A stretch of DNA of 64,000 nucleotides from Polyangiaceae bacterium. Its GTDB lineage: Bacteria > Myxococcota_A > Polyangia > Polyangiales > Polyangiaceae. A program made the translations under genes and the position numbers. The DNA lies in the NCBI GenBank assembly GCA_029941785.1, contig JAPYTK010000004.1:1450-65449 (forward strand), given 5' to 3'. The notes beneath the pieces are model-generated. The model worked only from the letters and a program-made list of their open reading frames with translations. It searched no databases and had not been told where the DNA came from. Shown in pieces: positions 1 to 64,000 of the stretch. Positions within the stretch are counted from its first letter, which is position 1. Each line of letters opens with the position of its first letter.

Positions 1-2
1 CC

Positions 3-152
3 ATCGAGCTCAACAAGGCCGCTGGCGAACCGATCGACATCTACGTCAATGGGCAACTCCTCGGGCGCGGAGAGGCCGTGGTCGTCGGCGACCGCTACGG
101 TGTGCGGATCACCGAACTCCTCTCACCCGAGCAACTCACCGGCCAGCTATGA
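3..152 (+). CDS. fliN: Flagellar motor switch protein FliN, C-terminal fragment (5' end lies outside the window)
   Basis: Frame-3 translation IELNKAAGEPIDIYVNGQLLGRGEAVVVGDRYGVRITELL resembles the FliN/SpoA C-terminal domain. The stop TGA overlaps the fliO ATG (ATGA). Confidence 0.75.
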   Translation: MELNKAAGEPIDIYVNGQLLGRGEAVVVGDRYGVRITELLSPEQLTGQL

Positions 153-928
153 CAAAACGCCGCCTCCATACCGTCAGTCGCTTGGCGCTCGCTGCCAGCC
201 TGTTGACCGTGACGAACCTCGGCTGGGCCCAACGTGATCGGCCGAGCAAAGAGCACAGTGAGCTACACGCTCCGGCGTCGCCTACGGATCCGAAACCCGC
301 GCTTCACGCTGGCTCGAAGAAGAGCGGCCCGACGACGAAGATGGGGACCCTACTCAAGCTCCGGCCCAGCACACCCATCGAACTCGAGGAACAACCTTCC
401 ACTGGCGGCTGGTGGTACAAGCTGCTCGCCTGCGCGTTCATCGTGACCGGCGCGATGTGGCTTTATCGGCGTCGGATGAAGCTCAAGCCGCCGACCGACC
501 GGCACACGATGAAGATCCTCGGCCGCACGCCAGTGGGAGTGCGCAGCGAGCTGCTCATCGTCAACATCGATGGCCAGAAACTGCTCCTCGGGGTCACCCC
601 GGGATCCATTCAGCGCCTCGCCACCCTGGCAGATCCTATGGACGAGATGGTGCTCGCGGCGGCTGAACCCGAGGACAAACTCGGTGACCGAGACGCCGCG
701 GTCCCAAGCGACGCCTTCGACCCGCAATCCGAGAGGCTCACGCGCAAGAGCATGCCCGCTGAAGCTACGCCGGCGGCCGAGCCGGGCTTCGAGTATTTTA
801 TCGGAAAGGCACAACAGCAGCTTGCCACGCGGCGCGACGCGGAAGACAAGACCCGGCGCAGGCGAGCCGCGGCCGACGATCAAGACCGCAGCTTGAAGGA
901 TCTGCTCTCCGGGAGGCGCACGGGATGA
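149..928 (+). CDS. fliO: Flagellar biosynthesis protein FliO (unusually long, 259 aa)
   Basis: Single TM helix WWYKLLACAFIVTGAMWLY followed by the FliO-like block ILGRTPVGVRSELLIVNIDGQKLLLGVTPGSIQRLATL. Sits between fliN and fliP with ATGA overlaps at both ends. Confidence 0.7.
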   Translation: MTKRRLHTVSRLALAASLLTVTNLGWAQRDRPSKEHSELHAPASPTDPKPALHAGSKKSGPTTKMGTLLKLRPSTPIELEEQPSTGGWWYKLLACAFIVTGAMWLYRRRMKLKPPTDRHTMKILGRTPVGVRSELLIVNIDGQKLLLGVTPGSIQRLATLADPMDEMVLAAAEPEDKLGDRDAAVPSDAFDPQSERLTRKSMPAEATPAAEPGFEYFIGKAQQQLATRRDAEDKTRRRRAAADDQDRSLKDLLSGRRTG

Positions 929-1671
929 CGCGCTCTTCGTTCAAACGCCGTGCGATTTTCTTCGCGAGCCTCGCCGGAGGACTGTTGTTTTCCGGGATCG
1001 CGTGGGCGCAGACGACGATGGATTTGACTCAGCTCGTCGATCGCGGACTGACCGGTCCTCTCAAGATCCTCGCGCTGCTGACGATTCTATCGCTGTTGCC
1101 GGCCATCGTCTTGACGATGACCTCCTTCACCCGTGCCATCATCGTGCTCGCTTTCGTGCGGACCGGGATCGGCTCGATGCAGACCCCTCCCACGCAGGTC
1201 ATTGTCGGTATCGCCCTCTTCCTCACGATGTTCACGATGGCCCCGGTCACCAGCCAGATCATCACCGACGCCTACAACCCCTACGTCGCAGGAGAAATCG
1301 ACGAAAACACCACCTACGAACGGGCCACCGCGCCGCTTCGGGCCTTCATGCTCCGCCAAACCCGTGAAGCGGACTTGGCCTTGTTCTACAATGCCGCGCG
1401 GCTCCCATTTCCAAAGACGGAACAAGAAGTGCCCATGCACATCGCCATTCCGGCATTCGTGATTAGCGAACTCACGACGGCTTTTCAGATGGGGGTGTTG
1501 GTCTTGCTGCCCTTCTTGCTGGTGGACATCGCGGTCGCATCGACACTCATGAGCATGGGTATGATGATGGTCCCGCCAACCAGCATCAGCCTACCGCTAA
1601 AGCTCCTCCTGTTTGTCGTCGTCGACGGCTGGCACATGCTGACCGATTCCTTGTTGAGGAGCTTCATATGA
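925..1671 (+). CDS. fliP: Flagellar export apparatus protein FliP
   Basis: Signal-like N-terminus, multi-TM protein with the FliP hallmark MTSFTRAIIVLAFVRTGIG. Conserved fliOPQR order. Confidence 0.95.
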   Translation: MTRSSFKRRAIFFASLAGGLLFSGIAWAQTTMDLTQLVDRGLTGPLKILALLTILSLLPAIVLTMTSFTRAIIVLAFVRTGIGSMQTPPTQVIVGIALFLTMFTMAPVTSQIITDAYNPYVAGEIDENTTYERATAPLRAFMLRQTREADLALFYNAARLPFPKTEQEVPMHIAIPAFVISELTTAFQMGVLVLLPFLLVDIAVASTLMSMGMMMVPPTSISLPLKLLLFVVVDGWHMLTDSLLRSFI

Positions 1672-1937
1672 CTTCGGACCAGGCGCTCTATCTCATGATG
1701 GGACTGCTCGAAAACGCGGTGATGATCGCTGGACCGGTCTTGGGCGCTGCGCTCGTCGGCGGCGTCTTCATCGGCGTCCTTCAGACGGCCACGCAAATCA
1801 ACGAAATGAGCATCGCTTATGTGGTCAAGGCCGGCTGCGTGCTCCTGGTGTTCGTGTTTGCAGGCTCCGCCCTCATGGCGAAGACGATGAGCTATACGAA
1901 GACCCACTTCAACAACATCGCCAAAGTCGTGCGGTGA
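1668..1937 (+). CDS. fliQ: Flagellar export apparatus protein FliQ
   Basis: 89-aa two-TM protein between fliP and fliR. ATGA overlap with fliP and GTGA overlap with fliR. Confidence 0.9.
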   Translation: MTSDQALYLMMGLLENAVMIAGPVLGAALVGGVFIGVLQTATQINEMSIAYVVKAGCVLLVFVFAGSALMAKTMSYTKTHFNNIAKVVR

Positions 1938-2713
1938 TCCCGCTCAGCCAATTTGTCGAAGCAGCGACGGTCACCTCGCTCGTGTTCAGCCGCATCGGCG
2001 GCTTTCTCGTCGTGTCCCCCTTCCCGGGGGCTTGGGTGCCGGTCAAAGCCCGCGTCTCGCTTCTCATCAGCTTGTCGCTCTGCACAGGCATGTTCCTTCC
2101 ACCGCCGGCCCGCTCGATTGAATTTGGCCTCAGTCTTCTCCCCGTCGCCGCGTCCGATTTTGCCATCGGACTGCTGATCGGCGCCGCTTTTCGCTTCGTC
2201 ATGTCCGCGGTCGAGTTCATGGCGGGCATGGTGTCGCAAGCCTCGTGGCTGTCGGCTCCCATCTCCCTCAATCCTGAAATGGGTGGGCAAAGTCAGGTTC
2301 TCGGTTCTGTCTCCGTCCTCCTTGCCCTGTTGCTGGCCTTGGGAGTCGGTGTGCACCGGACGGTCTTCGCCTACCTCTTTGAGTCGTTTCACGTCCTACC
2401 GATTGGCGCCACTGTCTCCATACCCGCAGCCATCGTGCCGATGGTCGAGGTCGTAGGCCGCTCCTTCGATATCGGCATGCGTCTCGCGCTGCCCGTTCTG
2501 GCCGTTTCACTCGCCGTGCAAGCCGCGCTCGCCCTCATCTCCCGCGTCGCACCGTCGTTGCAGATTTTCAGCATCGGTTTCGCCGTACTCGTCGCCACGG
2601 GTCTGATGACCTTCATGGCTTCTATGCGGGCGATCGCGGCAGGGATCTTGCACTATCTTGCGACACTCCCCAACCTGATCGAGCGCGTCCTCACGTTGCT
2701 CAGCGGGACCTGA
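1934..2713 (+). CDS. fliR: Flagellar export apparatus protein FliR
   Basis: 259-aa polytopic membrane protein in the canonical position after fliQ and before flhB. Confidence 0.9.
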   Translation: MIPLSQFVEAATVTSLVFSRIGGFLVVSPFPGAWVPVKARVSLLISLSLCTGMFLPPPARSIEFGLSLLPVAASDFAIGLLIGAAFRFVMSAVEFMAGMVSQASWLSAPISLNPEMGGQSQVLGSVSVLLALLLALGVGVHRTVFAYLFESFHVLPIGATVSIPAAIVPMVEVVGRSFDIGMRLALPVLAVSLAVQAALALISRVAPSLQIFSIGFAVLVATGLMTFMASMRAIAAGILHYLATLPNLIERVLTLLSGT

Positions 2714-2714
2714 C

Positions 2715-3803
2715 ATGTCGGAAGACTCCTCCAACAAACCACATCCAGGCACGCCGAAGAAGCGGGACGAGTTCCGAAAAGAGGGGAAATTTCCGAAGGC
2801 TCGGGACACGACGGCGATCGCCACGATGTTGGCTGTGCTCGTCGTCGTCGCGGTTGGACGGGACAGCTTGGGGGTGTTGATGGACATGACCTTCAAGCGT
2901 TGTCACGGCGATCTCGACGCCATCACGCGGGGAGACGGGGGCATCGTGGCCAATTTCATCCCCCAGGCCCTCTTCTCCGTCGCCGCGCCGCCTGCCATCG
3001 CTGCCGCCTTAGCCGGCGCTGCGGCGGGTGCATGGCAATCTGGGTTCCGTTTTTATCCGGAGATGCTCAAGCCCAAATTCGAGAAGCTCAATCCCATTCC
3101 GCAGATAAAAAACCTGCTCAATCCAAAGAACGCCGCCTTTGAGCTCACCTTGGCCATTCTGCGCGTGGGTGTGGTCGGTTACGTCTGCTACGGCCAGCTC
3201 GTCGACGACATCCCCACCCTCCTGGGTTTGACGGGCTCTCCCATTGTTCACTCGGTGAGCATCACGGCCTACATGCTCCTGCGCATGACGTTAAAATCCC
3301 TCATCGTGCTGATCATCATGGCGATCATTGATTACGCCTACAATCACTACAAGCTCGAGAAAGAAATGCGGATGAGCGATCAGGACATCAAAGACGAGAT
3401 GCGCCAATTCGATCAAGATCCGCAGCTGAAGGGCAAACTCAAAGAGAAGCAGCGCCTAGCCTCCCAGAAGCGCGTACTCGCCGCAGTGGCCGAGGCCGAC
3501 GCGGTCGTCACCAACCCCACCCACATCGCGGTGGCCATTCGTTATGGACCGACGGATGCAGCCCCGATCGTGGTAGCCAAGGGACACGATCATCTGGCCC
3601 TCCGCATACGTAAGGAAGCACGTAAGCTCGGCGTCGTCATTCTCGAGAATCGACCGCTCGCGAGAGCTCTCGATGCGGAAGTCGAAATGGGTCAGCCCAT
3701 ACCGGGTCAACATTACGTCGCCGTCGCCAAGGTTTTGGCGTTCGTGTACTCGGTCAAGGGTCGCGGACAAGACCGACAACGACCCGCAGCCGCCGCGAGC
3801 TGA
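2715..3803 (+). CDS. flhB: Flagellar export switch protein FlhB
   Basis: N-terminal TM domain plus cytoplasmic domain with the NPTH autocleavage motif (VVTNPTHIAVAIRY). 362 aa. Confidence 0.95.
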   Translation: MSEDSSNKPHPGTPKKRDEFRKEGKFPKARDTTAIATMLAVLVVVAVGRDSLGVLMDMTFKRCHGDLDAITRGDGGIVANFIPQALFSVAAPPAIAAALAGAAAGAWQSGFRFYPEMLKPKFEKLNPIPQIKNLLNPKNAAFELTLAILRVGVVGYVCYGQLVDDIPTLLGLTGSPIVHSVSITAYMLLRMTLKSLIVLIIMAIIDYAYNHYKLEKEMRMSDQDIKDEMRQFDQDPQLKGKLKEKQRLASQKRVLAAVAEADAVVTNPTHIAVAIRYGPTDAAPIVVAKGHDHLALRIRKEARKLGVVILENRPLARALDAEVEMGQPIPGQHYVAVAKVLAFVYSVKGRGQDRQRPAAAAS

Positions 3804-3849
3804 TCACGAACTGACGCGAATCACGTGGGCAAACGGGCCATTTGCAACG

Positions 3850-3876
3850 CTCAGCGCTGTCCCGTGAACCGCTGAG
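3850..3876 (+). terminator. Stem-loop after flhB (possible intrinsic terminator or attenuator)
   Basis: CTCAGCG (3850-3856) pairs with CGCTGAG (3870-3876) across a 13-nt loop. No U-tract follows. Confidence 0.3.
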
Positions 3877-3914
3877 GCGCGCGTCGAGCGCCCTTCTGAC
3901 CCCTCCGAGCAAGT

Positions 3915-3929
3915 TGGCACGAAAGCTGC
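3915..3929 (+). promoter_or_regulatory. Candidate sigma-54 (-24/-12) promoter upstream of flhA
   Basis: TGGCACGAAAGCTGC versus consensus TGGCACG-N4-TTGC. GG and GC are at the exact spacing with one mismatch in the -12 box. Lies 19 nt upstream of the annotated flhA ATG. Confidence 0.5.
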
Positions 3930-3947
3930 GTAAAACAGCTCGGATAG

Positions 3948-6104
3948 ATGGAAAACGTCAACTCATCGCCGATGAAGATCCGGGACATCGCTATCCCCTT
4001 ATCCATCATCGGGATTGTGATGATGATGGTGCTGCCAGTACCAAAGCAGCTTCTCGATGTCCTGCTGACCTTCTCGATCGCTCTCGCCATCGGCATCTTC
4101 CTCACCGCTCTTTTCATTGAGGACGCCCTCGAGTTCAGCGCTTTCCCCACCATCGTACTCATCGCCACGCTGCTACGTCTCAGCCTAAACGTCGCGTCGA
4201 CCCGACTCATCCTGCTCGACGGGCCCAAGGGCGCCGACGCGGCGGGTCGAGTCGTCCGGGCTTTCGGCCATTTCGTGGTGGGTGGTGAAATCGTCGTCGG
4301 TTTGGTGGTCTTCCTGATCTTGGTCGTCATCAACTACATCGTCATCACCAAGGGCGCGGGCCGCATCGCTGAGGTGGCCGCGCGCTTCACCTTGGACGCC
4401 ATGCCGGGCAAACAGATGGCGGTCGATGCCGATCTGTCCGCCGGCATCATCGAAAACGAAGAAGCGAAGTCGCGGCGCAAGGACCTGGAACAAGAAGCCG
4501 ATTTTTACGGCGCGATGGACGGTGCGAGCAAGTTCGTACAAGGCGACGCCATCGCCGGATTGCTCATCACCGCCATCAACTTGATCGGCGGGCTCGTCAT
4601 CGGTGTCGTCAGCGGCATGGACGTCGGCACGGCCGCTCAGACCTTCTCCGTTCTGAGCGTCGGTGATGCGCTCGTCTCGCAAATCCCCGCCTTGCTCATC
4701 TCGTCTGCGGCTGGTGTGGTCGTCACACGCAGCGCCTCAGGCGAGCCCATCGGCGAAGTCTTCGTCCAGCAACTCCTCGGCCGGAAACGTGCCATGTACC
4801 TGACCGCGGCCATCATGGGCCTCATGGGTCTGATGCCCGGCATGCCGGCCCTCCCGATGCTTGGCCTGGCCGGCGCCATCGGCTGGGCGGCCAATCGCGA
4901 GGCGCAGGACAAGGCCGAGCGCGAAAGAAAGCCAACCGCAGAGCGCAGTCTCGCGGGTCCACCACCGATGGGTCCCTCGGCAGGTCCGGCCGGTGCCTAC
5001 GAAGACGCGCCCAGCGGGGCAGCGAAGACTGAAGATATCGACTCGGCGCTGAGCCTCGACATCCTCACCCTCGAGCTTGGTTACGAACTCGTCAGCTTGG
5101 TCGACGCCAAGAACGGGGGCAACCTGCTCGATCGCGTCGCCGCGCTGCGTAGAGAAATCGCCAAAGAGCTAGGCATCGTGGTGCCCCCGGTTCACGTCTG
5201 TGACAACTTGGAGATCCCCCCCGCCGGTTACCGCATCTTGCTGAGCGGCAGCGCGATCGGTGAGGGAAGCTGCCAGCCCGGCCGTGTGCTCGCGATCGAT
5301 CCCAGCGGCATGGCGCCGCCCCTCGAAGGCGACCCGACCACCGAGCCCACCTACGGCATGCCGGCACGATGGATTCAAGCACGGGACCGCGAAATGGCCG
5401 AGGCGCTGGGCTATACCGTCGTGGATCATGCGACGGTCGTCGCCACGCACTTGGCCGAGCTCGTCCGGAACCATGCTCACCGCTTGCTGGGACGGCAGGA
5501 GCTTCAACATCTCATCGACCTGTTGGCCGAGAAATACCCCAAGCTGGTTGACGACGTGGTTCCCAACTTGTTGAGTCTCGGGGACGTGCTTCGCGTGCTG
5601 CGCAACTTGCTACGCGAGCGGATCAGCATCCGCGACCTCCGCACGCTGATGGAATCGCTTGCTGAACTCAGCGATCAAACCAAAGACTCCGAGCAGCTGA
5701 CGGAATTGGTGCGCGAGCGACTCTCCCATCAAATCACGGCGATCATCAAGGGGGACGACGGCAGCATCGCAGCGTTGGCTCTCGACCCTCGGCTCGAGGA
5801 GCTGCTACGAAACTCCCTGCGAGACATCGCGGCCGGCGTCGGTGGCGCCCTCGACCCTGAATTCCTTCGGCACATGGCGATCCAGGCCGAAGAGGTACTC
5901 GCCAAGTTCAGCGTTCTCGGGGCCGCTCCCATCATCATCGCGCCACCTGACTTGAGACGCTATGTGCGCGCGATCTTCGAACACAAGGTCTCACAATACT
6001 CCGTTGTTTCTTACCGCGAGATCGAGGCGGATATCCCGCTTCGCGTGGTGGATTCGCTCGGTAAGGACTTCGCAACGGCGCTGGCGCCACAAGGAGGCGA
6101 ATAA
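3948..6104 (+). CDS. flhA: Flagellar export gate protein FlhA
   Basis: FHIPEP-family blocks FSAFPTIVLIATLLRLSLNVASTRLILL and ITKGAGRIAEVAARFTLDAMPGKQMAVDADL. 718 aa. An alternative ATG at 3972 is possible. Confidence 0.95.
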   Translation: MENVNSSPMKIRDIAIPLSIIGIVMMMVLPVPKQLLDVLLTFSIALAIGIFLTALFIEDALEFSAFPTIVLIATLLRLSLNVASTRLILLDGPKGADAAGRVVRAFGHFVVGGEIVVGLVVFLILVVINYIVITKGAGRIAEVAARFTLDAMPGKQMAVDADLSAGIIENEEAKSRRKDLEQEADFYGAMDGASKFVQGDAIAGLLITAINLIGGLVIGVVSGMDVGTAAQTFSVLSVGDALVSQIPALLISSAAGVVVTRSASGEPIGEVFVQQLLGRKRAMYLTAAIMGLMGLMPGMPALPMLGLAGAIGWAANREAQDKAERERKPTAERSLAGPPPMGPSAGPAGAYEDAPSGAAKTEDIDSALSLDILTLELGYELVSLVDAKNGGNLLDRVAALRREIAKELGIVVPPVHVCDNLEIPPAGYRILLSGSAIGEGSCQPGRVLAIDPSGMAPPLEGDPTTEPTYGMPARWIQARDREMAEALGYTVVDHATVVATHLAELVRNHAHRLLGRQELQHLIDLLAEKYPKLVDDVVPNLLSLGDVLRVLRNLLRERISIRDLRTLMESLAELSDQTKDSEQLTELVRERLSHQITAIIKGDDGSIAALALDPRLEELLRNSLRDIAAGVGGALDPEFLRHMAIQAEEVLAKFSVLGAAPIIIAPPDLRRYVRAIFEHKVSQYSVVSYREIEADIPLRVVDSLGKDFATALAPQGGE

Positions 6105-7324
6105 TGGCTCATGTATTTCGTGGTCGAACCCTAAGTGAGGCGCGTGGCGCCGCCGAAGCTGAACTTGGTCCCGAGCTGATCGTGCTGCAGAAGCGCAAAG
6201 TGAAACGCAAGGGGATCAGCGGCATGCTCGGAGCCACCGAATTCGAAATCGAAGCCGGTCGCCCGGTGTCAACGGCGATGCTTGCAGAGAAGCTGCGCGA
6301 GAGACAAGAGGAGCGTAAGGCCGCCACGGCGTCCCTCTTCACGCCTGCCGCCTACGACGATGAAGATCACCCCGCGCGTCCCGGTGTCCATGACTTGCAT
6401 CGACTCCACGATGAGGTACGAGCCATGCGAGCGATGCTCTTCCGCATGAGCAAGCACCCCAGCCGTTTGCAGAACGAACTCCTCGATCTGCGACGGACCG
6501 TCGACACGATGATGCCGAGCGCGACGACCCCCACAACGCGCACACCACGTCTCGATCAGTTGCTCGAAAGCAGCGGAGTCGACGGCGCACTCGCTCGGGA
6601 CATTGTGCTCAGCGTGCGCAAGCAGGCAGGCGGCACGAAACTCAGCCAACCCCAATTGATCGATGCCTACCGCGACGCGCTGGCCGACCGAATCCGTGTT
6701 CGGCCCTGGCCCCTCGCAGCCGACGAGCGCCAGCTCATCGCTTTGATCGGACCGCCCGGAGTAGGAAAAACGACCACCGCGGCAAAAATCGCGGCGCATG
6801 CGATCTCGAAACTAAACAAGACGGTCACATTCATTAGCTGCGACACCTTCCGTATCGGTGCGGTCGAACAGATCAAGCGATTCGCAAAGCTGCTCGACTC
6901 GCCGCTGATGATCGTCAAGAAACGCGAGGACCTCCATCGAGCAGTCAAACAGGCCTCGACCGATCTGATCTTGATCGACACCTCGGGACGGGGTCCGACC
7001 AGCGCCAACTCCGTCGAGACTGGGCTCGCAGACACCGAGGCCTTCGAGGGCCTGACTCGCCAAGTCATGCTCTGCTTGCCCGCGAGCATTCGTTATAGCG
7101 ACACGAGCGGAGTCGCCGACACCTACCGTTCGTGTAGCCCCACCACCATTGCGGTCACGAAACTCGACCTCACGAGCGCGCCGGGAGGTCTGATCCACGG
7201 CACAGCCTACACCGAACTGCCTGTGAGCACGCTGTGTATGGGGCAGCGCGTCCCGGAGGACATCGCGCCCGCTACGGCCGGACGGATTCTCGATTACCTC
7301 TCGCCAAGACGACAATTCAACTGA
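6104..7324 (+). CDS. flhF: Flagellar biosynthesis SRP-type GTPase FlhF
   Basis: P-loop LIGPPGVGKTTTAAKIA and DTSGR motif. TAATG overlap with flhA, with an AAGGAGG Shine-Dalgarno inside the flhA 3' end. Confidence 0.85.
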   Translation: MAHVFRGRTLSEARGAAEAELGPELIVLQKRKVKRKGISGMLGATEFEIEAGRPVSTAMLAEKLRERQEERKAATASLFTPAAYDDEDHPARPGVHDLHRLHDEVRAMRAMLFRMSKHPSRLQNELLDLRRTVDTMMPSATTPTTRTPRLDQLLESSGVDGALARDIVLSVRKQAGGTKLSQPQLIDAYRDALADRIRVRPWPLAADERQLIALIGPPGVGKTTTAAKIAAHAISKLNKTVTFISCDTFRIGAVEQIKRFAKLLDSPLMIVKKREDLHRAVKQASTDLILIDTSGRGPTSANSVETGLADTEAFEGLTRQVMLCLPASIRYSDTSGVADTYRSCSPTTIAVTKLDLTSAPGGLIHGTAYTELPVSTLCMGQRVPEDIAPATAGRILDYLSPRRQFN

Positions 7325-7340
7325 GCCCAAGAAAGACAAC

Positions 7341-8069
7341 TTGAGCCAAGCCCAAGCCTACGAAGCGAAACGAATGAAAGAGGTCAAGCGAACCCTGACG
7401 CGCGAGGAGTACGATCGGTACTTGCCTCTCGTCCGACGCATCGCGATGCGGTTGGCGCGCCGCATCCCGAGTCATATCAGCGTCGCAGATCTCATTTCCA
7501 GCGGCTGGCTCGGGCTCGTCGAAGCTCACTCGCGGACAGAACCCACCATGCCCACCGAGGAGTTCGAGGCCTATGCCTCTCACCGTGTGCGTGGGGCCAT
7601 GCTCGACTACTTGCGGGGCCTCGATCCCGCTACCCGCCAAGCTCGAAACGCTTCGCGCCGTGTCGCCCGTGCCATCGCTGACCTGACGCGCACCCTAGAG
7701 CGACCACCTGAGGAAGACGAGATCGCCGACGCGATGGGACTCGACCTTGAGGACTACCGCAACCTGCTCACTCAAATATCGAGCGCCGGTATGACCCGCC
7801 TCGAGGTGGTCGATCTCGATCAAATTGACTCGCCACGTGATCGGGACGACGGCCCGGACGAACTCGCAGGGCAGCGCTTGCTCGCCGGCGCGGTCGCCAA
7901 GTCGATCGAGAAGCTACCGCTGCGACTCCAACAGATCTTGGCGCTCTATTACCAAGAGGATTGTACGCTGCGCGAAATCGGGGCGGTACTCCAAGTCAGT
8001 GAATCGCGTGTTTGCCAACTACACGCAGAAGCCATGCATCGCCTACGGGCCGATCTGGGAAGGGAATAA
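7341..8069 (+). CDS. fliA: Flagellar sigma factor FliA (sigma-28)
   Basis: Sigma-70 family region 2 (YLPLVRRIAMRLARR..., SSGWLGLVEA) and region 4 HTH (TLREIGAVLQVSESRVCQLHAEAMHRLR). Position after flhF. TTG start, or ATG at 7374. Confidence 0.85.
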   Translation: MSQAQAYEAKRMKEVKRTLTREEYDRYLPLVRRIAMRLARRIPSHISVADLISSGWLGLVEAHSRTEPTMPTEEFEAYASHRVRGAMLDYLRGLDPATRQARNASRRVARAIADLTRTLERPPEEDEIADAMGLDLEDYRNLLTQISSAGMTRLEVVDLDQIDSPRDRDDGPDELAGQRLLAGAVAKSIEKLPLRLQQILALYYQEDCTLREIGAVLQVSESRVCQLHAEAMHRLRADLGRE

Positions 8070-8072
8070 ATC

Positions 8073-8792
8073 ATGGGAAGTGGAATTTATGCTGCACTGA
8101 GTGGTGCCCTGTCCCACCAGCGACAGCTGGAGACGACGGCCGCGAACCTCGCGAACGTATCCACGGATGGCTACCGCGCCGTGAGGCCCGTCTTTCACGA
8201 GGTCCTCTCCCAGATACCGACCCCGCGGGAGCGTACGCATTTTTCGGTCGTACGAAGCACGGCCATCGACACGAGCCGAGGGCCCCTCAAGACGACGAAA
8301 CGTCCCCTCGACATCGCCCTGGCCAGGAATTCCTTCCTCGCGGTGGAGACACCAGCGGGAGAGCGCTACACCCGCGCCGGCTCGCTCACCCTCAACGCCA
8401 ACGGTGTGCTTCAGACACGCTCAGGTTACACCGTGCTGAGTGACACCCAAGAACCGATCGTCATCGATCAAGACCAAGAGGTCACCATCACCCCACAAGG
8501 CGAAGTGCGAGCCGGCGAAGAGGGCGTGGCCTTCTTGAGAATCGTCAGATTCGAAAACGCACGCCAAATGACCTACGAGGGGGAAGGCCTGTTGGCCGCT
8601 CAGGCGGAAGCGGGGCCGGCCACCGCGTCGGACGAATTGCTCGAAGTGGGTCGTCTCGAACAGAGCAATGCCTCCGCCGTCACGGCGATGACCGATTTGA
8701 TGACGGCCACGCGGATGTTCGAGGCGATGCAGCGGGCCATCTCGACCTTCGCGAAGATCAATCGACGCCTCGTGAGAGTCGTTCCGAAGTAG
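8073..8792 (+). CDS. flgF: Flagellar basal-body rod protein, FlgF/FlgG family
   Basis: N-terminal rod motif IYAALSGALSHQRQLETTAANLANVSTDGYRA and C-terminal LEQSNASAVTAMTDLMTATRMFEAMQRAI. 239 aa fits FlgF length. Confidence 0.75.
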   Translation: MGSGIYAALSGALSHQRQLETTAANLANVSTDGYRAVRPVFHEVLSQIPTPRERTHFSVVRSTAIDTSRGPLKTTKRPLDIALARNSFLAVETPAGERYTRAGSLTLNANGVLQTRSGYTVLSDTQEPIVIDQDQEVTITPQGEVRAGEEGVAFLRIVRFENARQMTYEGEGLLAAQAEAGPATASDELLEVGRLEQSNASAVTAMTDLMTATRMFEAMQRAISTFAKINRRLVRVVPK

Positions 8793-8844
8793 AGCACGAA
8801 CCGTCGATGCGCGACGGTACCGGGTGGTCGCGCGGAGCGGTCGC

Positions 8845-10875
8845 TCAGGGCGATGGATCCGTGGGTGAGTCGTGGGCACGGTCAAGCCTGCCTCGCCACC
8901 GCCACGCGGGGGTCCACATCGCGATCGTCGTGGCGGCGGCAAGAATCTCCCAGCCGTGGTGGGGCAAGGCGACGACCGCCGCAGCTCCAACGAGGTACGC
9001 CAGTCCCGCCCAAAACATCACCGGATCGATGATCAACTTCGCCATGACACAGATCGTCCCATACAGGAGCAGGTTGCCAGCCATCGCGTCGCCGAATGGC
9101 AGCTCTTTCCACCAGGCGAGAGACCACCAGAGACTCGCCAACGAGAACGCCATCCACACGCTCCACAAGAAGGCGCGATTGACCTGTGTCGCAAAGAAAG
9201 TCGCCCGAAAACGCACGGTGGCAACGAGCAGAAAAACGCCGAAGGCGCCATTGATGACAAGATAGGCCTCGTGAGCAAAACGAAGGGGCGTCATGCGCGT
9301 CAGGGTGCCGAGCACGACGTAGAAGCCGCCCCAGATGAGTCCCATCAAGAACAGCCAATTGGCCCGCTCGCGCAGGCCCACTCGTGTATCCACGTCACGC
9401 TCCAATTCGAGCAACTGCGCCACGTGTTCCGTCTCGTCGCTGCGGCGAGCGCGAAGGCTCGCCAAGGCACGAGTCAAGGGTTCGCTCGGCGCGCGCAGTT
9501 CGCCCACCAGAATCGTAGCCGCCTTCAAGTCGCCCCGTTCGAGTTCGTCGTAGGCCATCATCTCGACCAAACGCCGAAAACCACTCTGCGCCAACTTGTT
9601 GTCGGGCCATTCGCGCAAGGCTTGGCGATAGGCAAAGCGACACTCGCCGAACAGACGATAGAGATCGACCTCATCCACCTTTTCGGCCGTGCGGAGCATC
9701 CTCTCAAGCCGCGACGCACGCTCGTCCGCTTCCACACTCAAACGACGCGAGTGGCGATGCCGCATGTACTCGTCGAGGGCACGACGGAAGGCGTCCACGT
9801 TGGGAAAACGGTCCGCCGGAGCCTTGGCCGTGGCGCGATTGCATATCGCGGCGAGCTCAGGCGGGACATGCGCAGCGTAGACGACGGGCTCCGACGCGAT
9901 GGCACGGATCAGGGCTTGGCTCACGTTGGTGGCTTCGTGTCGCGGCGCGCCTTCGGTCACGATGCAGTGGAGAATAGCCCCCAAGAGATAAACGTCCGTT
10001 TGGACGCCGATGGACTCACGTTGCACCAAGACGGTTTCGGGGGGCATAAAGCCAGGCGTACCCGCAATGCCGTCGATCCCACCAACGTACGGGATCCCGA
10101 GTTCGTTGTCCGAGTCGAAGCTCACCGCGAGCCCCCAATCGAGCACGTAGATTTGACCGAAGTCGCCGACCATCACGTTTTCGGGTTTCAAGTCGCGGTG
10201 CAAGATCCGCTTGCTGTGAGCGTAGTCGACCGCGTGGCAAACTTGGCGCAGCACCTCGATGTGCCAATGCAGAGGATCGTTGACCTTGTGCTTCTCCCTG
10301 AGCAACTCGGGATCCGCAATGAGATCGTGCCAGACGTCGCCGCTCACCCGCTGCATCACGAGCATCGGCTTCTCGCCTTGGTCTTGGCCCAACATGTGGA
10401 CGGGTACGATGTTCGGGTGAGCCAGCGTCCCGGTTACGAAGGCCTCACGTATCAGATGCTTACAAGCCTCCCTGCTGAACTCCGCAGAGCCCGCGATCAA
10501 GGTCTTCACAGCCACCTCACGGCGCAGAGCGGGCTGGCGCGTGGCGATCACGACGCCCATGGCACCGCGGCCGATCTCCTGTCCCCCCTCGGCCAAATGC
10601 GGCGCCGACGATAGGACCGGCGTCTCCCCGCCGCCGTGCAGTCGAGGCAGGGTCTTGAGGTGATCTTCTTCATCGAGCCAAGCCCCCGGCATGACGGTGC
10701 CATCCGTGGTGAGCTTTAGGCTATCAGGGCACAGCCCGCGGCTGCGCAACACGCTGCGCAGGACGTCATCAATCTCCGTTTCCTGGTAGGGCAGAGAGAT
10801 GTTGCATGGGCGACTCGAGCGGCTCACGAGGCGATCCTGCCCGATCCAACCAAGAACGGGCAATTTGGTTGCCAC
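8845..10875 (-). CDS. Ser/Thr protein kinase with C-terminal polytopic membrane domain
   Basis: Hanks kinase motifs (VAVKTL, HRDLKPENVMV, DWGLA, GTPGFMPPE). The C-terminal ~190 aa contain about 6 hydrophobic helices. GTG start. Confidence 0.85.
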   Translation of the reverse strand: MATKLPVLGWIGQDRLVSRSSRPCNISLPYQETEIDDVLRSVLRSRGLCPDSLKLTTDGTVMPGAWLDEEDHLKTLPRLHGGGETPVLSSAPHLAEGGQEIGRGAMGVVIATRQPALRREVAVKTLIAGSAEFSREACKHLIREAFVTGTLAHPNIVPVHMLGQDQGEKPMLVMQRVSGDVWHDLIADPELLREKHKVNDPLHWHIEVLRQVCHAVDYAHSKRILHRDLKPENVMVGDFGQIYVLDWGLAVSFDSDNELGIPYVGGIDGIAGTPGFMPPETVLVQRESIGVQTDVYLLGAILHCIVTEGAPRHEATNVSQALIRAIASEPVVYAAHVPPELAAICNRATAKAPADRFPNVDAFRRALDEYMRHRHSRRLSVEADERASRLERMLRTAEKVDEVDLYRLFGECRFAYRQALREWPDNKLAQSGFRRLVEMMAYDELERGDLKAATILVGELRAPSEPLTRALASLRARRSDETEHVAQLLELERDVDTRVGLRERANWLFLMGLIWGGFYVVLGTLTRMTPLRFAHEAYLVINGAFGVFLLVATVRFRATFFATQVNRAFLWSVWMAFSLASLWWSLAWWKELPFGDAMAGNLLLYGTICVMAKLIIDPVMFWAGLAYLVGAAAVVALPHHGWEILAAATTIAMWTPAWRWRGRLDRAHDSPTDPSP

Positions 10876-10950
10876 CAGCTGACATCGTATGATGCAAAAC
10901 TGGGGTAATTTGGCCCCAACCAGCCAAGCAGCGTTATCGTCTGTCTCCCG

Positions 10951-13200
10951 ATGCCTGACAGACCGCGCAACGATGACCGAATCCGCGTCGCCATCCTGGG
11001 AGGAGGGTGCGGCTCGATGACCGCGGCCTACGAGCTCAGTCGCACGCCGGAGCTACGGCAACGCTACGCACTAACCGTGTATCAAATGGGCTGGCGCCTT
11101 GGTGGGAAGGGGGCCAGCGGTCGGGACACCCGACCAGGCTACGGCGCGCGAATTCTGGAGCACGGCCTTCATGTCTGGGCGGGGTTTTACGACAGTGCCT
11201 TCCGCATGATACGGGACTGCTATGGCGCCCTCGACCGACCTGCCGGCACGCCGCTGTCCGTCTGGTACGACCCTCTTCGACCGGAGGATTCCGCGTTTTT
11301 GCCGCATCACTGCGTGACCGTCGAGGAGCGACACGAGGGGGACTGGGTCCATTGGGTGGCGGAATTGCCCGAAACCGATGGGCTACCAGGTGACACCGAA
11401 GAATCGCTGCCCAACCCCTGGGAGCTGATGCAGACCTTGGTGCAAGCCTCCATCGGGCTGGTCGAGGGCTCCATTCGTTGGTCGAGCGACGATGACGATG
11501 ACGATGACACGTCTTCGGGGCCCATCGGTTGGGTGATGCGCCTCCTGTCCCGGCAAGACGGATCACACGGCCGGCGGCTCGGAGAAGCGCTCGCCGCGAC
11601 CATAAAGCGCGCCGAGGGTGCCGCGGACGCTGACAAACCGATCGCCAAGCAACTCCGAAGCTCCTACGGAAAAGCGACTCATAATTGGCTCGCGCCAGCC
11701 ATCTTGTCCTTGATGCATCATGCCGAAGCCGAGGTCGCCGCCCATGGCGGACCGCTCGGTGAACTGGTGAAGTACCTGCACGATTTTCTGATGGAGCAGC
11801 GGCGCCTCAGCGACGGCGTGAGCGCGGCCTGGCGACGCGTATGGCTGCTCACTGACCTGATGCTGACACACGTCCGAGGCATGATTCTCGACGACGTCGT
11901 GTCGCAGGGCTTCGAGACGATCAACGACATCGATTGGCGCGCATGGATGAAGAAACACGGGGCGCGGGAGGAAACACTCGATTCGGCCCTCGTGCGAGGG
12001 ATCTACGAGTATGTCTTCGGCTTCGAAGAGGGCCGCGAAGATCGGCCATCCCTGGAAGCCGGCACCGCCATCCACGGCGCCTTGCGCCTCGTTCTCTCGT
12101 ACAAGAAGGCCATATTTTGGACGATGCAGGGGGCCATGGGCGAGGTCGTTTTCACGCCGCTCTACCAATTACTGAGGGACCGAGGCGTGCGCTTCGAGTT
12201 CTTCCAGCAGGTGCGGTCCCTCGAGCTTTCTGAGGACAAGTCGACCATCGATGGCATCACCATCGGTGTACAAGCGGAGTTGAAGTCAGCCGACCAGGAC
12301 TATGATCCCTTCTTCCAGGTGTGTGGGATCGATGCGTGGCCGTCTCACCCGTTTTACGAGCAGCTCGTTCAAGGCGAAGACCTTCGCGAACGCCAGATCG
12401 ATCTGGAGTCACCCTTCTCCGGTTGGGACGACGTAGGACGACGAGAGCTACGACGAGGCGAAGACTTCGACGACGTCGTGCTCGGTATTTCTCGCGGAGC
12501 CTTGGAGGAGATTTGCGGAGAGCTCATCGAACACCGTCAAGGCTGGCGCCGGATGATCGCGAAGGTGAAAACCGTTCAGACCCAATCGCTTCAGCTATGG
12601 CTCAAACCCACACGACGCGAACTGGGTTGGCATGCGCCAGAGACGATTCTTACCGCCTATCAGCCACCATGGGCAACCTGGGCGGATTTGAGCTTCCTTG
12701 GCAGCAAGGAGGACTGGGCACCCGGAATGGTGGGCAGCTTGGCCTATTTTTGCGGGGTCATGCCAACGATGACGCCCGATGGCGACGCTCGCGACTTCGT
12801 CTACCAGGCGGAGGCCAAAGTGAGGGACAATGCCCGGCGCTGGCTCGATCGACACGTGGAGCACATATGGCCGGACGCCACACTGCCGGGCAGCTCGGGG
12901 CTCGATTACAGCCTGCTCATCGACCCCGAAAACCGCGAAGGCGTCGCACGACTCGATGCACAGTTCGTGCGAGCCAATGTCAACCCCAGCGATGCGTATG
13001 TGTTGTCCGTCCCAGGCAGCAGCGCCTTCCGCCTCGCCGCCGACGAATCCGGCTTTCGCAACCTCTTCCTCGCCGGTGACTGGGTAAAGACCAGCATCAA
13101 CGCCGGCTGCGTCGAAGCGGCGGTATTGTCGGGGGTCGCGGCAGCACGAGCTCTATCCAGCCATCGCACCACACGCGCGCGTGACCGCAGCGTGGCCTGA
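10951..13200 (+). CDS. NAD(P)/FAD-dependent oxidoreductase, amine-oxidase/phytoene-desaturase superfamily (749 aa)
   Basis: N-terminal Rossmann motif VAILGGGCGSMTAAYEL, block WRLGGKG...EHGLHVWAGFYD, and C-terminal FLAGDWVKTSINAGCVEAAVLSG typical of this superfamily. Large insertions including a poly-Asp run. Confidence 0.7.
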   Translation: MPDRPRNDDRIRVAILGGGCGSMTAAYELSRTPELRQRYALTVYQMGWRLGGKGASGRDTRPGYGARILEHGLHVWAGFYDSAFRMIRDCYGALDRPAGTPLSVWYDPLRPEDSAFLPHHCVTVEERHEGDWVHWVAELPETDGLPGDTEESLPNPWELMQTLVQASIGLVEGSIRWSSDDDDDDDTSSGPIGWVMRLLSRQDGSHGRRLGEALAATIKRAEGAADADKPIAKQLRSSYGKATHNWLAPAILSLMHHAEAEVAAHGGPLGELVKYLHDFLMEQRRLSDGVSAAWRRVWLLTDLMLTHVRGMILDDVVSQGFETINDIDWRAWMKKHGAREETLDSALVRGIYEYVFGFEEGREDRPSLEAGTAIHGALRLVLSYKKAIFWTMQGAMGEVVFTPLYQLLRDRGVRFEFFQQVRSLELSEDKSTIDGITIGVQAELKSADQDYDPFFQVCGIDAWPSHPFYEQLVQGEDLRERQIDLESPFSGWDDVGRRELRRGEDFDDVVLGISRGALEEICGELIEHRQGWRRMIAKVKTVQTQSLQLWLKPTRRELGWHAPETILTAYQPPWATWADLSFLGSKEDWAPGMVGSLAYFCGVMPTMTPDGDARDFVYQAEAKVRDNARRWLDRHVEHIWPDATLPGSSGLDYSLLIDPENREGVARLDAQFVRANVNPSDAYVLSVPGSSAFRLAADESGFRNLFLAGDWVKTSINAGCVEAAVLSGVAAARALSSHRTTRARDRSVA

Positions 13201-13237
13201 AATCGTCACGCAGCCCGCCGACGAAGAGAACGACGAA

Positions 13238-14233
13238 ATGCCTACTTTCCCCCCTTACATCGAGCGCGGCGGCCAACAGGTGTTTCGACAACCGCTGCTG
13301 CTGCAGGACGTCTTCATGCGGGCCTTCGTCCTCGACGCCGACCGCGAGGCCCTCCAGGCCCTGTGCGACCGCTACCTGAACGCGGTGACGCCGCCCAAGG
13401 ACGTTCGCTTCATTCCCCTCGTCGACAAGGCAATGTTGGTGTTCGCCGAAATTGCCCAGGCGACCTCCCTCGATCGACGGGACGGACACTTTGGCTGGCT
13501 CCCCGAGATCGACGTGGCGTTTTGGGTCCCGGTTGCCATGCTCGAACGACGAGATGGCGACTACGAGGTCGCTGACATCGCCTGGTTTCTTCCCTACGTG
13601 TTTGTCGACAATGCGTGGGCCATGGCGACAGGCCGCGAGATCTACGGCTTCCAAAAAGAGCTCGCCCGGTTTCAGATCCCCGATGGCACCTCGCCAAGCG
13701 AGACCTTCGCGGTAAAAAGTCTGGTGCTCGATCCCTACCATCCCGACACGCAGGCGAGAGAGGAGACGCTTTTCGAAGTTCGTCGTGAGGGAGGCTCGGA
13801 ACCGGGCGAAGAGAGGATCTTTGACGACTTGGCGGATGCAGCTGCAGAGTGGCTCGGCGCCGTATTCGGTGCGAGCGACGTGGTCTCCTTGCTGTGGCGA
13901 GAGGGGGTCGCCACGCGCACGCTGAGCGTGAACCTCCTGAGCCATCTGCGTCATGGTCAGGTCCCCATGGTGTTCTTGAAACAGTTCCGTGATTGTAGCG
14001 ACCCACAGCGCGCGTGTTATCGCCGACTGATCCGCGCCAACGCCGATCTCGACGAGGCCTCTTTTGCGGGGGCAGGCCCGATGTGGGGAGATTACACGCT
14101 GTCATTGAACGATTACGCCAGTCACCCAATCGCGCGCGAACTCGGCTTGAAGGTCGGACCCAATCACATCGATACCGCCTTTTGGGCCCGTTACGGCTTC
14201 ACGATGCACGCCGGCCGTGAGCTTGGCGGTTAG
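13238..14233 (+). CDS. Acetoacetate-decarboxylase (ADC)-like fold protein
   Basis: YVFVDNAWAMATGREIYGFQKELARF parallels the Clostridium Adc active-site block YLDNEPAIAVGRELSAYPKKLG (recalled from memory). ATG at 13238; an upstream GTG at 13181 is also open. Confidence 0.5.
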   Translation: MPTFPPYIERGGQQVFRQPLLLQDVFMRAFVLDADREALQALCDRYLNAVTPPKDVRFIPLVDKAMLVFAEIAQATSLDRRDGHFGWLPEIDVAFWVPVAMLERRDGDYEVADIAWFLPYVFVDNAWAMATGREIYGFQKELARFQIPDGTSPSETFAVKSLVLDPYHPDTQAREETLFEVRREGGSEPGEERIFDDLADAAAEWLGAVFGASDVVSLLWREGVATRTLSVNLLSHLRHGQVPMVFLKQFRDCSDPQRACYRRLIRANADLDEASFAGAGPMWGDYTLSLNDYASHPIARELGLKVGPNHIDTAFWARYGFTMHAGRELGG

Positions 14234-14320
14234 AAAGAAAATTGAAGGCTCGGCGCCCTCGAGGACGACTCTTCGACGGAACAGTGGTCAAGACCGGTCA
14301 TGGTGCCTAGACTAGGCGCC

Positions 14321-15151
14321 ATGAGCAACCCGCTCGCGTTCGGCATTGCCATCACCTCGGACCCCGATGAGTCGATCGAGCGGCTTGGCGCCTTGTGCAC
14401 GAGCCTATCGGACAGCTCCGGTCGTTCCGTCGTGCCCGGAGGCGTGTGGCGTTACGGGGCCTTGGTCGAGGCCTTGAGCAACGGAAAGCTCGATCTGGCG
14501 TGGCTACCACCGTTGCTGGCCCTTCGCGCGACCGGAAAACAACTCGCTTCACCCATCGCGCTGCCGGTGCGTCATGGCGTGTCCACCTACTCGAGCGCAC
14601 TGTTCACCCGCGCCGATAGCCCCATACGCGTCACGGACGACTTGCAAGGTGTGCGCGCAGCTTGGGTGGATCGTCGTAGCTGCGCAGGGTACCTCGTGAT
14701 CCGCGCGCTGCTCCGCTCGCGAGGAATCGAACTCGAAGGCTGCTTCGGCGAAGAACGATTTCTCGGCTCCCACGATGCGGTCGCGGAGGCCGTGATGTCC
14801 GGCGAGGCCGACGTCGGAGCAAGCTACGTCTACCTCGACCCCGACTCGAGCACCGGGGCCGCCTTCCCCCAAAGCGCTGGCTGGGGCAAAGCCCCAGCTC
14901 ATATCATCGCTTGCACCGGCTCGATCCCCTCCGATGTCATCGCCGCACGAACCGACCTGCCGGAAGACGATCGCCTCGCCATGCTCGAGGCCCTGAAAGC
15001 CGACGCCGAAGGAGGCGGCCCTGCGCGCACGATGCTCGGCGCAGAGACCTTCATTTCGCCGACCCCCGAACACCTCGAGCAACTCGTCGAACTCCTCTCT
15101 GCACTCGAAGACGACGACGACCTCCCCGCCATTCGCCCGCCCCACGACTAG
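14321..15151 (+). CDS. PhnD-like (phosphate/phosphonate-type) substrate-binding domain protein without obvious signal peptide
   Basis: ALSNGKLDLAWLPPLLALRA and overall type-2 periplasmic-binding-fold pattern. Start 14321, or 14300. Confidence 0.45.
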   Translation: MSNPLAFGIAITSDPDESIERLGALCTSLSDSSGRSVVPGGVWRYGALVEALSNGKLDLAWLPPLLALRATGKQLASPIALPVRHGVSTYSSALFTRADSPIRVTDDLQGVRAAWVDRRSCAGYLVIRALLRSRGIELEGCFGEERFLGSHDAVAEAVMSGEADVGASYVYLDPDSSTGAAFPQSAGWGKAPAHIIACTGSIPSDVIAARTDLPEDDRLAMLEALKADAEGGGPARTMLGAETFISPTPEHLEQLVELLSALEDDDDLPAIRPPHD

Positions 15152-15213
15152 CCGTGCGCGAGACGGCCGTGGTGAAACGAGCGCGCAAACATGACCGGTC
15201 GTGGCTGGGCACG

Positions 15214-16212
15214 ATGGGCCGACGGGCCGTGACCGTGCCGAGCTACATGCTCTTGGCCGCACTCTGCCTGATCACCGCTCCGTTGTGGCTCGTCACCACC
15301 GTACTTCTCGACATGGCGAGCTCGAAACGAGGGCTGTTTCCGCGAACACGTGCCGGCGGCTTCATCGCCCTTTATCTCTGTTGCGAAGTGCTAGGGATCA
15401 TCGCCGCGGCATGCATCGGAGCCCTCAGCCTTGGGGGCTTGCTCTGGGGCCACACGCGTTATCGAAGAGCCAACGCCGCGCTGCAGCGCTGGTGGACATC
15501 GGCACTCTTTCGTGGGGGCACCTCTCTCTTCGGGATGACGACCGTCGTGGAAAACGCCCAGGTCGCTTCGCGCGGTCCGTTTCTGCTGTTCGTCCGACAT
15601 TCAAGCACCGCCGACACGGTGTTGGCCGCAGCACTCGTGGCCAATCCTCACCGCCTGCTGTTGCGCTACGTGATCAAGCGAGAGCTTCTCTGGGATCCGT
15701 GCCTCGACATCGTCGGTGGCCGACTACCCAACGCCTTCATCGACCGAAACGCCGACCGTAAAGACAGCGATGTAGCAGCCATGATGCAGCTCGCCACGAA
15801 GCTCGACGAGCGCTCCGCGGTGCTCATCTATCCGGAGGGGACCCGCTTCAGCAAAGCGAAACAGCAGCGCGCCATCGCATCGCTGAGGGACAGTGGCGAG
15901 ACCGCGCTGGCCGAGATCGCGACCACGTTTCGGAACGTCCTACCGCCACGAAGACGGGGGGCCCTCGCCTTGCTCGAGGCCGCGCCAGACGTCGACGTCG
16001 TGTTTCTCGAGCATACCGGATTCGAAGGCGCGACCACGCTGGGTAGTTTTCTAGACGGCAAGCTCGTCGGTCGAACGTTGCGGGTTCGCTTGCGCCGCTT
16101 CGAGGCAAGGTCGATCCCGACTGAAGCTCGGGACACCTGGCTGTTCGAGCGTTGGAGGGAGATGGACGACTGGATCGACGGCCTGGCATCGACGAAGGAG
16201 GACACGACATGA
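15214..16212 (+). CDS. Lysophospholipid/1-acyl-glycerol-3-phosphate acyltransferase family protein (PlsC-like)
   Basis: HX4D motif (VRHSSTADTV) and YPEGTRF block. N-terminal TM helices. Possible earlier GTG at 15154, immediately after the upstream stop. Confidence 0.7.
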   Translation: MGRRAVTVPSYMLLAALCLITAPLWLVTTVLLDMASSKRGLFPRTRAGGFIALYLCCEVLGIIAAACIGALSLGGLLWGHTRYRRANAALQRWWTSALFRGGTSLFGMTTVVENAQVASRGPFLLFVRHSSTADTVLAAALVANPHRLLLRYVIKRELLWDPCLDIVGGRLPNAFIDRNADRKDSDVAAMMQLATKLDERSAVLIYPEGTRFSKAKQQRAIASLRDSGETALAEIATTFRNVLPPRRRGALALLEAAPDVDVVFLEHTGFEGATTLGSFLDGKLVGRTLRVRLRRFEARSIPTEARDTWLFERWREMDDWIDGLASTKEDTT

Positions 16213-16988
16213 CCCTCGCTTTGATCGCCGAAAACGCCGCGCTCGTTTGGCTGTTGATGACCCTCTTGTGGGTGGTCAGCGTGCTCAAGCGAGACGCCAG
16301 CATCGTCGACCCGTGGTGGCCGGTCGGCTTTCTCGTCGTCACGATCTACACCATCGTCCGCACGGGCTTCACTCCCGCCAAGAGCCTGCTGCTCGTCGCC
16401 GTCACGTCATGGGCCATGCGCCTGTGGGTGCACCTGCTGATCCGTAACTGGGGCAAGGCCGAAGACCCTCGTTACACAAACTTTCGCGAGCGCTTCGGTG
16501 CCGATCGTTACTGGTGGTTTAGCTACTTTCAGGTCTTCTTGCTCCAAGGCGCGTTGATCCTGCTGATCTCGGCGCCGCTACAGCTCGCTGGCTCCGCGAC
16601 CGCCCCCAACCCGATAAGCGGCTACGATCTGCTCGCCACGTCGGTCTTCGTCGTGGGTCTCGTGCTCGAGGTCGTCGCCGATGGTCAGCTCCGCGCTTTT
16701 CGTCGTGAGCCTCAGAATCGAGGGCAAGTGCTGGCTCACGGCCTCTGGAGTTGGAGTCGTCACCCGAACTACTTTGGCGAGGCTGTTCTCTGGTGGGGGC
16801 TTTTCTTGTACGTGCTCGATCAGCCCCTTGGATGGACGATGTTCCTCTCGCCCTTGCTGATGACCTTCTTGCTCGTGAAGGTGTCGGGCGTCGCGATGCT
16901 GGATGCACAACTGACAGAAACCAAACCTCACTACCGAAAGTACATCGAGACGACCTCCGCGTTTATCCCACGACGACCGAAAACCTGA
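16209..16988 (+). CDS. DUF1295 / steroid-5-alpha-reductase-like membrane protein
   Basis: Polytopic membrane protein with WSWSRHPNYFGEAVLWWGLFL, a DUF1295-type signature. ATGA overlap with the acyltransferase gene. Confidence 0.7.
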   Translation: MTLALIAENAALVWLLMTLLWVVSVLKRDASIVDPWWPVGFLVVTIYTIVRTGFTPAKSLLLVAVTSWAMRLWVHLLIRNWGKAEDPRYTNFRERFGADRYWWFSYFQVFLLQGALILLISAPLQLAGSATAPNPISGYDLLATSVFVVGLVLEVVADGQLRAFRREPQNRGQVLAHGLWSWSRHPNYFGEAVLWWGLFLYVLDQPLGWTMFLSPLLMTFLLVKVSGVAMLDAQLTETKPHYRKYIETTSAFIPRRPKT

Positions 16989-17021
16989 CGCTTCATTTCT
17001 AGGCGTCCGATCACGACAAAA

Positions 17022-17048
17022 CCCCCAGCCGGCCAAACCGACTGGGGG
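17022..17048. terminator. Bidirectional stem-loop between convergent genes
   Basis: CCCCCAGCCGG-CCAAA-CCGACTGGGGG: 11-bp stem with one mismatch and a 5-nt loop. Lies between the DUF1295 stop (16988) and the lipoprotein stop (17079). Confidence 0.45.
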
Positions 17049-17078
17049 CTTCATCCCTCCTGCTCCTCGCCGCTACGC

Positions 17079-18188
17079 TCAGGGAAGCTGAGCAATGGCC
17101 GCGAGCAACTCCTCCTGCGTTCCCGTCATCAGCTCCGACTCTGTGATTTCCTCGACTCCGCCATCGGCAATGGTCACGCTCTTGATCGCGTACACCCAAC
17201 TACCGTTCGACTCCGAGACGAAAATCATGTGGCAGTTCAGTCCGACCGGGATCAGACCGTAATGCTCGCTGAACTGTCCTTCGTTGGCGTCGTAGGTGTC
17301 GAGGCGAGCCAGGCCCGTCTCTTCTCCATCATAGGAAAGATAAATCGCACTGTTTTGGTCATCGTAGCCAGCTGGCACCGTCGCCAACACGTCCGTCTTG
17401 GGCCGCGGATCGCTGTAAAAGCGATCGACGTTGCTCCACCCAAAAGTGCTCGTGAACATGCTGTAATTCGTCTGCGCGCCGGCCCAGACTCCGGGTCCTT
17501 TATTCGGCTCCTCGTCCCCGGCGCCTTGTGGTTTTTCGCCCCGTTTCCACACCAACTCGTCCGTCGTAGCGTCCACCGCGCCATTGAAGAGCTTCATCGC
17601 CGGATCGGGACTCGCGTTGCCCGTCAGCGCGCTCGGAATCGTAAAGTGGGTGAGGCAAACGAGCTCGAGCGGTTGACCGTTTTGCGTCACTTCGACGAAA
17701 AACTGTCCGCCAGAGACGAGCATGGCCTTGGCCGTGGCGTTGAGCTGACCCATCGTCGACTTGTTGGCGGTGAGCATGCTGCCCCGATCGAAAATCTCCA
17801 CGTAGGTCAGATCGACGGTGCCGCTGACCTTCGCGCCGTTGAGACGCAAACATGGGCCCGCAATGTACAGATCGACTCCGTTGGCCGAAGTGAAGTTCAC
17901 GCCATCTTGGGCGTTGAAGGTAGCGGTCTGTGTCAGTTCGGCGAGGGCCGCGTCCCGCAGATCGCCGAATCCCTTGTCCGAGGGCCCAGCGATTGGATCC
18001 ACTCCGGTGTCGCCACCACCGACGCCGCTGCCTTGATCGACATCGCCATCGTCCGCCTGACCGCCGGCTCCCGCCGTCGCAGAGGTGGACGTTTCGTCCG
18101 GAGCGATCGGACCTTCGAAGTCGCCGGCGCTGCACGCGCAAAAGCCAACAAGTGTTCCGAGAATGAGTGAGTAAGTGATTTTTTTCAT
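17079..18188 (-). CDS. Lipoprotein of unknown function
   Basis: Lipobox MKKITYSLILGTLVGFCAC and a GGAGG Shine-Dalgarno 7 nt upstream. No family recognised. Confidence 0.6.
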   Translation of the reverse strand: MKKITYSLILGTLVGFCACSAGDFEGPIAPDETSTSATAGAGGQADDGDVDQGSGVGGGDTGVDPIAGPSDKGFGDLRDAALAELTQTATFNAQDGVNFTSANGVDLYIAGPCLRLNGAKVSGTVDLTYVEIFDRGSMLTANKSTMGQLNATAKAMLVSGGQFFVEVTQNGQPLELVCLTHFTIPSALTGNASPDPAMKLFNGAVDATTDELVWKRGEKPQGAGDEEPNKGPGVWAGAQTNYSMFTSTFGWSNVDRFYSDPRPKTDVLATVPAGYDDQNSAIYLSYDGEETGLARLDTYDANEGQFSEHYGLIPVGLNCHMIFVSESNGSWVYAIKSVTIADGGVEEITESELMTGTQEELLAAIAQLP

Positions 18189-18308
18189 GAGATACCTCCG
18201 TGTAAGTGGGGTTGGGTGTCAGAGGGTTTTGCAGGGGTCGTGCCAACCCAGAGAAGAAACCCTAACCCACTATAATCACTAGAAATCTATGGGTTCCCAC
18301 GGAACGGA

Positions 18309-18348
18309 GGTGTTCGATCCGTGCAGTCTTAGACCACGATCGAACACC
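18309..18348. repeat. Perfect 11-bp inverted repeat with 18-nt spacer in a 334-bp intergenic region
   Basis: GGTGTTCGATC (18309-18319) and GATCGAACACC (18338-18348) are exact reverse complements. A TATAAT hexamer lies at 18271-18276. Confidence 0.6.
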
Positions 18349-18522
18349 AGGGGAACACCGATGGGACAGTGAGACGAAGAACAAACAAGACACCACCACC
18401 GACGACTCGGCACGACGGTTCGCGGCGGGCAATACAGCCGTCAAGCGCGTGGCGAGCATGACCTGTACATTCATGCGGCGCCCCTTATACTCCGCGAAAA
18501 GCTCACCGGAGCTGGATGCCTC

Positions 18523-19851
18523 ATGGACAGGACGGAATCAGATCTCGAGCAGACCGCGCGGCGAACCGCGGTGGACGAACAGCCAGCGCTGATCATGGCC
18601 TACCACCCGCAGCGCGAGTTCATGGGCAGCTTTCTCCATCTCCAGGGACCGAGCGAACAGGTGTTGGGCCGAGCTTACGACGGCTTCGGCGAGGGTGGTC
18701 TCGACGACAGTCTCATCTCGCGACAGCACGTAGCGATCCGACGCCGAGGACAAGCCGCGGAAGTCCAAGACCTGGATAGCCAAAACGGTACTCTCCTCAA
18801 CGGCGCTCCCCTGACGGACCGCGTGATGCTTGCCCCCGGAGATGTGCTCGCTCTGGGCCGCGTGGCTCTCGTCTTTCAACTCATTCCCGCCTACCACCGC
18901 GCGCCCACCCATCGACACATTGTGGGCACCGGCCCGGCCACCGCTCATTTGCTCGAGCAAATCGACCGCGCAGCGCCGCTCGACGCCGCCGTCTTGTTGC
19001 AAGGTGAAGCTGGCGTCGGCAAAGAGCTCGTCGCGCGCGCACTGCACGACCACAGCGAACGCAACGGTCGCTTCGTCGCCCTCAACTGCGGAGCCGTCGC
19101 CGACGGCGTCATGCACAGCGAGTTGTTCGGCCACCTCCGCGGCGCCTTCTCCGGAGCTGCGGAGAGCCGAGCCGGACTGGTCAAGGACGCAGAAGACGGC
19201 ACCTTGTTGCTCGATGAAATCGGAGATGCCTCGCCGGCGTTTCAGGTAGCGCTGCTGCGCTTGCTCGAACAGAGAGAGTACCGCGCCGTAGGCAGCGATG
19301 AGACACAGCAGGCGAAAGCACGAGTCGTCGCGGCGACGCACGTTCCCCTGCTGTCAGCGGTCGAGGCTGGGCGTTTCCGACATGACCTTTACACGCGGCT
19401 TACCGAGCGGGTCATCGAGGTGGTCCCCTTGCGGTCGCGCCGCGAAGACATCGTCGCCATCGCCCACCATCTGCTCGATCTCGAGGGCCGCAGCGACGCA
19501 ACGCTTAGCCGCACCATGGCGCAGGAGCTCTTGGTGCACGACTGGCCGGGCAACGTGCGCGAATTGCGCAGCGTCGTCCGTCAGGCGCTCAGCGACAGCG
19601 ACGGCGACAGTCTGGTGACGGGGCAGGCTCTGCGGCCATCCGTTTCGCCCACCCTCGATCCCAACGCCCAGACCCAGAGCGTTCAGGTCCGGCCCCGCTC
19701 ACGTCCTACACCAGAAGAGTTGGCCGACGGCTTCCGACGACAGCGTGGCAACATGCAAGCTCTGGCGGGCGAACTCGGTGTGGGACGCAACACTCTCTAT
19801 CGCTGGTTTCGCGACGCCAGCCTCGATCCGGGCAAGCTCCGCGACAGTTGA
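18523..19851 (+). CDS. Sigma-54-dependent transcriptional activator with N-terminal FHA domain
   Basis: FHA block (GRAYD...SRQHVAI...NGTLLNG), AAA+ Walker A GEAGVGKE, GAFSGA variant of GAFTGA, and a C-terminal Fis-type HTH. Confidence 0.85.
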   Translation: MDRTESDLEQTARRTAVDEQPALIMAYHPQREFMGSFLHLQGPSEQVLGRAYDGFGEGGLDDSLISRQHVAIRRRGQAAEVQDLDSQNGTLLNGAPLTDRVMLAPGDVLALGRVALVFQLIPAYHRAPTHRHIVGTGPATAHLLEQIDRAAPLDAAVLLQGEAGVGKELVARALHDHSERNGRFVALNCGAVADGVMHSELFGHLRGAFSGAAESRAGLVKDAEDGTLLLDEIGDASPAFQVALLRLLEQREYRAVGSDETQQAKARVVAATHVPLLSAVEAGRFRHDLYTRLTERVIEVVPLRSRREDIVAIAHHLLDLEGRSDATLSRTMAQELLVHDWPGNVRELRSVVRQALSDSDGDSLVTGQALRPSVSPTLDPNAQTQSVQVRPRSRPTPEELADGFRRQRGNMQALAGELGVGRNTLYRWFRDASLDPGKLRDS

Positions 19852-19954
19852 CAGCGACGAACAGCACGACTGTAAGCATCTACCGACAGTGAAGCGCGTG
19901 GCCGAAGCGGCGCAATCTCGCTATGTTATCCTTCCATATAAGGTTCTTCCAGCC

Positions 19955-20680
19955 ATGACCCCACGATTCCAATCCTCTATCGCCAGCACCACATTGTTCC
20001 TCCTTCTCGCTGCCTGCGGCGCACGCAGCTCCATGTTTTACGAGGATGGGGAAGGCACCGGCGGAAGCGGGCAAGGAGGCGCCGGACAGGGAGGCCTCGC
20101 CAGCACAAATGTGTCGACCTCAACCGCGTCGGTCAGCGCGGTCACCACGACCGTGGTCGTCTCGAGCAGCGGACCGGTGACGAGCAGCATCACGAGCACC
20201 GGCGCCAGCATGACCACGGTCAGCAGTTCTGTCGCGAGCACCGTCACGAGTTCTGTCGCGAGCACCGTCACGAGTTCTGTCGCTAACACCGTCGTGAGCA
20301 CGGGTACCGGCATGGGAGGCATGGTCAACTGCGGCACAGCGACCTGCACGAGCAGCGAGGTCTGTTGTTTCGACGACAACAACATGAACAACAACTTTTG
20401 CAGCCAGCCCGGCGGTTGTATCCAAGACACCATTGAAATTGAGTGCATGGGTGCGAGCGACTGCGGCCAGGGCGAGGTTTGTTGCGCCACCTTCCAATGG
20501 TTCGGCCCCGGACAAGAAGGATACAAAGGCGTGAAGTGCGTCGCATCCTGTGACGATCCTCCGAGCAACGGACAGACCGCTTTCCTCTTGTGCTCCGATG
20601 ATCCGAACGTGTGCACGGGCAACGACACCTGCCAAAGCAGCATGGTCTTGCCTCAGGGCTTCAAGTACTGCGGCAACTAG
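19955..20680 (+). CDS. Secreted lipoprotein with Ser/Thr/Val-rich repeat linker and Cys-rich C-terminal domain
   Basis: Lipobox LFLLLAAC, linker SSVASTVTSSVASTVTSSVANTV, and a C-terminal ~120 aa with more than 16 Cys. The ATG at 19955 is chosen over the longer ORF. Confidence 0.6.
   Translation: MTPRFQSSIASTTLFLLLAACGARSSMFYEDGEGTGGSGQGGAGQGGLASTNVSTSTASVSAVTTTVVVSSSGPVTSSITSTGASMTTVSSSVASTVTSSVASTVTSSVANTVVSTGTGMGGMVNCGTATCTSSEVCCFDDNNMNNNFCSQPGGCIQDTIEIECMGASDCGQGEVCCATFQWFGPGQEGYKGVKCVASCDDPPSNGQTAFLLCSDDPNVCTGNDTCQSSMVLPQGFKYCGN
20225..20296 (+). repeat. 24-bp tandem repeat x3 (in-frame, coding)
   Basis: AGTTCTGTCGCGAGCACCGTCACG is exact at 20225-20248 and 20249-20272. The third copy has 4 mismatches. 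Confidence 0.9.
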
Positions 20681-20793
20681 AACACCGGCTAGCGGACAAT
20701 GGCGGCTCATGACGCCTGCTGCGCAACCATTGCCCCCATCGAAGGGTCGAGTAGCAGCCGAGCCCACGGCCGCACGAAAGAACCGAGCGTGAG

Positions 20794-21150
20794 CTAGCGC
20801 TGCGCCAATTCACGCAACAGTGGCATGTCCTTCACCGCATCCGGCGACCGCTGCGCGAGCCACTCGAAAGAGTCTTTGCGCTGCGCCCACACGCCGCTGA
20901 CGATCTGCTCATCCAGCGCTTGCAGACGCGACACCAAACCCATTTCCCGAGCCGTCCACTCGTCCCCGCGCTGTCGCGCTTCGGCCACGCTTTCGATGAG
21001 CAAAGCGCGCTCGTCGAGCATGGCCGAGATGTCGTCGACCTCAAGCGCTCCGCGCGCCAGCTTCTCGGTCATCCGCAACGCCTGTTGGAGGATCTCGGCC
21101 ATGCTTTGGCCCGAAGGCGCACCGAGACCCGTACTGTCGTTTCCGCTCAT
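20794..21150 (-). CDS. Hypothetical helical protein, possibly a FliT-like flagellar chaperone (by position)
   Basis: 118 aa. Its ATG shares one base with the fliS stop (TGATG). Occupies the fliT slot of a fliD-fliS-fliT arrangement. No diagnostic motif. Confidence 0.35.
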   Translation of the reverse strand: MSGNDSTGLGAPSGQSMAEILQQALRMTEKLARGALEVDDISAMLDERALLIESVAEARQRGDEWTAREMGLVSRLQALDEQIVSGVWAQRKDSFEWLAQRSPDAVKDMPLLRELAQR

Positions 21151-21557
21151 CAGGTCCCCGTCGACTGCTCGGATGGAGACTCACCCGTCTTGACTTGCTG
21201 AACCGCTTCTCGAAAACCATCACGTAGAGGCTTGAGGATTTGAATGATCTCGCGCACGAGATCGGGATCCTGATCGATGTTCGCCTTCACGATGTGCCCC
21301 ATACAAAAAACGTAGACCCCCTCGAGGTTGTCACAGAGTTCGGGCCAGATATCGGGCTTCAAGGTGCTGACAAATTCGCTCAGGATCGCGTAGGCCCGGT
21401 CGAGGCGTTCGCCCGCCCGCGCGCGGTCCTTTTTCTCCATCGCGACCGCCGCCTCGTTGAGAAAGCGAAAACAGCCATCGTACAGCATCACCAAAAGATC
21501 GCCGGGGGACGAGGTCTTCACCTGGACCGATTTGTAGCGCTGGATTCCTCGATGCAT
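21150..21557 (-). CDS. fliS: Flagellin-specific chaperone FliS
   Basis: YKSVQVKTSSPGDLLVMLYDGCFRFL is a typical FliS N-terminal block. 135 aa, located after fliD. Confidence 0.9.
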   Translation of the reverse strand: MHRGIQRYKSVQVKTSSPGDLLVMLYDGCFRFLNEAAVAMEKKDRARAGERLDRAYAILSEFVSTLKPDIWPELCDNLEGVYVFCMGHIVKANIDQDPDLVREIIQILKPLRDGFREAVQQVKTGESPSEQSTGT

Positions 21558-21602
21558 CTTTACCTTCGACCTCTCTACCTTCAGATTACGCTACCACCCT
21601 AA

Positions 21603-22976
21603 TTATTTCCTAGAGTACTGCTGAAAATTCACCAAACCAGACAGACCCGCCCCCTGTTGGTTGATCTTGCTGATCATGATTTCGAGGTCGGTATAACGCT
21701 TCCGCAGGCGCGCTTCATAGGAATCGAGCCTACGCTGAAGGTCGAGTTGCCGCTCGGCGAGTCGCTTGATCTCCGATTCGAAGGACTTCTCCCGCGTCTT
21801 GAGAACCGAATCCGTGTCGTCGGCGAGAGCGTCGACGACGTTACTGATGAGCTTCATCATCCCGTCGGTGCTCGTCGAACTGTCGCCGACAAACACCTTC
21901 GCCACGGCATCCGGATCGTCCTCGAGGGCGGCCGTGAGTTTGTCCTCGTCGAGATCGAGCGAGCCGGAGCTGCTGAGCGAAACGCCCACGGCCGCCAACA
22001 TGTTGTACTTACCAGTCAGTCCGGGAACCGCACTCGCCACGATGCGTGAAAGCCGGTTCAAGCTGCTGCGAATGGCACTATCCCCGGATAAGTTCTTGTT
22101 TGAAGCCTGAGTCGATCCGTATCCGGCCGCCAGATGCCCGGCCGAGACCGCGGCGTTGTAGGCGCTGATGAAGGCGCCTATCTTGCTCGCCTGGGAACTG
22201 GGATCAGGCGCCACGTCCAGCTTGATGTCACTGGTCGTCGTCTTGGTCGCGGTGAGCGTTATCCCGGGGACCACGTCGGTGAACTTGTTCGTCGCCCGCG
22301 AAATCGTAAACTGATTGTCGATCGTGATCGTGGCATTTTGGGCGCTCTGATAGGTATTCGCGCCGGTGCTCAAGCCGAGAGCGACGGTGCCACTTTCCTG
22401 ATAGACGACCTGGTTGACATCGCCGGTGTCCTTGCCGAGCACGAGCAGGCGGTGTTGCGAACCGTCGTAGATCACCGAAGCGGTGACCCGCGCACTGCTG
22501 GAGTTGATTTTCGTCGCGATGTCGGTCAGCGAGTCCGCCGCTTCGACGGTGACCGCGACGGTCGCAGAGCCACCGACGGTGATGTCGAGAGTGCCTGCCT
22601 GAGCCAGGGCCGCGGTGGAGTCAGCGAAGGCATCGGACTTGGTGCGGGTCTCTTGTGCCAACTGGCTGACGCCGATGGAATAATTGCCAGCGAGCGCCGA
22701 TCCGGTGACGGTGGCGACGACCGGCGCCTCGCCGTTCGCATCTTTGCCCACGGTCGTCGTAAAGGACGCAAATTCCGCATCGGTGTCGAGCTTCTCCGCG
22801 GCGGTCTTGATCGCTGAAACCCTGCTGAGCACGGACGCCAGCTGGGTCTTCGCAGAAGTCAGACTCGCTTGTTTGGCCTGATTGCGCAGGAGCGGAATCC
22901 GCTCGACCCCCATGAGGCCGTCGATCAGGGCATTGGTATCAAGCCCGCTCGCTAGTCCGCCAAACGTAATCGCCAT
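21603..22976 (-). CDS. fliD: Flagellar filament cap protein FliD
   Basis: N-terminal ITFGGLASGLDTNALIDGLM and a C-terminal coiled-coil (RYTDLEIMISKINQQ). 457 aa. Confidence 0.9.
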   Translation of the reverse strand: MAITFGGLASGLDTNALIDGLMGVERIPLLRNQAKQASLTSAKTQLASVLSRVSAIKTAAEKLDTDAEFASFTTTVGKDANGEAPVVATVTGSALAGNYSIGVSQLAQETRTKSDAFADSTAALAQAGTLDITVGGSATVAVTVEAADSLTDIATKINSSSARVTASVIYDGSQHRLLVLGKDTGDVNQVVYQESGTVALGLSTGANTYQSAQNATITIDNQFTISRATNKFTDVVPGITLTATKTTTSDIKLDVAPDPSSQASKIGAFISAYNAAVSAGHLAAGYGSTQASNKNLSGDSAIRSSLNRLSRIVASAVPGLTGKYNMLAAVGVSLSSSGSLDLDEDKLTAALEDDPDAVAKVFVGDSSTSTDGMMKLISNVVDALADDTDSVLKTREKSFESEIKRLAERQLDLQRRLDSYEARLRKRYTDLEIMISKINQQGAGLSGLVNFQQYSRK

Positions 22977-23040
22977 GACATTTAAACCCTATGAGGGACC
23001 TCCGTCGTCAATGCCTCGTACAACCACACACCCCAGACAA

Positions 23041-23055
23041 GCGAAATCCGTGCCA
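23041..23055 (-). promoter_or_regulatory. Candidate sigma-54 promoter upstream of fliD
   Basis: Minus-strand TGGCACGGATTTCGC, with GG and GC at consensus spacing and -12 TCGC versus TTGC. About 63 nt upstream of the fliD ATG. Confidence 0.5.
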
Positions 23056-23129
23056 TACGCCGCCATCCCGCGGCGCAGGCACGCTGTACATATAGAACGG
23101 CCGTGGCGGCCATTCCTTTAATGGGCTTC

Positions 23130-23960
23130 CTAGCGCAAGAGCGAGAGAGCCAAGACCGGCGTCTGGTTCGCCTGGGCAAGTACCGAAGTACCCGCTTGCA
23201 GGAGCACCTGCGAACGCGCGAGATGAGCCGTCTCCGAGGCGACATCGACGTCACGAATGACGCTGTTTGCAGCCTCGAGGTTGGTACGCATCGTCTGCGA
23301 GTTCGCCACCGCGATGCCGAGGCGGTTCGCCGCAGCACCAAACTCCGCACGAGAGGTCGAAACCTGCCCGAGCGCCGCGTCGATGGCCGTAATGGCCGTC
23401 GTTGCGTTCGTGGCGGTCGCGCCGCTCACGTTGACACCACTCAAACCGAGGCTTGAGACGCTAATGCCGCCAAAGCCGACGGAAATGGTATCGAATGAGG
23501 TGGTGTTGATACCTACCTGGAACGCAATGGACGTGGCCGTGCCGGCCAACAGCTCTTTTCCGTTGAACTCGGTCGACTCAGCGAGCCGATCGATTTCGTC
23601 CTTGAGCAAGGCAAACTCGGTGTTGACATAGCCACGGTCCGTGGAGGTCAGGTCGCCGTTGGCGCTCTGAACCGCCAGCTCTCGCATACGAATGACGATG
23701 CCGCTGATCTCGTTGAGACCACCTTCCGCGGTGTTGGCCATGCTGATGGCGTTACTGGTGTTGCGCTCCGCAACTTTGAAGCTGCGGATTCGCGACTTTA
23801 GGGACTCACTGACGCCGAGCCCAGCAGCGTCGTCGGAGGCCGAGTTGACACGAAAACCACTGGAGAGCCGTTGAAACGACGTCTGCAGTGCTCCTTGCGC
23901 CTTGTTGAGGTTCTTTTGCGCGTTCAGGGACGCGACGTTGGTGTTAATATATAAGGGCAC
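23130..23960 (-). CDS. fliC: Flagellin
   Basis: N-terminal (V)PLYINTNVASLNAQKNLNKAQGALQTSFQRLSSGFRVNSASDDAAGL and C-terminal LARSQVLLQAGTSVLAQANQTPVLALSLLR. A GTG start at 23960 is preferred because GGAAGGAG lies 7 nt upstream. Confidence 0.9.
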   Translation of the reverse strand: MPLYINTNVASLNAQKNLNKAQGALQTSFQRLSSGFRVNSASDDAAGLGVSESLKSRIRSFKVAERNTSNAISMANTAEGGLNEISGIVIRMRELAVQSANGDLTSTDRGYVNTEFALLKDEIDRLAESTEFNGKELLAGTATSIAFQVGINTTSFDTISVGFGGISVSSLGLSGVNVSGATATNATTAITAIDAALGQVSTSRAEFGAAANRLGIAVANSQTMRTNLEAANSVIRDVDVASETAHLARSQVLLQAGTSVLAQANQTPVLALSLLR

Positions 23961-23992
23961 GTTTTGACTCCTTCCTAGAGTACACATCGCTA

Positions 23993-24010
23993 CGTGCCAT
24001 CATTGGCACG
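23993..24010 (-). promoter_or_regulatory. 7-bp stem / 4-nt loop hairpin or palindromic operator in the flagellin leader
   Basis: CGTGCCA-TCAT-TGGCACG is a perfect palindrome about 35 nt upstream of the flagellin start. Confidence 0.35.
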
Positions 24011-24088
24011 CACGGCGTCCTGGACATCGTCATGATGCCCATGGGGGATACCGCTGGCATCGGAAACCTCCGCCAGGCGACTTGGGAT

Positions 24089-24118
24089 GTTGACAGGGTC
24101 CCGCCGGATCCCGTCAAC
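24089..24118 (-). terminator. Stem-loop between the flgJ-like gene and fliC
   Basis: GTTGACAGG...CCCGTCAAC: 9-bp stem with one mismatch and a 12-nt loop. Lies 47 nt downstream of the flgJ-like stop. Confidence 0.35.
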
Positions 24119-24164
24119 TCTAACGAACGGTCGATCGCTGGAGAACTTTAGTTTGATTTTTCGC

Positions 24165-24932
24165 TTAGGCCTGCCGCGCGGCCTCTTCCTCGTCTTCGAT
24201 CGGAGCCGCGATTCTCGAAGACAAGGCGCTCACCGAGTCGATCACGCGCGCTACTTCGACCGCCGTGGGCAGCATCGCCGTACCCCCATCGAGGGCCAGC
24301 GACTCACGCGCGAGCTCGTGACCGTACAAGAAGCCGCCACCCTTGCGCACCTGAAGACCACGGTCGGCCTGCTGCCATGAAGGGGCCCCGTGGGCGCCCT
24401 GACGGACGTGTGCACGCATCGCGGCGGCGTAGGCGTCTTGCGGCGCCGTGTAATAGCCCCGGCGCTTTAGAGCAGCGCTGAAGCCGTCCACGTCCCCACG
24501 CTCCGCTTCGGCCACAGCCTTCCCGTAGCCCGCCCGCATGAACTTCACATAATCGACGGCGCCCTCGTTGAGGCTCCGGTACGCACGAAATCCCGCGCGT
24601 ATGGACGTCTTCTTTCCGTCGAAGAACTCGGTGGTCCCATAACGAGCCACCAATCCGCGCTCGCTCGGACCTTTGATCCCTCCGAAGTTGTAGTTGAACA
24701 TCCGCTCGCCGTTGGCCGTCTCATGCGAAACGTGGGCCGTGAGGATGTCGAGCATCGCCGGCTTCGGCGCCTGCCCAGTGACGCGCTGATGCGCTCGCGC
24801 GATCGCGGCTCGCATCTTGGTAGGAGAGACGGGGGTGCGTGTAGCCCTCACTTCACGCGACGTCCTCGGCTGGCCGCCCGCCCGTTGGGCGCGCGCGACA
24901 CGAGCAATAGACGGTACCGATGAAATCGCCAC
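24165..24932 (-). CDS. flgJ: FlgJ-like peptidoglycan hydrolase (glucosaminidase domain)
   Basis: HETANGERMFNYNFGGIKG...FRAY resembles the FlgJ C-terminal N-acetylglucosaminidase domain. Adjacent to fliC. GTG start. Confidence 0.65.
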   Translation of the reverse strand: MAISSVPSIARVARAQRAGGQPRTSREVRATRTPVSPTKMRAAIARAHQRVTGQAPKPAMLDILTAHVSHETANGERMFNYNFGGIKGPSERGLVARYGTTEFFDGKKTSIRAGFRAYRSLNEGAVDYVKFMRAGYGKAVAEAERGDVDGFSAALKRRGYYTAPQDAYAAAMRAHVRQGAHGAPSWQQADRGLQVRKGGGFLYGHELARESLALDGGTAMLPTAVEVARVIDSVSALSSRIAAPIEDEEEAARQA

Positions 24933-24945
24933 GAGGAGTTACATC

Positions 24946-24960
24946 GCAACATACGTGCCG
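24946..24960 (-). promoter_or_regulatory. Candidate sigma-54 promoter upstream of the flgJ-like gene
   Basis: Minus-strand CGGCACGTATGTTGC: GGCACG-N4-TTGC at exact spacing. Only 13 nt separate it from the annotated GTG. Confidence 0.5.
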
Positions 24961-25093
24961 AACTCAACCGAGCGACTTTCCCTCGAATCGTAGGGTATTT
25001 GGCCTCGATGTACGGTCAGGTGCGAGCGCGTCCCCGTGTCGGAATTTTGGCGATCCTCAAAAATCTTTCGCCATAAGTTTGACGGTATGCATC

Positions 25094-25137
25094 GTTCATG
25101 AACATCTGAGAGCAGATGAACACATTGTCACACATTG
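25094..25137. promoter_or_regulatory. Cluster of palindromes and direct repeats, candidate enhancer (UAS) for divergent sigma-54 promoters
   Basis: GTTCATGAAC is a perfect 10-bp palindrome. ATCTG-AGAG-CAGAT is a second palindrome. ACACATTG occurs twice with a 10-bp period. Confidence 0.35.
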
Positions 25138-25293
25138 GCGCAGGGCGCACGACATCCTCATACGGTTTAACGGACAAACCAGTGAAGGACTTGAGGGGAA
25201 ATCGCAAAAAGTCTGATTCATCGAAGCGCGCGGCGGCCGCTCGACAGCTCATCGAGAGCGATGAGGGCGATTGCACGGCACGAGAAACAAAGT

Positions 25294-25308
25294 TGGTACG
25301 ACTCTCGC
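25294..25308 (+). promoter_or_regulatory. Candidate sigma-54 promoter facing the activator gene
   Basis: TGGTACGACTCTCGC: GG and GC at consensus spacing with two mismatches. About 270 nt upstream of the ATG at 25577. Confidence 0.3.
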
Positions 25309-25576
25309 AAAGCGTGTTGGATCGACACTTCGTTAACTGGTTCGATGCGCAGCAAGCTCAAGACCAGTCAAGCGCCATGCAAGACCACACCACGCTTCGA
25401 AGACCACAAAAAACTACAGCGGAACCAGGTGGAGGTTTTAGTGTTACATTGTAACCATTGGGAATTCCTAGATTTTTTCTCGGGTTCACTATTGACGAAT
25501 ATAGGTGCGAGGCCTTACATTCATAAGACTCCATCTCCACTTCATTTTTCGAGGAACACTCTCTGGGAGGAGCCTA

Positions 25577-26656
25577 ATGGTTGATCCACTAAAAGATATC
25601 GTCGCTCATGTCATGAATGAGTGCCGAAACGACGATGACAGTGGGGAAATCGTCGAGTCCGGTGTGCGGCGCCTGACTTTCAGGCCGACTTCGCGAGGCA
25701 AGATCGTGGGCCGATGCCGAAAGGTGCGGGCGATCATCGAGACGATCGACCGAGTCGCCAAGAGCACATGCAATGTCCTTTGCACTGGCGAGAGCGGTAC
25801 AGGCAAAGAGCTGTTCGTCAGCGCCCTTCACGACGCCAGCCGTCGCAGCGAAGGCCCGCTCGTGACCGTGAACTGCGGTGCCCTGCCCGAGAACCTGATG
25901 GAGAGCGAGCTCTTCGGCCATGCTCGCGGCGCTTTTACCGGAGCCCACGTCACCCGTCAGGGGCGAGTGGCGCAAGCGGAAGGCGGCACACTGTTTTTGG
26001 ACGAAATTGGCGAGCTGCCGATGAAACTGCAGAGCAAGCTGCTTCGCTTGCTTCAGGAGCGCGAATACACGCCGGTCGGCGACAACCGCACGATCAAGTG
26101 CGACATCCGGATCGTCGCGGCGACCAACCGCGACTTGGCCGAAGAGGTCACCAAGGGCGCCTTCCGCGAAGACCTTTACTACCGACTCAACGTCATCCAC
26201 CTCGCCTTGCCCGCGCTGCGCGAACGCATGGAAGACATGGACGATCTCATCGACCATTTCTATCGCAATTCGCTGGAGATGGCCGGCCGAGACGATCTCG
26301 AAGGCATCGACGACAGCGCGCGCGACGCGCTGAAGTGTCACGATTGGCCAGGCAACATTCGCGAGCTCGAGAACGTCGTACAGCGCGCGGTGCTCCTGTC
26401 GGTGGGACCGATGATTTCTGCCGACGACATTCCCATGGACTTCGGACGCGCCAGTGGCCCAGACTCCGCACTTTGTCATGAGCTGCCGGACGAGGGGATC
26501 AATCTCCGCAGCGTGATCGACGAGTACGAGAGCAACTTGGTCCGCCAAGCGCTGGAGCGAACCAGCTGGAACAAGAACCAGGCCGCCAAACTACTCGGCC
26601 TGAACCGCACGACCCTCGTCGAGATGGTGAAGCGAAAGAAGCTTCAGTCCGTCTGA
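25577..26656 (+). CDS. Sigma-54-dependent activator lacking an N-terminal regulatory domain (AAA+ plus Fis-type HTH only)
   Basis: GGGAGGAG Shine-Dalgarno before the ATG at 25577. Walker A GESGTGKE begins about 70 aa in. [15 protein letters not shown], and C-terminal [23 protein letters not shown]. Confidence 0.85.
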
Positions 26657-26663
26657 ACACCGC

Positions 26664-27116
26664 TCAGCAGGGAAACATCTCTGGCCGTTCGTCGCCAACC
26701 AGAACGGGCTTGGTCGTCGCCCGGGACTGAAAAAGACGAGCCATGGCAGGCTTGAGATCGTCGAGGGTGAGGGGCCGGTCGAATGAACAACAGGCGCCCA
26801 TCGAACGGGCGACGCGCGTGTCGGGATGGGCGGTCGATTCGGTGATGACCGCGACGGGTATGTGCCGAGTCAGTGGATGACGCCGCAATTCGCTCAAGAT
26901 GTGCAGGGCCATGCCTCCGGACATCTGCCAATCGAGAATGAGGGCATCGGGGTCGAGAGTAGCGACGAAGGAAACCCAAGTAGCCGGTATCGACAGGCAA
27001 GTCTTGAAGAGGCTCAGCCAGCTCTCGTGGCCGGACGCAGTGTGAACGAAATAGTCTTCACTGCGCAACAGGGTGGCCAGCACATAGCGCGAGCGCAAAT
27101 CGTCATCGATGATCAT
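26664..27116 (-). CDS. Stand-alone response-regulator receiver domain protein (atypical)
   Basis: MIIDDD..., DALILDWQMSG, VAVITEST. The canonical KP is replaced by RP (SFDRPL). The ORF is open up to 27260, so the start is uncertain. Confidence 0.65.
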   Translation of the reverse strand: MIIDDDLRSRYVLATLLRSEDYFVHTASGHESWLSLFKTCLSIPATWVSFVATLDPDALILDWQMSGGMALHILSELRRHPLTRHIPVAVITESTAHPDTRVARSMGACCSFDRPLTLDDLKPAMARLFQSRATTKPVLVGDERPEMFPC

Positions 27117-27400
27117 CACGCTCGGCGCCTGGACATGGCTGTCCCGGCGCGGCTTGTTAAACAGACCGTTCAATATTGTATTCCGCCTTACACGCCCATG
27201 AACGGTCAAACGGCGAGACTCTTGAACCACGGCAACGCGCATAGAACAGCGACCCCGCAAACGACGCTTCGATGCAAGCCCAGCCGATCATGCAGACCTC
27301 ATCCGCCCGGTCTTCTGACGAAGGATCCGCTGCCAAACAGGATCGTACTTGCGCCCCAGGGGCAATCCACCGATCCTTCTGATCGTCAAGGAACGGCATC

Positions 27401-27859
27401 ATGATAAATCGACACACCCGCCCAGCGATAGTGACAATGACCCTGCTCGCCGCCAGCGGATGCGGGGACAACCAACATCCCGAGGCTGCAATCGCCTTGT
27501 ACGAGCAAATTCAACAAGAAGACTACCAGAGCTTCGCGCGCGCCCCAGGATACGAGACCCGCAAGCCCTCCGATGCTCCGCACAGCGACCATGTCGACAT
27601 CTTCATCAACAGCGTCGTGGCCGAGGCCCTCGCCGCCGACGAGACATTGACCATCTGGCCCGAGGGTTCGCTGATCGTGAAGGACGGTTACACCGACGGA
27701 GGCGAACTGGAGCTCGTCGCCGTCATGGACAAGCGCAGCGATGGATGGTTTTACGCCGAGTACTTCGACGGCGACGCCAAATTCTCCGGCAAACCCGATG
27801 TCTGCACCGATTGCCACGCGAGCGGCGCCGACTTCGTTCTCGCGTTCGGATTTCCGTAG
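27401..27859 (+). CDS. Cytochrome P460-family lipoprotein (single CXXCH)
   Basis: Lipobox LLAASGC. WPEGSLIVKDGY...VMDKRSDGWFYAEY...CTDCHASGADFVLAF matches the P460 / cytochrome c'-beta family pattern as recalled. Confidence 0.6.
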   Translation: MINRHTRPAIVTMTLLAASGCGDNQHPEAAIALYEQIQQEDYQSFARAPGYETRKPSDAPHSDHVDIFINSVVAEALAADETLTIWPEGSLIVKDGYTDGGELELVAVMDKRSDGWFYAEYFDGDAKFSGKPDVCTDCHASGADFVLAFGFP

Positions 27860-27882
27860 GCACCGGCTCCGTAGGCACCGGC
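27853..27882 (+). repeat. Exact 15-bp tandem duplication spanning the P460 stop codon
   Basis: TCCGTAGGCACCGGC occurs at 27853-27867 and again at 27868-27882. Confidence 0.95.
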
Positions 27883-27905
27883 GCAGAAGGAGCGCAGCGT
27901 CCGGC

Positions 27906-28253
27906 TCAGTTCTTTTGGTAGATGATGCGCTCCCACGCCGTGCTGCCGTTCAATCCCGTCGAACTGCCGCAGCGCCAACCACCGTTGAGACTGCGTCCAC
28001 CGGGGTGCCAGCACAGGCGCGACTGCGGGTTCGTGTTATTCGTGGCGCAACTGCTGCGGGACAAGGGGTCACCTTGTTTGGCAAATCCCCATGAGTAGGA
28101 CGAGCTGTAATATCAGCCGGTGCATTGTGCGGTGTGTTGCCGGTGCCCGTGTTGGAGGTGACGGCTCCGCGCGGCGCCCAGGCCAACACCGTGAGCGTCT
28201 GCAGGTTTGACGCACACCCCGACTTCGCAGCTCTCGCCCTGAAGACAGGCCAT
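27906..28253 (-). pseudogene. Interrupted Cys-rich reading frame (one in-frame TGA), possible pseudogene or small peptide gene
   Basis: The ATG at 28253 lies 3 nt after the TPR gene stop. The frame reads MACLQGESCEVGVCVKP...AQCTG-TGA-YYSSSYSWGFAKQGDPLS...WRCGSSTGLNGSTAWERIIYQKN*. Absent from the ORF track because both halves are shorter than 60 aa from a start codon. Confidence 0.25.
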
Positions 28254-28256
28254 CGC

Positions 28257-29408
28257 TCAGTTTGGCGCCGGCTGCACCGTCAAAGCAAACACCTGCTCCC
28301 CGTCCACCTCGAGCGGCTCGAAACCCACCCGTAGATCACCGCAGGTCACCGGCTCACGCGTGCGAAGCAACTCCGCATAGAGCTGCGCCGCGCCGGTGAG
28401 GGGCAACCCGATAGCCTCACGCAGGAAGGTCAAGGTGATGGCCGTGCCAAAGTCTGCCAGCGTGGGCGTGCCATCCGCGGACACGACCGTGACCTGCAGC
28501 AGACGCCCCTTGGCGAGCCCAGCCTTGACCGGATCGGGAATGATGAGGCTGAGCTTGCTCGCCCGCTCGTCATCGAAGAAAGCCCACAGCTGCGCCAAAC
28601 CCGTCCGGTAACGCACCAGCGACGATGATGCGTCGCTTTCGACCTCCCGGATGAGCTTCGCCTCCTGCACCAGAGCCGAATCATTCACAGCCGACTCTCG
28701 CTGGCCCAGCAGGCGCCGGCTCCGAAGCTCGCCCAGGGCCTTTCGCAAGACCTCGAGATTCAACGCGGCCCGTGTATTGGTCCGCTGCTTCAGGAGCACA
28801 ACCTCGAGCTGCGTCACGGCCTCTCCGAGTTCTCCCACGGCAGCAAGCGCATCGGCGAGAGTCTCGTGCGCCTCGATCATGTCGGGCGCGCTCTGCACCG
28901 CCGAGCGATATTGAGCAATGGCCAGCGCGGTCTCTCCTTTTGCCTCGTACGCCATACCCATCGCGTAACCAATCATGGGATCACCCGGTGCGTGCTCCTG
29001 CGCGACAGCCAAGGTCTTGAGCGCCTTGTCGTAAAGCCCCTTGTCGTAGAAGGCGACGCCCAGTTCGTGCAGGATCCGCGGCTCATTCGGCGCCAAGCGC
29101 TTGGCTTGCACGAGCTGGTACACCGCCTCATCCCGGCGCTCGAGCTTGGAGAGCACGTGGGCATAGCTCCGGCGGGCCACCACCATGTCCCCATCGAGCT
29201 CGACCGCCCGGCCGAGGGCCTTCGCCGCCTCAGCGTAGTGATCGATGTTGAGGTACGCGCCGCCTAGCTCGAGCCAAGCCCCTGGATCGTCGGGGTCCTG
29301 AGCGAGTCGCTCTTTCAGCTCGTCGATCACCAGCGCGCTGGGATCGGTTTGCTCGTCGGGGGTCGGAGATGGCCCCACCAGCGGTAACTTCTTCCGTCCG
29401 TCCGTCAT
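28257..29408 (-). CDS. TPR-repeat protein
   Basis: N-terminal half shows repeated TPR-like A/Y/L patterns (AWLELGGAYLNIDHYAEAAKALGRAVELD and similar). C-terminal 150 aa unassigned. Lies 42 nt downstream of nuoI. Confidence 0.7.
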   Translation of the reverse strand: MTDGRKKLPLVGPSPTPDEQTDPSALVIDELKERLAQDPDDPGAWLELGGAYLNIDHYAEAAKALGRAVELDGDMVVARRSYAHVLSKLERRDEAVYQLVQAKRLAPNEPRILHELGVAFYDKGLYDKALKTLAVAQEHAPGDPMIGYAMGMAYEAKGETALAIAQYRSAVQSAPDMIEAHETLADALAAVGELGEAVTQLEVVLLKQRTNTRAALNLEVLRKALGELRSRRLLGQRESAVNDSALVQEAKLIREVESDASSSLVRYRTGLAQLWAFFDDERASKLSLIIPDPVKAGLAKGRLLQVTVVSADGTPTLADFGTAITLTFLREAIGLPLTGAAQLYAELLRTREPVTCGDLRVGFEPLEVDGEQVFALTVQPAPN

Positions 29409-29450
29409 GGTCGTTGGCGTCGTCGTCGCAACGATCTCACACGTGACCGT

Positions 29451-30116
29451 TCAATGTTCGTGGTCGCGGGAGAGACCTGGATGCGTCGAATCGCCTGGCT
29501 CGTGGCGAGGGTTGGCCGTACGACGTCCACCGCCACGGGCGTCCATTTCAATGAGGGTTTCTTTTTCGTAGATGAACTGATCCCGAGAATCATAAGCGGT
29601 GGGATGCTGACCGGTGTCCATTCGAATCGCGTCGCAAGGACACGCTTGAACACAAAAACCACAGAACACACAACGCAGCTCGTCGATCACGAATTTGGCC
29701 GGGTAACGCTCGTAACCGCGTCGCTCATCCCCCTCGGGATACTCTTCCGGTTCGATGTGAATGCACTGCGCCGGACAGGCCGTCGAGCAACACAGGCATG
29801 CGACGCAGCGTGGCGAACCGTCGTCTCGCACCGTGAGTCGGTGCAAGCCCCGAAAGCGCTCCGGGTAGGGCCGCTTCTCTTCGGGATACTCGATCGTCGT
29901 GATCCCGCCATCCAAGTTGTCGAGCACGGGATCGCGCTTCTGACCCAGCATCCGCTCTTTCGTGTTGCGAAAGAAGTGCTGCATGGTCAGACCCGTGCCC
30001 TTGAGCCAAGCGGGTACGAAAGACTGGACGGCTGCGTTCCGATTGGGACGAGCAATGGCCTTTCCAGTCACGCCCCGAACCGCCGCTCGCGTCCACTTCT
30101 TGTTTTGCTCGCTCAT
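29451..30116 (-). CDS. nuoI: NADH-quinone oxidoreductase subunit I
   Basis: Two 4Fe-4S ferredoxin motifs, CVACLCCSTACP and CVFCGFCVQACP. Positioned after nuoH. Confidence 0.9.
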   Translation of the reverse strand: MSEQNKKWTRAAVRGVTGKAIARPNRNAAVQSFVPAWLKGTGLTMQHFFRNTKERMLGQKRDPVLDNLDGGITTIEYPEEKRPYPERFRGLHRLTVRDDGSPRCVACLCCSTACPAQCIHIEPEEYPEGDERRGYERYPAKFVIDELRCVFCGFCVQACPCDAIRMDTGQHPTAYDSRDQFIYEKETLIEMDARGGGRRTANPRHEPGDSTHPGLSRDHEH

Positions 30117-30129
30117 GCTTCCGACTCCT

Positions 30130-31971
30130 TCAGGCTTGCATGTCTCCGGCCTTTACCCCACCGGCTGCCGCGGCGTACCGCGCAGACGAAGAGGACCGGT
30201 AGGTTGGTCGTTTCGGAGTGTCGAGCAGTCCCGTGATCATCCAGATCACCGCGCCGAACGCCGCCAGCGCCACGAAGGCCTGACTGAGATCCGCAGCCCA
30301 ATCGAGCGCAACGGCAACGCGCGGGCTCGCATCCATGCAGCCGAGCAACACGATTCCGGTGAGCAGAATATTCACCAGGGCGAGAGGCAAGAGCTTGGTC
30401 CAACCGAGCTTCATGACCTGGTCGTAACGGAACCGAGGCAAGGTCCAGCGGATGAAGACGTGGAGCCACATGACCACGATCGTCTTGCCGAAGAACGCCC
30501 CCACATGAATGAGCGTCACGGCCCAGTGCTGCAAAGACTGTTCGAAGATGACGCTCGATCCCAGCACGATGCGGATCCCATCTGGATCGATGAAGGGCAA
30601 ATGGTATCCGCCGAAGAAGAGCGTCACGAGCAGGGCGCTCGAGAAGACGAACTCGGCGTACTCACCCATGAAGAAGAGACCGAACTTCATGCCCGAGTAC
30701 TCGAGAAAATAGCCAGCGACGAGTTCGCTCTCGCCCTCGGGTTGATCAAACGGTACCCGCTTGGTCTCCGCGACCACAGCGGTCAAAAAGAGGAGAAAAC
30801 CAAGCGGCTGCACGAAGATCCCCCAGGCGTTGGCCCCTTGCCAATCGACGATGCTCCCCATGTGGACCGAGCCCGTCACCATCAACATGCCGACGATGCT
30901 CAGGCCGAGAGCCACCTCGTAGCTGACCATCTGGCTGGTCGCTCGAAGACCGCCCAAGAGGGCAAACTTGTTATCGCTGGCCCAGCCGGCGAGCGCGGCT
31001 CCGATGATCCCCGTTCCTGCGATCGCGAAGATATAGAGCAGCCCTACATTGAGATCCGCCACCTGCAAGCCGACGGCGATCTGGCCTTTCGCGCACTGGC
31101 CGTTGGCCGCGACGGTGCTCGCGAGGTTCGTCAATTCCCCAAAGTCGAGCACGCCATTGGCCTTCTTGGTGGCCTTGTCGATGGTGTCGACGAAACACAT
31201 GGTGTTGCCAAAGGGAAGAACGGCGAAAGTCACGAGCGCTGGAAACATCGCGAGCAGGGGGGCCAAGCCGTAGAGCAATTTGTCTGCGTTGCGGGGCCGC
31301 AGATCTTCCTTCCAGATGAGCTTGATGGCATCGGCCACCGAGTGGAGTGTCCCGGCGAGGCGCAAGCCCACCGTGCTCCCCTGCTCGATCTTCGACGCCG
31401 CATACAGCGCGCTGGAGCAGATGACGACAGCCACAAAAGTGCCGCTCAAGCCGGTAGCGAGCTGAATGGTCTCGGGAAACGGCCAGCCCCAGCCCTTGGC
31501 GGCAATTTGCCACATGGACTTCGGGAGCAAGGGCAGGAGCAGCAAGGCCGTGAGGTGCAAGATCAACCCGCCATAGAAATAGGCGCGCGGATCGACCGCC
31601 GCGATGGCCCGATCGACGGGACCGCGTGATCCGTGTTTTCGGATGTAGTTGCTCAGCAGCAGCAGGCTGAACCAACCCACGAGAATGCCGAACTGCACCC
31701 CCGCACTCACCTTGGGCAAGACCTCGGCGCTCGTCACGCCAAACCACATCGGAACACTGACGAGACCTGCCACCAACCAGGCCGGTCCTATCATCAGGGC
31801 CCGGGCCAACCACCACGGCAAATTCACGACGGCGCGGTTCGGTCCGACGCGGTCCTGCAGCATCGCGCTTTGCCGGCGGTCCGCCCACACAGCCATCGCC
31901 GCCATGCTCAGCAAGAAGCCGATGACGATGACGATCTTGATCAAGCTGAGAAAAACTTCCGCGCCGCTCAT
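30130..31971 (-). CDS. nuoH: NADH-quinone oxidoreductase subunit H with large insertions (613 aa)
   Basis: NuoH blocks DRVGPNR, ADAIKLIWKED, ADLNVGLLYIF, ETKRVPFDQPEGESELVAGY and EYSGMKF. About 160 extra residues follow GPNR. Confidence 0.9.
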   Translation of the reverse strand: MSGAEVFLSLIKIVIVIGFLLSMAAMAVWADRRQSAMLQDRVGPNRAVVNLPWWLARALMIGPAWLVAGLVSVPMWFGVTSAEVLPKVSAGVQFGILVGWFSLLLLSNYIRKHGSRGPVDRAIAAVDPRAYFYGGLILHLTALLLLPLLPKSMWQIAAKGWGWPFPETIQLATGLSGTFVAVVICSSALYAASKIEQGSTVGLRLAGTLHSVADAIKLIWKEDLRPRNADKLLYGLAPLLAMFPALVTFAVLPFGNTMCFVDTIDKATKKANGVLDFGELTNLASTVAANGQCAKGQIAVGLQVADLNVGLLYIFAIAGTGIIGAALAGWASDNKFALLGGLRATSQMVSYEVALGLSIVGMLMVTGSVHMGSIVDWQGANAWGIFVQPLGFLLFLTAVVAETKRVPFDQPEGESELVAGYFLEYSGMKFGLFFMGEYAEFVFSSALLVTLFFGGYHLPFIDPDGIRIVLGSSVIFEQSLQHWAVTLIHVGAFFGKTIVVMWLHVFIRWTLPRFRYDQVMKLGWTKLLPLALVNILLTGIVLLGCMDASPRVAVALDWAADLSQAFVALAAFGAVIWMITGLLDTPKRPTYRSSSSARYAAAAGGVKAGDMQA

Positions 31972-33620
31972 GCGCCTGCCTCCGGCGCCGTCTCGACCGT
32001 CGAGTCATCCGCGCCCGAGAACGTCGGCGCGCTGTCTTGCAACATGGCCTGCTCGAGGTCGGCTCGGCTCGTCCAATCGATATCGTATCCCAGGGCTCGC
32101 GCCAGCGCGATCACCAGCTGCCATCCCGGATAGGCCTCGCCGAGCGGCTGGAGCACGACATCAGCTTGTTGCGCAATCCCCTTGGCGTTGACGTAGGTTC
32201 CGCACGCTTCAGCCCAGGAACTGGCCGGGAAAGCGACGTGAGACGCGTGCGACAGGCATCCTTCGTGCGTGCAAATCGCGATGTGCCCCTTTACCCGGGC
32301 AAGCTCGCTCTTGAGTTCGGCCGGCGCATCAACGTCGACGTGAGACCCGAGGCTCAGCACGTAGTCATAGCCGTCGCTGCGAAGAGCCTCGAACAAGACG
32401 GCGAGCGACTTGGGCGTCCCGAGATCGAGCTTGGCGGCAACGGCCTGGGCCCCGGCTCGATTTGGGTTCTTGTCCGCGTGCATCAGAACGTCATCGGCTT
32501 CACCTGCAGGCCTGCCTGCGAGATAGACCTCTTTCACGCCGAGATAGCGACTCGCCACCATCGCCAAAGCGAAGTTATCTTCGTTGGAATGCTCAGCGGA
32601 CAGCACGACCGCGATCCGCGATGGGTCCGCTTCGTGCCCAAGGAGCTGCTCTTTCGCTGCCGCAAGTGCATCTTCGATGGTGGCGTCATCTCCGCCCACC
32701 AATGCATGACTGAGACGGCCCTCGTAGGCGGCCGGATAACTGAGCATGCCCTCGTCGCACATCCAGTAGCCGTTGACCGCTTCGTTGTCCCGCGGACGAT
32801 AGCGGTAGGGTTTGTTGTCGCGCGGATCGTAATCCAAGTACGCGTTGCACCCCGTCGCGCAGCCTTGGCAGACCGTGCGCTCGCTGCGCAAGAACCACAC
32901 CCGGGCCTTGAAGCGAAAATGACTCGATGTGAGAGCGCCAACCGGGCAGACGTGCTCGGTCATCAAGGAGTAGTTGTGATCCAATTTGCGGCCCGGCGCG
33001 ACGACGATTTCGTTGCGATTACCCCGCTGACGCATGTCGAGAACGGGGTCGGACGCCACCTCGTCGCATACGCGTATGCAGCGGGTGCACATGATGCAGC
33101 GTTCGGCATCGTAGACAATCGTCTCGCCGAATACGATCGCCTTGGGCTTGTGAACGGGCTCATCGGCCATCCGCTTCGGGCTACGCTGATGTTCGAGCCA
33201 GTAGTCCTGAAGATCACACTCGCCAGCTTGGTCGCAGATGGGGCAATCGACCGGGTGATTCAGGAGCAACAGTTCTTGCACGGCATGACGCGCTTGCCGA
33301 ACGTGTTCGCTGGTATCGGCCTTGACCTCCATGCCGTCGGCACAGGACATCTGGCACGAGGGAAAGAGCTTGGGCTTCTGGTCGACGACGTAGTCGTTCG
33401 CTTCGGCATCCCACTTGAGCACGTCGAGCATCATCGGCGGTCGGCCCGGCGGCGGTCCAACCTCGACCAAACACATTCGGCAGTTGGCCGGCGCGCTGAG
33501 ACCGGGATGCCAACAATAATGAGGGATGTCGATCCCCGCTCGGTGAGCGGCCTTGATGACGGTGTCGCCCTTGTTGAAGGGGACGTCGCGACCGTCGAAG
33601 ATGATGCTTCCGTCAGACAT
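31968..33620 (-). CDS. nuoG: NADH-quinone oxidoreductase subunit G (short form)
   Basis: 2Fe-2S and 4Fe-4S Cys clusters (CWHPGLSAPANCRMCLVEV, HPVDCPICDQAGECDLQ, CIMCTRCIRVC). The ATG at 33620 shares one base with the nuoD stop (TAATG). Confidence 0.85.
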   Translation of the reverse strand: MSDGSIIFDGRDVPFNKGDTVIKAAHRAGIDIPHYCWHPGLSAPANCRMCLVEVGPPPGRPPMMLDVLKWDAEANDYVVDQKPKLFPSCQMSCADGMEVKADTSEHVRQARHAVQELLLLNHPVDCPICDQAGECDLQDYWLEHQRSPKRMADEPVHKPKAIVFGETIVYDAERCIMCTRCIRVCDEVASDPVLDMRQRGNRNEIVVAPGRKLDHNYSLMTEHVCPVGALTSSHFRFKARVWFLRSERTVCQGCATGCNAYLDYDPRDNKPYRYRPRDNEAVNGYWMCDEGMLSYPAAYEGRLSHALVGGDDATIEDALAAAKEQLLGHEADPSRIAVVLSAEHSNEDNFALAMVASRYLGVKEVYLAGRPAGEADDVLMHADKNPNRAGAQAVAAKLDLGTPKSLAVLFEALRSDGYDYVLSLGSHVDVDAPAELKSELARVKGHIAICTHEGCLSHASHVAFPASSWAEACGTYVNAKGIAQQADVVLQPLGEAYPGWQLVIALARALGYDIDWTSRADLEQAMLQDSAPTFSGADDSTVETAPEAGA

Positions 33621-34834
33621 TAGTGGTCGCACTCCCCGCCGATCATGTTCAAAGAGCCGAAGGCTGGAACGACGTCGGGCACCATGCCCCCAACGATCAT
33701 GTCGCTGAGCGCCTGCGTGGACGCAAAACTAGGAGGACGTATACGCACCCGGTAGGGGGTGCCGCTGCCATCGCTCACGATATAAAAGCCGAGCTCGCCA
33801 TTGCCCGCCTCGGTGTAGGAATAGCACTCGCCTGCGGGCACCTTGACCCCTTCCATCACAATCTTGAAGTGCTGAATGGTGCCTTCGATCGAGTTGTAAA
33901 CGCGTTCTTTCTCGGGCAGGACGATGCGAGGATCGTCGATGTTGATCGGTCCATCGTCAGCCATCACTTCGAGCGCCTGTTCGATGATCCGGACGCTCTG
34001 CCGCATCTCTTCTTGGCGGCACATGAAGCGATCGTAACAATCGCCCGTGCTACCAACCGGCACGTCGAAATCGAACTGGTCGTAGCTGAGGTAGGGGTGG
34101 GCCTTGCGCACATCATAAGCCGCACCGGTCGAACGAAGCACGACGCCCGTCCAGCCTAGCGCGATGGCGTCTTCACGCGAAACCACGCCGACGTTCTCGA
34201 TCCGATCCAAGAAGATGCGGTTCTCGAGCAAGAGTTTCTCGCCATCTTCGACCAGGGCCATCACCGCCGGCAAACCACTTCGCACCATGTCCTTGAAATC
34301 GGCGGTGGGTTCATCGGCCATGCCCCCGACGCGGCCAAAGCTGTGCGTCACCCGCGCGCCGGTCTCTTCTTCGAAGACGTCCCAGATGATCTCGCGGGCC
34401 TTGGTAAAATAGAGGAAGGGGGTAAAGGCGCCCAGCTCCATCGCCATGGCGCCCGAACACACGAGGTGGTCGCAAATGCGGGCCAGCTCGCCCAGAACGA
34501 CGCGGTAGTGCTGGCAACGAATGGGCACCGTGACGCCGAGCATCTTCTCTACGGCCAGTGCAAAGCCCACGTTGTTGAGCATGGGGGAGGCATAATTGAG
34601 TCGATCCACGTACGGAAAGCACTGTGTCCAATCGCCGCGCTCGCACATCTTCTCGAAGCCGCGATGCAAGAAACCGATCTGCACATCCGCCTTGGTGATC
34701 GTCTCGCCGCTCAGCTCGACCACGATACGAATCGTGCCGTGCATCGCGGGATGCGACGGCCCCATCTGGATGAGCATCGGATCGGTCGGGAGTTCGAGCT
34801 CGCCATCTTGTAGTTCGATGTCCAGCGGTTCCAT
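33620..34834 (-). CDS. nuoD: NADH-quinone oxidoreductase subunit D
   Basis: MGPSHPAMHGTIRIV, GFLHRGFEKMCE and a typical C-terminal half. 404 aa. Confidence 0.95.
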   Translation of the reverse strand: MEPLDIELQDGELELPTDPMLIQMGPSHPAMHGTIRIVVELSGETITKADVQIGFLHRGFEKMCERGDWTQCFPYVDRLNYASPMLNNVGFALAVEKMLGVTVPIRCQHYRVVLGELARICDHLVCSGAMAMELGAFTPFLYFTKAREIIWDVFEEETGARVTHSFGRVGGMADEPTADFKDMVRSGLPAVMALVEDGEKLLLENRIFLDRIENVGVVSREDAIALGWTGVVLRSTGAAYDVRKAHPYLSYDQFDFDVPVGSTGDCYDRFMCRQEEMRQSVRIIEQALEVMADDGPINIDDPRIVLPEKERVYNSIEGTIQHFKIVMEGVKVPAGECYSYTEAGNGELGFYIVSDGSGTPYRVRIRPPSFASTQALSDMIVGGMVPDVVPAFGSLNMIGGECDH

Positions 34835-35442
34835 CAGGCGTCCTCGCGCTCGAAGCCGAGCAAATTGCGACCACCCGGCCGGTGGTCATGCGTCTGGCGG
34901 CCAAAGGGCATGCCCTCATGTCGATCGAAGGGGGGCAACTTGCCCTGGGCCTCTTCACGGAAAGGCACCAGCGGTTGAATGCGGTCCGCTGGGTAGTCCT
35001 TGCGGAGCGGATACCCCTCGAATTCCTCGTACATCAAGATTCGCCGCAGGTCGGGATGCCCCTCGAACACGACGCCGAACATGTCGAAACACTCGCGCTC
35101 AAACCAGTTCGCTCCGGCCCAGACATCGGCCAGCGTGTCGATGTGAACGTGGCCATCGTCCTGAAGGTCCAAACGTGCCTTGAGTCGGATGCGGTGTGCT
35201 TTGTCGAAAGAACGCAGATGAAGCACCACCTCGAAGCGGCCCTCTTCCCGGTCGGGATAGTGGACCGCCGTCAGATCGATGAAGTGATCCATCGCCAACC
35301 GCGAATCGTCGCGCAAGAACTGTGCGATGGCTTTCCATTGAGCGGGATCGACGATGGCCGTGTCGTCACCAAACTGACCGTGGGTCTGAAGGATCGCTCC
35401 CTCAAACCGCGTACTCAAAATATCGAGAACTCGCTGACTCAT
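34834..35442 (-). CDS. nuoC: NADH-quinone oxidoreductase subunit C
   Basis: NuoC blocks ERECFDMFGVVFEGHPDLRRILM and YPLRKDYP. Confidence 0.9.
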   Translation of the reverse strand: MSQRVLDILSTRFEGAILQTHGQFGDDTAIVDPAQWKAIAQFLRDDSRLAMDHFIDLTAVHYPDREEGRFEVVLHLRSFDKAHRIRLKARLDLQDDGHVHIDTLADVWAGANWFERECFDMFGVVFEGHPDLRRILMYEEFEGYPLRKDYPADRIQPLVPFREEAQGKLPPFDRHEGMPFGRQTHDHRPGGRNLLGFEREDA

Positions 35443-35454
35443 GTTGCCCTCTGC

Positions 35455-36048
35455 TCAGGCCTGCCCGAGGTCATCCTGGTTCGCGGTGCGAAGCGCGACG
35501 AGTTGCTCGACCTTGTCGATGGGATCTTGCCGCGGCTTGACGATGCGAGCGGTGCGATCGCCTCGCGCGATCTTGTCCTGCAGCAACAGCAGGCCATCGA
35601 TGACACCTTCGGGTCGTGGTGGGCATCCGGGGACATAGACGTCGACGGGAACGACCTTGTCGATACCGGCCAGGGTCGTGTAGTTGTCGTAAAACCCGCC
35701 GCACGATGCACACGTGCCAAAGGCCAAGACGTATTTGGGGTCCGCCATCTGGTCGTATACGCGTTTTAGAATGGGCGCTTGGCGTTGGGTAATCGTGCCC
35801 ACCACCCACAGCAGGTCGCTCTGGCGCGGAGAAAAACGAGGAGCTTCGGCCCCGAAACGCGCCATGTCGAAGCGCGGACTGGCCAAGGCCATGAACTCCA
35901 TCGCGCAACACGCGGTGACGAACGGGTACTGGAAAAGCGAGTACTTCCTCGCCCAATTGAGCAGATCCTCGAAACGGGTCGTCGCGAAGCCCTGCTCGCT
36001 TCCCTCGAAGACCAACGTTCGGGGCGAACTCGTCGGCGGTTGTGTCAT
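35455..36048 (-). CDS. nuoB: NADH-quinone oxidoreductase subunit B
   Basis: ACCAMEF, GTCASCGG and VPGCPPRPE cluster-N2 ligands. The ATG at 36048 overlaps the nuoA stop (ATGA), so the longer track ORF is rejected. Confidence 0.9.
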   Translation of the reverse strand: MTQPPTSSPRTLVFEGSEQGFATTRFEDLLNWARKYSLFQYPFVTACCAMEFMALASPRFDMARFGAEAPRFSPRQSDLLWVVGTITQRQAPILKRVYDQMADPKYVLAFGTCASCGGFYDNYTTLAGIDKVVPVDVYVPGCPPRPEGVIDGLLLLQDKIARGDRTARIVKPRQDPIDKVEQLVALRTANQDDLGQA

Positions 36049-36401
36049 TTCTCCCATTCGAGAGCTCCTTTGCGCCATGCGTAAATGAGCACGATGGCGA
36101 GCAACGCCAAGAACGAGGCCATGGTGAAAAAACCCGTATAACCGAGTTCGCGGAATTGAACGGCCCACGGATAGATCATGACCGCTTCGATGTCGAAGAC
36201 CACGAACAGCAGAGCGGTCAGGTAAAACTTGACGCTCGGCCGGATGTTGCGCGCACCATCGGAGGGATTGCCGCACTCGAAGGGCTCGGCCTTGGCGTCA
36301 TTCGGTACCTTGGGCCCAGCCCATGTCGTCGCGACGAACATGCCGCCAGCGATCAGGGCGGCCACGCCGAAAAGCATGAATAGAGGTAAATAGGTGGCCA
36401 T
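36045..36401 (-). CDS. nuoA: NADH-quinone oxidoreductase subunit A
   Basis: 118-aa three-TM protein with EPFECG and FDIEAV motifs. First gene of the cluster. Confidence 0.9.
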   Translation of the reverse strand: MATYLPLFMLFGVAALIAGGMFVATTWAGPKVPNDAKAEPFECGNPSDGARNIRPSVKFYLTALLFVVFDIEAVMIYPWAVQFRELGYTGFFTMASFLALLAIVLIYAWRKGALEWEK

Positions 36402-36414
36402 AGCCGTGGAGCTG

Positions 36415-36442
36415 ATTTCACATGGGTTTCAGAGGCTGTCAA
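36415..36442 (-). promoter_or_regulatory. Candidate sigma-70-type promoter of the nuo cluster
   Basis: Minus-strand TTGACA-N16-TGAAAT. The -10 element ends 13 nt before the nuoA ATG. Confidence 0.35.
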
Positions 36443-36484
36443 TCGCCGTGAAAACAGGGAGATGAACTGCCTAAACCCAAAAGC

Positions 36485-37623
36485 TCATGTCGTTTCGCCG
36501 ACCAGCTCACGCCACCGCTCGAGGGGCTCTCCGAGCTGCTCCTTCAACTGCTCTTGAAGCCCTTCTATGGCAGAATTCGACAACCCCGCGGCCTCCGCCT
36601 TACGAATCGTTCCAAGCGCGCCGAGATAACGCCCACGGCGCACGAGCGCTTGCGCCAAGGGAACCAGGATCTCTTCCAGTGACACCCCGAGCGCTTCAGC
36701 CCGGCGAAACGGAGCGATCGCTTCGCCGTGGCGCTCGGATTTCATGAACATGTGCCCCAGCCGGGCGAAGATGGGGCCACCGGCGGAGCCGTCCTGCGCG
36801 TATTGAATGGCAAGTCGCAGGACCTCTTCGCCCTGCATGTTGTCGCCAAGGCAGCTACAGGCCGTCCCGAGCAGACCAAGACCCTCGGCGATGCGCTGCC
36901 GCGCGCTGTCTGGAAGCATCTGCCCTTCCGGCGTTCGCCAATAGATCGACAAGGGCATCGGCCAACTGCCCAACAGCTTCGCAACTCCGTTCCAATCCCC
37001 CTCTTCGGCAGCCTTCTCCGCAGCGTCGACGTCGTTGAGATCGATGGCTGAACCGCCGCTCGACACCATCTCCGATGCGCGGTTCAGTTCGTCCTGAACG
37101 TGGTCCCGCATCTGCTTCCGAAAGGCAGAAATCGTGTACCTCGAAACATCGCCGTCGCAGGCGGCCAGGACAAACAGGCCGTCGTCGTCGATGACCAGTT
37201 CATCGAGCCGGTAGTTGAAGAGCGGAGCCAAGAGTAGCGTCTGCGAGCCCACGAGCGACTGCAGGGCATCGAGATCCGTCCCGCTGAGTTGGTCGACATC
37301 CACGCTGACCTCAGGGTCGCTCTCGAGGAGTCGCTCGACGAGGTGCGCGCGAAAGCTCGCGACGGTCATGCGCTCAGGCTCCTCGTCGCTGCCATCGCCC
37401 CCGATCACGAACTCGACCAGCGACTGATCGGGACTGAAGCGATCGATCATGAGCGAGCTGATGCGAGCATCAGCAATCAACGCGAAGGCAAAAAATGGCC
37501 GTCCGAGCACTTCGCACAGGGTGTGAAAACTGCTGATGCTCTCGCCAAAACGCTCGAACCAGCCGTCAGCGCGGATGGGTTCGAGTGAGATGCGGCGGTC
37601 CGAAGGCGTTGACCCGTTGGTCA
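36485..37623 (-). CDS. Hypothetical protein with TPR-like C-terminal region
   Basis: Long ORF with GC-rich third codon positions. The ATG at 37623 is preferred over the TTG at 37657. No family recognised. Confidence 0.5.
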
Positions 37624-37661
37624 TGGGGTCAGCGTTTGTACACCACAATGGCCACAAAGGT

Positions 37662-37701
37662 AAACGCCGAAGCGGTAGTAAGGCAAACGCCGAAGCGGTA
37701 G
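37662..37701. repeat. Exact 17-bp direct repeat (23-bp period) in a divergent promoter region
   Basis: AAACGCCGAAGCGGTAG occurs at 37662-37678 and at 37685-37701. Confidence 0.95.
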
Positions 37702-37740
37702 ACAGTTGCCGCGGGGCCCCGCCTCCGATACCGCTCCACT

Positions 37741-38997
37741 ATGGGAAGTTCGGACGATCGGCCGCCACGGCCTGTCGATTCACGGGGTGAGCGCGCCGTG
37801 GAATTGCCTCATTTTGACTTCCTTGCCGACTTTGCGACCGTGAGCGTGCAGGGCCGGGCGCGCAGCAGAAATCAAGACGTCATCCTCTGCGACCCGGAAA
37901 TATCGCTCTTCGGCGTCGCTGATGGCCTCGGAGGGCACGCTGCCGGCGAAGTTGCGGCTCGAATCGCGGTGGACACGGCCGCCGAGCACCTCGGCTCAGG
38001 GCAGATGGGAGAGACGGTGGGCCGGTTCGCCGCCGATCCCAATATCGAGAACCGACGCGCCGTACTGACCCTGCTCGAAGAGGCGGTACACGAGGCACAT
38101 CGAGCGGTCATCGCAGAGGGGACCGATGACCCCGCGAAACAGGACATGGGGACGACGCTGGATCTCGTTCTTCTCGTCCGCGACCGCGCCTTCGTCGCCC
38201 ATGTGGGAGATTCACGCGTGTATCTGCTGCGCCCGACAGTGACGCTTCAGCTGACCGACGACCACAAGCGTTACGACGGAATGCGCTCGTCGAGCGGGCG
38301 CACGCCACCGAGCAGCTTGGCCGGACCGCTCTCGAACAGCATCGGGCAGCGGAGCCAGCTCCGGGTCGACACGGTCTTCGCTGCCCTCGAAACGGGAGAC
38401 CGACTCATCGTCGGTTCGGACGGGGCCTTCTCCGACATCGAGAACGAAAACACCCTCGCCAAACCGACGGACACCCCCGGAGCCGACAACTGCTGTTCCT
38501 TGCTTCTCGACAACGCGCAAAACGCTGGTGGGCTGGACGATATCTCGCTCGTGGTGATCGACGTGGGCTCCGCGGTTGAGCACGCCGGCGGAAAAGCGAG
38601 CCACGCTGCCGAAGACGCAGCGGTCGCGGGGATGTCGCCGCTCCTTTGTGAGTTGAACGCGGCGCAACAGAAGGCTCTGCTCGCCTCGGCGATCGAGCTG
38701 GACTTGCCGAATGAGCGCACCCTTGCCCGCCGGATCACGGGCGATCGAGTCGCGTACATCATTCTCGAAGGTAGCGTCAAACTGCACAGCGGACGAACGC
38801 TCGGCCCCTCGGGCATGCTCCACGCCGAGTCCCTGGTCGATCTGACCCGCCGCGAGGCCCTCCCGGTCACTGCCGAACCGACGCGCCTACTACGCATTCG
38901 ACTCGACGACTTCGAGGAGGTCTGCGCGCTGGACCGCGACCTCGCAGCAAGGCTCTACGAGCGCCTTGCTCGCCACCTCGCCCGGCTCGCACCCTAG
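37741..38997 (+). CDS. PP2C-family Ser/Thr phosphatase fused to a cyclic-nucleotide-binding-like domain
   Basis: PP2C motifs FGVADGLGGHAAGEVA, GTTLDLVL, GDRLIVGSDG and DDISLVVI. The C-terminal ~120 aa show a cNMP-binding-like pattern. Confidence 0.8.
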   Translation: MGSSDDRPPRPVDSRGERAVELPHFDFLADFATVSVQGRARSRNQDVILCDPEISLFGVADGLGGHAAGEVAARIAVDTAAEHLGSGQMGETVGRFAADPNIENRRAVLTLLEEAVHEAHRAVIAEGTDDPAKQDMGTTLDLVLLVRDRAFVAHVGDSRVYLLRPTVTLQLTDDHKRYDGMRSSSGRTPPSSLAGPLSNSIGQRSQLRVDTVFAALETGDRLIVGSDGAFSDIENENTLAKPTDTPGADNCCSLLLDNAQNAGGLDDISLVVIDVGSAVEHAGGKASHAAEDAAVAGMSPLLCELNAAQQKALLASAIELDLPNERTLARRITGDRVAYIILEGSVKLHSGRTLGPSGMLHAESLVDLTRREALPVTAEPTRLLRIRLDDFEEVCALDRDLAARLYERLARHLARLAP

Positions 38998-39037
38998 ACA
39001 CACACTTGCAAATCGCAGCTGGCGCGGGCAGCCTGCC

Positions 39038-39610
39038 CTACTTCAAGAGCTCGTCAACCTCGTTGGCGATCTCTTCCGCTTCGGTCGGGCTGTAACCAGA
39101 GTGCACGTGCCGAATGTTACCCGATTTGTCGATGACGTAGCTGGTCGGCATCTTCGGCGGCTTGTAGGCCTCGGCCGTCTTGTGCTCCTTGTCCCACACG
39201 ATCGGGAAAGTAACGTTGAGCTCTGTAGCAAACGCCTTGATATCGTCCTGCGAAACGTCTTCGGGATCGTCGACGCTCACGCCGATCACCACAACCGCTC
39301 CTGCATGCTTATCGACGAGTTCCTGATACATCGGAAACGACTTCTTGCAAGGCTCGCAGTAGGTCGCCCAAAAATCGACGATGATCACCTGTCCTGCCGC
39401 GTCCGCAACGGTCGCCGGTCCGTCACCGCCGACATACACGCCTGCAACCTCGGGCGCCTTCTTTCCGCCATCGCCAGCGTTATTTGAAGAATCCCCGCCC
39501 TCAGGGACATTGGCCGGTTTTGCAGGTCCGCAAGCGACCATCAAACCTAGGCTCAAGCCCATCAAACCAAAAACCGCCCTACGCGAAGTCATCGTCATTT
39601 GTCCGTCCAT
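39038..39610 (-). CDS. TlpA-like thiol:disulfide oxidoreductase lipoprotein (thioredoxin fold)
   Basis: Lipobox LGLMVAC, FWATYCEPCKKSFP (CXXC) and VIGVSVDD. The ATG at 39610 is chosen. Confidence 0.75.
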   Translation of the reverse strand: MDGQMTMTSRRAVFGLMGLSLGLMVACGPAKPANVPEGGDSSNNAGDGGKKAPEVAGVYVGGDGPATVADAAGQVIIVDFWATYCEPCKKSFPMYQELVDKHAGAVVVIGVSVDDPEDVSQDDIKAFATELNVTFPIVWDKEHKTAEAYKPPKMPTSYVIDKSGNIRHVHSGYSPTEAEEIANEVDELLK

Positions 39611-39691
39611 TTTCGTGGTTCCACCGAATCTGCCGCTGAGCTTAGTCGCCAAGCGTTCGACTTTGTAGCCCCGTAGCGATAAAAACACGAT

Positions 39692-40306
39692 GTGTCGTTC
39701 ATTGCCCTTCCGTATCGTCCGTCCGGGTTGATCTGCTGGCTCGTGACACCGCTGTTGCTCGGCGTCGCATGCCAACTCGAGAACGAAGTGGACTACGGCC
39801 CGCCCGGCGGCCTGCGAAATCAGGCGAGCCAGGAAGCATGCACGACGCCCACCAAGCCAGCGCAGTGTCCCCACTGGGCGAACGACGTCTTTCCCCTCTT
39901 CGAATCGAATTGCGCAGCAGCGACAGGGTGCCATGACAGCCAAGACAGCGGGGTACCGCCGCTGATCGTGAACGGTGATCCCTCCGCGAGTTATGGCGCG
40001 CTCGCGAGCTACGCGCCCAACGGTCGCCCGTACATCAAGGACGACGGCAAGAGCGACGAAGCTTACATTCTCTGCAATCTGCAGTACCGCGATGCGGACG
40101 ATAAGACCGTCGGTCCAGACCCATCACTCGACTCAGTGCTGATGCCCAAGGGGGCGGCTCTTTCGCTCGAAGACTGGACAACGATCGCCCATTGGGTCGC
40201 CTGTGGCATGAAGCAACAAGAAGGCACTGGCGGGGGCGGAGGCATGGGGCAAGCGGGCGCTGGTGGCGCTTCTGCGAACGGAAGTGGCGGGGCCGGCGGC
40301 ACGTAG
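39692..40306 (+). CDS. Lipoprotein with Planctomycete-cytochrome-c-like (PSCyt-type) region and Gly-rich tail
   Basis: Lipobox LLLGVAC. VFPLFESNCAAATGCHDS ... LMPKGAALSLEDWTTIAHWVACG resembles the PSCyt1 layout, but the motif is C-X5-CH rather than CXXCH. GTG start. Confidence 0.45.
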   Translation: MSFIALPYRPSGLICWLVTPLLLGVACQLENEVDYGPPGGLRNQASQEACTTPTKPAQCPHWANDVFPLFESNCAAATGCHDSQDSGVPPLIVNGDPSASYGALASYAPNGRPYIKDDGKSDEAYILCNLQYRDADDKTVGPDPSLDSVLMPKGAALSLEDWTTIAHWVACGMKQQEGTGGGGGMGQAGAGGASANGSGGAGGT

Positions 40307-40445
40307 GAATTTGTCCTACATTTACATACTTGGCGCGGTAAACCGTGGATCGAAAAGGATCCTTCAGGATCGGAAGCGATCCATGAACGCGGAAAATAGC
40401 GCCGCTATGTCCGCGTATGCAGGTAAACGCGAAACGATCTCGCGC

Positions 40446-40460
40446 TGGCCCGATTCATGC
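40446..40460 (+). promoter_or_regulatory. Candidate sigma-54 promoter upstream of the DUF4266 operon
   Basis: TGGCCCGATTCATGC: GG and GC at consensus spacing with two mismatches. 23 nt before the ATG at 40483. Confidence 0.3.
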
Positions 40461-40482
40461 TTTATCCTATGGCGTTGTGACG

Positions 40483-40719
40483 ATGACTCAAACAATCAAA
40501 CGCCTTGTGACCTCCCTCGCCTCCATCGGATTCGTCGTGGGGACACTCAGTATCGCAACGGGCTGCACGCCTGTCGCTGCCTACGAGCGAGCCAAGCTCG
40601 CGCACCCCACGATGGCCGCCAACGATTTGGCTGGTCCTGGCGAAGAGCATCTTCGTGCGGTGACGGAGGGAGCGATCGGAGGCAGCATCGGCGCCGGCAG
40701 TGGCTGCGGCTGCAACTAG
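40483..40719 (+). CDS. DUF4266-family small lipoprotein
   Basis: Lipobox SIATGC. AYERAKLAHPTM ... EGAIGGSIGAGSGCGCN* matches the recalled DUF4266 signature, which ends in GCGCN. Confidence 0.7.
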   Translation: MTQTIKRLVTSLASIGFVVGTLSIATGCTPVAAYERAKLAHPTMAANDLAGPGEEHLRAVTEGAIGGSIGAGSGCGCN

Positions 40720-40852
40720 GCAACGAATTTCCGAGAGCGAAATGAGCGGGCAGCTTGGCTGACCCGAATGACGCTCCACTGAACGCAGGTCATCGAACCA
40801 GAGAGAAGTTTCGCCGCTGCCACGGGGAGCGAATATAGTGGTGCGTGGCACC

Positions 40853-43003
40853 ATGACTCCACGTCTACTCCCGCTGTGCGTCTTCGCCCTCACTTCACTC
40901 ATGGCGGTGAGCGGCTGGGCTGACGATGGACCCAACGACGCCAGTGTGCGCGAACTCATTCAGTTCATCTTCAAAGCGGAAGTGTCGGAGGGAAAGCACG
41001 CCGATGCGCTGAGCAAACTGAAGGTCGCCGAGGCGGTATGCGAAGGGGACGCCTGTAGTCCCGAAGCGCGCGCCGATCTTTGGCTCGCGATCGGCCGTGT
41101 GCAGGTGCGGCTCGATCAAAATTACGACGCCGAAAAATCCTTCACTCGAGCCCTTCGAGCCTACCCCGGCGCGACGCTACCCGCAGACGCAAAACAGGGG
41201 TCCAGAGAGACCTTCTTGCGCGTGACGCAGCGTATCCAAAAACGCGAGAAGCAAGGCTGCCGCGGTAGCTACGATGGCGCGCGCCCGCCTCGTGGATGGC
41301 GAAAGGGTGAGGCCTATCATTGTTGGCGAAAGGCGACGCAAGCGAGGGGACGCCAAGCGTGGTCAAAGTGTGCACGAGATGCGCGCGCGTCGTATGACAT
41401 CGAACAGCGCGTGCAAACGCAGGCAGTGCTCGCGAGGTGCCTGGACAAGAGCAAGCGCTGGGGAGAAGCGATCGGGAACTACGACGAGATCGCGCGCAAA
41501 GGGCCGCGGCGGGGCCTCTACAGGCTCAGCCGTCAAACGCGAACCCGGTCCGCGCAGCTTCGGCGGATGATGCCGGCGATCGTGCTCGACGTACCAAAGA
41601 AGGTTCGCGACCTGGTCGTGAAGCTCGATGGTGCCACCCTGCCAAACGAGATCTTGGGCCAAGAGATAGCGCTTGATCCGGGCAGCCATCTCGTCGAAGC
41701 GCGAGGCCTTTCCGCCGACGGCGTGCAGCTGAGCTTCGAGCAAGGTGTCAGCCTTTCCCCACGCCGCACGCTGAACATCCTCATCAGTTTGGCCGCCGGG
41801 CCACCGAAATGGGCCTCTCGCTCGGAACTGCGCTGCTTATCCACAGCCCGAACAGCGGATGCTTTCAGCGCCTGCCTCGGACGACGAATTGCGCGCGCCG
41901 GCGACATCAACACCCGGATCAACTTCGAGGTATCCGGCTACCACGACGACATGAACGTTGACGTACTCACCCCCTCGGTGAGCGCTCGCGTCGAAAATGT
42001 CACGGCGGGCTGGGGGATCGGAGCGGCCTTCCTGGTCGACGTCGTCACCGCCGCCTCAACCGACATCGTGGCCACCGCCTCACCCGGCTTCCGTGAAGTC
42101 CGATGGGCGCCCGCCCTGAACGCTCACAAGCGCTTCGGCGACTTCGACGTCGGGCTGTCAGGCTCTTTCTCGCACGAGCCGGACTACCTCTCCGGCTCGA
42201 TCGGTGCACGCAGCACACTCGACCTTCGCCAGAAGACCATCACGCCGAGTTTGGGCTACCAGTTTTCCTACGATGTGAATGGCCGCGTGGGCACCAATTT
42301 TGAGGTGTTTTCCCACAAGATCAAGCGACATGCGGTCGATGTCGGCGTCGGGCTGGTACTGACCAAAGCGACCTTCGGCCAGCTCGCCGCCACGATGGTG
42401 TTCGAGAAGGGCGATAGCTCAAAGCCTTACCGACATATTCCCATCTTCGATCCCAGCAAGGTGGACCAGCCCCCGGCCGGACTTTCCATAGCCGATGTCA
42501 ACCGAGCACGCGAGCCCCTGCGCCCACTAGAGAAGCTCCCGACCTCACGTCAACGCTACGCCCTCGCCATGTCGATCGCCCATCGTTTCCGCAGCAGTAC
42601 GATTCGGGCCACCGAGCGGATCTACTTCGATAGCTGGGGAGTGAAGGCCAGCACCACGGACGCCCGATACATGATCGACGTCACCAAGCCCCTGCGACTC
42701 TGGCCACACCTCCGCCTCCATGCCCAAAGTGGCGCGAGCTTTTACAAACGAGCCTACCCGATCGCGCAGACGATCGATGGCACTCAAGATCTCATCGACA
42801 CGTACCGTGCGGGTGACCGCGAACTCGGTCCCTTGGTTGCCGTCACCCTTGGCGGTGGTGGGCGCTATGCTTTCGGCGAGCGGCAAAACTGGGGCGTGTT
42901 CCTGACCGGCGACGGCGTCTACACCCGCTTCCAGAATCATCTTTTCGTCACGAACCGCTGGGGGATCTTCGGCGCGCTCGGATTGGAGGTCGACCTCGAA
43001 TGA
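40853..43003 (+). CDS. TPR-like N-terminal domain fused to a DUF3570-type predicted outer-membrane beta-barrel
   Basis: Signal peptide LCVFALTSLMAVSGWA. The C-terminal ~400 aa show alternating beta-strand patterns (EVSGYHDDMNVDVLTPSVSARVENV..., VDVVTAASTDIVATASPG) as recalled for DUF3570. Located next to DUF4266. Confidence 0.6.
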   Translation: MTPRLLPLCVFALTSLMAVSGWADDGPNDASVRELIQFIFKAEVSEGKHADALSKLKVAEAVCEGDACSPEARADLWLAIGRVQVRLDQNYDAEKSFTRALRAYPGATLPADAKQGSRETFLRVTQRIQKREKQGCRGSYDGARPPRGWRKGEAYHCWRKATQARGRQAWSKCARDARASYDIEQRVQTQAVLARCLDKSKRWGEAIGNYDEIARKGPRRGLYRLSRQTRTRSAQLRRMMPAIVLDVPKKVRDLVVKLDGATLPNEILGQEIALDPGSHLVEARGLSADGVQLSFEQGVSLSPRRTLNILISLAAGPPKWASRSELRCLSTARTADAFSACLGRRIARAGDINTRINFEVSGYHDDMNVDVLTPSVSARVENVTAGWGIGAAFLVDVVTAASTDIVATASPGFREVRWAPALNAHKRFGDFDVGLSGSFSHEPDYLSGSIGARSTLDLRQKTITPSLGYQFSYDVNGRVGTNFEVFSHKIKRHAVDVGVGLVLTKATFGQLAATMVFEKGDSSKPYRHIPIFDPSKVDQPPAGLSIADVNRAREPLRPLEKLPTSRQRYALAMSIAHRFRSSTIRATERIYFDSWGVKASTTDARYMIDVTKPLRLWPHLRLHAQSGASFYKRAYPIAQTIDGTQDLIDTYRAGDRELGPLVAVTLGGGGRYAFGERQNWGVFLTGDGVYTRFQNHLFVTNRWGIFGALGLEVDLE

Positions 43004-43557
43004 CAGCCCGACTTTTCCTTCTCGTCCTGATCGCGCTCACGACCTGCAGCTGCGGTAGTCCCCTACGTGCCGACGCCATCGACTCACTCGGTGAGGAACA
43101 AGGCGAATTGCCGAGCGAGTTTCACCGACCGGGTCAGCCCTGCGTGCTGTGCCACTCGGCAGCCGGTGGGGTCGATCCCATCCTGAGCATCGGCGGCACC
43201 CTTTTCTTCGAGTCTACCGACGGTACCGAGGCTAAAGAGGCGCTTTTCCCCGCCGCGGGTTTCGCTGTCGTCGTCATCGACTCCGAAGGCCAGGAGCGTC
43301 AGATGCTGAGCAACGATTGCGGCAACTTCTACGCCCTCGAGAAAGACTTCAAGCCCGTGTACCCGCTGGCAACAGAGATTCGCAACGAATCGGGCGCGGT
43401 CACGAACAAGATGGTGAGCCGCATTGGACGATCGGGGTCGTGCGGTAGCTGCCACCTGGAGCAAAAGAGCCCACAGTCGCCGGGCGTGGTCCGCGTGGCG
43501 GACGCCAAACCGGACGACAAGCCGAATTGTCCCATTCCGAGGTTCTTGAAGCCATGA
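43000..43557 (+). CDS. Lipoprotein with two CXXCH heme-c motifs
   Basis: Lipobox LTTCSC, plus CVLCH and CGSCH. ATGA overlap with the upstream gene. Confidence 0.6.
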   Translation: MTARLFLLVLIALTTCSCGSPLRADAIDSLGEEQGELPSEFHRPGQPCVLCHSAAGGVDPILSIGGTLFFESTDGTEAKEALFPAAGFAVVVIDSEGQERQMLSNDCGNFYALEKDFKPVYPLATEIRNESGAVTNKMVSRIGRSGSCGSCHLEQKSPQSPGVVRVADAKPDDKPNCPIPRFLKP

Positions 43558-44057
43558 AACCACTGCACCTACCCCTCCTCGGTTTCCTTGGCCTCATCGC
43601 CAGCTGCGGCAATTTCGAAGGCTCCACGTTGATCGAGTGCCCGAGTGCGACACAATTCGCTGCTGTGTCACCGGTCTTGGAGAAACGCTGCGGCAGCCTC
43701 GATTGCCATGGCTCGATTGGACGCCCGCTGATCATCCAAGGACAGAACGGTCTTCGCTACATGGACAATCTCACCGGGGCGGGTGGCGGAGACAGCGGGG
43801 TGGCAGCGACGACGGATGCAGAGCGCGACGAGAATCGTCGTTCGGTCTGTGGCCTCGAGCCCGAGCGGACCGGCGAGGTCGTCCGGGGCGCTCTCGAGCC
43901 GCGCGATCTGATGATCCTGCGCAAGCCATTGCTCATCGAGCGGCACAAAGGCGGTCAGCTCCTGCTGAAGGGCGGCGCCGGCGATGCCTGTATCGAGAGC
44001 TGGCTACGGGGCGATGTCGACACAGCCGAATGTGCGCTCGCCATTTCGCTCCCCTAA
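43554..44057 (+). CDS. Lipoprotein with C-X4-CH motif
   Basis: Lipobox GLIASC and VLEKRCGSLDCHGS. ATGA overlap with the upstream gene. Confidence 0.5.
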   Translation: MKPLHLPLLGFLGLIASCGNFEGSTLIECPSATQFAAVSPVLEKRCGSLDCHGSIGRPLIIQGQNGLRYMDNLTGAGGGDSGVAATTDAERDENRRSVCGLEPERTGEVVRGALEPRDLMILRKPLLIERHKGGQLLLKGGAGDACIESWLRGDVDTAECALAISLP

Positions 44058-44101
44058 CCCCACCTCGACGCGGTTACCGCGACAATCCGCGGCGTCGGCC
44101 T

Positions 44102-44569
44102 TCAAGGCTGCCGGTCGACGACAGAGGCGAGCAACTCCGCCTCGGCGCACAAGGTGCCGTCCACGCTCGCCTCGCCACGAAAACGCCACACGTTCGAGCG
44201 GTGGTGAAGCACCTCGACGTACAGATCCATCCGATCGCCTGGCACGACCGTGCGGCGAAACTTCGCCTTGTCGATCCCGAGGAAGAACATCAAGTTCGTG
44301 ATGGGGTCGAAAGGCTCGGAAGCGTAGGCCAAGATCCCACCGATCTGGGACAAGGCCTCGATGACCAGGACGCCTGGCATGATCGGCCGCTCAGGGAAAT
44401 GTCCCTGAAAGTAGGGCTCGTTGTAGCTCACACATTTGTGGCCGCGGATGAACTTGGATCGCGCGATCTCGGTGACCCGATCCACCATGACGAATGGAAA
44501 ACGATGGGGCAGCACCCCCAAGATCTGGTGGATCTCAAGCGAGCCAACGTCAGTGTTCAAGTTAGCCAT
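44102..44569 (-). CDS. fabZ: 3-hydroxyacyl-ACP dehydratase FabZ
   Basis: LPHRFPFVMVDRV and FQGHFPERPIMPGVLVIEAL. Confidence 0.9.
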   Translation of the reverse strand: MANLNTDVGSLEIHQILGVLPHRFPFVMVDRVTEIARSKFIRGHKCVSYNEPYFQGHFPERPIMPGVLVIEALSQIGGILAYASEPFDPITNLMFFLGIDKAKFRRTVVPGDRMDLYVEVLHHRSNVWRFRGEASVDGTLCAEAELLASVVDRQP

Positions 44570-44623
44570 GATTCATGAGCGGGTCGTACTCCACAAGACT
44601 AGACCGAAAACGAAGCGATCACA

Positions 44624-45193
44624 CTAGGGAGTGGCGCTCTTTTTGTCGCCGTCCCCCGAGTCCTTCTCAGACGCGTTTCGCCCGCCGGAGTTGTACATCT
44701 GCACGACCATGTCCGTCACGTCGAGATCGCCACGGGCGTAGGGTGCGACCGCCCGGTCGACGACCACATCGAAGCCACGCTTTCGAGCGACGCGCCGGAC
44801 GACCTTGACGAGCTTTTGACTGATCGGAGCGAGCAGCTGCTGCTGCTTTCGTTGCAGCAAGCGGTTAAACTCCACCGTCTTGGTCTGCACGTCGACCACG
44901 CGGCGCTGCCAGTGCTCGTAGCGTCGGGCGAAGGCCGACCGAGAGAGCACCTGGGCTTGCATCTTGAGTTGCTTTTGCTCGCGCTGCAGTTTGCCTTCCA
45001 CCCGCCGAAGTTCGGCCTTCTTGCGCGCGGTGTAATCGTTGAGAGACTTGGCGGCGCGTATGCCGTCTTCGGTCGCGAGCAAGGCGCGCTGCACATCGAT
45101 GACGCCGACCTTGACCTGTGCGCTCGCGCGAGACGCCAACAACAAGCAACCGCACGCGATGACGGCACCAAGCAGCCGAGCCAGACTCTTCAT
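44624..45193 (-). CDS. skp: OmpH/Skp-family periplasmic chaperone
   Basis: Signal peptide, VGVIDVQRALLATEDG, and a long Lys/Gln-rich coiled region. Positioned upstream of fabZ. Confidence 0.8.
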   Translation of the reverse strand: MKSLARLLGAVIACGCLLLASRASAQVKVGVIDVQRALLATEDGIRAAKSLNDYTARKKAELRRVEGKLQREQKQLKMQAQVLSRSAFARRYEHWQRRVVDVQTKTVEFNRLLQRKQQQLLAPISQKLVKVVRRVARKRGFDVVVDRAVAPYARGDLDVTDMVVQMYNSGGRNASEKDSGDGDKKSATP

Positions 45194-46905
45194 GAAATCA
45201 CTCCAAACTTCTTGCCGACCTTTTCGAATCCTTCGAGCGCGCGGTCGAGATGCTCACGCTCGTGGGTCGCCATATAACTCGTACGGAGCACCTGCTGTTT
45301 CGGCGGCACCCCGGGAGTGATGAAGGGATTGACGTAGATCGCGTGGTCATCGAGCAAGCTCTTCCACATCATGACGGTCTTCAGATCGTCGCGAATGTAA
45401 ATAGGAATGACGGCCGTGTCCGTGTTGCCGAGTTCAAATCCCATCCGACGCAATTCCTCGCGCATGTAGGTGAAGTTCTCGCGGAGCTTCTCTTGCCGCC
45501 ACGGCTCCGCCTCCATGATCTCGAGGGACTTCATCGCCGCCGCCACACAAGGTGGAGCTGCGCTTGCGGCGAATAGAAAACTGAAAGCGAAGTGCTGCAC
45601 GTAGTCGAGCACCTTGCGGTCGCCGACGAGCCAACCACCGATCGAGGCGAGCGATTTGGAGAAGGTGCCGCCGATCAGATCGACGTCGTCCACGCAATCG
45701 AACATCGCCGCGGTGCCCCGTCCCCCCGGGCCTATCACGCCGAGCGCGTGAGCGTCGTCCACCAGGATGCGGGCTTCGTGCTTCTTGACGACCTTGACGA
45801 GTTCGTCGAGCTTGGCGATTTCACCCTGCGCACTGAAGACGCCGTCGGTGATGACCAGCGCCCCCTCGGTCTCCTCCAGACCGCTCAGCGCCTTGTCGAG
45901 GGAGGCCGCGTCGTTGTGTCGATAACGGACCATGCGCGCGCCCGCTGCTTGCCCTAACCTCACGCCATCATAGATCGAGGCGTGCACATCCTTGTCGATG
46001 ACGGCCACGCTCTTCTTGTTGGAAAGCAGCGCGCTGATGGTTGCGAGGTTGACTTGATAACCGGTGGTGAAGACGAGGCCTGCCTCCTTGCCATGGTAGG
46101 CGGCAAGCTTCTCTTCGAGCTCGTTGTGCATCCGCATCGAGCCATTGACGAGCCGTGAGCCGGTCATGCTCGTGCCGTATTTTTCGATCGCATCGCGGGC
46201 TGCCTCACGAACGCGGGGATCGGTCGTCAGACCCAGGTAATTGTTCGACCCGAGCATGATGACCTTCTTGCCCTCAAGCATCGCTTCAGGACCGTTGTTT
46301 TGGTCGAGGGGCCGGAAGAAGGGATACACGCCCATCTTCCGAGCGTTGTCCGCAGCCATGAACTTCTGACACTTGTCGAAGACGTCCCGTCCCCCGGATC
46401 GCTGAATGGCCAGCCGCTGGCCCATCTGGCGCGCGAGTCGCTCCTCGGCAGCCTTGCGTCGCTCCGCAGCGGTGCGCTTTTTCTTCGGCTTCTCTTCGGC
46501 CGGTTCGCTTCGGTCCGTCTTGGCCTCGGTCGCAGCTTCTTTCGCCACGCTGCGCGTGGACTTACCGTTGCTGCTCTTCGCCTCGCCCGCAGCGCTCGGC
46601 CCCCGTTCGTCGACATCGACGAAGGTGGCGCCCAATTCATCGTCACTCTGCATCGCCGGATCGATGTGGGGCATGGCGTGGCCATTGATCAGTACGCTCC
46701 ACGCCTCCTTGGCGATCCCTGCCGCATCGCCAACGCGCTGTCGTGCTTCCATCACGCCCGTCGCAAACCGCATGACGCGATCGTTGCTCAACATGCGCAC
46801 CACCTTCGGCGAGCTGGCGAGGTTCTTTCCACGCTCGACCCAGTTCTTCATGGCGGAGCTATGGCCCGGACCATCGGGCGTTGTCAACTCGCCCGCCCGC
46901 GACAC
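45190..46905 (-). CDS. Serine-palmitoyltransferase-like alpha-oxoamine synthase with ~180-aa basic N-terminal extension
   Basis: GSNNYLGL, HASIYDG, the PLP-Lys motif GTFSKSLASIGG, and a C-terminal YVNPFITPGVPP...LRTSYMATH similar to Sphingomonas SPT as recalled. The stop overlaps the skp ATG (ATGA). Start uncertain (GTG 46905 or internal ATGs). Confidence 0.8.
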   Translation of the reverse strand: MSRAGELTTPDGPGHSSAMKNWVERGKNLASSPKVVRMLSNDRVMRFATGVMEARQRVGDAAGIAKEAWSVLINGHAMPHIDPAMQSDDELGATFVDVDERGPSAAGEAKSSNGKSTRSVAKEAATEAKTDRSEPAEEKPKKKRTAAERRKAAEERLARQMGQRLAIQRSGGRDVFDKCQKFMAADNARKMGVYPFFRPLDQNNGPEAMLEGKKVIMLGSNNYLGLTTDPRVREAARDAIEKYGTSMTGSRLVNGSMRMHNELEEKLAAYHGKEAGLVFTTGYQVNLATISALLSNKKSVAVIDKDVHASIYDGVRLGQAAGARMVRYRHNDAASLDKALSGLEETEGALVITDGVFSAQGEIAKLDELVKVVKKHEARILVDDAHALGVIGPGGRGTAAMFDCVDDVDLIGGTFSKSLASIGGWLVGDRKVLDYVQHFAFSFLFAASAAPPCVAAAMKSLEIMEAEPWRQEKLRENFTYMREELRRMGFELGNTDTAVIPIYIRDDLKTVMMWKSLLDDHAIYVNPFITPGVPPKQQVLRTSYMATHEREHLDRALEGFEKVGKKFGVIS

Positions 46906-46913
46906 GAAACATT

Positions 46914-46942
46914 TTGCGAGCCAAGTCGCGTTAAGGTAGAAT
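46914..46942 (+). promoter_or_regulatory. Candidate sigma-70-type promoter of the NtrC-like gene
   Basis: TTGCGA-N17-TAGAAT. The -10 element ends 13 nt before the ATG at 46956. Confidence 0.45.
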
Positions 46943-46955
46943 TTATTTCATAGCT

Positions 46956-48317
46956 ATGAAACGCGTCTTGGTCGTCGATGATGAGGAGAGTTTGCGGCTC
47001 GTCCTTCGTACCTTCTTGAAAAGAAAGGGATATCAGGTTGAACTCGCTGAAAATGGCGTGGCCGCGCTGGCCATGGTCGAGAGCTTTGGACCCGACTTCA
47101 TCATCACCGACGTCCGCATGCCCAAAATGGGGGGTCTCGATCTGCTCACGACACTCCGCGCCAAGGGCAACCTCGCCACCGTCATCGTGATGAGCGCCTA
47201 CGGCAACGTCGACCTCGCGATCGAGGCCATCAAGTCCGGCGCCTACGACTACGTCCAAAAGCCGTTCAAGAACGACGAAATCCTGCTCACCCTGCGCAAA
47301 GCGGAAGAGCGCGAGAGCCTGCGTCGAGAGAACCGTGTCCTACGCGAACAGATGGTCAAGGAGAACGTCTTCGAGAAGATGATCGCAAAAAGCGAAGCCA
47401 TGCTCGACATCTTCCGAACCATAGCGAAAGTCGCGGAGTTCAAGACGACTGCCCTGATCACCGGGGAGAGTGGTGTCGGCAAGGAACTGGTGGCGCTCGC
47501 CCTCCATCAACGCTCCGCACGGCGCGCTCACTCCTTCGTGGCGGTCAACTGCGGCGCGATCCCCGAGGCCTTGCTCGAGAGCGAACTGTTCGGTCACCAA
47601 CGAGGCGCCTTCACCGACGCCCATCGCGATCGGGCGGGGCTGTTCGAGCAAGCCGACCGAGGCACACTCTTCCTGGATGAAATCGGGGAGCTACCGCTCG
47701 GACTTCAGGTCAAGCTCTTGCGTGCACTTCAAGAAGACACCATTCGCCGGATCGGGGATTCACGAGACATCAAGGTGGACGTACGCATCGTCGCTGCGAC
47801 CCACCGAGATCTGACCGCGGAGGTCAAAGCCGGCCGCTTCCGCGAAGATCTTTTTTACCGCATCAACGTGCTGCACATCCACGTCCCGCCTCTGCGCGAG
47901 CGACGCGAAGACATCGGCCTACTCATCGATCACTTCCTCGAACGGAACAACGCGCGACTCGGGACGGACATCCACCGGATGCACCCCGACGTGAGACGCT
48001 TGCTCAACGAGTATGGCTGGCCTGGCAACGTGCGAGAGCTTGAGAACACGCTCGAGCGAGCCATGGTCCTGACCGACGGTGACGTCTTGCTCACCAGCGA
48101 TCTCCCAGAACGGATCCATCAGGCACGCGATCCCATTCGCCTGCACCTGGGAAGCGACGAATTGTCGATCAAGAAGACCTCGCGAATCATCGAAGAAGAA
48201 CTCATCCGGCGTGCGCTGCAGAAAACCGGCGGCAACCGTACCCACGCCGCGAAGTTTCTCGAGATCAGCCACCGCGCGCTGCTCTACAAGATCAAGGACT
48301 ACGAGATCGAGCTGTAG
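46956..48317 (+). CDS. NtrC-family sigma-54-dependent response regulator (REC-AAA+-HTH)
   Basis: REC (VLVVDDEE..., DFIITDVRMPKMGG), Walker A GESGVGKE, GAFTDA variant loop, and a Fis-type HTH. Confidence 0.9.
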   Translation: MKRVLVVDDEESLRLVLRTFLKRKGYQVELAENGVAALAMVESFGPDFIITDVRMPKMGGLDLLTTLRAKGNLATVIVMSAYGNVDLAIEAIKSGAYDYVQKPFKNDEILLTLRKAEERESLRRENRVLREQMVKENVFEKMIAKSEAMLDIFRTIAKVAEFKTTALITGESGVGKELVALALHQRSARRAHSFVAVNCGAIPEALLESELFGHQRGAFTDAHRDRAGLFEQADRGTLFLDEIGELPLGLQVKLLRALQEDTIRRIGDSRDIKVDVRIVAATHRDLTAEVKAGRFREDLFYRINVLHIHVPPLRERREDIGLLIDHFLERNNARLGTDIHRMHPDVRRLLNEYGWPGNVRELENTLERAMVLTDGDVLLTSDLPERIHQARDPIRLHLGSDELSIKKTSRIIEEELIRRALQKTGGNRTHAAKFLEISHRALLYKIKDYEIEL

Positions 48318-48320
48318 GGT

Positions 48321-49982
48321 CTAGAACTGAAAATACACGAAGGGGACGGCCTCGGCGCTCGCCGATTTGTGCAAAGCAAAAGCGATGAAACACAGAGCCA
48401 GTGCCTGCACGTAGGCTGGCGCGGCAATGAAGATCTCGCGCGCGCGGTCGTAGAGGCGGCGGGGGGACCACTGCAAGACCAAGGCTCCGAGGATGACGAG
48501 CAATACGTTCCGATGCAGGTTGGGTGTGTAGGTCGTCACCGTCAGCAGGCGTTCGTACATCGCCCAAGCCTTGTCCAGAGAAGCGGCCCTAAACATCGTG
48601 AAGGTCAGGGCGGCGAAAGTGAAGTTCGCCGCAACACACAACACCGCCATCGGCCCTCGCAAGCTCTTCCCAGCCAGCGCGACGAGAATCGCCACGACCC
48701 AGCCCCCGATCACGAGCGACAGCACCATCAAGGACAAGCCCGGTCGACCCATCGCCAGCGCGATCCGCCATACGAGCAGCATGCCCGCCCCCGAGACGAT
48801 CAAGGCCCCCGCGACCGTCTTGGTCTTCAGGCCGTTCTTCAGCTCCTCCTGGAACCAATGCGACACACTGAGCGCGAGGCCTTGCACGCAGCCGAAAACG
48901 AAATAAGTCCAGGCCGCGCCATGCCACACCCCGCAGATCAACATGGTCATGAAGATGTTGAAGTACTTGCGAAGCCGCCCCTTACGACCACCACCAAGTG
49001 GAATGTAGACGTAGTCGCGTAGCCAAGTGGAGAGCGAGATGTGCCAACGGCGCCAGAACTCCACCACGTTGGTCGACTTGAAGGGCGCATCGAAGTTGAT
49101 CTTGAAACGATAGCCGAGCAGCAAGGCCGAACCGATCGCGATGTCGCTGTAGCCAGCAAAGTCACAGTAGACTTGCACCGTGTAGCCATACATCGCGGCC
49201 ATGGCTTCGATCGAAGAATAACTGGTCGGCTCGGCGAACACCCGATCGACGAAGTTGACGGCGATGTAGTCTCCAATCACGACCTTCTTGAAGAGGCCCG
49301 CCGCGATGAGGAACAAGCCCTCCCCACCGGTCTGTGACGTGAGTCGAGTCTTGCGCTCGAGATGGGGCAGCAGATCGCGGCCGCGAATGATGGGCCCCGC
49401 CACCAGGTGGGGAAAGAAGGAGATGTAGGTCAGGTAGTTGAGGTAGCTTCGGCAAGCGGGGATCTCTCGCCGGTACACGTCGACCACATAACTGAGCGAC
49501 ATGAAGCAAAAGAAGGAGATGCCAATGGGCAGCTCGACTCGGAAGTGAATGTCAGGAAGCTTCACGCCGAGAGCGGCATCCGCCAACCAGATGACCGTGT
49601 CGGCGCCCCAATTCCAGTACTTGAAGAAGACGAGGATCCCGACGTTGACCAACACGGTGGCGATCAGCATGGCTTTGCGCCGCTTGGGGTCGTCGATGCG
49701 GTCGAGCCAGACACCGAGGTAGAAATCGATACTCGTCGCGACGTAGAGCAAGGGCACGAACTTCACGCTCTGCAGCACTTCTCGCCAGAACACTGCGCCC
49801 TCGGCGGCCAGCAAGCGATCAAAGCCGACGAAGGTCCAGCCCGCGTAAAACACGTAGCTCGACACGAGCAGAAAGCCGAGCCGGAGACGGCGCCACGGAG
49901 CCAGCAGCCACGACGCGGTAAAGACGATGGCGAAGAAGTAGGCGTAGCTGATCGTGTTGAAGAGCAAGCTGTTGCGGTTCAT
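48321..49982 (-). CDS. MBOAT-family membrane O-acyltransferase (AlgI/PatA/DltB-like)
   Basis: FWRRWHISLSTWLRDYVYIPLGG, a catalytic His region (CGVWHGAAW), and more than 10 TM helices. The ATG at 49982 is preferred. Confidence 0.85.
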   Translation of the reverse strand: MNRNSLLFNTISYAYFFAIVFTASWLLAPWRRLRLGFLLVSSYVFYAGWTFVGFDRLLAAEGAVFWREVLQSVKFVPLLYVATSIDFYLGVWLDRIDDPKRRKAMLIATVLVNVGILVFFKYWNWGADTVIWLADAALGVKLPDIHFRVELPIGISFFCFMSLSYVVDVYRREIPACRSYLNYLTYISFFPHLVAGPIIRGRDLLPHLERKTRLTSQTGGEGLFLIAAGLFKKVVIGDYIAVNFVDRVFAEPTSYSSIEAMAAMYGYTVQVYCDFAGYSDIAIGSALLLGYRFKINFDAPFKSTNVVEFWRRWHISLSTWLRDYVYIPLGGGRKGRLRKYFNIFMTMLICGVWHGAAWTYFVFGCVQGLALSVSHWFQEELKNGLKTKTVAGALIVSGAGMLLVWRIALAMGRPGLSLMVLSLVIGGWVVAILVALAGKSLRGPMAVLCVAANFTFAALTFTMFRAASLDKAWAMYERLLTVTTYTPNLHRNVLLVILGALVLQWSPRRLYDRAREIFIAAPAYVQALALCFIAFALHKSASAEAVPFVYFQF

Positions 49983-50063
49983 AGCAGACCCGCCGACCGC
50001 GGGCCTAGTCGCTGCGAGCGCTGGGAGGTGGCCCACGAACAACACAGCGGCTATCCTCCGCAG

Positions 50064-51810
50064 CATGTCGACGGGTCAGCTCATCCTGCTCATCACCGCC
50101 GCCGGGCTGCTGCTTTGGCGAGCCTTCGTGCTGGTGACGAACCGAGGGACCCCGGAGAACGACGACGATCCGAATTACCCCGATCCAAAACTGCAGCTCG
50201 ACACCCAGAAGACGGCTCACGAGCTGTTTGGTGAGCTCGACTCGACCCTGGCGGTCGACCACGACGCCGACGAACGTTACCTCCAAGAAGGAGGTGGCGA
50301 TCCGGTGGTCAGCGAGGCCATGCCAGTGGCGCAGAAAATGATCATGACGGGCGCGCTCGTCTGGTTCGTGGTGGCGCTTCCCTACGTGGTGCCAGGCCTC
50401 GAGGGTTTTCAATTGTTGTCGGCCGGAGCCGCGCCGAGCCCGGCCGCGCCGTCCGAACCCGTTGGCGGCCCGCTTCCCTCCGCCTCGGTGGGCGAGGCGA
50501 AACTCCCTGGCGCCACACAAGATCAACAAGCGCGGGGCAAAGAGCTCGATGCCCCAATACCGGACAGCCGGGGCCCCATCGCCCGCGGCGGCAAGTCCGA
50601 CGCGCCGGAGATCTCAGCTGCCGTGGCCGCATTGAGAGACAAAGACGGGAAGCTCAAGATTCGTCACAGCATCGACGACTTCTCGGGTAAAGGGCTCGAC
50701 AAGTTTTTGTCGAAGCTGGCTCGAGTCGACCGAAAAGAGAAGGGCGCGATCGCGCGCATCCAATACTATGGCGACTCCATCGTCGCCTCGGACTTCGTCA
50801 CCGGCAAACTGCGGCGCCTGCTGCAATCACGCTTCGGCGATGCCGGTCACGGCTACGCGATCATCGCCAACGCCTGGCCGGGCTGGTTTCACATCGACGT
50901 CTCGCGCAAAGCCTCCGCCGAATGGAAAGTCAGCACCTGCGTGGGTCCTTACGCCAAAGACGCACTGTACGGCTTGGGCTGCGCCTCGTTTCAGAGCTAT
51001 CAGGCAGACGTGTGGACACGTTTCGGCACGTCGAGCAGCGACCGCTGGGGGCGCGAAGTCTCACGCTTCGAGGTCGAGTACCTCGCCCAACCAGGCGGCG
51101 GCTCCGTGGAGGTGAAGATCGATGGCAAAGTCCGTGAGCCACTCGACACGAACGCCGCAGAGACGCGGGTGGCCTACCGGAGCTTCGACGTGCCGGACGG
51201 GCCGCACGATTTCGAGCTGCGGACGACCAGCGACAAGGCAACCCGCCTCTTTGGGATCCGCATGGAGCGCGACACGCCTGGCGTCGTGCTGAGCGCCGCG
51301 GGGATCACCGGAGCGCGCGTGCGCTTCCTGGACAAACAAGATGATCAGCACTTCGGGCGAGTGTTGTCGGCAGCCAAGCCCGATCTGGTGGTGCTGGCCT
51401 TCGGCTCCAACGAGGTCACCGATGGGCTGCTCTATCCGATGGACAAGTTCCGCGAGACGCTCGGCGCGGTGATGGCGCAAATCGAGGCCGCCGTGCCCGA
51501 TGCCTCCTACATGCTCGCAGGTCCCCCCGACATGGCCTCGAAGAACGCGGCGCACGGGCATTCCCGCGCGGTGGTGCCAATCATCGTGAAGAATCAGATC
51601 CAGGTCGCCAAGGAGCGCGGCTGGGCCTTTTGGAACCAATACGCAGCGATGGGCGGCGCCGGGTCGATGTGGGCCTGGATGAAGGGTGGCCTCGGATCGC
51701 AGGACATGTTTCACCCCACCGGACAAGGGGGCAACCTGCTCGGCCGGTGGCAATATCAAGCCATCGTCGAGGCCTACACAAAATACCTCGCGCGCACGAA
51801 AGCGCCATGA
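50064..51810 (+). CDS. Membrane-anchored SGNH/GDSL-like hydrolase or acyltransferase partner protein
   Basis: N-terminal TM helix. SGNH-like blocks YYGDSIVASD, LAFGSNE and DMFHPT. About 200 aa are inserted between blocks I and III. Divergent from the MBOAT gene. Confidence 0.6.
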
Positions 51811-52349
51811 CTCGGAAGGACGATAGCCCCCCGGCCGCCCGACCAGGTCGAACCGTCGTGCGCCGGGAACTCCGGCGAGTCGCACGTGCCTTCGCCGACG
51901 AACTTCTCAGCACGCTGGACGACCTGGGCGTGTTCGATCCTGAAGCAAAAATACCGGCTCGGGCCAAGCGCGTGCGGCGGTCCGATCACAACCTCGACGA
52001 GCTGTCGGTGCGCATCATCGCGCTCATGAATCACTATGGCGAGGCGCTGGCCATCAGCGACATCGCGGCTGGCTTGGAGCTCAGTAAGCGGGATATCGCC
52101 CACCCTATCGCCCAGCTCGTCGCGGCGGAGAAACTCGTTCAGATCGGCGAGCGACGAGGTGTTCGCTACGTCCTGCCCACCAAGGGTCCGCGCAAAGCTG
52201 CCGTGGGGCCCCGGCGGAGCCGACACAAGAAACCACGCGCCAAAGCCCCTGCAGCCAAGAAGGCCACCGCCAGGAAACCCACCGCCAGGAAGCCCTCCGC
52301 CAGAAAGCCCAGCTCACGCGGCGCAAGCTCCAAGAAGCGGCGCCGCTGA
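51807..52349 (+). CDS. Winged-helix-like DNA-binding protein with histone-H1-like Lys/Ala/Pro tail
   Basis: wHTH-like LAISDIAAGLELSKRDIAHPIAQLVAAEKLVQIGERRGVRYVL. Tail KKPRAKAPAAKKATARKPTARKPSARKP. ATGA overlap with the SGNH gene. Confidence 0.5.
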   Translation: MTRKDDSPPAARPGRTVVRRELRRVARAFADELLSTLDDLGVFDPEAKIPARAKRVRRSDHNLDELSVRIIALMNHYGEALAISDIAAGLELSKRDIAHPIAQLVAAEKLVQIGERRGVRYVLPTKGPRKAAVGPRRSRHKKPRAKAPAAKKATARKPTARKPSARKPSSRGASSKKRRR

Positions 52350-52353
52350 CACA

Positions 52354-53286
52354 ATGGAGCTAGTCTGCATGTCGATGCTTATGCGTGCCACCTCGATGTT
52401 TGCCACCACCCTTTGCGCCGCGCTCGCGGCACCAAGCGTCTGGGCGCAAGCGCCGCCACCTGGGCGGTTGCCGCCGCCTCCACCACCCGGATACGGACAG
52501 CCTGCTCCTTCGCCAACTCCACCGCCAGGTTACGGACAGCCTGCTCCTCCGCCAACTTACGGACAGCCCCCACCCGGATACCGACAGCCTCCCCGCGGCT
52601 ACCGACAGCCTCCGCCTGGCGCCTACGGTTACGGCCCCCCACCGCCGCGCGACAAACCCAAGAGCTGTTGCTTGTTCTCGGCTCGCTTCGATCCCTTCGA
52701 TCTGATCTTCAGGCGTGTGAGCTTCGAAGGCGAGGTCGCGCTCGGGCCGCTGCCGCTCAGTGTCGAGATCGCACCATCGTATATCTTCGACTCGCCCAAT
52801 GAGGGCTTCGAGGAAAAGGGGTTCAGCATTGGCGGAGGCCTCGTGTGGTACGTGCAAGGCAAAGCGCTGCGCGGCTTCTTCGTCAAAGCACACGCCGCCT
52901 ACGAACAATTCAGCGCCACGATGTCTCGCGAAGCAGGCGGGCAGATCGCGGGCAAACCGAACCCCGAGCTGTGCGACGCGGACTCCGCGACGGGCACCTG
53001 CAAGAAAACGCTCGGTAGCGCCGTGGTAGGCGCCGCCCTCGGCAGCAGCATGGTGTTTGGCAAGGGAGGCGGCTTCGCTCTGACCGGCAGCATCGGGATC
53101 GGCGTCGCCCTGGGCGATCCGGTCAAGCTCCAGGTCGATGCCTGCACACCAACCGACGTCGCCGAAGACAGCCCGCATTGCCCGAGCGCCGAGGCCGTCG
53201 GCACGCCCGGGATCAGCCGCACCTACTACGACAAGGCCGGCAAGGTGCAGCTCCTCGGCTCGCTCGGACTCGGCGTGACCTTCTAA
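52354..53286 (+). CDS. Secreted protein with Pro-rich PPGYGQP repeats and a C-terminal beta-barrel-like domain
   Basis: Signal peptide ...ALAAPSVWA. Repeats PPGYGQPAP. The C-terminus ends LGLGVTF, an OMP-like terminal Phe. Confidence 0.5.
   Translation: MELVCMSMLMRATSMFATTLCAALAAPSVWAQAPPPGRLPPPPPPGYGQPAPSPTPPPGYGQPAPPPTYGQPPPGYRQPPRGYRQPPPGAYGYGPPPPRDKPKSCCLFSARFDPFDLIFRRVSFEGEVALGPLPLSVEIAPSYIFDSPNEGFEEKGFSIGGGLVWYVQGKALRGFFVKAHAAYEQFSATMSREAGGQIAGKPNPELCDADSATGTCKKTLGSAVVGAALGSSMVFGKGGGFALTGSIGIGVALGDPVKLQVDACTPTDVAEDSPHCPSAEAVGTPGISRTYYDKAGKVQLLGSLGLGVTF
52486..52640 (+). repeat. Imperfect tandem repeats encoding P-P-G-Y-G/R-Q-P units
   Basis: TACGGACAGCCTGCTCCT is exact at 52492-52509 and 52531-52548. 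Degenerate copies follow (TACGGACAGCC at 52558, ACCGACAGCCTCC twice). Confidence 0.85.
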
Positions 53287-53412
53287 CCGACCGAAGAAGA
53301 CCCGCGTCACGCCCACGCATACAAAATGACAGCGCGCCCAGCCGTTGAGCTGAGCGCGCTCTTAGGAGCGACGTAGCGATAAGAGCGCTACGCGCTTCGG
53401 GCGAGAGACGAC

Positions 53413-53889
53413 TTACTTGCCGCCGCCAGCTCCGCCAGCTCCGCCAGCTCCGCCAGCGCCGTCGCCGGCACAGGAGTCCTTGAAGTCTGAGCTGAGGCCA
53501 CCAATTGTCGCGACCGTCGCAGGGCAATCGTTGGGATTAACCAGCCCGGCAGCGCCGTCACACAAGGGATTCGACGTACAGCCCTCCTTGAACACTTCCT
53601 CAGCGTCAGCCGGCAATCCGGGGCACAAGTCGCCCTCTTGCGTGCAGGTCCACAGCTCGTTGCAACCGTCGATACACGCCTGGCTCGGACCCATGCCGCC
53701 CATGCCGCTCGCGGTCGTCGAGGAAGCGGTCGTTCCGCCGCTGCCGCCGGTTGCTCCGGTGGTGCTCGAGGCCGTCGTACTCGCGGTCCCCGTCGCCGTC
53801 GTGCTCGTCTCGTCGTCGCCGCAAGCTACGACGCCCACGAGGAGCGCAACCGATGAAAGGGCAAGCCACTTATTCATTCGCATATTCAT
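53413..53889 (-). CDS. Secreted lipoprotein with Thr/Ser/Gly-rich linker, Cys-rich domain and GAGG-repeat tail
   Basis: Lipobox LLVGVVAC, linker TSTTATGTASTTASSTTGATGGSGGTTASSTTASG, 10 Cys, and tail GAGGAGGAGGAGGGK. Confidence 0.55.
   Translation of the reverse strand: MNMRMNKWLALSSVALLVGVVACGDDETSTTATGTASTTASSTTGATGGSGGTTASSTTASGMGGMGPSQACIDGCNELWTCTQEGDLCPGLPADAEEVFKEGCTSNPLCDGAAGLVNPNDCPATVATIGGLSSDFKDSCAGDGAGGAGGAGGAGGGK
53425..53460 (-). repeat. 9-bp tandem repeat x4 (coding for (GAG)n)
   Basis: GCCAGCTCC occurs three times exactly, followed by GCCAGCGCC. Confidence 0.9.
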
Positions 53890-54000
53890 TATCCAAGTTC
53901 TCCAAAGTTCGAATCTGTACTCGTGTCGCCTGTAACGTTCGTTTGGCGGCAAGTTGTGCATGCTATAGCGGGTTACGACGAGTCTGTCGAATAGCCGAAT

Positions 54001-54279
54001 CTACTTGGGATCGTTGGTGCGACGCCCCATGTTGTGACGCCTACGCTCAGGTCGCGGCGGGAACTGTCGGCGGTCACGCATGCGCCGGTCCGGGCGGCTG
54101 CGCCGGTCGACTTCGGGAAGCGCAAAAAATGACGCTAGATCGTTGAAACTATCAAACTTTTCGTCGCCGATAGCCTGTCGATGCTGGCGACATATGTAGA
54201 GCGTCTTCCCAGCGACGACGATCCCGCTCAGCGCATCGTGTGAGGTGCACACCGCGCAGCCTGGCCTTGGCTTCGACAT
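54001..54279 (-). CDS. Small hypothetical protein with CxxC...C..H pattern and Arg-rich tail
   Basis: 92-aa ORF 70 nt downstream of gshB on the same strand, with CAVCTSH ... YICRQH. Coding status is not certain. Confidence 0.3.
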   Translation of the reverse strand: MSKPRPGCAVCTSHDALSGIVVAGKTLYICRQHRQAIGDEKFDSFNDLASFFALPEVDRRSRPDRRMRDRRQFPPRPERRRHNMGRRTNDPK

Positions 54280-54349
54280 GCAGTGAATGTGCCGCCTGCG
54301 AGGCCCTTTGGCCCAGTTTTCGATGGGTGAGCCCGCGATCTGCGCGAAA

Positions 54350-55288
54350 TCAGCTGGCTACCTTAGCCTCGACCCACTCGATCACGCGGTCGCTCTCCCG
54401 CTTCCCCGTGAATTCGCTAAGCTCGCGGATCCCCGTCGGACTCGTGACGTTTACCTCGGTGAGACGCTCTCCGATGAAGTCGAGACCCACGAAGTACAAG
54501 CCATCCTGACGAAGCCGTGGCGCCATGTCAGCCACGATGGCGCGCTCCTTTTGGGTGAGCTCCGTCGGCTCGCAACGACCGCCCACGTGGATGTTCGCTC
54601 GGAGATCACCTGCCTGCGGCACCCTCAGGATGGCGCCGAGCGGCGCGCCATCGAGGAGCAGAACGCGCTTGTCCCCCTCGGTCACCTCGGGGAGATAGGC
54701 CTGCACGATGGCCAAACACTTCCCTTCGTCGGTGAGCATGTCGACGATGGCGCGCGCGTTGGCCTCACCGCTCACGACCTTCATCACGCCATGCCCTCCG
54801 GCGCCGTCGATGGGCTTGATCACGGCGCGCCCCCCCACCTCCTCGACGAAAGCATGGATGCGAGAGCGGTCGTTCGTCACGACCATCTTCGGGCAGTGGC
54901 GCTCGAAGTGGAGCGCATAGAGCTTCTCGTTCGCCTCGCGCAAGCCTCGCGGATCGTTGACGACCAGCGTCTGACCACGAAGCTTCTCGAGAAGGAGCGT
55001 CGCGTGATGGTAAGGCGCATCGAAAGGCGGATCGGTGCGAATGAAGACAGCGTCGACCTTCGACAGCGCGACCGTTTCACGGGGACCGATGTATGCGATC
55101 GCATCGGCGCCGATATCCAAACGGCGCAGTTGGGCGACCGCGCCCAGCTCCGCGTCGTAACCGATCTCATGAATGAGAGCGTGCTCACAGACATGACCCC
55201 GCGCCGCCGCCGACTCGAGAAAGCCGACCGTGGTATCCTTCTTCCGATCGACGCGTTCGATCGGATCCATCACAAACACCAAGCGCAT
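54350..55288 (-). CDS. gshB: Glutathione synthetase (ATP-grasp)
   Basis: MRLVFVMDPIERVD..KDTT, IRTDPPFD, NDPRGLREANEKLY, VIKPIDGAGG. The length from the ATG at 55288 (312 aa) fits GshB. An alternative ATG lies at 55306. Confidence 0.85.
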   Translation of the reverse strand: MRLVFVMDPIERVDRKKDTTVGFLESAAARGHVCEHALIHEIGYDAELGAVAQLRRLDIGADAIAYIGPRETVALSKVDAVFIRTDPPFDAPYHHATLLLEKLRGQTLVVNDPRGLREANEKLYALHFERHCPKMVVTNDRSRIHAFVEEVGGRAVIKPIDGAGGHGVMKVVSGEANARAIVDMLTDEGKCLAIVQAYLPEVTEGDKRVLLLDGAPLGAILRVPQAGDLRANIHVGGRCEPTELTQKERAIVADMAPRLRQDGLYFVGLDFIGERLTEVNVTSPTGIRELSEFTGKRESDRVIEWVEAKVAS

Positions 55289-55384
55289 ACCGTCCTGCTT
55301 ACTCATTCCTCTCGCTCGTCCGCAAGGCGCTTTGCTCCTCGCGATGCTCAAAAGCCGCAGTCCCCGTGGCGCAAGGGGCTCTTC

Positions 55385-57085
55385 TTGGTGGGGGTGGCTG
55401 CGCTCCTGGGCGCATGTGGCCCGCCTCCGCCAAGGCCTACCCCGCCGCAGCCGCCGGCCTCCCCGACCGCGAAGCCCACGGCGACCACCGTGAGACCGAG
55501 TCCGCCGGCGCCACCCGAACCTGTGCCCATGCCGCGGCAAGGCGTGGTGGCCGAGCATCCAGAAGTGGCACGCGTCGCTTTGGAAATCCTGAAGAGCGGC
55601 GGAACCGCAGCAGATGCCGCCGTCGCAGCCATGTTTCTCGCGGGCGTCGTGCAATCGGTCTCGAGTGGCCTCGGGGGCGGCGGCTTTGCCATCCATTACG
55701 ACGCCAAACACAAGAAGACGACGGTCATCGATTTCCGTGAAACCGCTCCCGTAGGGCTTCTGCCAGGCACCATCGATCGCTTGACCGCCAAACGACGGGG
55801 CACGCTGGTCGGCGCCCCGGGCGAACTCGCCGGCCTGGCAGAGCTGCACCGCCGCTGGGGAAGCAAGCCATTCAACTCCTTGATCGAACCCGCCATTTCG
55901 GCCGCTCGAAACGGTTTTACGATCAGCCAACACACTCGTCGTACCGCCATAGCGAGTCTTCCGCTACTCGCTGGATCCGCTCACGCGGCGCGCTTCGTCG
56001 CCCCTTTGGCCACAGCATCGCGCGCACGCAACACCACCGTCGCCACGACGCTCGAGCAGATCCAGCGTGAAGGGATCGCTGCCATGTACGGCGGCTCGAT
56101 CGGGCAGAGCATCGTCACCGCGGCGAGGGCCGCGGGCAGCTCGCTCACCCTCGATGACTTGGCTCGCTACCAGGTCGTCACGCGCGAACCGCTCAAGCTA
56201 AGCTATGGCGGGCTGCGCATCATCACCTTGCCGGCTCCCTCGGCTGGTGGATTGCTGCTCGCGCAAACCCTGCTGATGCACTCGCCCGACAGTCTCCGCC
56301 AGATCGGTTACGGCTCCGGCTCTTATTACCATCTCCTCGCCGAGACCTTCCGCGCCTCCATCGTCGACCGTGTCCGGCACATCGGGGATCCGGCCTACAG
56401 CAAGACGCCGCTCGAAGTGCTCTTGTCACCGGCTCGGCTGAGTAAACGACGCGCCGCGATCGCGCTCGATCGTACGCGCGCAGAGCCATGGTTCGAGGAA
56501 GGCGATGCAGGCACGAGCCACTTTTCCGCCATCGATCGCAACGGAAACGCCATCGCGATCACCAGCTCTGTCGGTCACATGTTCGGAGCCAAGCTGTTCA
56601 CCTCGACGGGCTTCCCGTTGAACGACGCGCTGACCGGCTTCTCTACAGCCCAGCTCCTGCGGCGCTACCACCCTCGACGAAAAGGACCCAATCGGCCCGT
56701 CGGCGGCGCCCGTCCGGTGTCGAGTATGACTCCGACGCTCGTTCTCGACGCGCGTGGTGTGCGGATGCTGCTGGGCGGCACGGGCGGCGGTCGAGCCGCA
56801 ACAGGCGTCACCCAAGTGTTCCTCGCGCAAGAGGTGTTTGGGCTCACGCCAGAACAAGCCATTCGGGACGCCCGAATCCACACTCCAGCCGGCGGAGGCT
56901 TGCGCATCGATCCTGACGCACCGCAGGGCCTTCGCGACAATTTGCGGGAACGAGGGGAACTGCTCCTCGACACCCTGCCCAACTACGGCTCGGTGAGCGT
57001 CATCCGTATCGCAGAGCAAAATGGTGCGCTCACCATCGACATGGCGACCGATCCGCGAAAAGGCGGTGCCGCGCTGGCCCATTAA
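55385..57085 (+). CDS. ggt: Gamma-glutamyltranspeptidase
   Basis: GGTAADAAVA, GLGGGGF and the autoprocessing/nucleophile region DAGTSHFSAIDRNGNAIAITSSV. There is no in-frame ATG; the start is assigned provisionally to the TTG at 55385 (see finding). Confidence 0.8.
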   Translation: MVGVAALLGACGPPPPRPTPPQPPASPTAKPTATTVRPSPPAPPEPVPMPRQGVVAEHPEVARVALEILKSGGTAADAAVAAMFLAGVVQSVSSGLGGGGFAIHYDAKHKKTTVIDFRETAPVGLLPGTIDRLTAKRRGTLVGAPGELAGLAELHRRWGSKPFNSLIEPAISAARNGFTISQHTRRTAIASLPLLAGSAHAARFVAPLATASRARNTTVATTLEQIQREGIAAMYGGSIGQSIVTAARAAGSSLTLDDLARYQVVTREPLKLSYGGLRIITLPAPSAGGLLLAQTLLMHSPDSLRQIGYGSGSYYHLLAETFRASIVDRVRHIGDPAYSKTPLEVLLSPARLSKRRAAIALDRTRAEPWFEEGDAGTSHFSAIDRNGNAIAITSSVGHMFGAKLFTSTGFPLNDALTGFSTAQLLRRYHPRRKGPNRPVGGARPVSSMTPTLVLDARGVRMLLGGTGGGRAATGVTQVFLAQEVFGLTPEQAIRDARIHTPAGGGLRIDPDAPQGLRDNLRERGELLLDTLPNYGSVSVIRIAEQNGALTIDMATDPRKGGAALAH

Positions 57086-57109
57086 GGGCTAGCCTCCCGA
57101 CGAACGGCC

Positions 57110-57877
57110 ATGGCGAAGAGAAGCAGCACGCGAAAACGAGCGCAGAAAGCCGGGCGACATGCGCGCCGGCAAGCCAGCCGCTTAGCCGCAAAGATCAAGC
57201 GGGGCACAAAACAAGCTGCCCGCGTCGCCTTGCGCAAGGAACGCGCAGAGCAACGCAAGACCCTATGGGATGATGCCAGAAACCTTCCGAATCTATTAAC
57301 GTTTTTTAGAATACTGATGATTCCGGTGGTGCTGATCTTGCTCGAACAAGGCAGCCCCGTCTGGTGTTTCTGGGCCGCCGTCGTCTATGCTTTGGCGGCG
57401 CTCACAGACATGATCGACGGGTGGCTCGCGCGCCGACAGGGCCTGGTCAGCGTGCTCGGGCAGTTCCTCGATCCGCTCGCCGACAAACTGCTCGTCGCGG
57501 CGGTGCTGGTTTGGCTCGTGGGCATGGGTCGAATGCCAGCCTGGGCGGTCGTTCTCCTGCTCTCCCGGGAGATCACCATTACGGCCCTTCGTGGCATCGC
57601 CTCTTCGGAAGGACTGGTGATCGCAGCCGGCGCTGGCGGCAAATTCAAGACGGCACTGCAATTTGTCGGCCTGATCTGCCTCATCCTCGGCTACCCCTAC
57701 GAGTATTCGCTCGGCGTGTACGACTTCGGCCTCATCGACTTCGTGCACGTCGGCCGCGTCTTGATCTACCTCTCGATCGTATTCTCCTTCACGAGCGCCG
57801 CGAGCTATTTGCAGCTGTTCGCAAACGCCATCGACGCCAAACGTCCGGACAGCGCCCTCCCCACCAACAGCGACTAA
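57110..57877 (+). CDS. pgsA: CDP-diacylglycerol--glycerol-3-phosphate 3-phosphatidyltransferase (CDP-alcohol phosphatidyltransferase family) with basic N-terminal extension
   Basis: NLLTFFRI and the signature DMIDGWLARRQGLVSVLGQFLDPLADK (D-G-x2-AR-x8-G-x3-D-x3-D). Confidence 0.8.
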   Translation: MAKRSSTRKRAQKAGRHARRQASRLAAKIKRGTKQAARVALRKERAEQRKTLWDDARNLPNLLTFFRILMIPVVLILLEQGSPVWCFWAAVVYALAALTDMIDGWLARRQGLVSVLGQFLDPLADKLLVAAVLVWLVGMGRMPAWAVVLLLSREITITALRGIASSEGLVIAAGAGGKFKTALQFVGLICLILGYPYEYSLGVYDFGLIDFVHVGRVLIYLSIVFSFTSAASYLQLFANAIDAKRPDSALPTNSD

Positions 57878-57919
57878 TCGTTTCGCTCGTCGCCGTTTCG
57901 GGCTAGATGCTGCGTCATC

Positions 57920-58282
57920 ATGGATGCACGCCTGATCTGCTTTGGCCTTTTCCTCGCAACCTCTGCCATCACCACGCTCGGCGGGTGTGGCAAACAGACG
58001 GAGGGCGAACGATGTGAACTCGCCGCCGGTCTGGAAGGAGAAGATTCGGACTGTGACGAAGGCCTCATCTGCGTGCAGAAGAACTTCACCATCTGCTGTC
58101 CGAAAGAAGGCGCCACGCACCCCGCGTGTACCGGCGACTCCGGCAGCACCAGCACGACCAGCAGCAGCGCGACCACGAGTGGCTCGGGCGGCAGTGGCTC
58201 GGGCGGCAGTGGTTCGGGCGGCAGTGGTTCGGGCGGCAGTGGTTCGGGCGGCAGTGGTTCGGGCGGCAGTGGCGGTAACTAG
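57920..58282 (+). CDS. Small lipoprotein with Cys-rich module and (GSG)n tail
   Basis: Lipobox TTLGGC, 8 Cys within 60 aa, then STSTTSSSATTSGSGGSGSGGSGSGG... Confidence 0.55.
   Translation: MDARLICFGLFLATSAITTLGGCGKQTEGERCELAAGLEGEDSDCDEGLICVQKNFTICCPKEGATHPACTGDSGSTSTTSSSATTSGSGGSGSGGSGSGGSGSGGSGSGGSGSGGSGGN
58178..58267 (+). repeat. 15-bp tandem repeat x6 (coding GSGGS units)
   Basis: AGTGGCTCGGGCGGC occurs twice, followed by AGTGGTTCGGGCGGC four times, all otherwise exact. Confidence 0.95.
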
Positions 58283-58303
58283 GCGCCACCGAGGAACCTG
58301 ACC

Positions 58304-59806
58304 ATGCCTATCTGGCTTACCAAGCTCGCACCCATTCTCATCCTCCTGACGGTGGTGGCCATCGTCTTTCTCCGCCTTCCCAAGATCGAAGGCCTGGGCC
58401 ACAGCAAGGCCTTCCTGCGCCGCCGCGTCCACAACTGGCTCCCGATGGGCCTGACCTACGCCTTCCTCTACATGGGGCGTTACAACATCAAGGTCAGCCA
58501 ACACGCCTTTGGCGATCTACAGTTTGCCGGCGCGCCCATGATGACGAACCAGGGGTTTGCCACCATCTTCTTCTTCGGCACCCTCACCTACGGTTGCTCC
58601 TTTCTCATCAACGGTCCGCTCACCGACCGCATCGGTGGACGCAAGGCGATCCTCATCGGAGGCTCCGGCTCGGCTGTCGCCAACGGGGTCATGGCTTTCT
58701 GTAGCTGGTCCGCACTCCACGATGGCGCGGGTGCAGCACTCATTCGCTCCAACCTTATCGCCATCCTGGCCGCAACCTACGCCGTCAACATGTACTTTCA
58801 GAGCTTTGGCGCTGTCGCCATCGTGAAGGTCAACGCGCCATGGTTTCACGTTCGCGAGCGGGGCGTGTTCGGCGCGATTTTCGGAGTGCTGATAAGCCTC
58901 GGCATCTACTTTGCGTTCGACTGGAACTATTTGATCCTCAACACCTTCACCGAAGCCCTCCCGATCGACGCGATCACCCTCAAGGACGGCGGAAGTACGA
59001 TCTCGCAAATCCATCTCGTGTTTAGCGTTCCCTGCGCGCTGTTGGTGCTGTTCACTACGATCGTTTTCTTTCGGGTCAAGAACACGCCGGGCGAAGCGGG
59101 GTTTGCAGACTTCGATACCGCCGATGCTTCGAGCGGCGACGATGGCCCACAGCTCGGCGCCATCGCCGTCTTCAAGATGATGGCAAAGAATCCCGTCATC
59201 GTGACCATCGCCTGCATCGAATTCTGCAGTGGCTTCTTGCGTCAGGCGATCATGCAGTGGTTTCGTTCCTTCGCCAAGCAGACCGACGCTGCCCTGCACC
59301 TCCAATCGAGCTTCGTCTATGACAACTGGGGCATGCTCTTATGCTGCGCCGGGATCATGGGCGGCGTCCTTGCAGGCACGATTTCCGACCACCTCTTCCA
59401 GTCACGCCGCGGTCCGGTGGCCGCCATTCTCTACGCGGGGATGGTGATCGGAAGCGTGGTTCTCAGCTTCGTGTATGCCGGTCCGGCGGTAGGGTGGCTG
59501 GTGCTCTTCATGAGCCTCTGCGTCATCGGTGTGCACGGCATGCTCTCGGGAACCGCGAGCATGGATTTTGGTGGAAAGAAGAACGTCGGCGTGGCGGTCG
59601 GCATCATCGACGGCTTCGTCTACGCCGGCACGGCGGTCATGGCGATCACCTACGGCTGGCTTTTGCCCGATGACTCCGACAAGGTCGCCGCCGCCGATCC
59701 CGCGAACTGGCAGTGGTGGCCAATGGCGATGATCCCCATGGCCGTCATCGGCTTGCTGCTGGCGATACGCGTGTGGAACGCGAAGCCCAAGCCCAAAGCG
59801 GCCTGA
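58304..59806 (+). CDS. MFS transporter, GlpT/UhpC-like (organophosphate:phosphate antiporter-like), tentative subfamily
   Basis: 12-TM pattern with YMGRYNIKV, GPLTDRIGGRK, WFHVRERG and GTISDHLFQSRRG blocks that parallel E. coli GlpT as recalled. Confidence 0.7.
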   Translation: MPIWLTKLAPILILLTVVAIVFLRLPKIEGLGHSKAFLRRRVHNWLPMGLTYAFLYMGRYNIKVSQHAFGDLQFAGAPMMTNQGFATIFFFGTLTYGCSFLINGPLTDRIGGRKAILIGGSGSAVANGVMAFCSWSALHDGAGAALIRSNLIAILAATYAVNMYFQSFGAVAIVKVNAPWFHVRERGVFGAIFGVLISLGIYFAFDWNYLILNTFTEALPIDAITLKDGGSTISQIHLVFSVPCALLVLFTTIVFFRVKNTPGEAGFADFDTADASSGDDGPQLGAIAVFKMMAKNPVIVTIACIEFCSGFLRQAIMQWFRSFAKQTDAALHLQSSFVYDNWGMLLCCAGIMGGVLAGTISDHLFQSRRGPVAAILYAGMVIGSVVLSFVYAGPAVGWLVLFMSLCVIGVHGMLSGTASMDFGGKKNVGVAVGIIDGFVYAGTAVMAITYGWLLPDDSDKVAAADPANWQWWPMAMIPMAVIGLLLAIRVWNAKPKPKAA

Positions 59807-59885
59807 GCGTCGGTCCGCCGACAGAGACCGTCCTGGCGCCTCAGCGATCGAGGGCTGACGCGGCTGACGTTCGACGCCGCCGTGC

Positions 59886-59902
59886 TCCGAACGGCGTTCG
59901 GA
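59886..59902 (+). terminator. Stem-loop downstream of the MFS gene
   Basis: TCCGAAC-GGC-GTTCGGA: 7-bp perfect stem with a 3-nt loop. Confidence 0.35.
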
Positions 59903-59938
59903 AGTGGCCCCGCGAACAATTTGCTTGCCTCAGACCAA

Positions 59939-59951
59939 TTTGTCTGACAAA
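59939..59951 (+). promoter_or_regulatory. Candidate GntR-family operator
   Basis: The perfect palindrome TTTGTC-T-GACAAA lies 15 nt upstream of the GntR gene start. CAATTTG is also repeated at 59916 and 59936. Confidence 0.45.
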
Positions 59952-59966
59952 TACGCCTGACAAGTT

Positions 59967-60728
59967 ATGGTGGTGCCCAAAGGAGAAGTAAAACGAGTTG
60001 CCGACGCGCTGCTCGGACGGATCTTGAGCCGCGAATATCCCGCCGGCTTGCGCCTTCCGCCGGAGGCCGCGCTCGCCGAAGAACTCGCGTGTGGGCGCAG
60101 CACGGTTCGTGAAGCCTTGCGCCATGTCGCCGGCATGGGCTTGGTCCAAAGCCGGCAGGGTTCGGGAGCGACGGTTCTCGATTTCCGAAGAGAGGGAACG
60201 CCGGGCCTGATCCCCAAGTACCTGGAGCTCGGCCAATTCGACGTCGATCCGGGAACGATGGCGCGCGAAATGCTGAGATTGCGCACGCTCATGGCCACCG
60301 AGGCCGTGCGGCTCGCGGCGAATTACACGCAAGGATCCGATCTCCAACGCGCAAGAGATCTCATCGACGGCGCAGCGGCTCTCGAAGACGATCCGGCAGC
60401 CCACGCCCAGAACGAACTCGAGACGTACCGCGAACTGGTGATGGCGAGCGGCATGTGGCCCGCCGTCTGGATGGTCAACGCGCTGTTCACGCCCCTCGAA
60501 GAGATCAACAACCGGCTCGCTCCGCTGCTGCCCCCAGTACACAAGGGCTGGCAGCGCACGATGAGACGCATGCTCCGGGCCATCGAACAACAAGATGAAG
60601 CCGCGGCCATGCACGAGGTGAGCACCTGGTTCGCTCGAGTGGACAAAGCTCTCGTCGACCAGATCGAGATCGCGCTCGCCGCCACCTTCACTCCGCCAAA
60701 GCCAACGAGTTCACGGAGGTCGCAGTGA
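59967..60728 (+). CDS. GntR-family transcriptional regulator (FadR/FCD type)
   Basis: wHTH LPPEAALAEELACGRSTVREALRHVAGMGLVQSRQGSGATV followed by an all-helical C-terminal domain. Confidence 0.85.
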   Translation: MVVPKGEVKRVADALLGRILSREYPAGLRLPPEAALAEELACGRSTVREALRHVAGMGLVQSRQGSGATVLDFRREGTPGLIPKYLELGQFDVDPGTMAREMLRLRTLMATEAVRLAANYTQGSDLQRARDLIDGAAALEDDPAAHAQNELETYRELVMASGMWPAVWMVNALFTPLEEINNRLAPLLPPVHKGWQRTMRRMLRAIEQQDEAAAMHEVSTWFARVDKALVDQIEIALAATFTPPKPTSSRRSQ

Positions 60729-61273
60729 GTTTCTTCCTCGCAGCGGCGTCCACCAGCTGCGCGTGCACGGCGAGCCTGGTACTGCTCGTCGCCGGCGCCG
60801 TCACGCTGCTGCTGGTGGCTCGTTTGTTCGTCGGCTACCCGGCTGATCCATTGAGCGATTCCGCCCTGAATCGCCGCGAACGCGCCCTGGTGGCTACCGT
60901 GGCCGACACCTTCTTCGCGCCAGGCGGGCCGATTCCACTGTCGGGGTGTGAAGCGGGCGCGGTGGACTATTTCGCGACCTACATTCGTCGCTGTCCACGG
61001 CATCAACAGATCCTGATCCGCTTGCTGATCCTGTCGACCGAGCTGGGTCCCCTGCTCTTCGGCCCACGTCCTCGGCGGTTCACGCGACTGTCTCAAGCCC
61101 AGCGCACGGAGTTCTTCGAAGGCGCATTCACCAGTCGCCTCTACTTTCGCCGGCTGTCGTTCATCTCGTTTCGAGCGATCATGACGATGGCTTATCTTGC
61201 CAACCCCCAGGTCGCACGGTGCATGAACATGCGCGCAGACCGCGATCCCTTCGGTCTGGAGAACGCCTCATGA
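60725..61273 (+). CDS. Small membrane-anchored partner subunit of a GMC oxidoreductase (gluconate-2-dehydrogenase subunit-3-like), tentative
   Basis: GTGA overlap with the GntR gene and ATGA overlap with the GMC gene. N-terminal hydrophobic segment. Weak similarity pattern only. Confidence 0.4.
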   Translation: MSFFLAAASTSCACTASLVLLVAGAVTLLLVARLFVGYPADPLSDSALNRRERALVATVADTFFAPGGPIPLSGCEAGAVDYFATYIRRCPRHQQILIRLLILSTELGPLLFGPRPRRFTRLSQAQRTEFFEGAFTSRLYFRRLSFISFRAIMTMAYLANPQVARCMNMRADRDPFGLENAS

Positions 61274-62829
61274 GTAAGCTCGACATGCTGCGCACCCCGC
61301 GGGACCCGCACGCAGGAGTGAAGCGCTTCGCGGATTATGGAGACGAGATACGGGACCGGTGCGAGGTGCTCGTCGTGGGGTCAGGTCCCGGCGGCGCAGT
61401 CGTCGCCAAGGAGTTGGCAGAGGCTGGACGCGATGTGATCTTGCTCGAGGAGGGGCCGCCGTTTGGCGAGAAGGACTTCAAGCCAGAGGCCGGGCACGCC
61501 ATGCAGCGGGTGCTTCGAGAAGGGCCCTCTCGGGCCGCGCGCGGAAACCTCATCACGCCAACCATGCAAGCGATCGCCCTCGGCGGCGGCTCGCTGATCA
61601 ACTCGGCGATCTGTTGCCGCCCGCCCGACTGGGTGTTCGACAAATGGGCCGAGCGGACCGGCATCGAGGGGGTCGATCGTGCAAGCCTGGATCCCCACTT
61701 TGAACGCGTCGAAGCCCAGCTCGGGGTGAGTCCTACGCCCGACGAGGTGCAAGGCGAACGCAATCGTCGGTTCAAGGTCGGATGTGATGCCCTGGGGATC
61801 TCGTGCGAGCCCATCTGGAGAAACGTCCGCGGCTGTCGTGGCTCGGGCGAGTGCTTCACGGGCTGCCGCAACGGCGCCAAGAAGTCGACGGACGTCTCCT
61901 ATGTACCGGCCGCCATGCGGGCAGGCGCACGCGTTTACACGAGCGTTCGGGCCGAGCACGTCATCACCGACGGACGACGCGCGACCGGCATGCGGGGACG
62001 AATCGTCGAGCCGTTTACCAACGCAGAGCACGGGACGGTGCACATCGATGCGGACTGCGTCGTGCTGGCGGCAGGTTGCATGGCCACCCCGCTCATCTTG
62101 CTCCGGAGCGGCATCGCCAACTCGAGCGGCTACGTCGGTCAAGACCTGCGATTTCACCCGGGCCTGGCGGTGATGGCCTTCTTCGAGGAGCCCATCGATC
62201 CATGGAAAGGCGCGACTCAGGGCTACCACTCTCTCGAGTATCTCGAAGAAGGTCTGAAGCTGGAGGTGCTGTGGTCGCCGCCGTCCGTCCTCGCCGCCAG
62301 GCTGCCCGGCTTCGGCCATAGCTACCAAGAGCACCTCTTGTCCTATGAGCGGCTCGCCCCCTTCGACGTGATCTGCGCGGCGGACCACTCCTCGGGATAC
62401 GTCAAACCCAAACGCAAGGGCTGGGACCCGGACATCCACTGGAACTTCGATCAACGGGACGTCGACTTGATGCAGAAAGGGCTCGGCATCCTGTCAGACA
62501 TCTGTTGGGCGGCCGGAGCGGAGGCGATCTTGCCAGGACTCCATGGCATACCCGAAGTGATCCGCAGCAAGGAGGCAGCGGAGAGCATCCGCACCACCGA
62601 TCTACGCGCGAATCACACCATCTCGGCGGCCAATCACGCCTTCTGCACGACGCGCATGTCGAAGGACCCCAAGCGAGGCGTCGTCGATAGTCACGGTCGC
62701 TGCCACGATCTCGACAACGTCTACGTTTCGGACACTGGCAACTTTGCCGCCAGCCCTGGCGTCAACCCGATGCTGCTGTGCATGGCCCTCGCGGATCGAA
62801 TCGCTCACGGCATCGCCGACCGCTGGTAA
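61270..62829 (+). CDS. GMC-family FAD-dependent oxidoreductase
   Basis: VLVVGSGPGGAVVAKELAEAGRDVILLEEG Rossmann motif, GGGSLINSA, and a C-terminal NVYVSDTGNFAASPGVNPML block. Confidence 0.85.
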   Translation: MSKLDMLRTPRDPHAGVKRFADYGDEIRDRCEVLVVGSGPGGAVVAKELAEAGRDVILLEEGPPFGEKDFKPEAGHAMQRVLREGPSRAARGNLITPTMQAIALGGGSLINSAICCRPPDWVFDKWAERTGIEGVDRASLDPHFERVEAQLGVSPTPDEVQGERNRRFKVGCDALGISCEPIWRNVRGCRGSGECFTGCRNGAKKSTDVSYVPAAMRAGARVYTSVRAEHVITDGRRATGMRGRIVEPFTNAEHGTVHIDADCVVLAAGCMATPLILLRSGIANSSGYVGQDLRFHPGLAVMAFFEEPIDPWKGATQGYHSLEYLEEGLKLEVLWSPPSVLAARLPGFGHSYQEHLLSYERLAPFDVICAADHSSGYVKPKRKGWDPDIHWNFDQRDVDLMQKGLGILSDICWAAGAEAILPGLHGIPEVIRSKEAAESIRTTDLRANHTISAANHAFCTTRMSKDPKRGVVDSHGRCHDLDNVYVSDTGNFAASPGVNPMLLCMALADRIAHGIADRW

Positions 62830-62849
62830 CGCTCGCCGCTCGCAGGTTC

Positions 62850-63719
62850 TCACTTCGGATCGGAGTTGCCGCAATCCACGAAGGACAAGCTGGTGTCGAT
62901 GCGGAAGTTGGACTGCGTCGTGTGACGCTCGGCAAAAAAGAAATCGAGCGCGTAGATCTCGTCGAGCTTCAGCCCGAATTCGGCCGCCTTGTCATCGAGA
63001 GCCACCTCTTGAGTCATCGCGCCGTGGACACCACCAAGATCGATCACCAAGTGCCCATTGATGAAGGTGAACAGATCGTCATCGCCCGTAAACTTGAAGG
63101 TCTCGCCTCCTTGGTAGCGAAACTTGGTTCGTAGCTCGAACGTGAAGTGGAAATTGTGGGGGTTCCCCTCTTCGCCAAAGCCCTGGCCGTCGATGGGAAA
63201 GAAGGAGTTGTTCTCGTAGCTGTAGACATCCCCCTGACCCGATGGCTGCAAGACGAGTTGGAATGCGAGCGCTTGGTTGACTCCCGGCACATCGCGGTAC
63301 CACTGATCGAAGGCCTCTTGGCCGTGGGTGGTAGGCGTGTTCGGCATGCCCGCATAGACCGGCTTGCCGTCTGCCCCCAAGAGCGGCTCGACGATGCCAG
63401 GATCGACACCAAGCTGAGCCTCAAAATCTGGATGGCTCGCATGAAAGTCACGGATGACTCCGAGCAATTCCGTGCCGCAGGGCTCGCCACCGCCATCGCT
63501 GCCTCCTGCAGCCATGCTCGAGCTGAAGGTACCTCCACCCACGCCCGAGCCACCCACGCCAAACGAGCCGCCCGTGCCCTGCGCCGCGGAGCCTCCTGCA
63601 CCGGCCCCTGTCGCGGTAGGCACGGTAAACACCTTCGAGCGGTCTGTCGCCGTGCACGCCGCTACGCTCAAGAGCGCGGCGGCCAACCCAACAAGGCATC
63701 GTGTCTCACGGCATGGCAT
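62850..63719 (-). CDS. Fibro-slime (PA14-related) domain lipoprotein
   Basis: Lipobox LLSVAAC, a Gly-rich linker, GVIRDFHASHPDFE, and FFPIDGQGFG...NFHFTFELRTKFRYQGGETFKFTGDDDLFTFINGHLVIDLGGVH. Confidence 0.7.
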   Translation of the reverse strand: MPCRETRCLVGLAAALLSVAACTATDRSKVFTVPTATGAGAGGSAAQGTGGSFGVGGSGVGGGTFSSSMAAGGSDGGGEPCGTELLGVIRDFHASHPDFEAQLGVDPGIVEPLLGADGKPVYAGMPNTPTTHGQEAFDQWYRDVPGVNQALAFQLVLQPSGQGDVYSYENNSFFPIDGQGFGEEGNPHNFHFTFELRTKFRYQGGETFKFTGDDDLFTFINGHLVIDLGGVHGAMTQEVALDDKAAEFGLKLDEIYALDFFFAERHTTQSNFRIDTSLSFVDCGNSDPK

Positions 63720-63767
63720 CGTGTTTAAGTTAGCAGCTGTCGTGGATGAGTTCAAAACCGTGCATGT

Positions 63768-63998
63768 TCAGCCGGTCGGCGGCACTTCCGCCTCCTTTTC
63801 ACACCGCAACATGCCCCGCGCCTTGTCCACGACGCGCAGGACCGCATCGGATAGTGCGTAGCGCTCGAGATCGTCGAGTGGCACGAAACATGCCTCTTTG
63901 GCATCATCTCCGGCGCGAAGCATCGCGGGCGCACAGTCTGCTCTTAGCGAACACAGGTGATCGAGGACCCGGTAATGCCCTTCACCCTCGTGGACCTC
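63768..63998 (-). CDS. NUDIX-hydrolase-like protein, C-terminal fragment (5' end outside the window)
   Basis: Manual translation ...EVHEGEGHYRVLDHLCSLRADCAPAMLRAGDDAKEACFVPLDDLERYALSDAVLRVVDKARGML... resembles the C-terminal part of NUDIX proteins. Weak. Confidence 0.35.
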   Translation of the reverse strand, partial: EVHEGEGHYRVLDHLCSLRADCAPAMLRAGDDAKEACFVPLDDLERYALSDAVLRVVDKARGMLRCEKEAEVPPTG

Positions 63999-64000
63999 TA

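Follow-up and report, generated by a model that had tools for sequence, protein, structure and literature searches.

Experiments on the protein of Chlorobium luteolum have shown that DUF3570 is a substrate of ApbE, which flavinylates it at two [S/T]GA[S/T] sites (Meheust et al., 2021, eLife; PMC8238504). In the known clusters, ApbE and DUF3570 are accompanied by a thioredoxin-like protein and by DUF4266, which has a conserved C-terminal CXC motif, with or without DsbD (PMC8238504). An earlier note on the DNA considered here described every core component as being of unknown function, a statement that is therefore out of date. A second group of described systems, the porin-cytochrome complexes, comprises MtrAB(C), PioAB/MtoAB and the Geobacter OmbB-OmaB-OmcB complex; the presence of a barrel gene beside cytochrome c genes has served as the search criterion for such gene clusters (PMC5566968).

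The module described here lies in a window of 64,000 nucleotides (the whole stretch of DNA that was analysed) from a Polyangiaceae bacterium. This six-gene envelope module is real and conserved in Polyangia, and it is a version, not described before, of the little-studied TlpA/DUF4266/DUF3570 redox system. With the DsbD-linked clusters of ApbE, DUF3570, thioredoxin-like protein and DUF4266 (PMC8238504) it has in common three families, the register of a double attachment loop and 37 barrel residues; unlike them, it has both motif glycines replaced. Its features are given below, with P4 residues numbered on the 721-aa open reading frame that begins at GTG 40838.

39038 to 39610, minus strand: P1, TlpA/ResA-like thioredoxin-fold lipoprotein, lipobox LMVAC, active site WATYCEPC
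39692 to 40306, plus strand: P2, lipoprotein, lipobox LGVAC, motif CAAATGCH (C-X5-CH)
40446 to 40461, plus strand: sigma-54-like -24/-12 element, TGGCCCGATTCATGC(T), read as TGGCCC-N5-ATGCT, which stops 22 nt short of the DUF4266 start codon
40483 to 40719, plus strand: P3, small DUF4266 (PF14086) lipoprotein, lipobox IATGC, C-terminal tail GSGCGCN
40853 to 43003, plus strand: P4, DUF3570 (PF12094) outer-membrane protein with Sec signal peptide
40937 to 41569, plus strand: TPR-like helices of P4, residues 34-244, all-alpha in the AlphaFold model
41576 to 41782, plus strand: beta-sandwich of P4, residues 247-315, from the AlphaFold model
Residues 328-353 of P4, plus strand: two helices, from the AlphaFold model
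41906 to 42997, plus strand: 16-strand barrel of P4, residues 357-720, from AlphaFold2
42038 to 42082, plus strand: double cofactor-attachment loop of P4, D401-VVTAAS-T-D409-IVATAS415, spanning the end of strand 3 and the strand 3-4 loop
43000 to 43557, plus strand: P5, lipoprotein, lipobox TCSC (Cys18), motifs CVLCH and CGSCH
43554 to 44057, plus strand: P6, lipoprotein, lipobox IASC, motif CGSLDCH (C-X4-CH)

The six open reading frames had all been reported earlier and were found again at these coordinates, and so were the lipobox or signal peptide of each product, the GSGCGCN tail, the two ATGA overlaps, the CXXCH, C-X4/5-CH and CEPC motifs and the sigma-54-like element. The earlier claim that every product carries a lipobox or a signal peptide thus held, with a lipobox on P1, P2, the DUF4266 protein, P5 and P6 and a Sec signal peptide on the DUF3570 protein. 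Profile-HMM searches bore out the three proposed families, each of which exceeded its Pfam cut-off: P1 matched AhpC-TSA with 78.5 bits (cut-off 26, E 5e-22) and Redoxin with 64 bits (E 2e-17), P3 matched DUF4266 with 42.5 bits (cut-off 27, E 1e-10), and P4 matched DUF3570 over residues 404-674 with 75.6 bits (cut-off 25, E 4.5e-21), all of its homologues carrying a precomputed PF12094 assignment. The membership of P1 is at family level only, as its NCBIfam scores stay below the equivalog cut-offs (ResA 85 bits vs 170; TlpA 41.5 vs 230). Its start may be at 39610 or at 39592 (MTSRR...), and the public call at 39541 would delete the signal peptide. C-x-P-C is present in 43/43 P1 orthologues, in all of them as W-x3-C-x-P-C, and the same subfamily also adjoins canonical DUF3570 genes (E ~1e-30). 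P1 is divergent from the remainder of the module, in contrast to the co-directional TlpA of canonical clusters. Every one of the 55-57 Polyangia orthologues of the DUF4266 protein ends in GCGCN, as do 25 of the 26 canonical proteins; the remaining one is probably truncated.

Across 85 related loci, of which all those with names belong to Polyangia, the block DUF3570-P5-P6 is kept, usually with P2, amid differing flanking genes, in line with the earlier view of these genes as a module. P5 is present in 84 loci, P6 in 82, P2 in 71, DUF4266 in 55 and TlpA in 43; the loci all come from one bacterial class, and these counts are not independent events. Judged by this co-occurrence, the P5 and P6 lipoproteins are obligate partners of the barrel in the Polyangia clade. 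Canonical loci differ on this point, with P5 in none of 26 and a P6-like gene in one locus only (L134). The same six-gene order recurs in Polyangium aurulentum (L001) amid quite different flanking genes and is therefore more than chance. Several genomes hold two or three paralogous modules, among them Minicystis rosea (L049, L061) and SMAG_U10783 (L023, L045, L059). Some of these paralogues, unlike the clusters of Meheust and others, are without TlpA and DUF4266, and all Cys/His motifs are still present there. No other family exceeds 29 loci in the 85-locus neighbourhood count. Among the ten commonest other neighbour clusters, the five with a Pfam name are FabA-like, kinase, NtrC-type regulator, aminotransferase and DUF7107, none of them redox, and the remaining five, the commonest one included, have no Pfam match. 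The gene calls in L001-L003 and L084-L086 contain no DsbD/CcdA, ApbE or haem lyase gene within ~7-10 kb, which for ApbE and DsbD is a further difference from the described clusters.

The ATGA overlaps at 43000 (P4 stop/P5 start) and 43554 (P5 stop/P6 start), reported earlier as coupling the three genes, were read directly in the DNA and speak for translational coupling. The same 4-nt overlaps appear in the gene calls of five related loci (L001, L002, L085, L086 and L087); L003 has the overlap at the P5/P6 junction only, and L084 has one 1-nt and one 4-nt overlap. The sigma-54-like element upstream of the operon deviates from TGGCAC-N5-TTGCW by two mismatches, and within the window such an element is at chance level, with 32 matches of at most two mismatches against 28 +/- 6 expected. 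Its credibility comes from the comparison across relatives and not from window statistics: 21 of the 57 loci compared have a GG-N10-GC element of this kind upstream of DUF4266, where ~1.3 would be expected. A sigma-54 promoter probably serves the DUF4266-DUF3570-P5-P6 operon.

The proposal that the 40853-43003 product would form a beta-barrel was borne out by structure prediction, since the AlphaFold2 model of P4 (mean pLDDT 91) shows 16 barrel strands. The TPR region is sub-threshold by Pfam and TPR-like in the AlphaFold model. The earlier description of a TPR domain fused to the barrel thus stands for the protein in this window, on the evidence of the model, and fails as a general trait, since short barrels of 380-430 aa without the TPR extension have the same P5/P6 partners. 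Nearly all of the 137 P4 homologues measure 700-770 aa, and many Polyangia members differ from canonical DUF3570 proteins in carrying an N-terminal extension of ~330 aa, made of TPR and beta-sandwich. Conservation is high in the long loops that join strands 9-10 and strands 13-14. Foldseek retrieved generic outer-membrane barrels, with no MtrB-type protein among the top 50 matches. The best of them was the TPR-plus-barrel protein BcsC, which shares with P4 the periplasmic TPR and 16-strand architecture also known from PgaA; this likeness is what would favour a polymer or protein exporter of the BcsC/PgaA/PelB type, with the lipoproteins as accessories unrelated to electron transfer. We consider such an exporter very improbable, because identities of 7-10% and low TM-scores speak of generic barrel similarity, P4 has no sequence similarity to BcsC or PgaA, no synthase, glycosyltransferase or other polysaccharide genes are co-conserved with it, the TPR-less forms keep the same partners, and P4 clearly belongs to DUF3570, for which the role of a flavoprotein substrate has been shown. 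An outer-membrane redox system, as had been suggested earlier, remains the best reading of the conserved module, its exported products, its barrel and its motif-bearing lipoproteins.

P5 has canonical CXXCH motifs. The two, C48-VL-C51-H52 (nt 43141-43155) and C148-GS-C151-H152 (nt 43441-43455), flank a CarboxypepD_reg-like beta-sandwich and are invariant across 76 sequences together with His42 and Met138; two CXXCH motifs are found in 81 of 84 orthologues. The protein scores below the Pfam thresholds for Paired_CXXCH_1 (15.8 bits vs 20.6) and Cytochrome_C7 (15.2 vs 24.8), and such weak matches recur among the 76 members (Cytochrome_C7 in 60, Paired_CXXCH_1 in 58, CarboxypepD_reg in 22). The AlphaFold model is poor (pLDDT 56), with the sandwich alone confident, and Foldseek was uninformative. 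From these motifs we infer a dihaem cytochrome c in which His42 and Met138 would serve as distal ligands.

P2 and P6 carry expanded motifs. In P2 the motif is C74-X5-C80-H81 (nt 39911-39934), followed by the invariant columns M151-P152 and W168..C171-G172 and a Gly-rich tail; among 71 orthologues, 67 have CX4CH and three CX5CH. P2 reached no Pfam or NCBIfam family at threshold, and its weak matches are to cytochrome c-552 around MPP..W and to PSCyt1 (2 of 42 members, E 0.009). Against the canonical CVSCH...MPP...WV..GM domain encoded at the same gene position in L084, hhalign gave 92.8% probability (E 4e-7), with CX4CH falling on CXXCH across a two-residue gap. In L084 this canonical CVSCH domain is fused to a P5-like domain. 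P6 has R-C46-GSLD-C51-H52-G (nt 43689-43709), an invariant His131 (ERHKGG) and an invariant C146; of 82 orthologues, 80 keep CX4CH and 71 the longer RCGxxDCHG. The search of Pfam, NCBIfam and PDB sequences returned no match for P6, and hhalign gave probabilities of 73% to P2 across the motif (E 3e-5) and 35% to the canonical CXXCH domain. P2, and more weakly P6, resembles PSCyt1 and class I cytochrome c of the c-552 type in its hydrophobic helix, Cys..Cys-His-Gly, Met-Pro and W..G near the C-terminus; both differ from that class in the CX4CH motif (CX5CH in the P2 of the window), in having no member at the Pfam threshold and, for P6, in a His that replaces Met-Pro. CX4CH is an accepted haem-binding motif (PMC11492766). 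On these grounds P2 would be a class-I-like cytochrome c that binds one haem through an expanded motif, and P6 a monohaem CX4CH cytochrome, so that P2, P5 and P6 would all be c-type cytochromes, with four haems in total.

The TlpA family includes copper-chaperone reductases. P2 and P6 are without CXXCH and without a cytochrome-family match at threshold, and further conserved cysteines are abundant in both. These points would suit a module without haem, in which P2, P5 and P6 would use their Cys/His motifs for disulfides or for binding a metal such as Cu, Fe or Zn, in metal handling or envelope thiol homeostasis, TlpA and DUF4266 keeping the cysteines reduced. We judge this improbable, given the two invariant CXXCH motifs of P5 with their conserved distal His and Met and the homology of P2 to a canonical CXXCH/MPP cytochrome domain. 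The motifs are, moreover, all kept in modules without TlpA and DUF4266, and canonical clusters that have these two genes have no P5, with a P6-like gene in one cluster only.

With haem lipoproteins beside a barrel, the module would be like the porin-cytochrome complexes, in which a barrel gene likewise adjoins exported cytochrome c genes, and like the fused porin-cytochrome Cyc2, which has few haems and a porin domain. It differs from the former in several respects. The four inferred haems, at most two motifs per protein, would be spread over three small proteins, as against eight to ten haems or more; two of the putative haem motifs are of the CX4CH type; the barrel has 16 strands and not 20-26, with no homology to MtrB, PioB or OmbB detected; and it bears a cofactor-attachment loop of its own. 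The thiol-disulfide input represented by TlpA and DUF4266 has no counterpart in those complexes.

The attachment loop raises the question of flavin, since in canonical relatives ApbE links FMN to its two adjacent serines. The two [S/T]GA[S/T] motifs of ApbE substrates are absent from P4, where TAAS and ATAS stand in register with the canonical D-x-x-S-G-A-S-x-D-x-x-S-G-A-S, both glycines being replaced; the canonical sequence VDT[VI]SGASVDAVSGAS has the same register. Glycine is absent from ~99% of the clade (114 homologues, 84 loci and ~270 further proteins), which has TAAS/ATAS or SAAS/STAS instead. Within this Gly-less clade neither site varies in its attachment Asp or Ser, and Asp, Ala and Ser are conserved in it and in the canonical clade alike; the 37 barrel residues conserved in both clades include the two Asp/Ser pairs and several Arg and Tyr.

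The replacement of both ApbE-motif glycines almost throughout a large clade, the frequent loss in motif 2 of [S/T] at position -3 as well, the missing ApbE within 7-10 kb and the distribution of the lipoproteins (P5 in 84/85 and P6 in 82/85 Gly-less loci, P5 in 0/26 SGAS-type loci) could all be taken to mean that haem replaced flavin, the loop being a structural relic or docking site and the cytochromes supplying all redox centres. The earlier note had gone in this direction in placing haem lipoproteins where the flavin transferase usually stands. That claim finds no support in the comparison, because the Asp and Ser are kept and because the list of 25 neighbour families for the 26 canonical SGAS-type loci from metagenomes does not include ApbE (PF02424) either, so that the absence of ApbE next door does not mark out the Polyangia variant. 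A relic would hardly keep the attachment residues and the 37-residue shared core at 33-50% identity; in the single case tested, a Gly-to-Ala change reduced flavinylation only to ~50% (PMC12052999); and mixed loci exist in which SGA[ST]-type motifs occur with P6 (L134) or with P5 and P6 (L083). Replacement of flavin by haem is accordingly rather unlikely.

Flavin may well be retained alongside haem in the Polyangia barrel, to judge from the residues conserved in its loop. In the specific form of this reading, a sub-version of the best explanation, a distantly encoded ApbE would tolerate or prefer Ala or Thr in place of Gly and the cytochromes would extend the chain. Besides the Asp and Ser, the core common to the canonical clade and the partial tolerance of Ala, it agrees with the 26 canonical loci sampled, where a distant ApbE seems to be usual, and with canonical barrels that also lie beside cytochromes. 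A locus with an SGAT-type barrel (L134) has both a multihaem cytochrome of 760 aa and a P6-like lipoprotein with CX4CH, and in eight canonical loci a dihaem protein of ~900 aa, of a kind in which an HZS_alpha domain occurs, is encoded upstream. Against it, the literature searched held no Gly-less ApbE substrate, and motif 2 (A-T-A-S) deviates at two positions, so this precise form is possible, if on balance unlikely.

Links with haem are thus seen in L134 and the dihaem loci. Hints of a link with iron come from a few loci only; in L085 the genes for an ECF sigma factor and FecR come directly before the module, with VIT1 close by. VIT1 is also found in 25 published clusters (PMC8238504).

Taken as a whole, the module is tentatively read as a porin-cytochrome-like conduit through the outer membrane with a thiol relay as its source of electrons, an explanation that we favour while rating it somewhat short of probable. 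Reducing equivalents would reach the periplasm as thiols, passing from cytoplasmic thioredoxin through a DsbD/CcdA encoded elsewhere to the TlpA-like lipoprotein, and from there to the flexible Cys-Gly-Cys tail at the C-terminus of DUF4266. Sulfhydryl oxidases of the Erv2 type have a shuttle CGC tail, which the DUF4266 tail would resemble in its action. The tail would then pass the equivalents on to the haem lipoproteins and to cofactors located in or at the barrel; in paralogous modules without TlpA and DUF4266, the P2 cytochrome would be the point of entry. For the Polyangia, such a module would mean that haem lipoproteins pass on electrons one at a time, through the outer membrane or along it, to an acceptor that is external or lies in that membrane, iron being the leading candidate.

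The six-gene module is an undescribed, Gly-less form of the known TlpA/DUF4266/DUF3570 system, partnered by lipoproteins that are putative haem proteins. All six open reading frames that an earlier note had read from the DNA were found in the window with the features claimed for them:

39038..39610, minus strand: TlpA-like lipoprotein with a CEPC motif (P1)
39692..40306: lipoprotein with lipobox LGVAC and the motif CAAATGCH (P2)
40483..40719: DUF4266 gene, product ending in GSGCGCN (P3)
40853..43003: DUF3570 gene (P4)
43000..43557: lipoprotein with CVLCH and CGSCH (P5)
43554..44057: lipoprotein with CGSLDCH (P6)

The ATGA overlaps at both junctions were read directly in the sequence, and Pfam profile-HMM searches placed AhpC-TSA/Redoxin, DUF4266 and DUF3570 well above cut-offs. 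P5 gave only sub-threshold matches to cytochrome models, while P2 and P6 matched no curated family in Pfam or NCBIfam. The P2 and TlpA genes are divergent, with an intergenic region of about 80 nt between them. The public gene call for P1 (167 aa) starts at 39541, at a Met inside the lipobox (MVAC), which removes the signal peptide; the longer start (39592/39610), MTSRRAVFGLMGLSLGLMVAC, is more likely the correct one. The source of the window is a Polyangiaceae metagenome-assembled genome, and an identical protein is also found in GCA_029936035.1.

The earlier view that all core components lack a known function has been overtaken, since the flavin transferase ApbE modifies the DUF3570 protein of Chlorobium luteolum at two [S/T]GA[S/T] serines (Meheust et al., eLife 2021, PMC8238504). 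The same study described hundreds of clusters combining ApbE, DUF3570, a thioredoxin-like protein and DUF4266, often including DsbD, with a conserved C-terminal CXC in DUF4266 and the iron transporter VIT1 in 25 clusters, and it called the physiological role of the TlpA/DUF4266/DUF3570 system uncertain (PMC8238504). A limited literature search on DUF3570 and DUF4266 returned no haem-partnered or Gly-less form, and Polyangia names do not occur in those supplementary files of the study that are in text format.

The module is conserved across related Polyangia loci. The 721-aa P4 has 137 homologues, nearly all of 700-770 aa, the named ones belonging to Polyangiaceae or Myxococcota, and gene calls show the same six-gene order around three of them; in Polyangium aurulentum this order is kept among flanking genes unrelated to those of the window. 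Scanning one genome per GTDB species gave 80 loci, of which the named ones are all Polyangia (Polyangium, Chondromyces, Minicystis, Byssovorax, Labilithrix) and the remainder carry no label finer than Myxococcota, Myxococcales or Deltaproteobacteria; several genomes hold two or three module loci each, three being the maximum. When the six families were mapped by iterated HMMs onto all open reading frames of 85 loci, P5 was present in 84, P6 in 82, P2 in 71, DUF4266 in 55 and TlpA in 43. Three types of module can be distinguished: the full six-gene set, as in the window; P2-barrel-P5-P6, which lacks TlpA and DUF4266; and a short barrel of 380-430 aa that lacks the TPR extension but has P5 and P6 after it. 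No further co-conserved neighbour was found, every other gene family being confined to at most 29 of the 85 loci. Among the ten commonest neighbour clusters, five have Pfam names, none of them redox (FabA-like, protein kinase, NtrC-type regulator, aminotransferase and DUF7107), and the other five, including the commonest, have no Pfam match; OmpH also recurs as a neighbour in the gene calls. Given these family counts, and with no other family co-conserved, the barrel with P5 and P6, usually accompanied by P2, is the invariant core and an autonomous unit.

The expectation that P4 would form a beta-barrel was borne out by an AlphaFold2 model built from 98 sequences (mean pLDDT 91), in which a signal peptide is followed by TPR-like helices (residues 34-244), a beta-sandwich (247-315), two helices (328-353) and a predicted 16-strand barrel (357-720). 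Foldseek comparison with known structures returned generic outer-membrane barrels only, the top match being the TPR and barrel cellulose exporter BcsC at 7-10% identity. The segment D401-VVTAAS-T-D409-IVATAS415 occupies the end of strand 3 and runs into the loop that joins this strand to strand 4. Canonical forms were sought in metagenomes with a degenerate DNA pattern that encodes two D-x-x-[ST]-G-A-[ST] motifs side by side, and 26 of the 80 matches encode short DUF3570 proteins that carry VDT[VI]SGASVDAVSGAS in exactly the register of the window loop. Because the register is shared exactly, the window loop is, by sequence comparison, a double flavinylation site in which both glycines have been replaced.

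This replacement extends over 114 close homologues, 84 loci (the one exception being the locus L083), nearly all of the best 150 of 971 detectable relatives and 120 further short forms; a protein search for distant short forms returned Gly-less proteins only, and one DUF3570 relative, P0207, carries SGAS/SAAS motifs. The Asp and Ser of both motifs are kept in the canonical and Gly-less clades alike, among 37 barrel residues conserved in both, several Arg, Tyr and Asp among them. A review of ApbE reports that a Gly-to-Ala change in the motif lowers flavinylation to about 50% and does not abolish it (PMC12052999); the replacement thus need not mean that the Gly-less clade has lost the flavin. 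The invariant serines argue for continued use of the attachment loop, whose TAAS/ATAS sites might be substrates of a transferase with changed specificity or might carry a different cofactor. In the periplasmic part of P4 (window 40838-41900), six cysteines, C68-x4-C73, C178, C201, C333 and C346, show little or no variation among the long forms. They may pair as three disulfides (68/73, 178/201, 333/346) and could be targets of a TlpA/DUF4266 relay.

In the 26 canonical SGAS-type loci the order is TlpA, DUF4266, DUF3570, all co-directional, and the TlpA and DUF4266 proteins belong to the same subfamilies as those of the window (E about 1e-30 and 1e-14), sharing the C-x-P-C motif and the GCGCN end. 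P5 is present in none of the 26 canonical loci, against 84 of the 85 loci mapped above. The earlier note had put the haem-motif lipoproteins in the place that the flavin transferase usually takes. The 25 neighbour families listed for the canonical loci, unexpectedly, do not include ApbE either, so its absence nearby does not discriminate and was rejected as a mark of the Polyangia variant. The six-gene observation was confirmed and its redox or haem-handling interpretation partly upheld. The commonest canonical neighbours are Ysc84 (downstream in 11 loci, more often than any other gene), OMP_b-brl, SH3 and a lipoprotein of about 900 aa whose middle domain is of the hydrazine-synthase-alpha type (HZS_alpha, PF18582) and which lies upstream in eight loci. 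This lipoprotein stands upstream of TlpA-DUF4266-DUF3570 in L137 (1352-4096, plus strand) and likewise in L110, L117, L118, L150 and L155, and the six of the group that were checked carry two CXXCH motifs (CNGCH, CINCH).

On the metagenome contig L134 (636-1103, minus strand; 1139-3421, plus strand), a canonical SGAT/SGAT-type barrel comes after a P6-like CX4CH lipoprotein; encoded divergently is a multihaem cytochrome of 760 aa that has about ten CXXCH motifs. L134 looks like an intermediate between flavin-type and haem-partnered systems. DUF3570 barrels meet cytochromes in more than one lineage, which favours a mixed chain of flavin and haem over simple replacement of one by the other.

Since a word-indexed protein search with P5 gave only 7 relatives, its orthologues were drawn from the loci themselves. 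Across 76 non-redundant sequences, the lipobox Cys, two CXXCH motifs, His42 and Met138 are invariant, and these are the residues to be expected for two c-type haems, one ligated by His/His and the other by His/Met. Scanned singly, the 76 members gave weak but consistent matches to Cytochrome_C7 (60), Paired_CXXCH_1 (58), Cytochrome_CBB3 (47) and CarboxypepD_reg (22). The AlphaFold model of P5, from an alignment of 8 sequences, has a pLDDT of 56 and is confident only in a central beta-sandwich, the motif regions being disordered, as expected without haem. Foldseek matched this model to generic Ig-like folds only, and the P5 profile found motif-level matches only among PDB sequences. P5 is very probably a dihaem cytochrome.

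For P2, CX4CH is present in 67 of 71 orthologues and CX5CH in three, including that of the window, and Met-Pro and W..CG are invariant near the C-terminus. The related locus L084 encodes (5902-6804, plus strand) a 300-aa lipoprotein in which a canonical class-I-like domain (CVSCH...MPP...WV..GM) is fused to a P5-like dihaem domain (CISCH...CNGCH); its gene lies directly upstream of a short DUF3570 barrel, in the position of P2. The P2 profile aligned with the cytochrome-like domain of this protein (92.8% probability, E 4e-7), CX4CH falling on CXXCH with a two-residue gap and Met-Pro on MPP, and it had a non-significant match to cytochrome c-552 among PDB sequences. Judged by its domains, the fusion is a Rosetta-stone link between P2-type and P5-type proteins, and P2 itself is probably a monohaem cytochrome whose motif has been expanded. 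Most P6 sequences carry R-C-G-x-x-D-C-H-G, with CX4CH in 80 of 82 and an invariant His131. A profile alignment across the motif relates P6 distantly to P2 (73%); no other relative was detected, and a PDB sequence search with the P6 profile was empty. CX4CH is an accepted, less common haem-binding motif (PMC11492766), and P6 is possibly a monohaem cytochrome of the same expanded kind.

The sigma-54-like element previously noted before the operon (40446-40461) does not rise above chance within the window alone, and it was accepted because it is conserved across loci: TGGC[AC]C-N5-xTGC[AT] precedes the DUF4266 gene in 21 of 57 loci, where about 1.3 would be expected. It is a probable promoter for DUF4266-DUF3570-P5-P6, and a sigma-70 promoter scan found no match. 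Across loci, such elements often end only 10-50 nt before the start codon. In the window (40462-40483), a functional element would place the transcript start about 10 nt upstream of the DUF4266 ATG, with hardly any room for a leader or Shine-Dalgarno sequence; the spacing is similarly short in L042, L051 and L054. An NtrC-type, sigma-54-dependent response regulator gene (46956..48317, plus strand) is syntenic in only 19 of 85 loci, and to call it the cognate activator is a guess. The remaining surroundings are as follows:

35455-36401, minus strand: nuoB and nuoA (upstream of the module)
36485-37657, minus strand: conserved 390-aa protein, no Pfam family (upstream)
37741-38997, plus strand: PP2C phosphatase with a long C-terminal extension (upstream)
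44102-44569, minus strand: FabZ-like (downstream)
44624-45193, minus strand: OmpH/Skp (downstream)
45190-46905, minus strand: class I/II aminotransferase, 571 aa, long N-terminal extension (downstream)
48321-50066, minus strand: MBOAT acyltransferase (downstream)

The three upstream neighbours recur in the loci L002 and L003. The downstream genes (44102-50066) are syntenic in L002 and L086, lie outside the module and look like a lipid and outer-membrane biogenesis neighbourhood.

The module combines a thiol oxidoreductase that is exported, a small lipoprotein whose terminal tail holds Cys-Gly-Cys, a barrel whose double Ser loop is conserved and three co-conserved lipoproteins that bear haem-type signatures; whatever is said of function, as opposed to family and fold, we infer. 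Electrons would enter as thiols, passing from DsbD/CcdA (encoded elsewhere) through TlpA to the DUF4266 tail, which we liken to the shuttle CGC tail of Erv2-type sulfhydryl oxidases. They would then move to barrel-held cofactors and four haems, to be taken up at last by an acceptor that lies in the outer membrane or outside it; modules that lack TlpA and DUF4266 would be fed via the P2 cytochrome. On slender grounds, iron is the leading candidate acceptor, because VIT1 occurs in the published clusters and an ECF sigma factor and FecR stand beside the module of L085, with VIT1 close. In that locus (2440-6329 and 9344-10897), the ECF sigma factor and FecR anti-sigma pair lies directly upstream of a short-form module and VIT1 4 kb upstream; after P6 comes a 517-aa protein that gives the locus a second, weak DUF3570 match, and DUF4266 is out of its usual place, about 3 kb downstream of the barrel.

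In function, its closest counterparts are porin-cytochrome complexes and Cyc2. The module is analogous to the porin-cytochrome complexes and is not a member of them, because it differs in its few haems, its 16-strand barrel and its lack of homology. Taken furthest, the DUF3570 barrel with P5, P6 and P2 would be an electron conduit of a new class, spanning the outer membrane, a proposal that we rate as rather unlikely, in which a 16-strand barrel with its own serine-linked cofactors and CXXCH/CX4CH cytochromes would convert two-electron thiol chemistry, delivered by a DsbD-TlpA-DUF4266 relay, into one-electron transfer to an extracellular acceptor.

The large clade that keeps Asp and Ser and never Gly is a natural experiment on the ApbE recognition motif, and obligate partners with haem signatures turn a barrel of unknown function into a testable porin-cytochrome candidate. 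The module is present in the cultivable Polyangium aurulentum, P. fumosum, P. jinanense, Chondromyces apiculatus and Minicystis rosea. Should it act as such a conduit, aerobic, predatory soil myxobacteria would gain an unrecognised extracellular electron transfer or reductive iron acquisition, extracellular electron transfer would be extended to a group not known for it, and a thiol-to-haem or thiol-to-flavin relay would be shown to cross the outer membrane. Should it not, the module would still be among the most conserved uncharacterised envelope operons of Polyangia.
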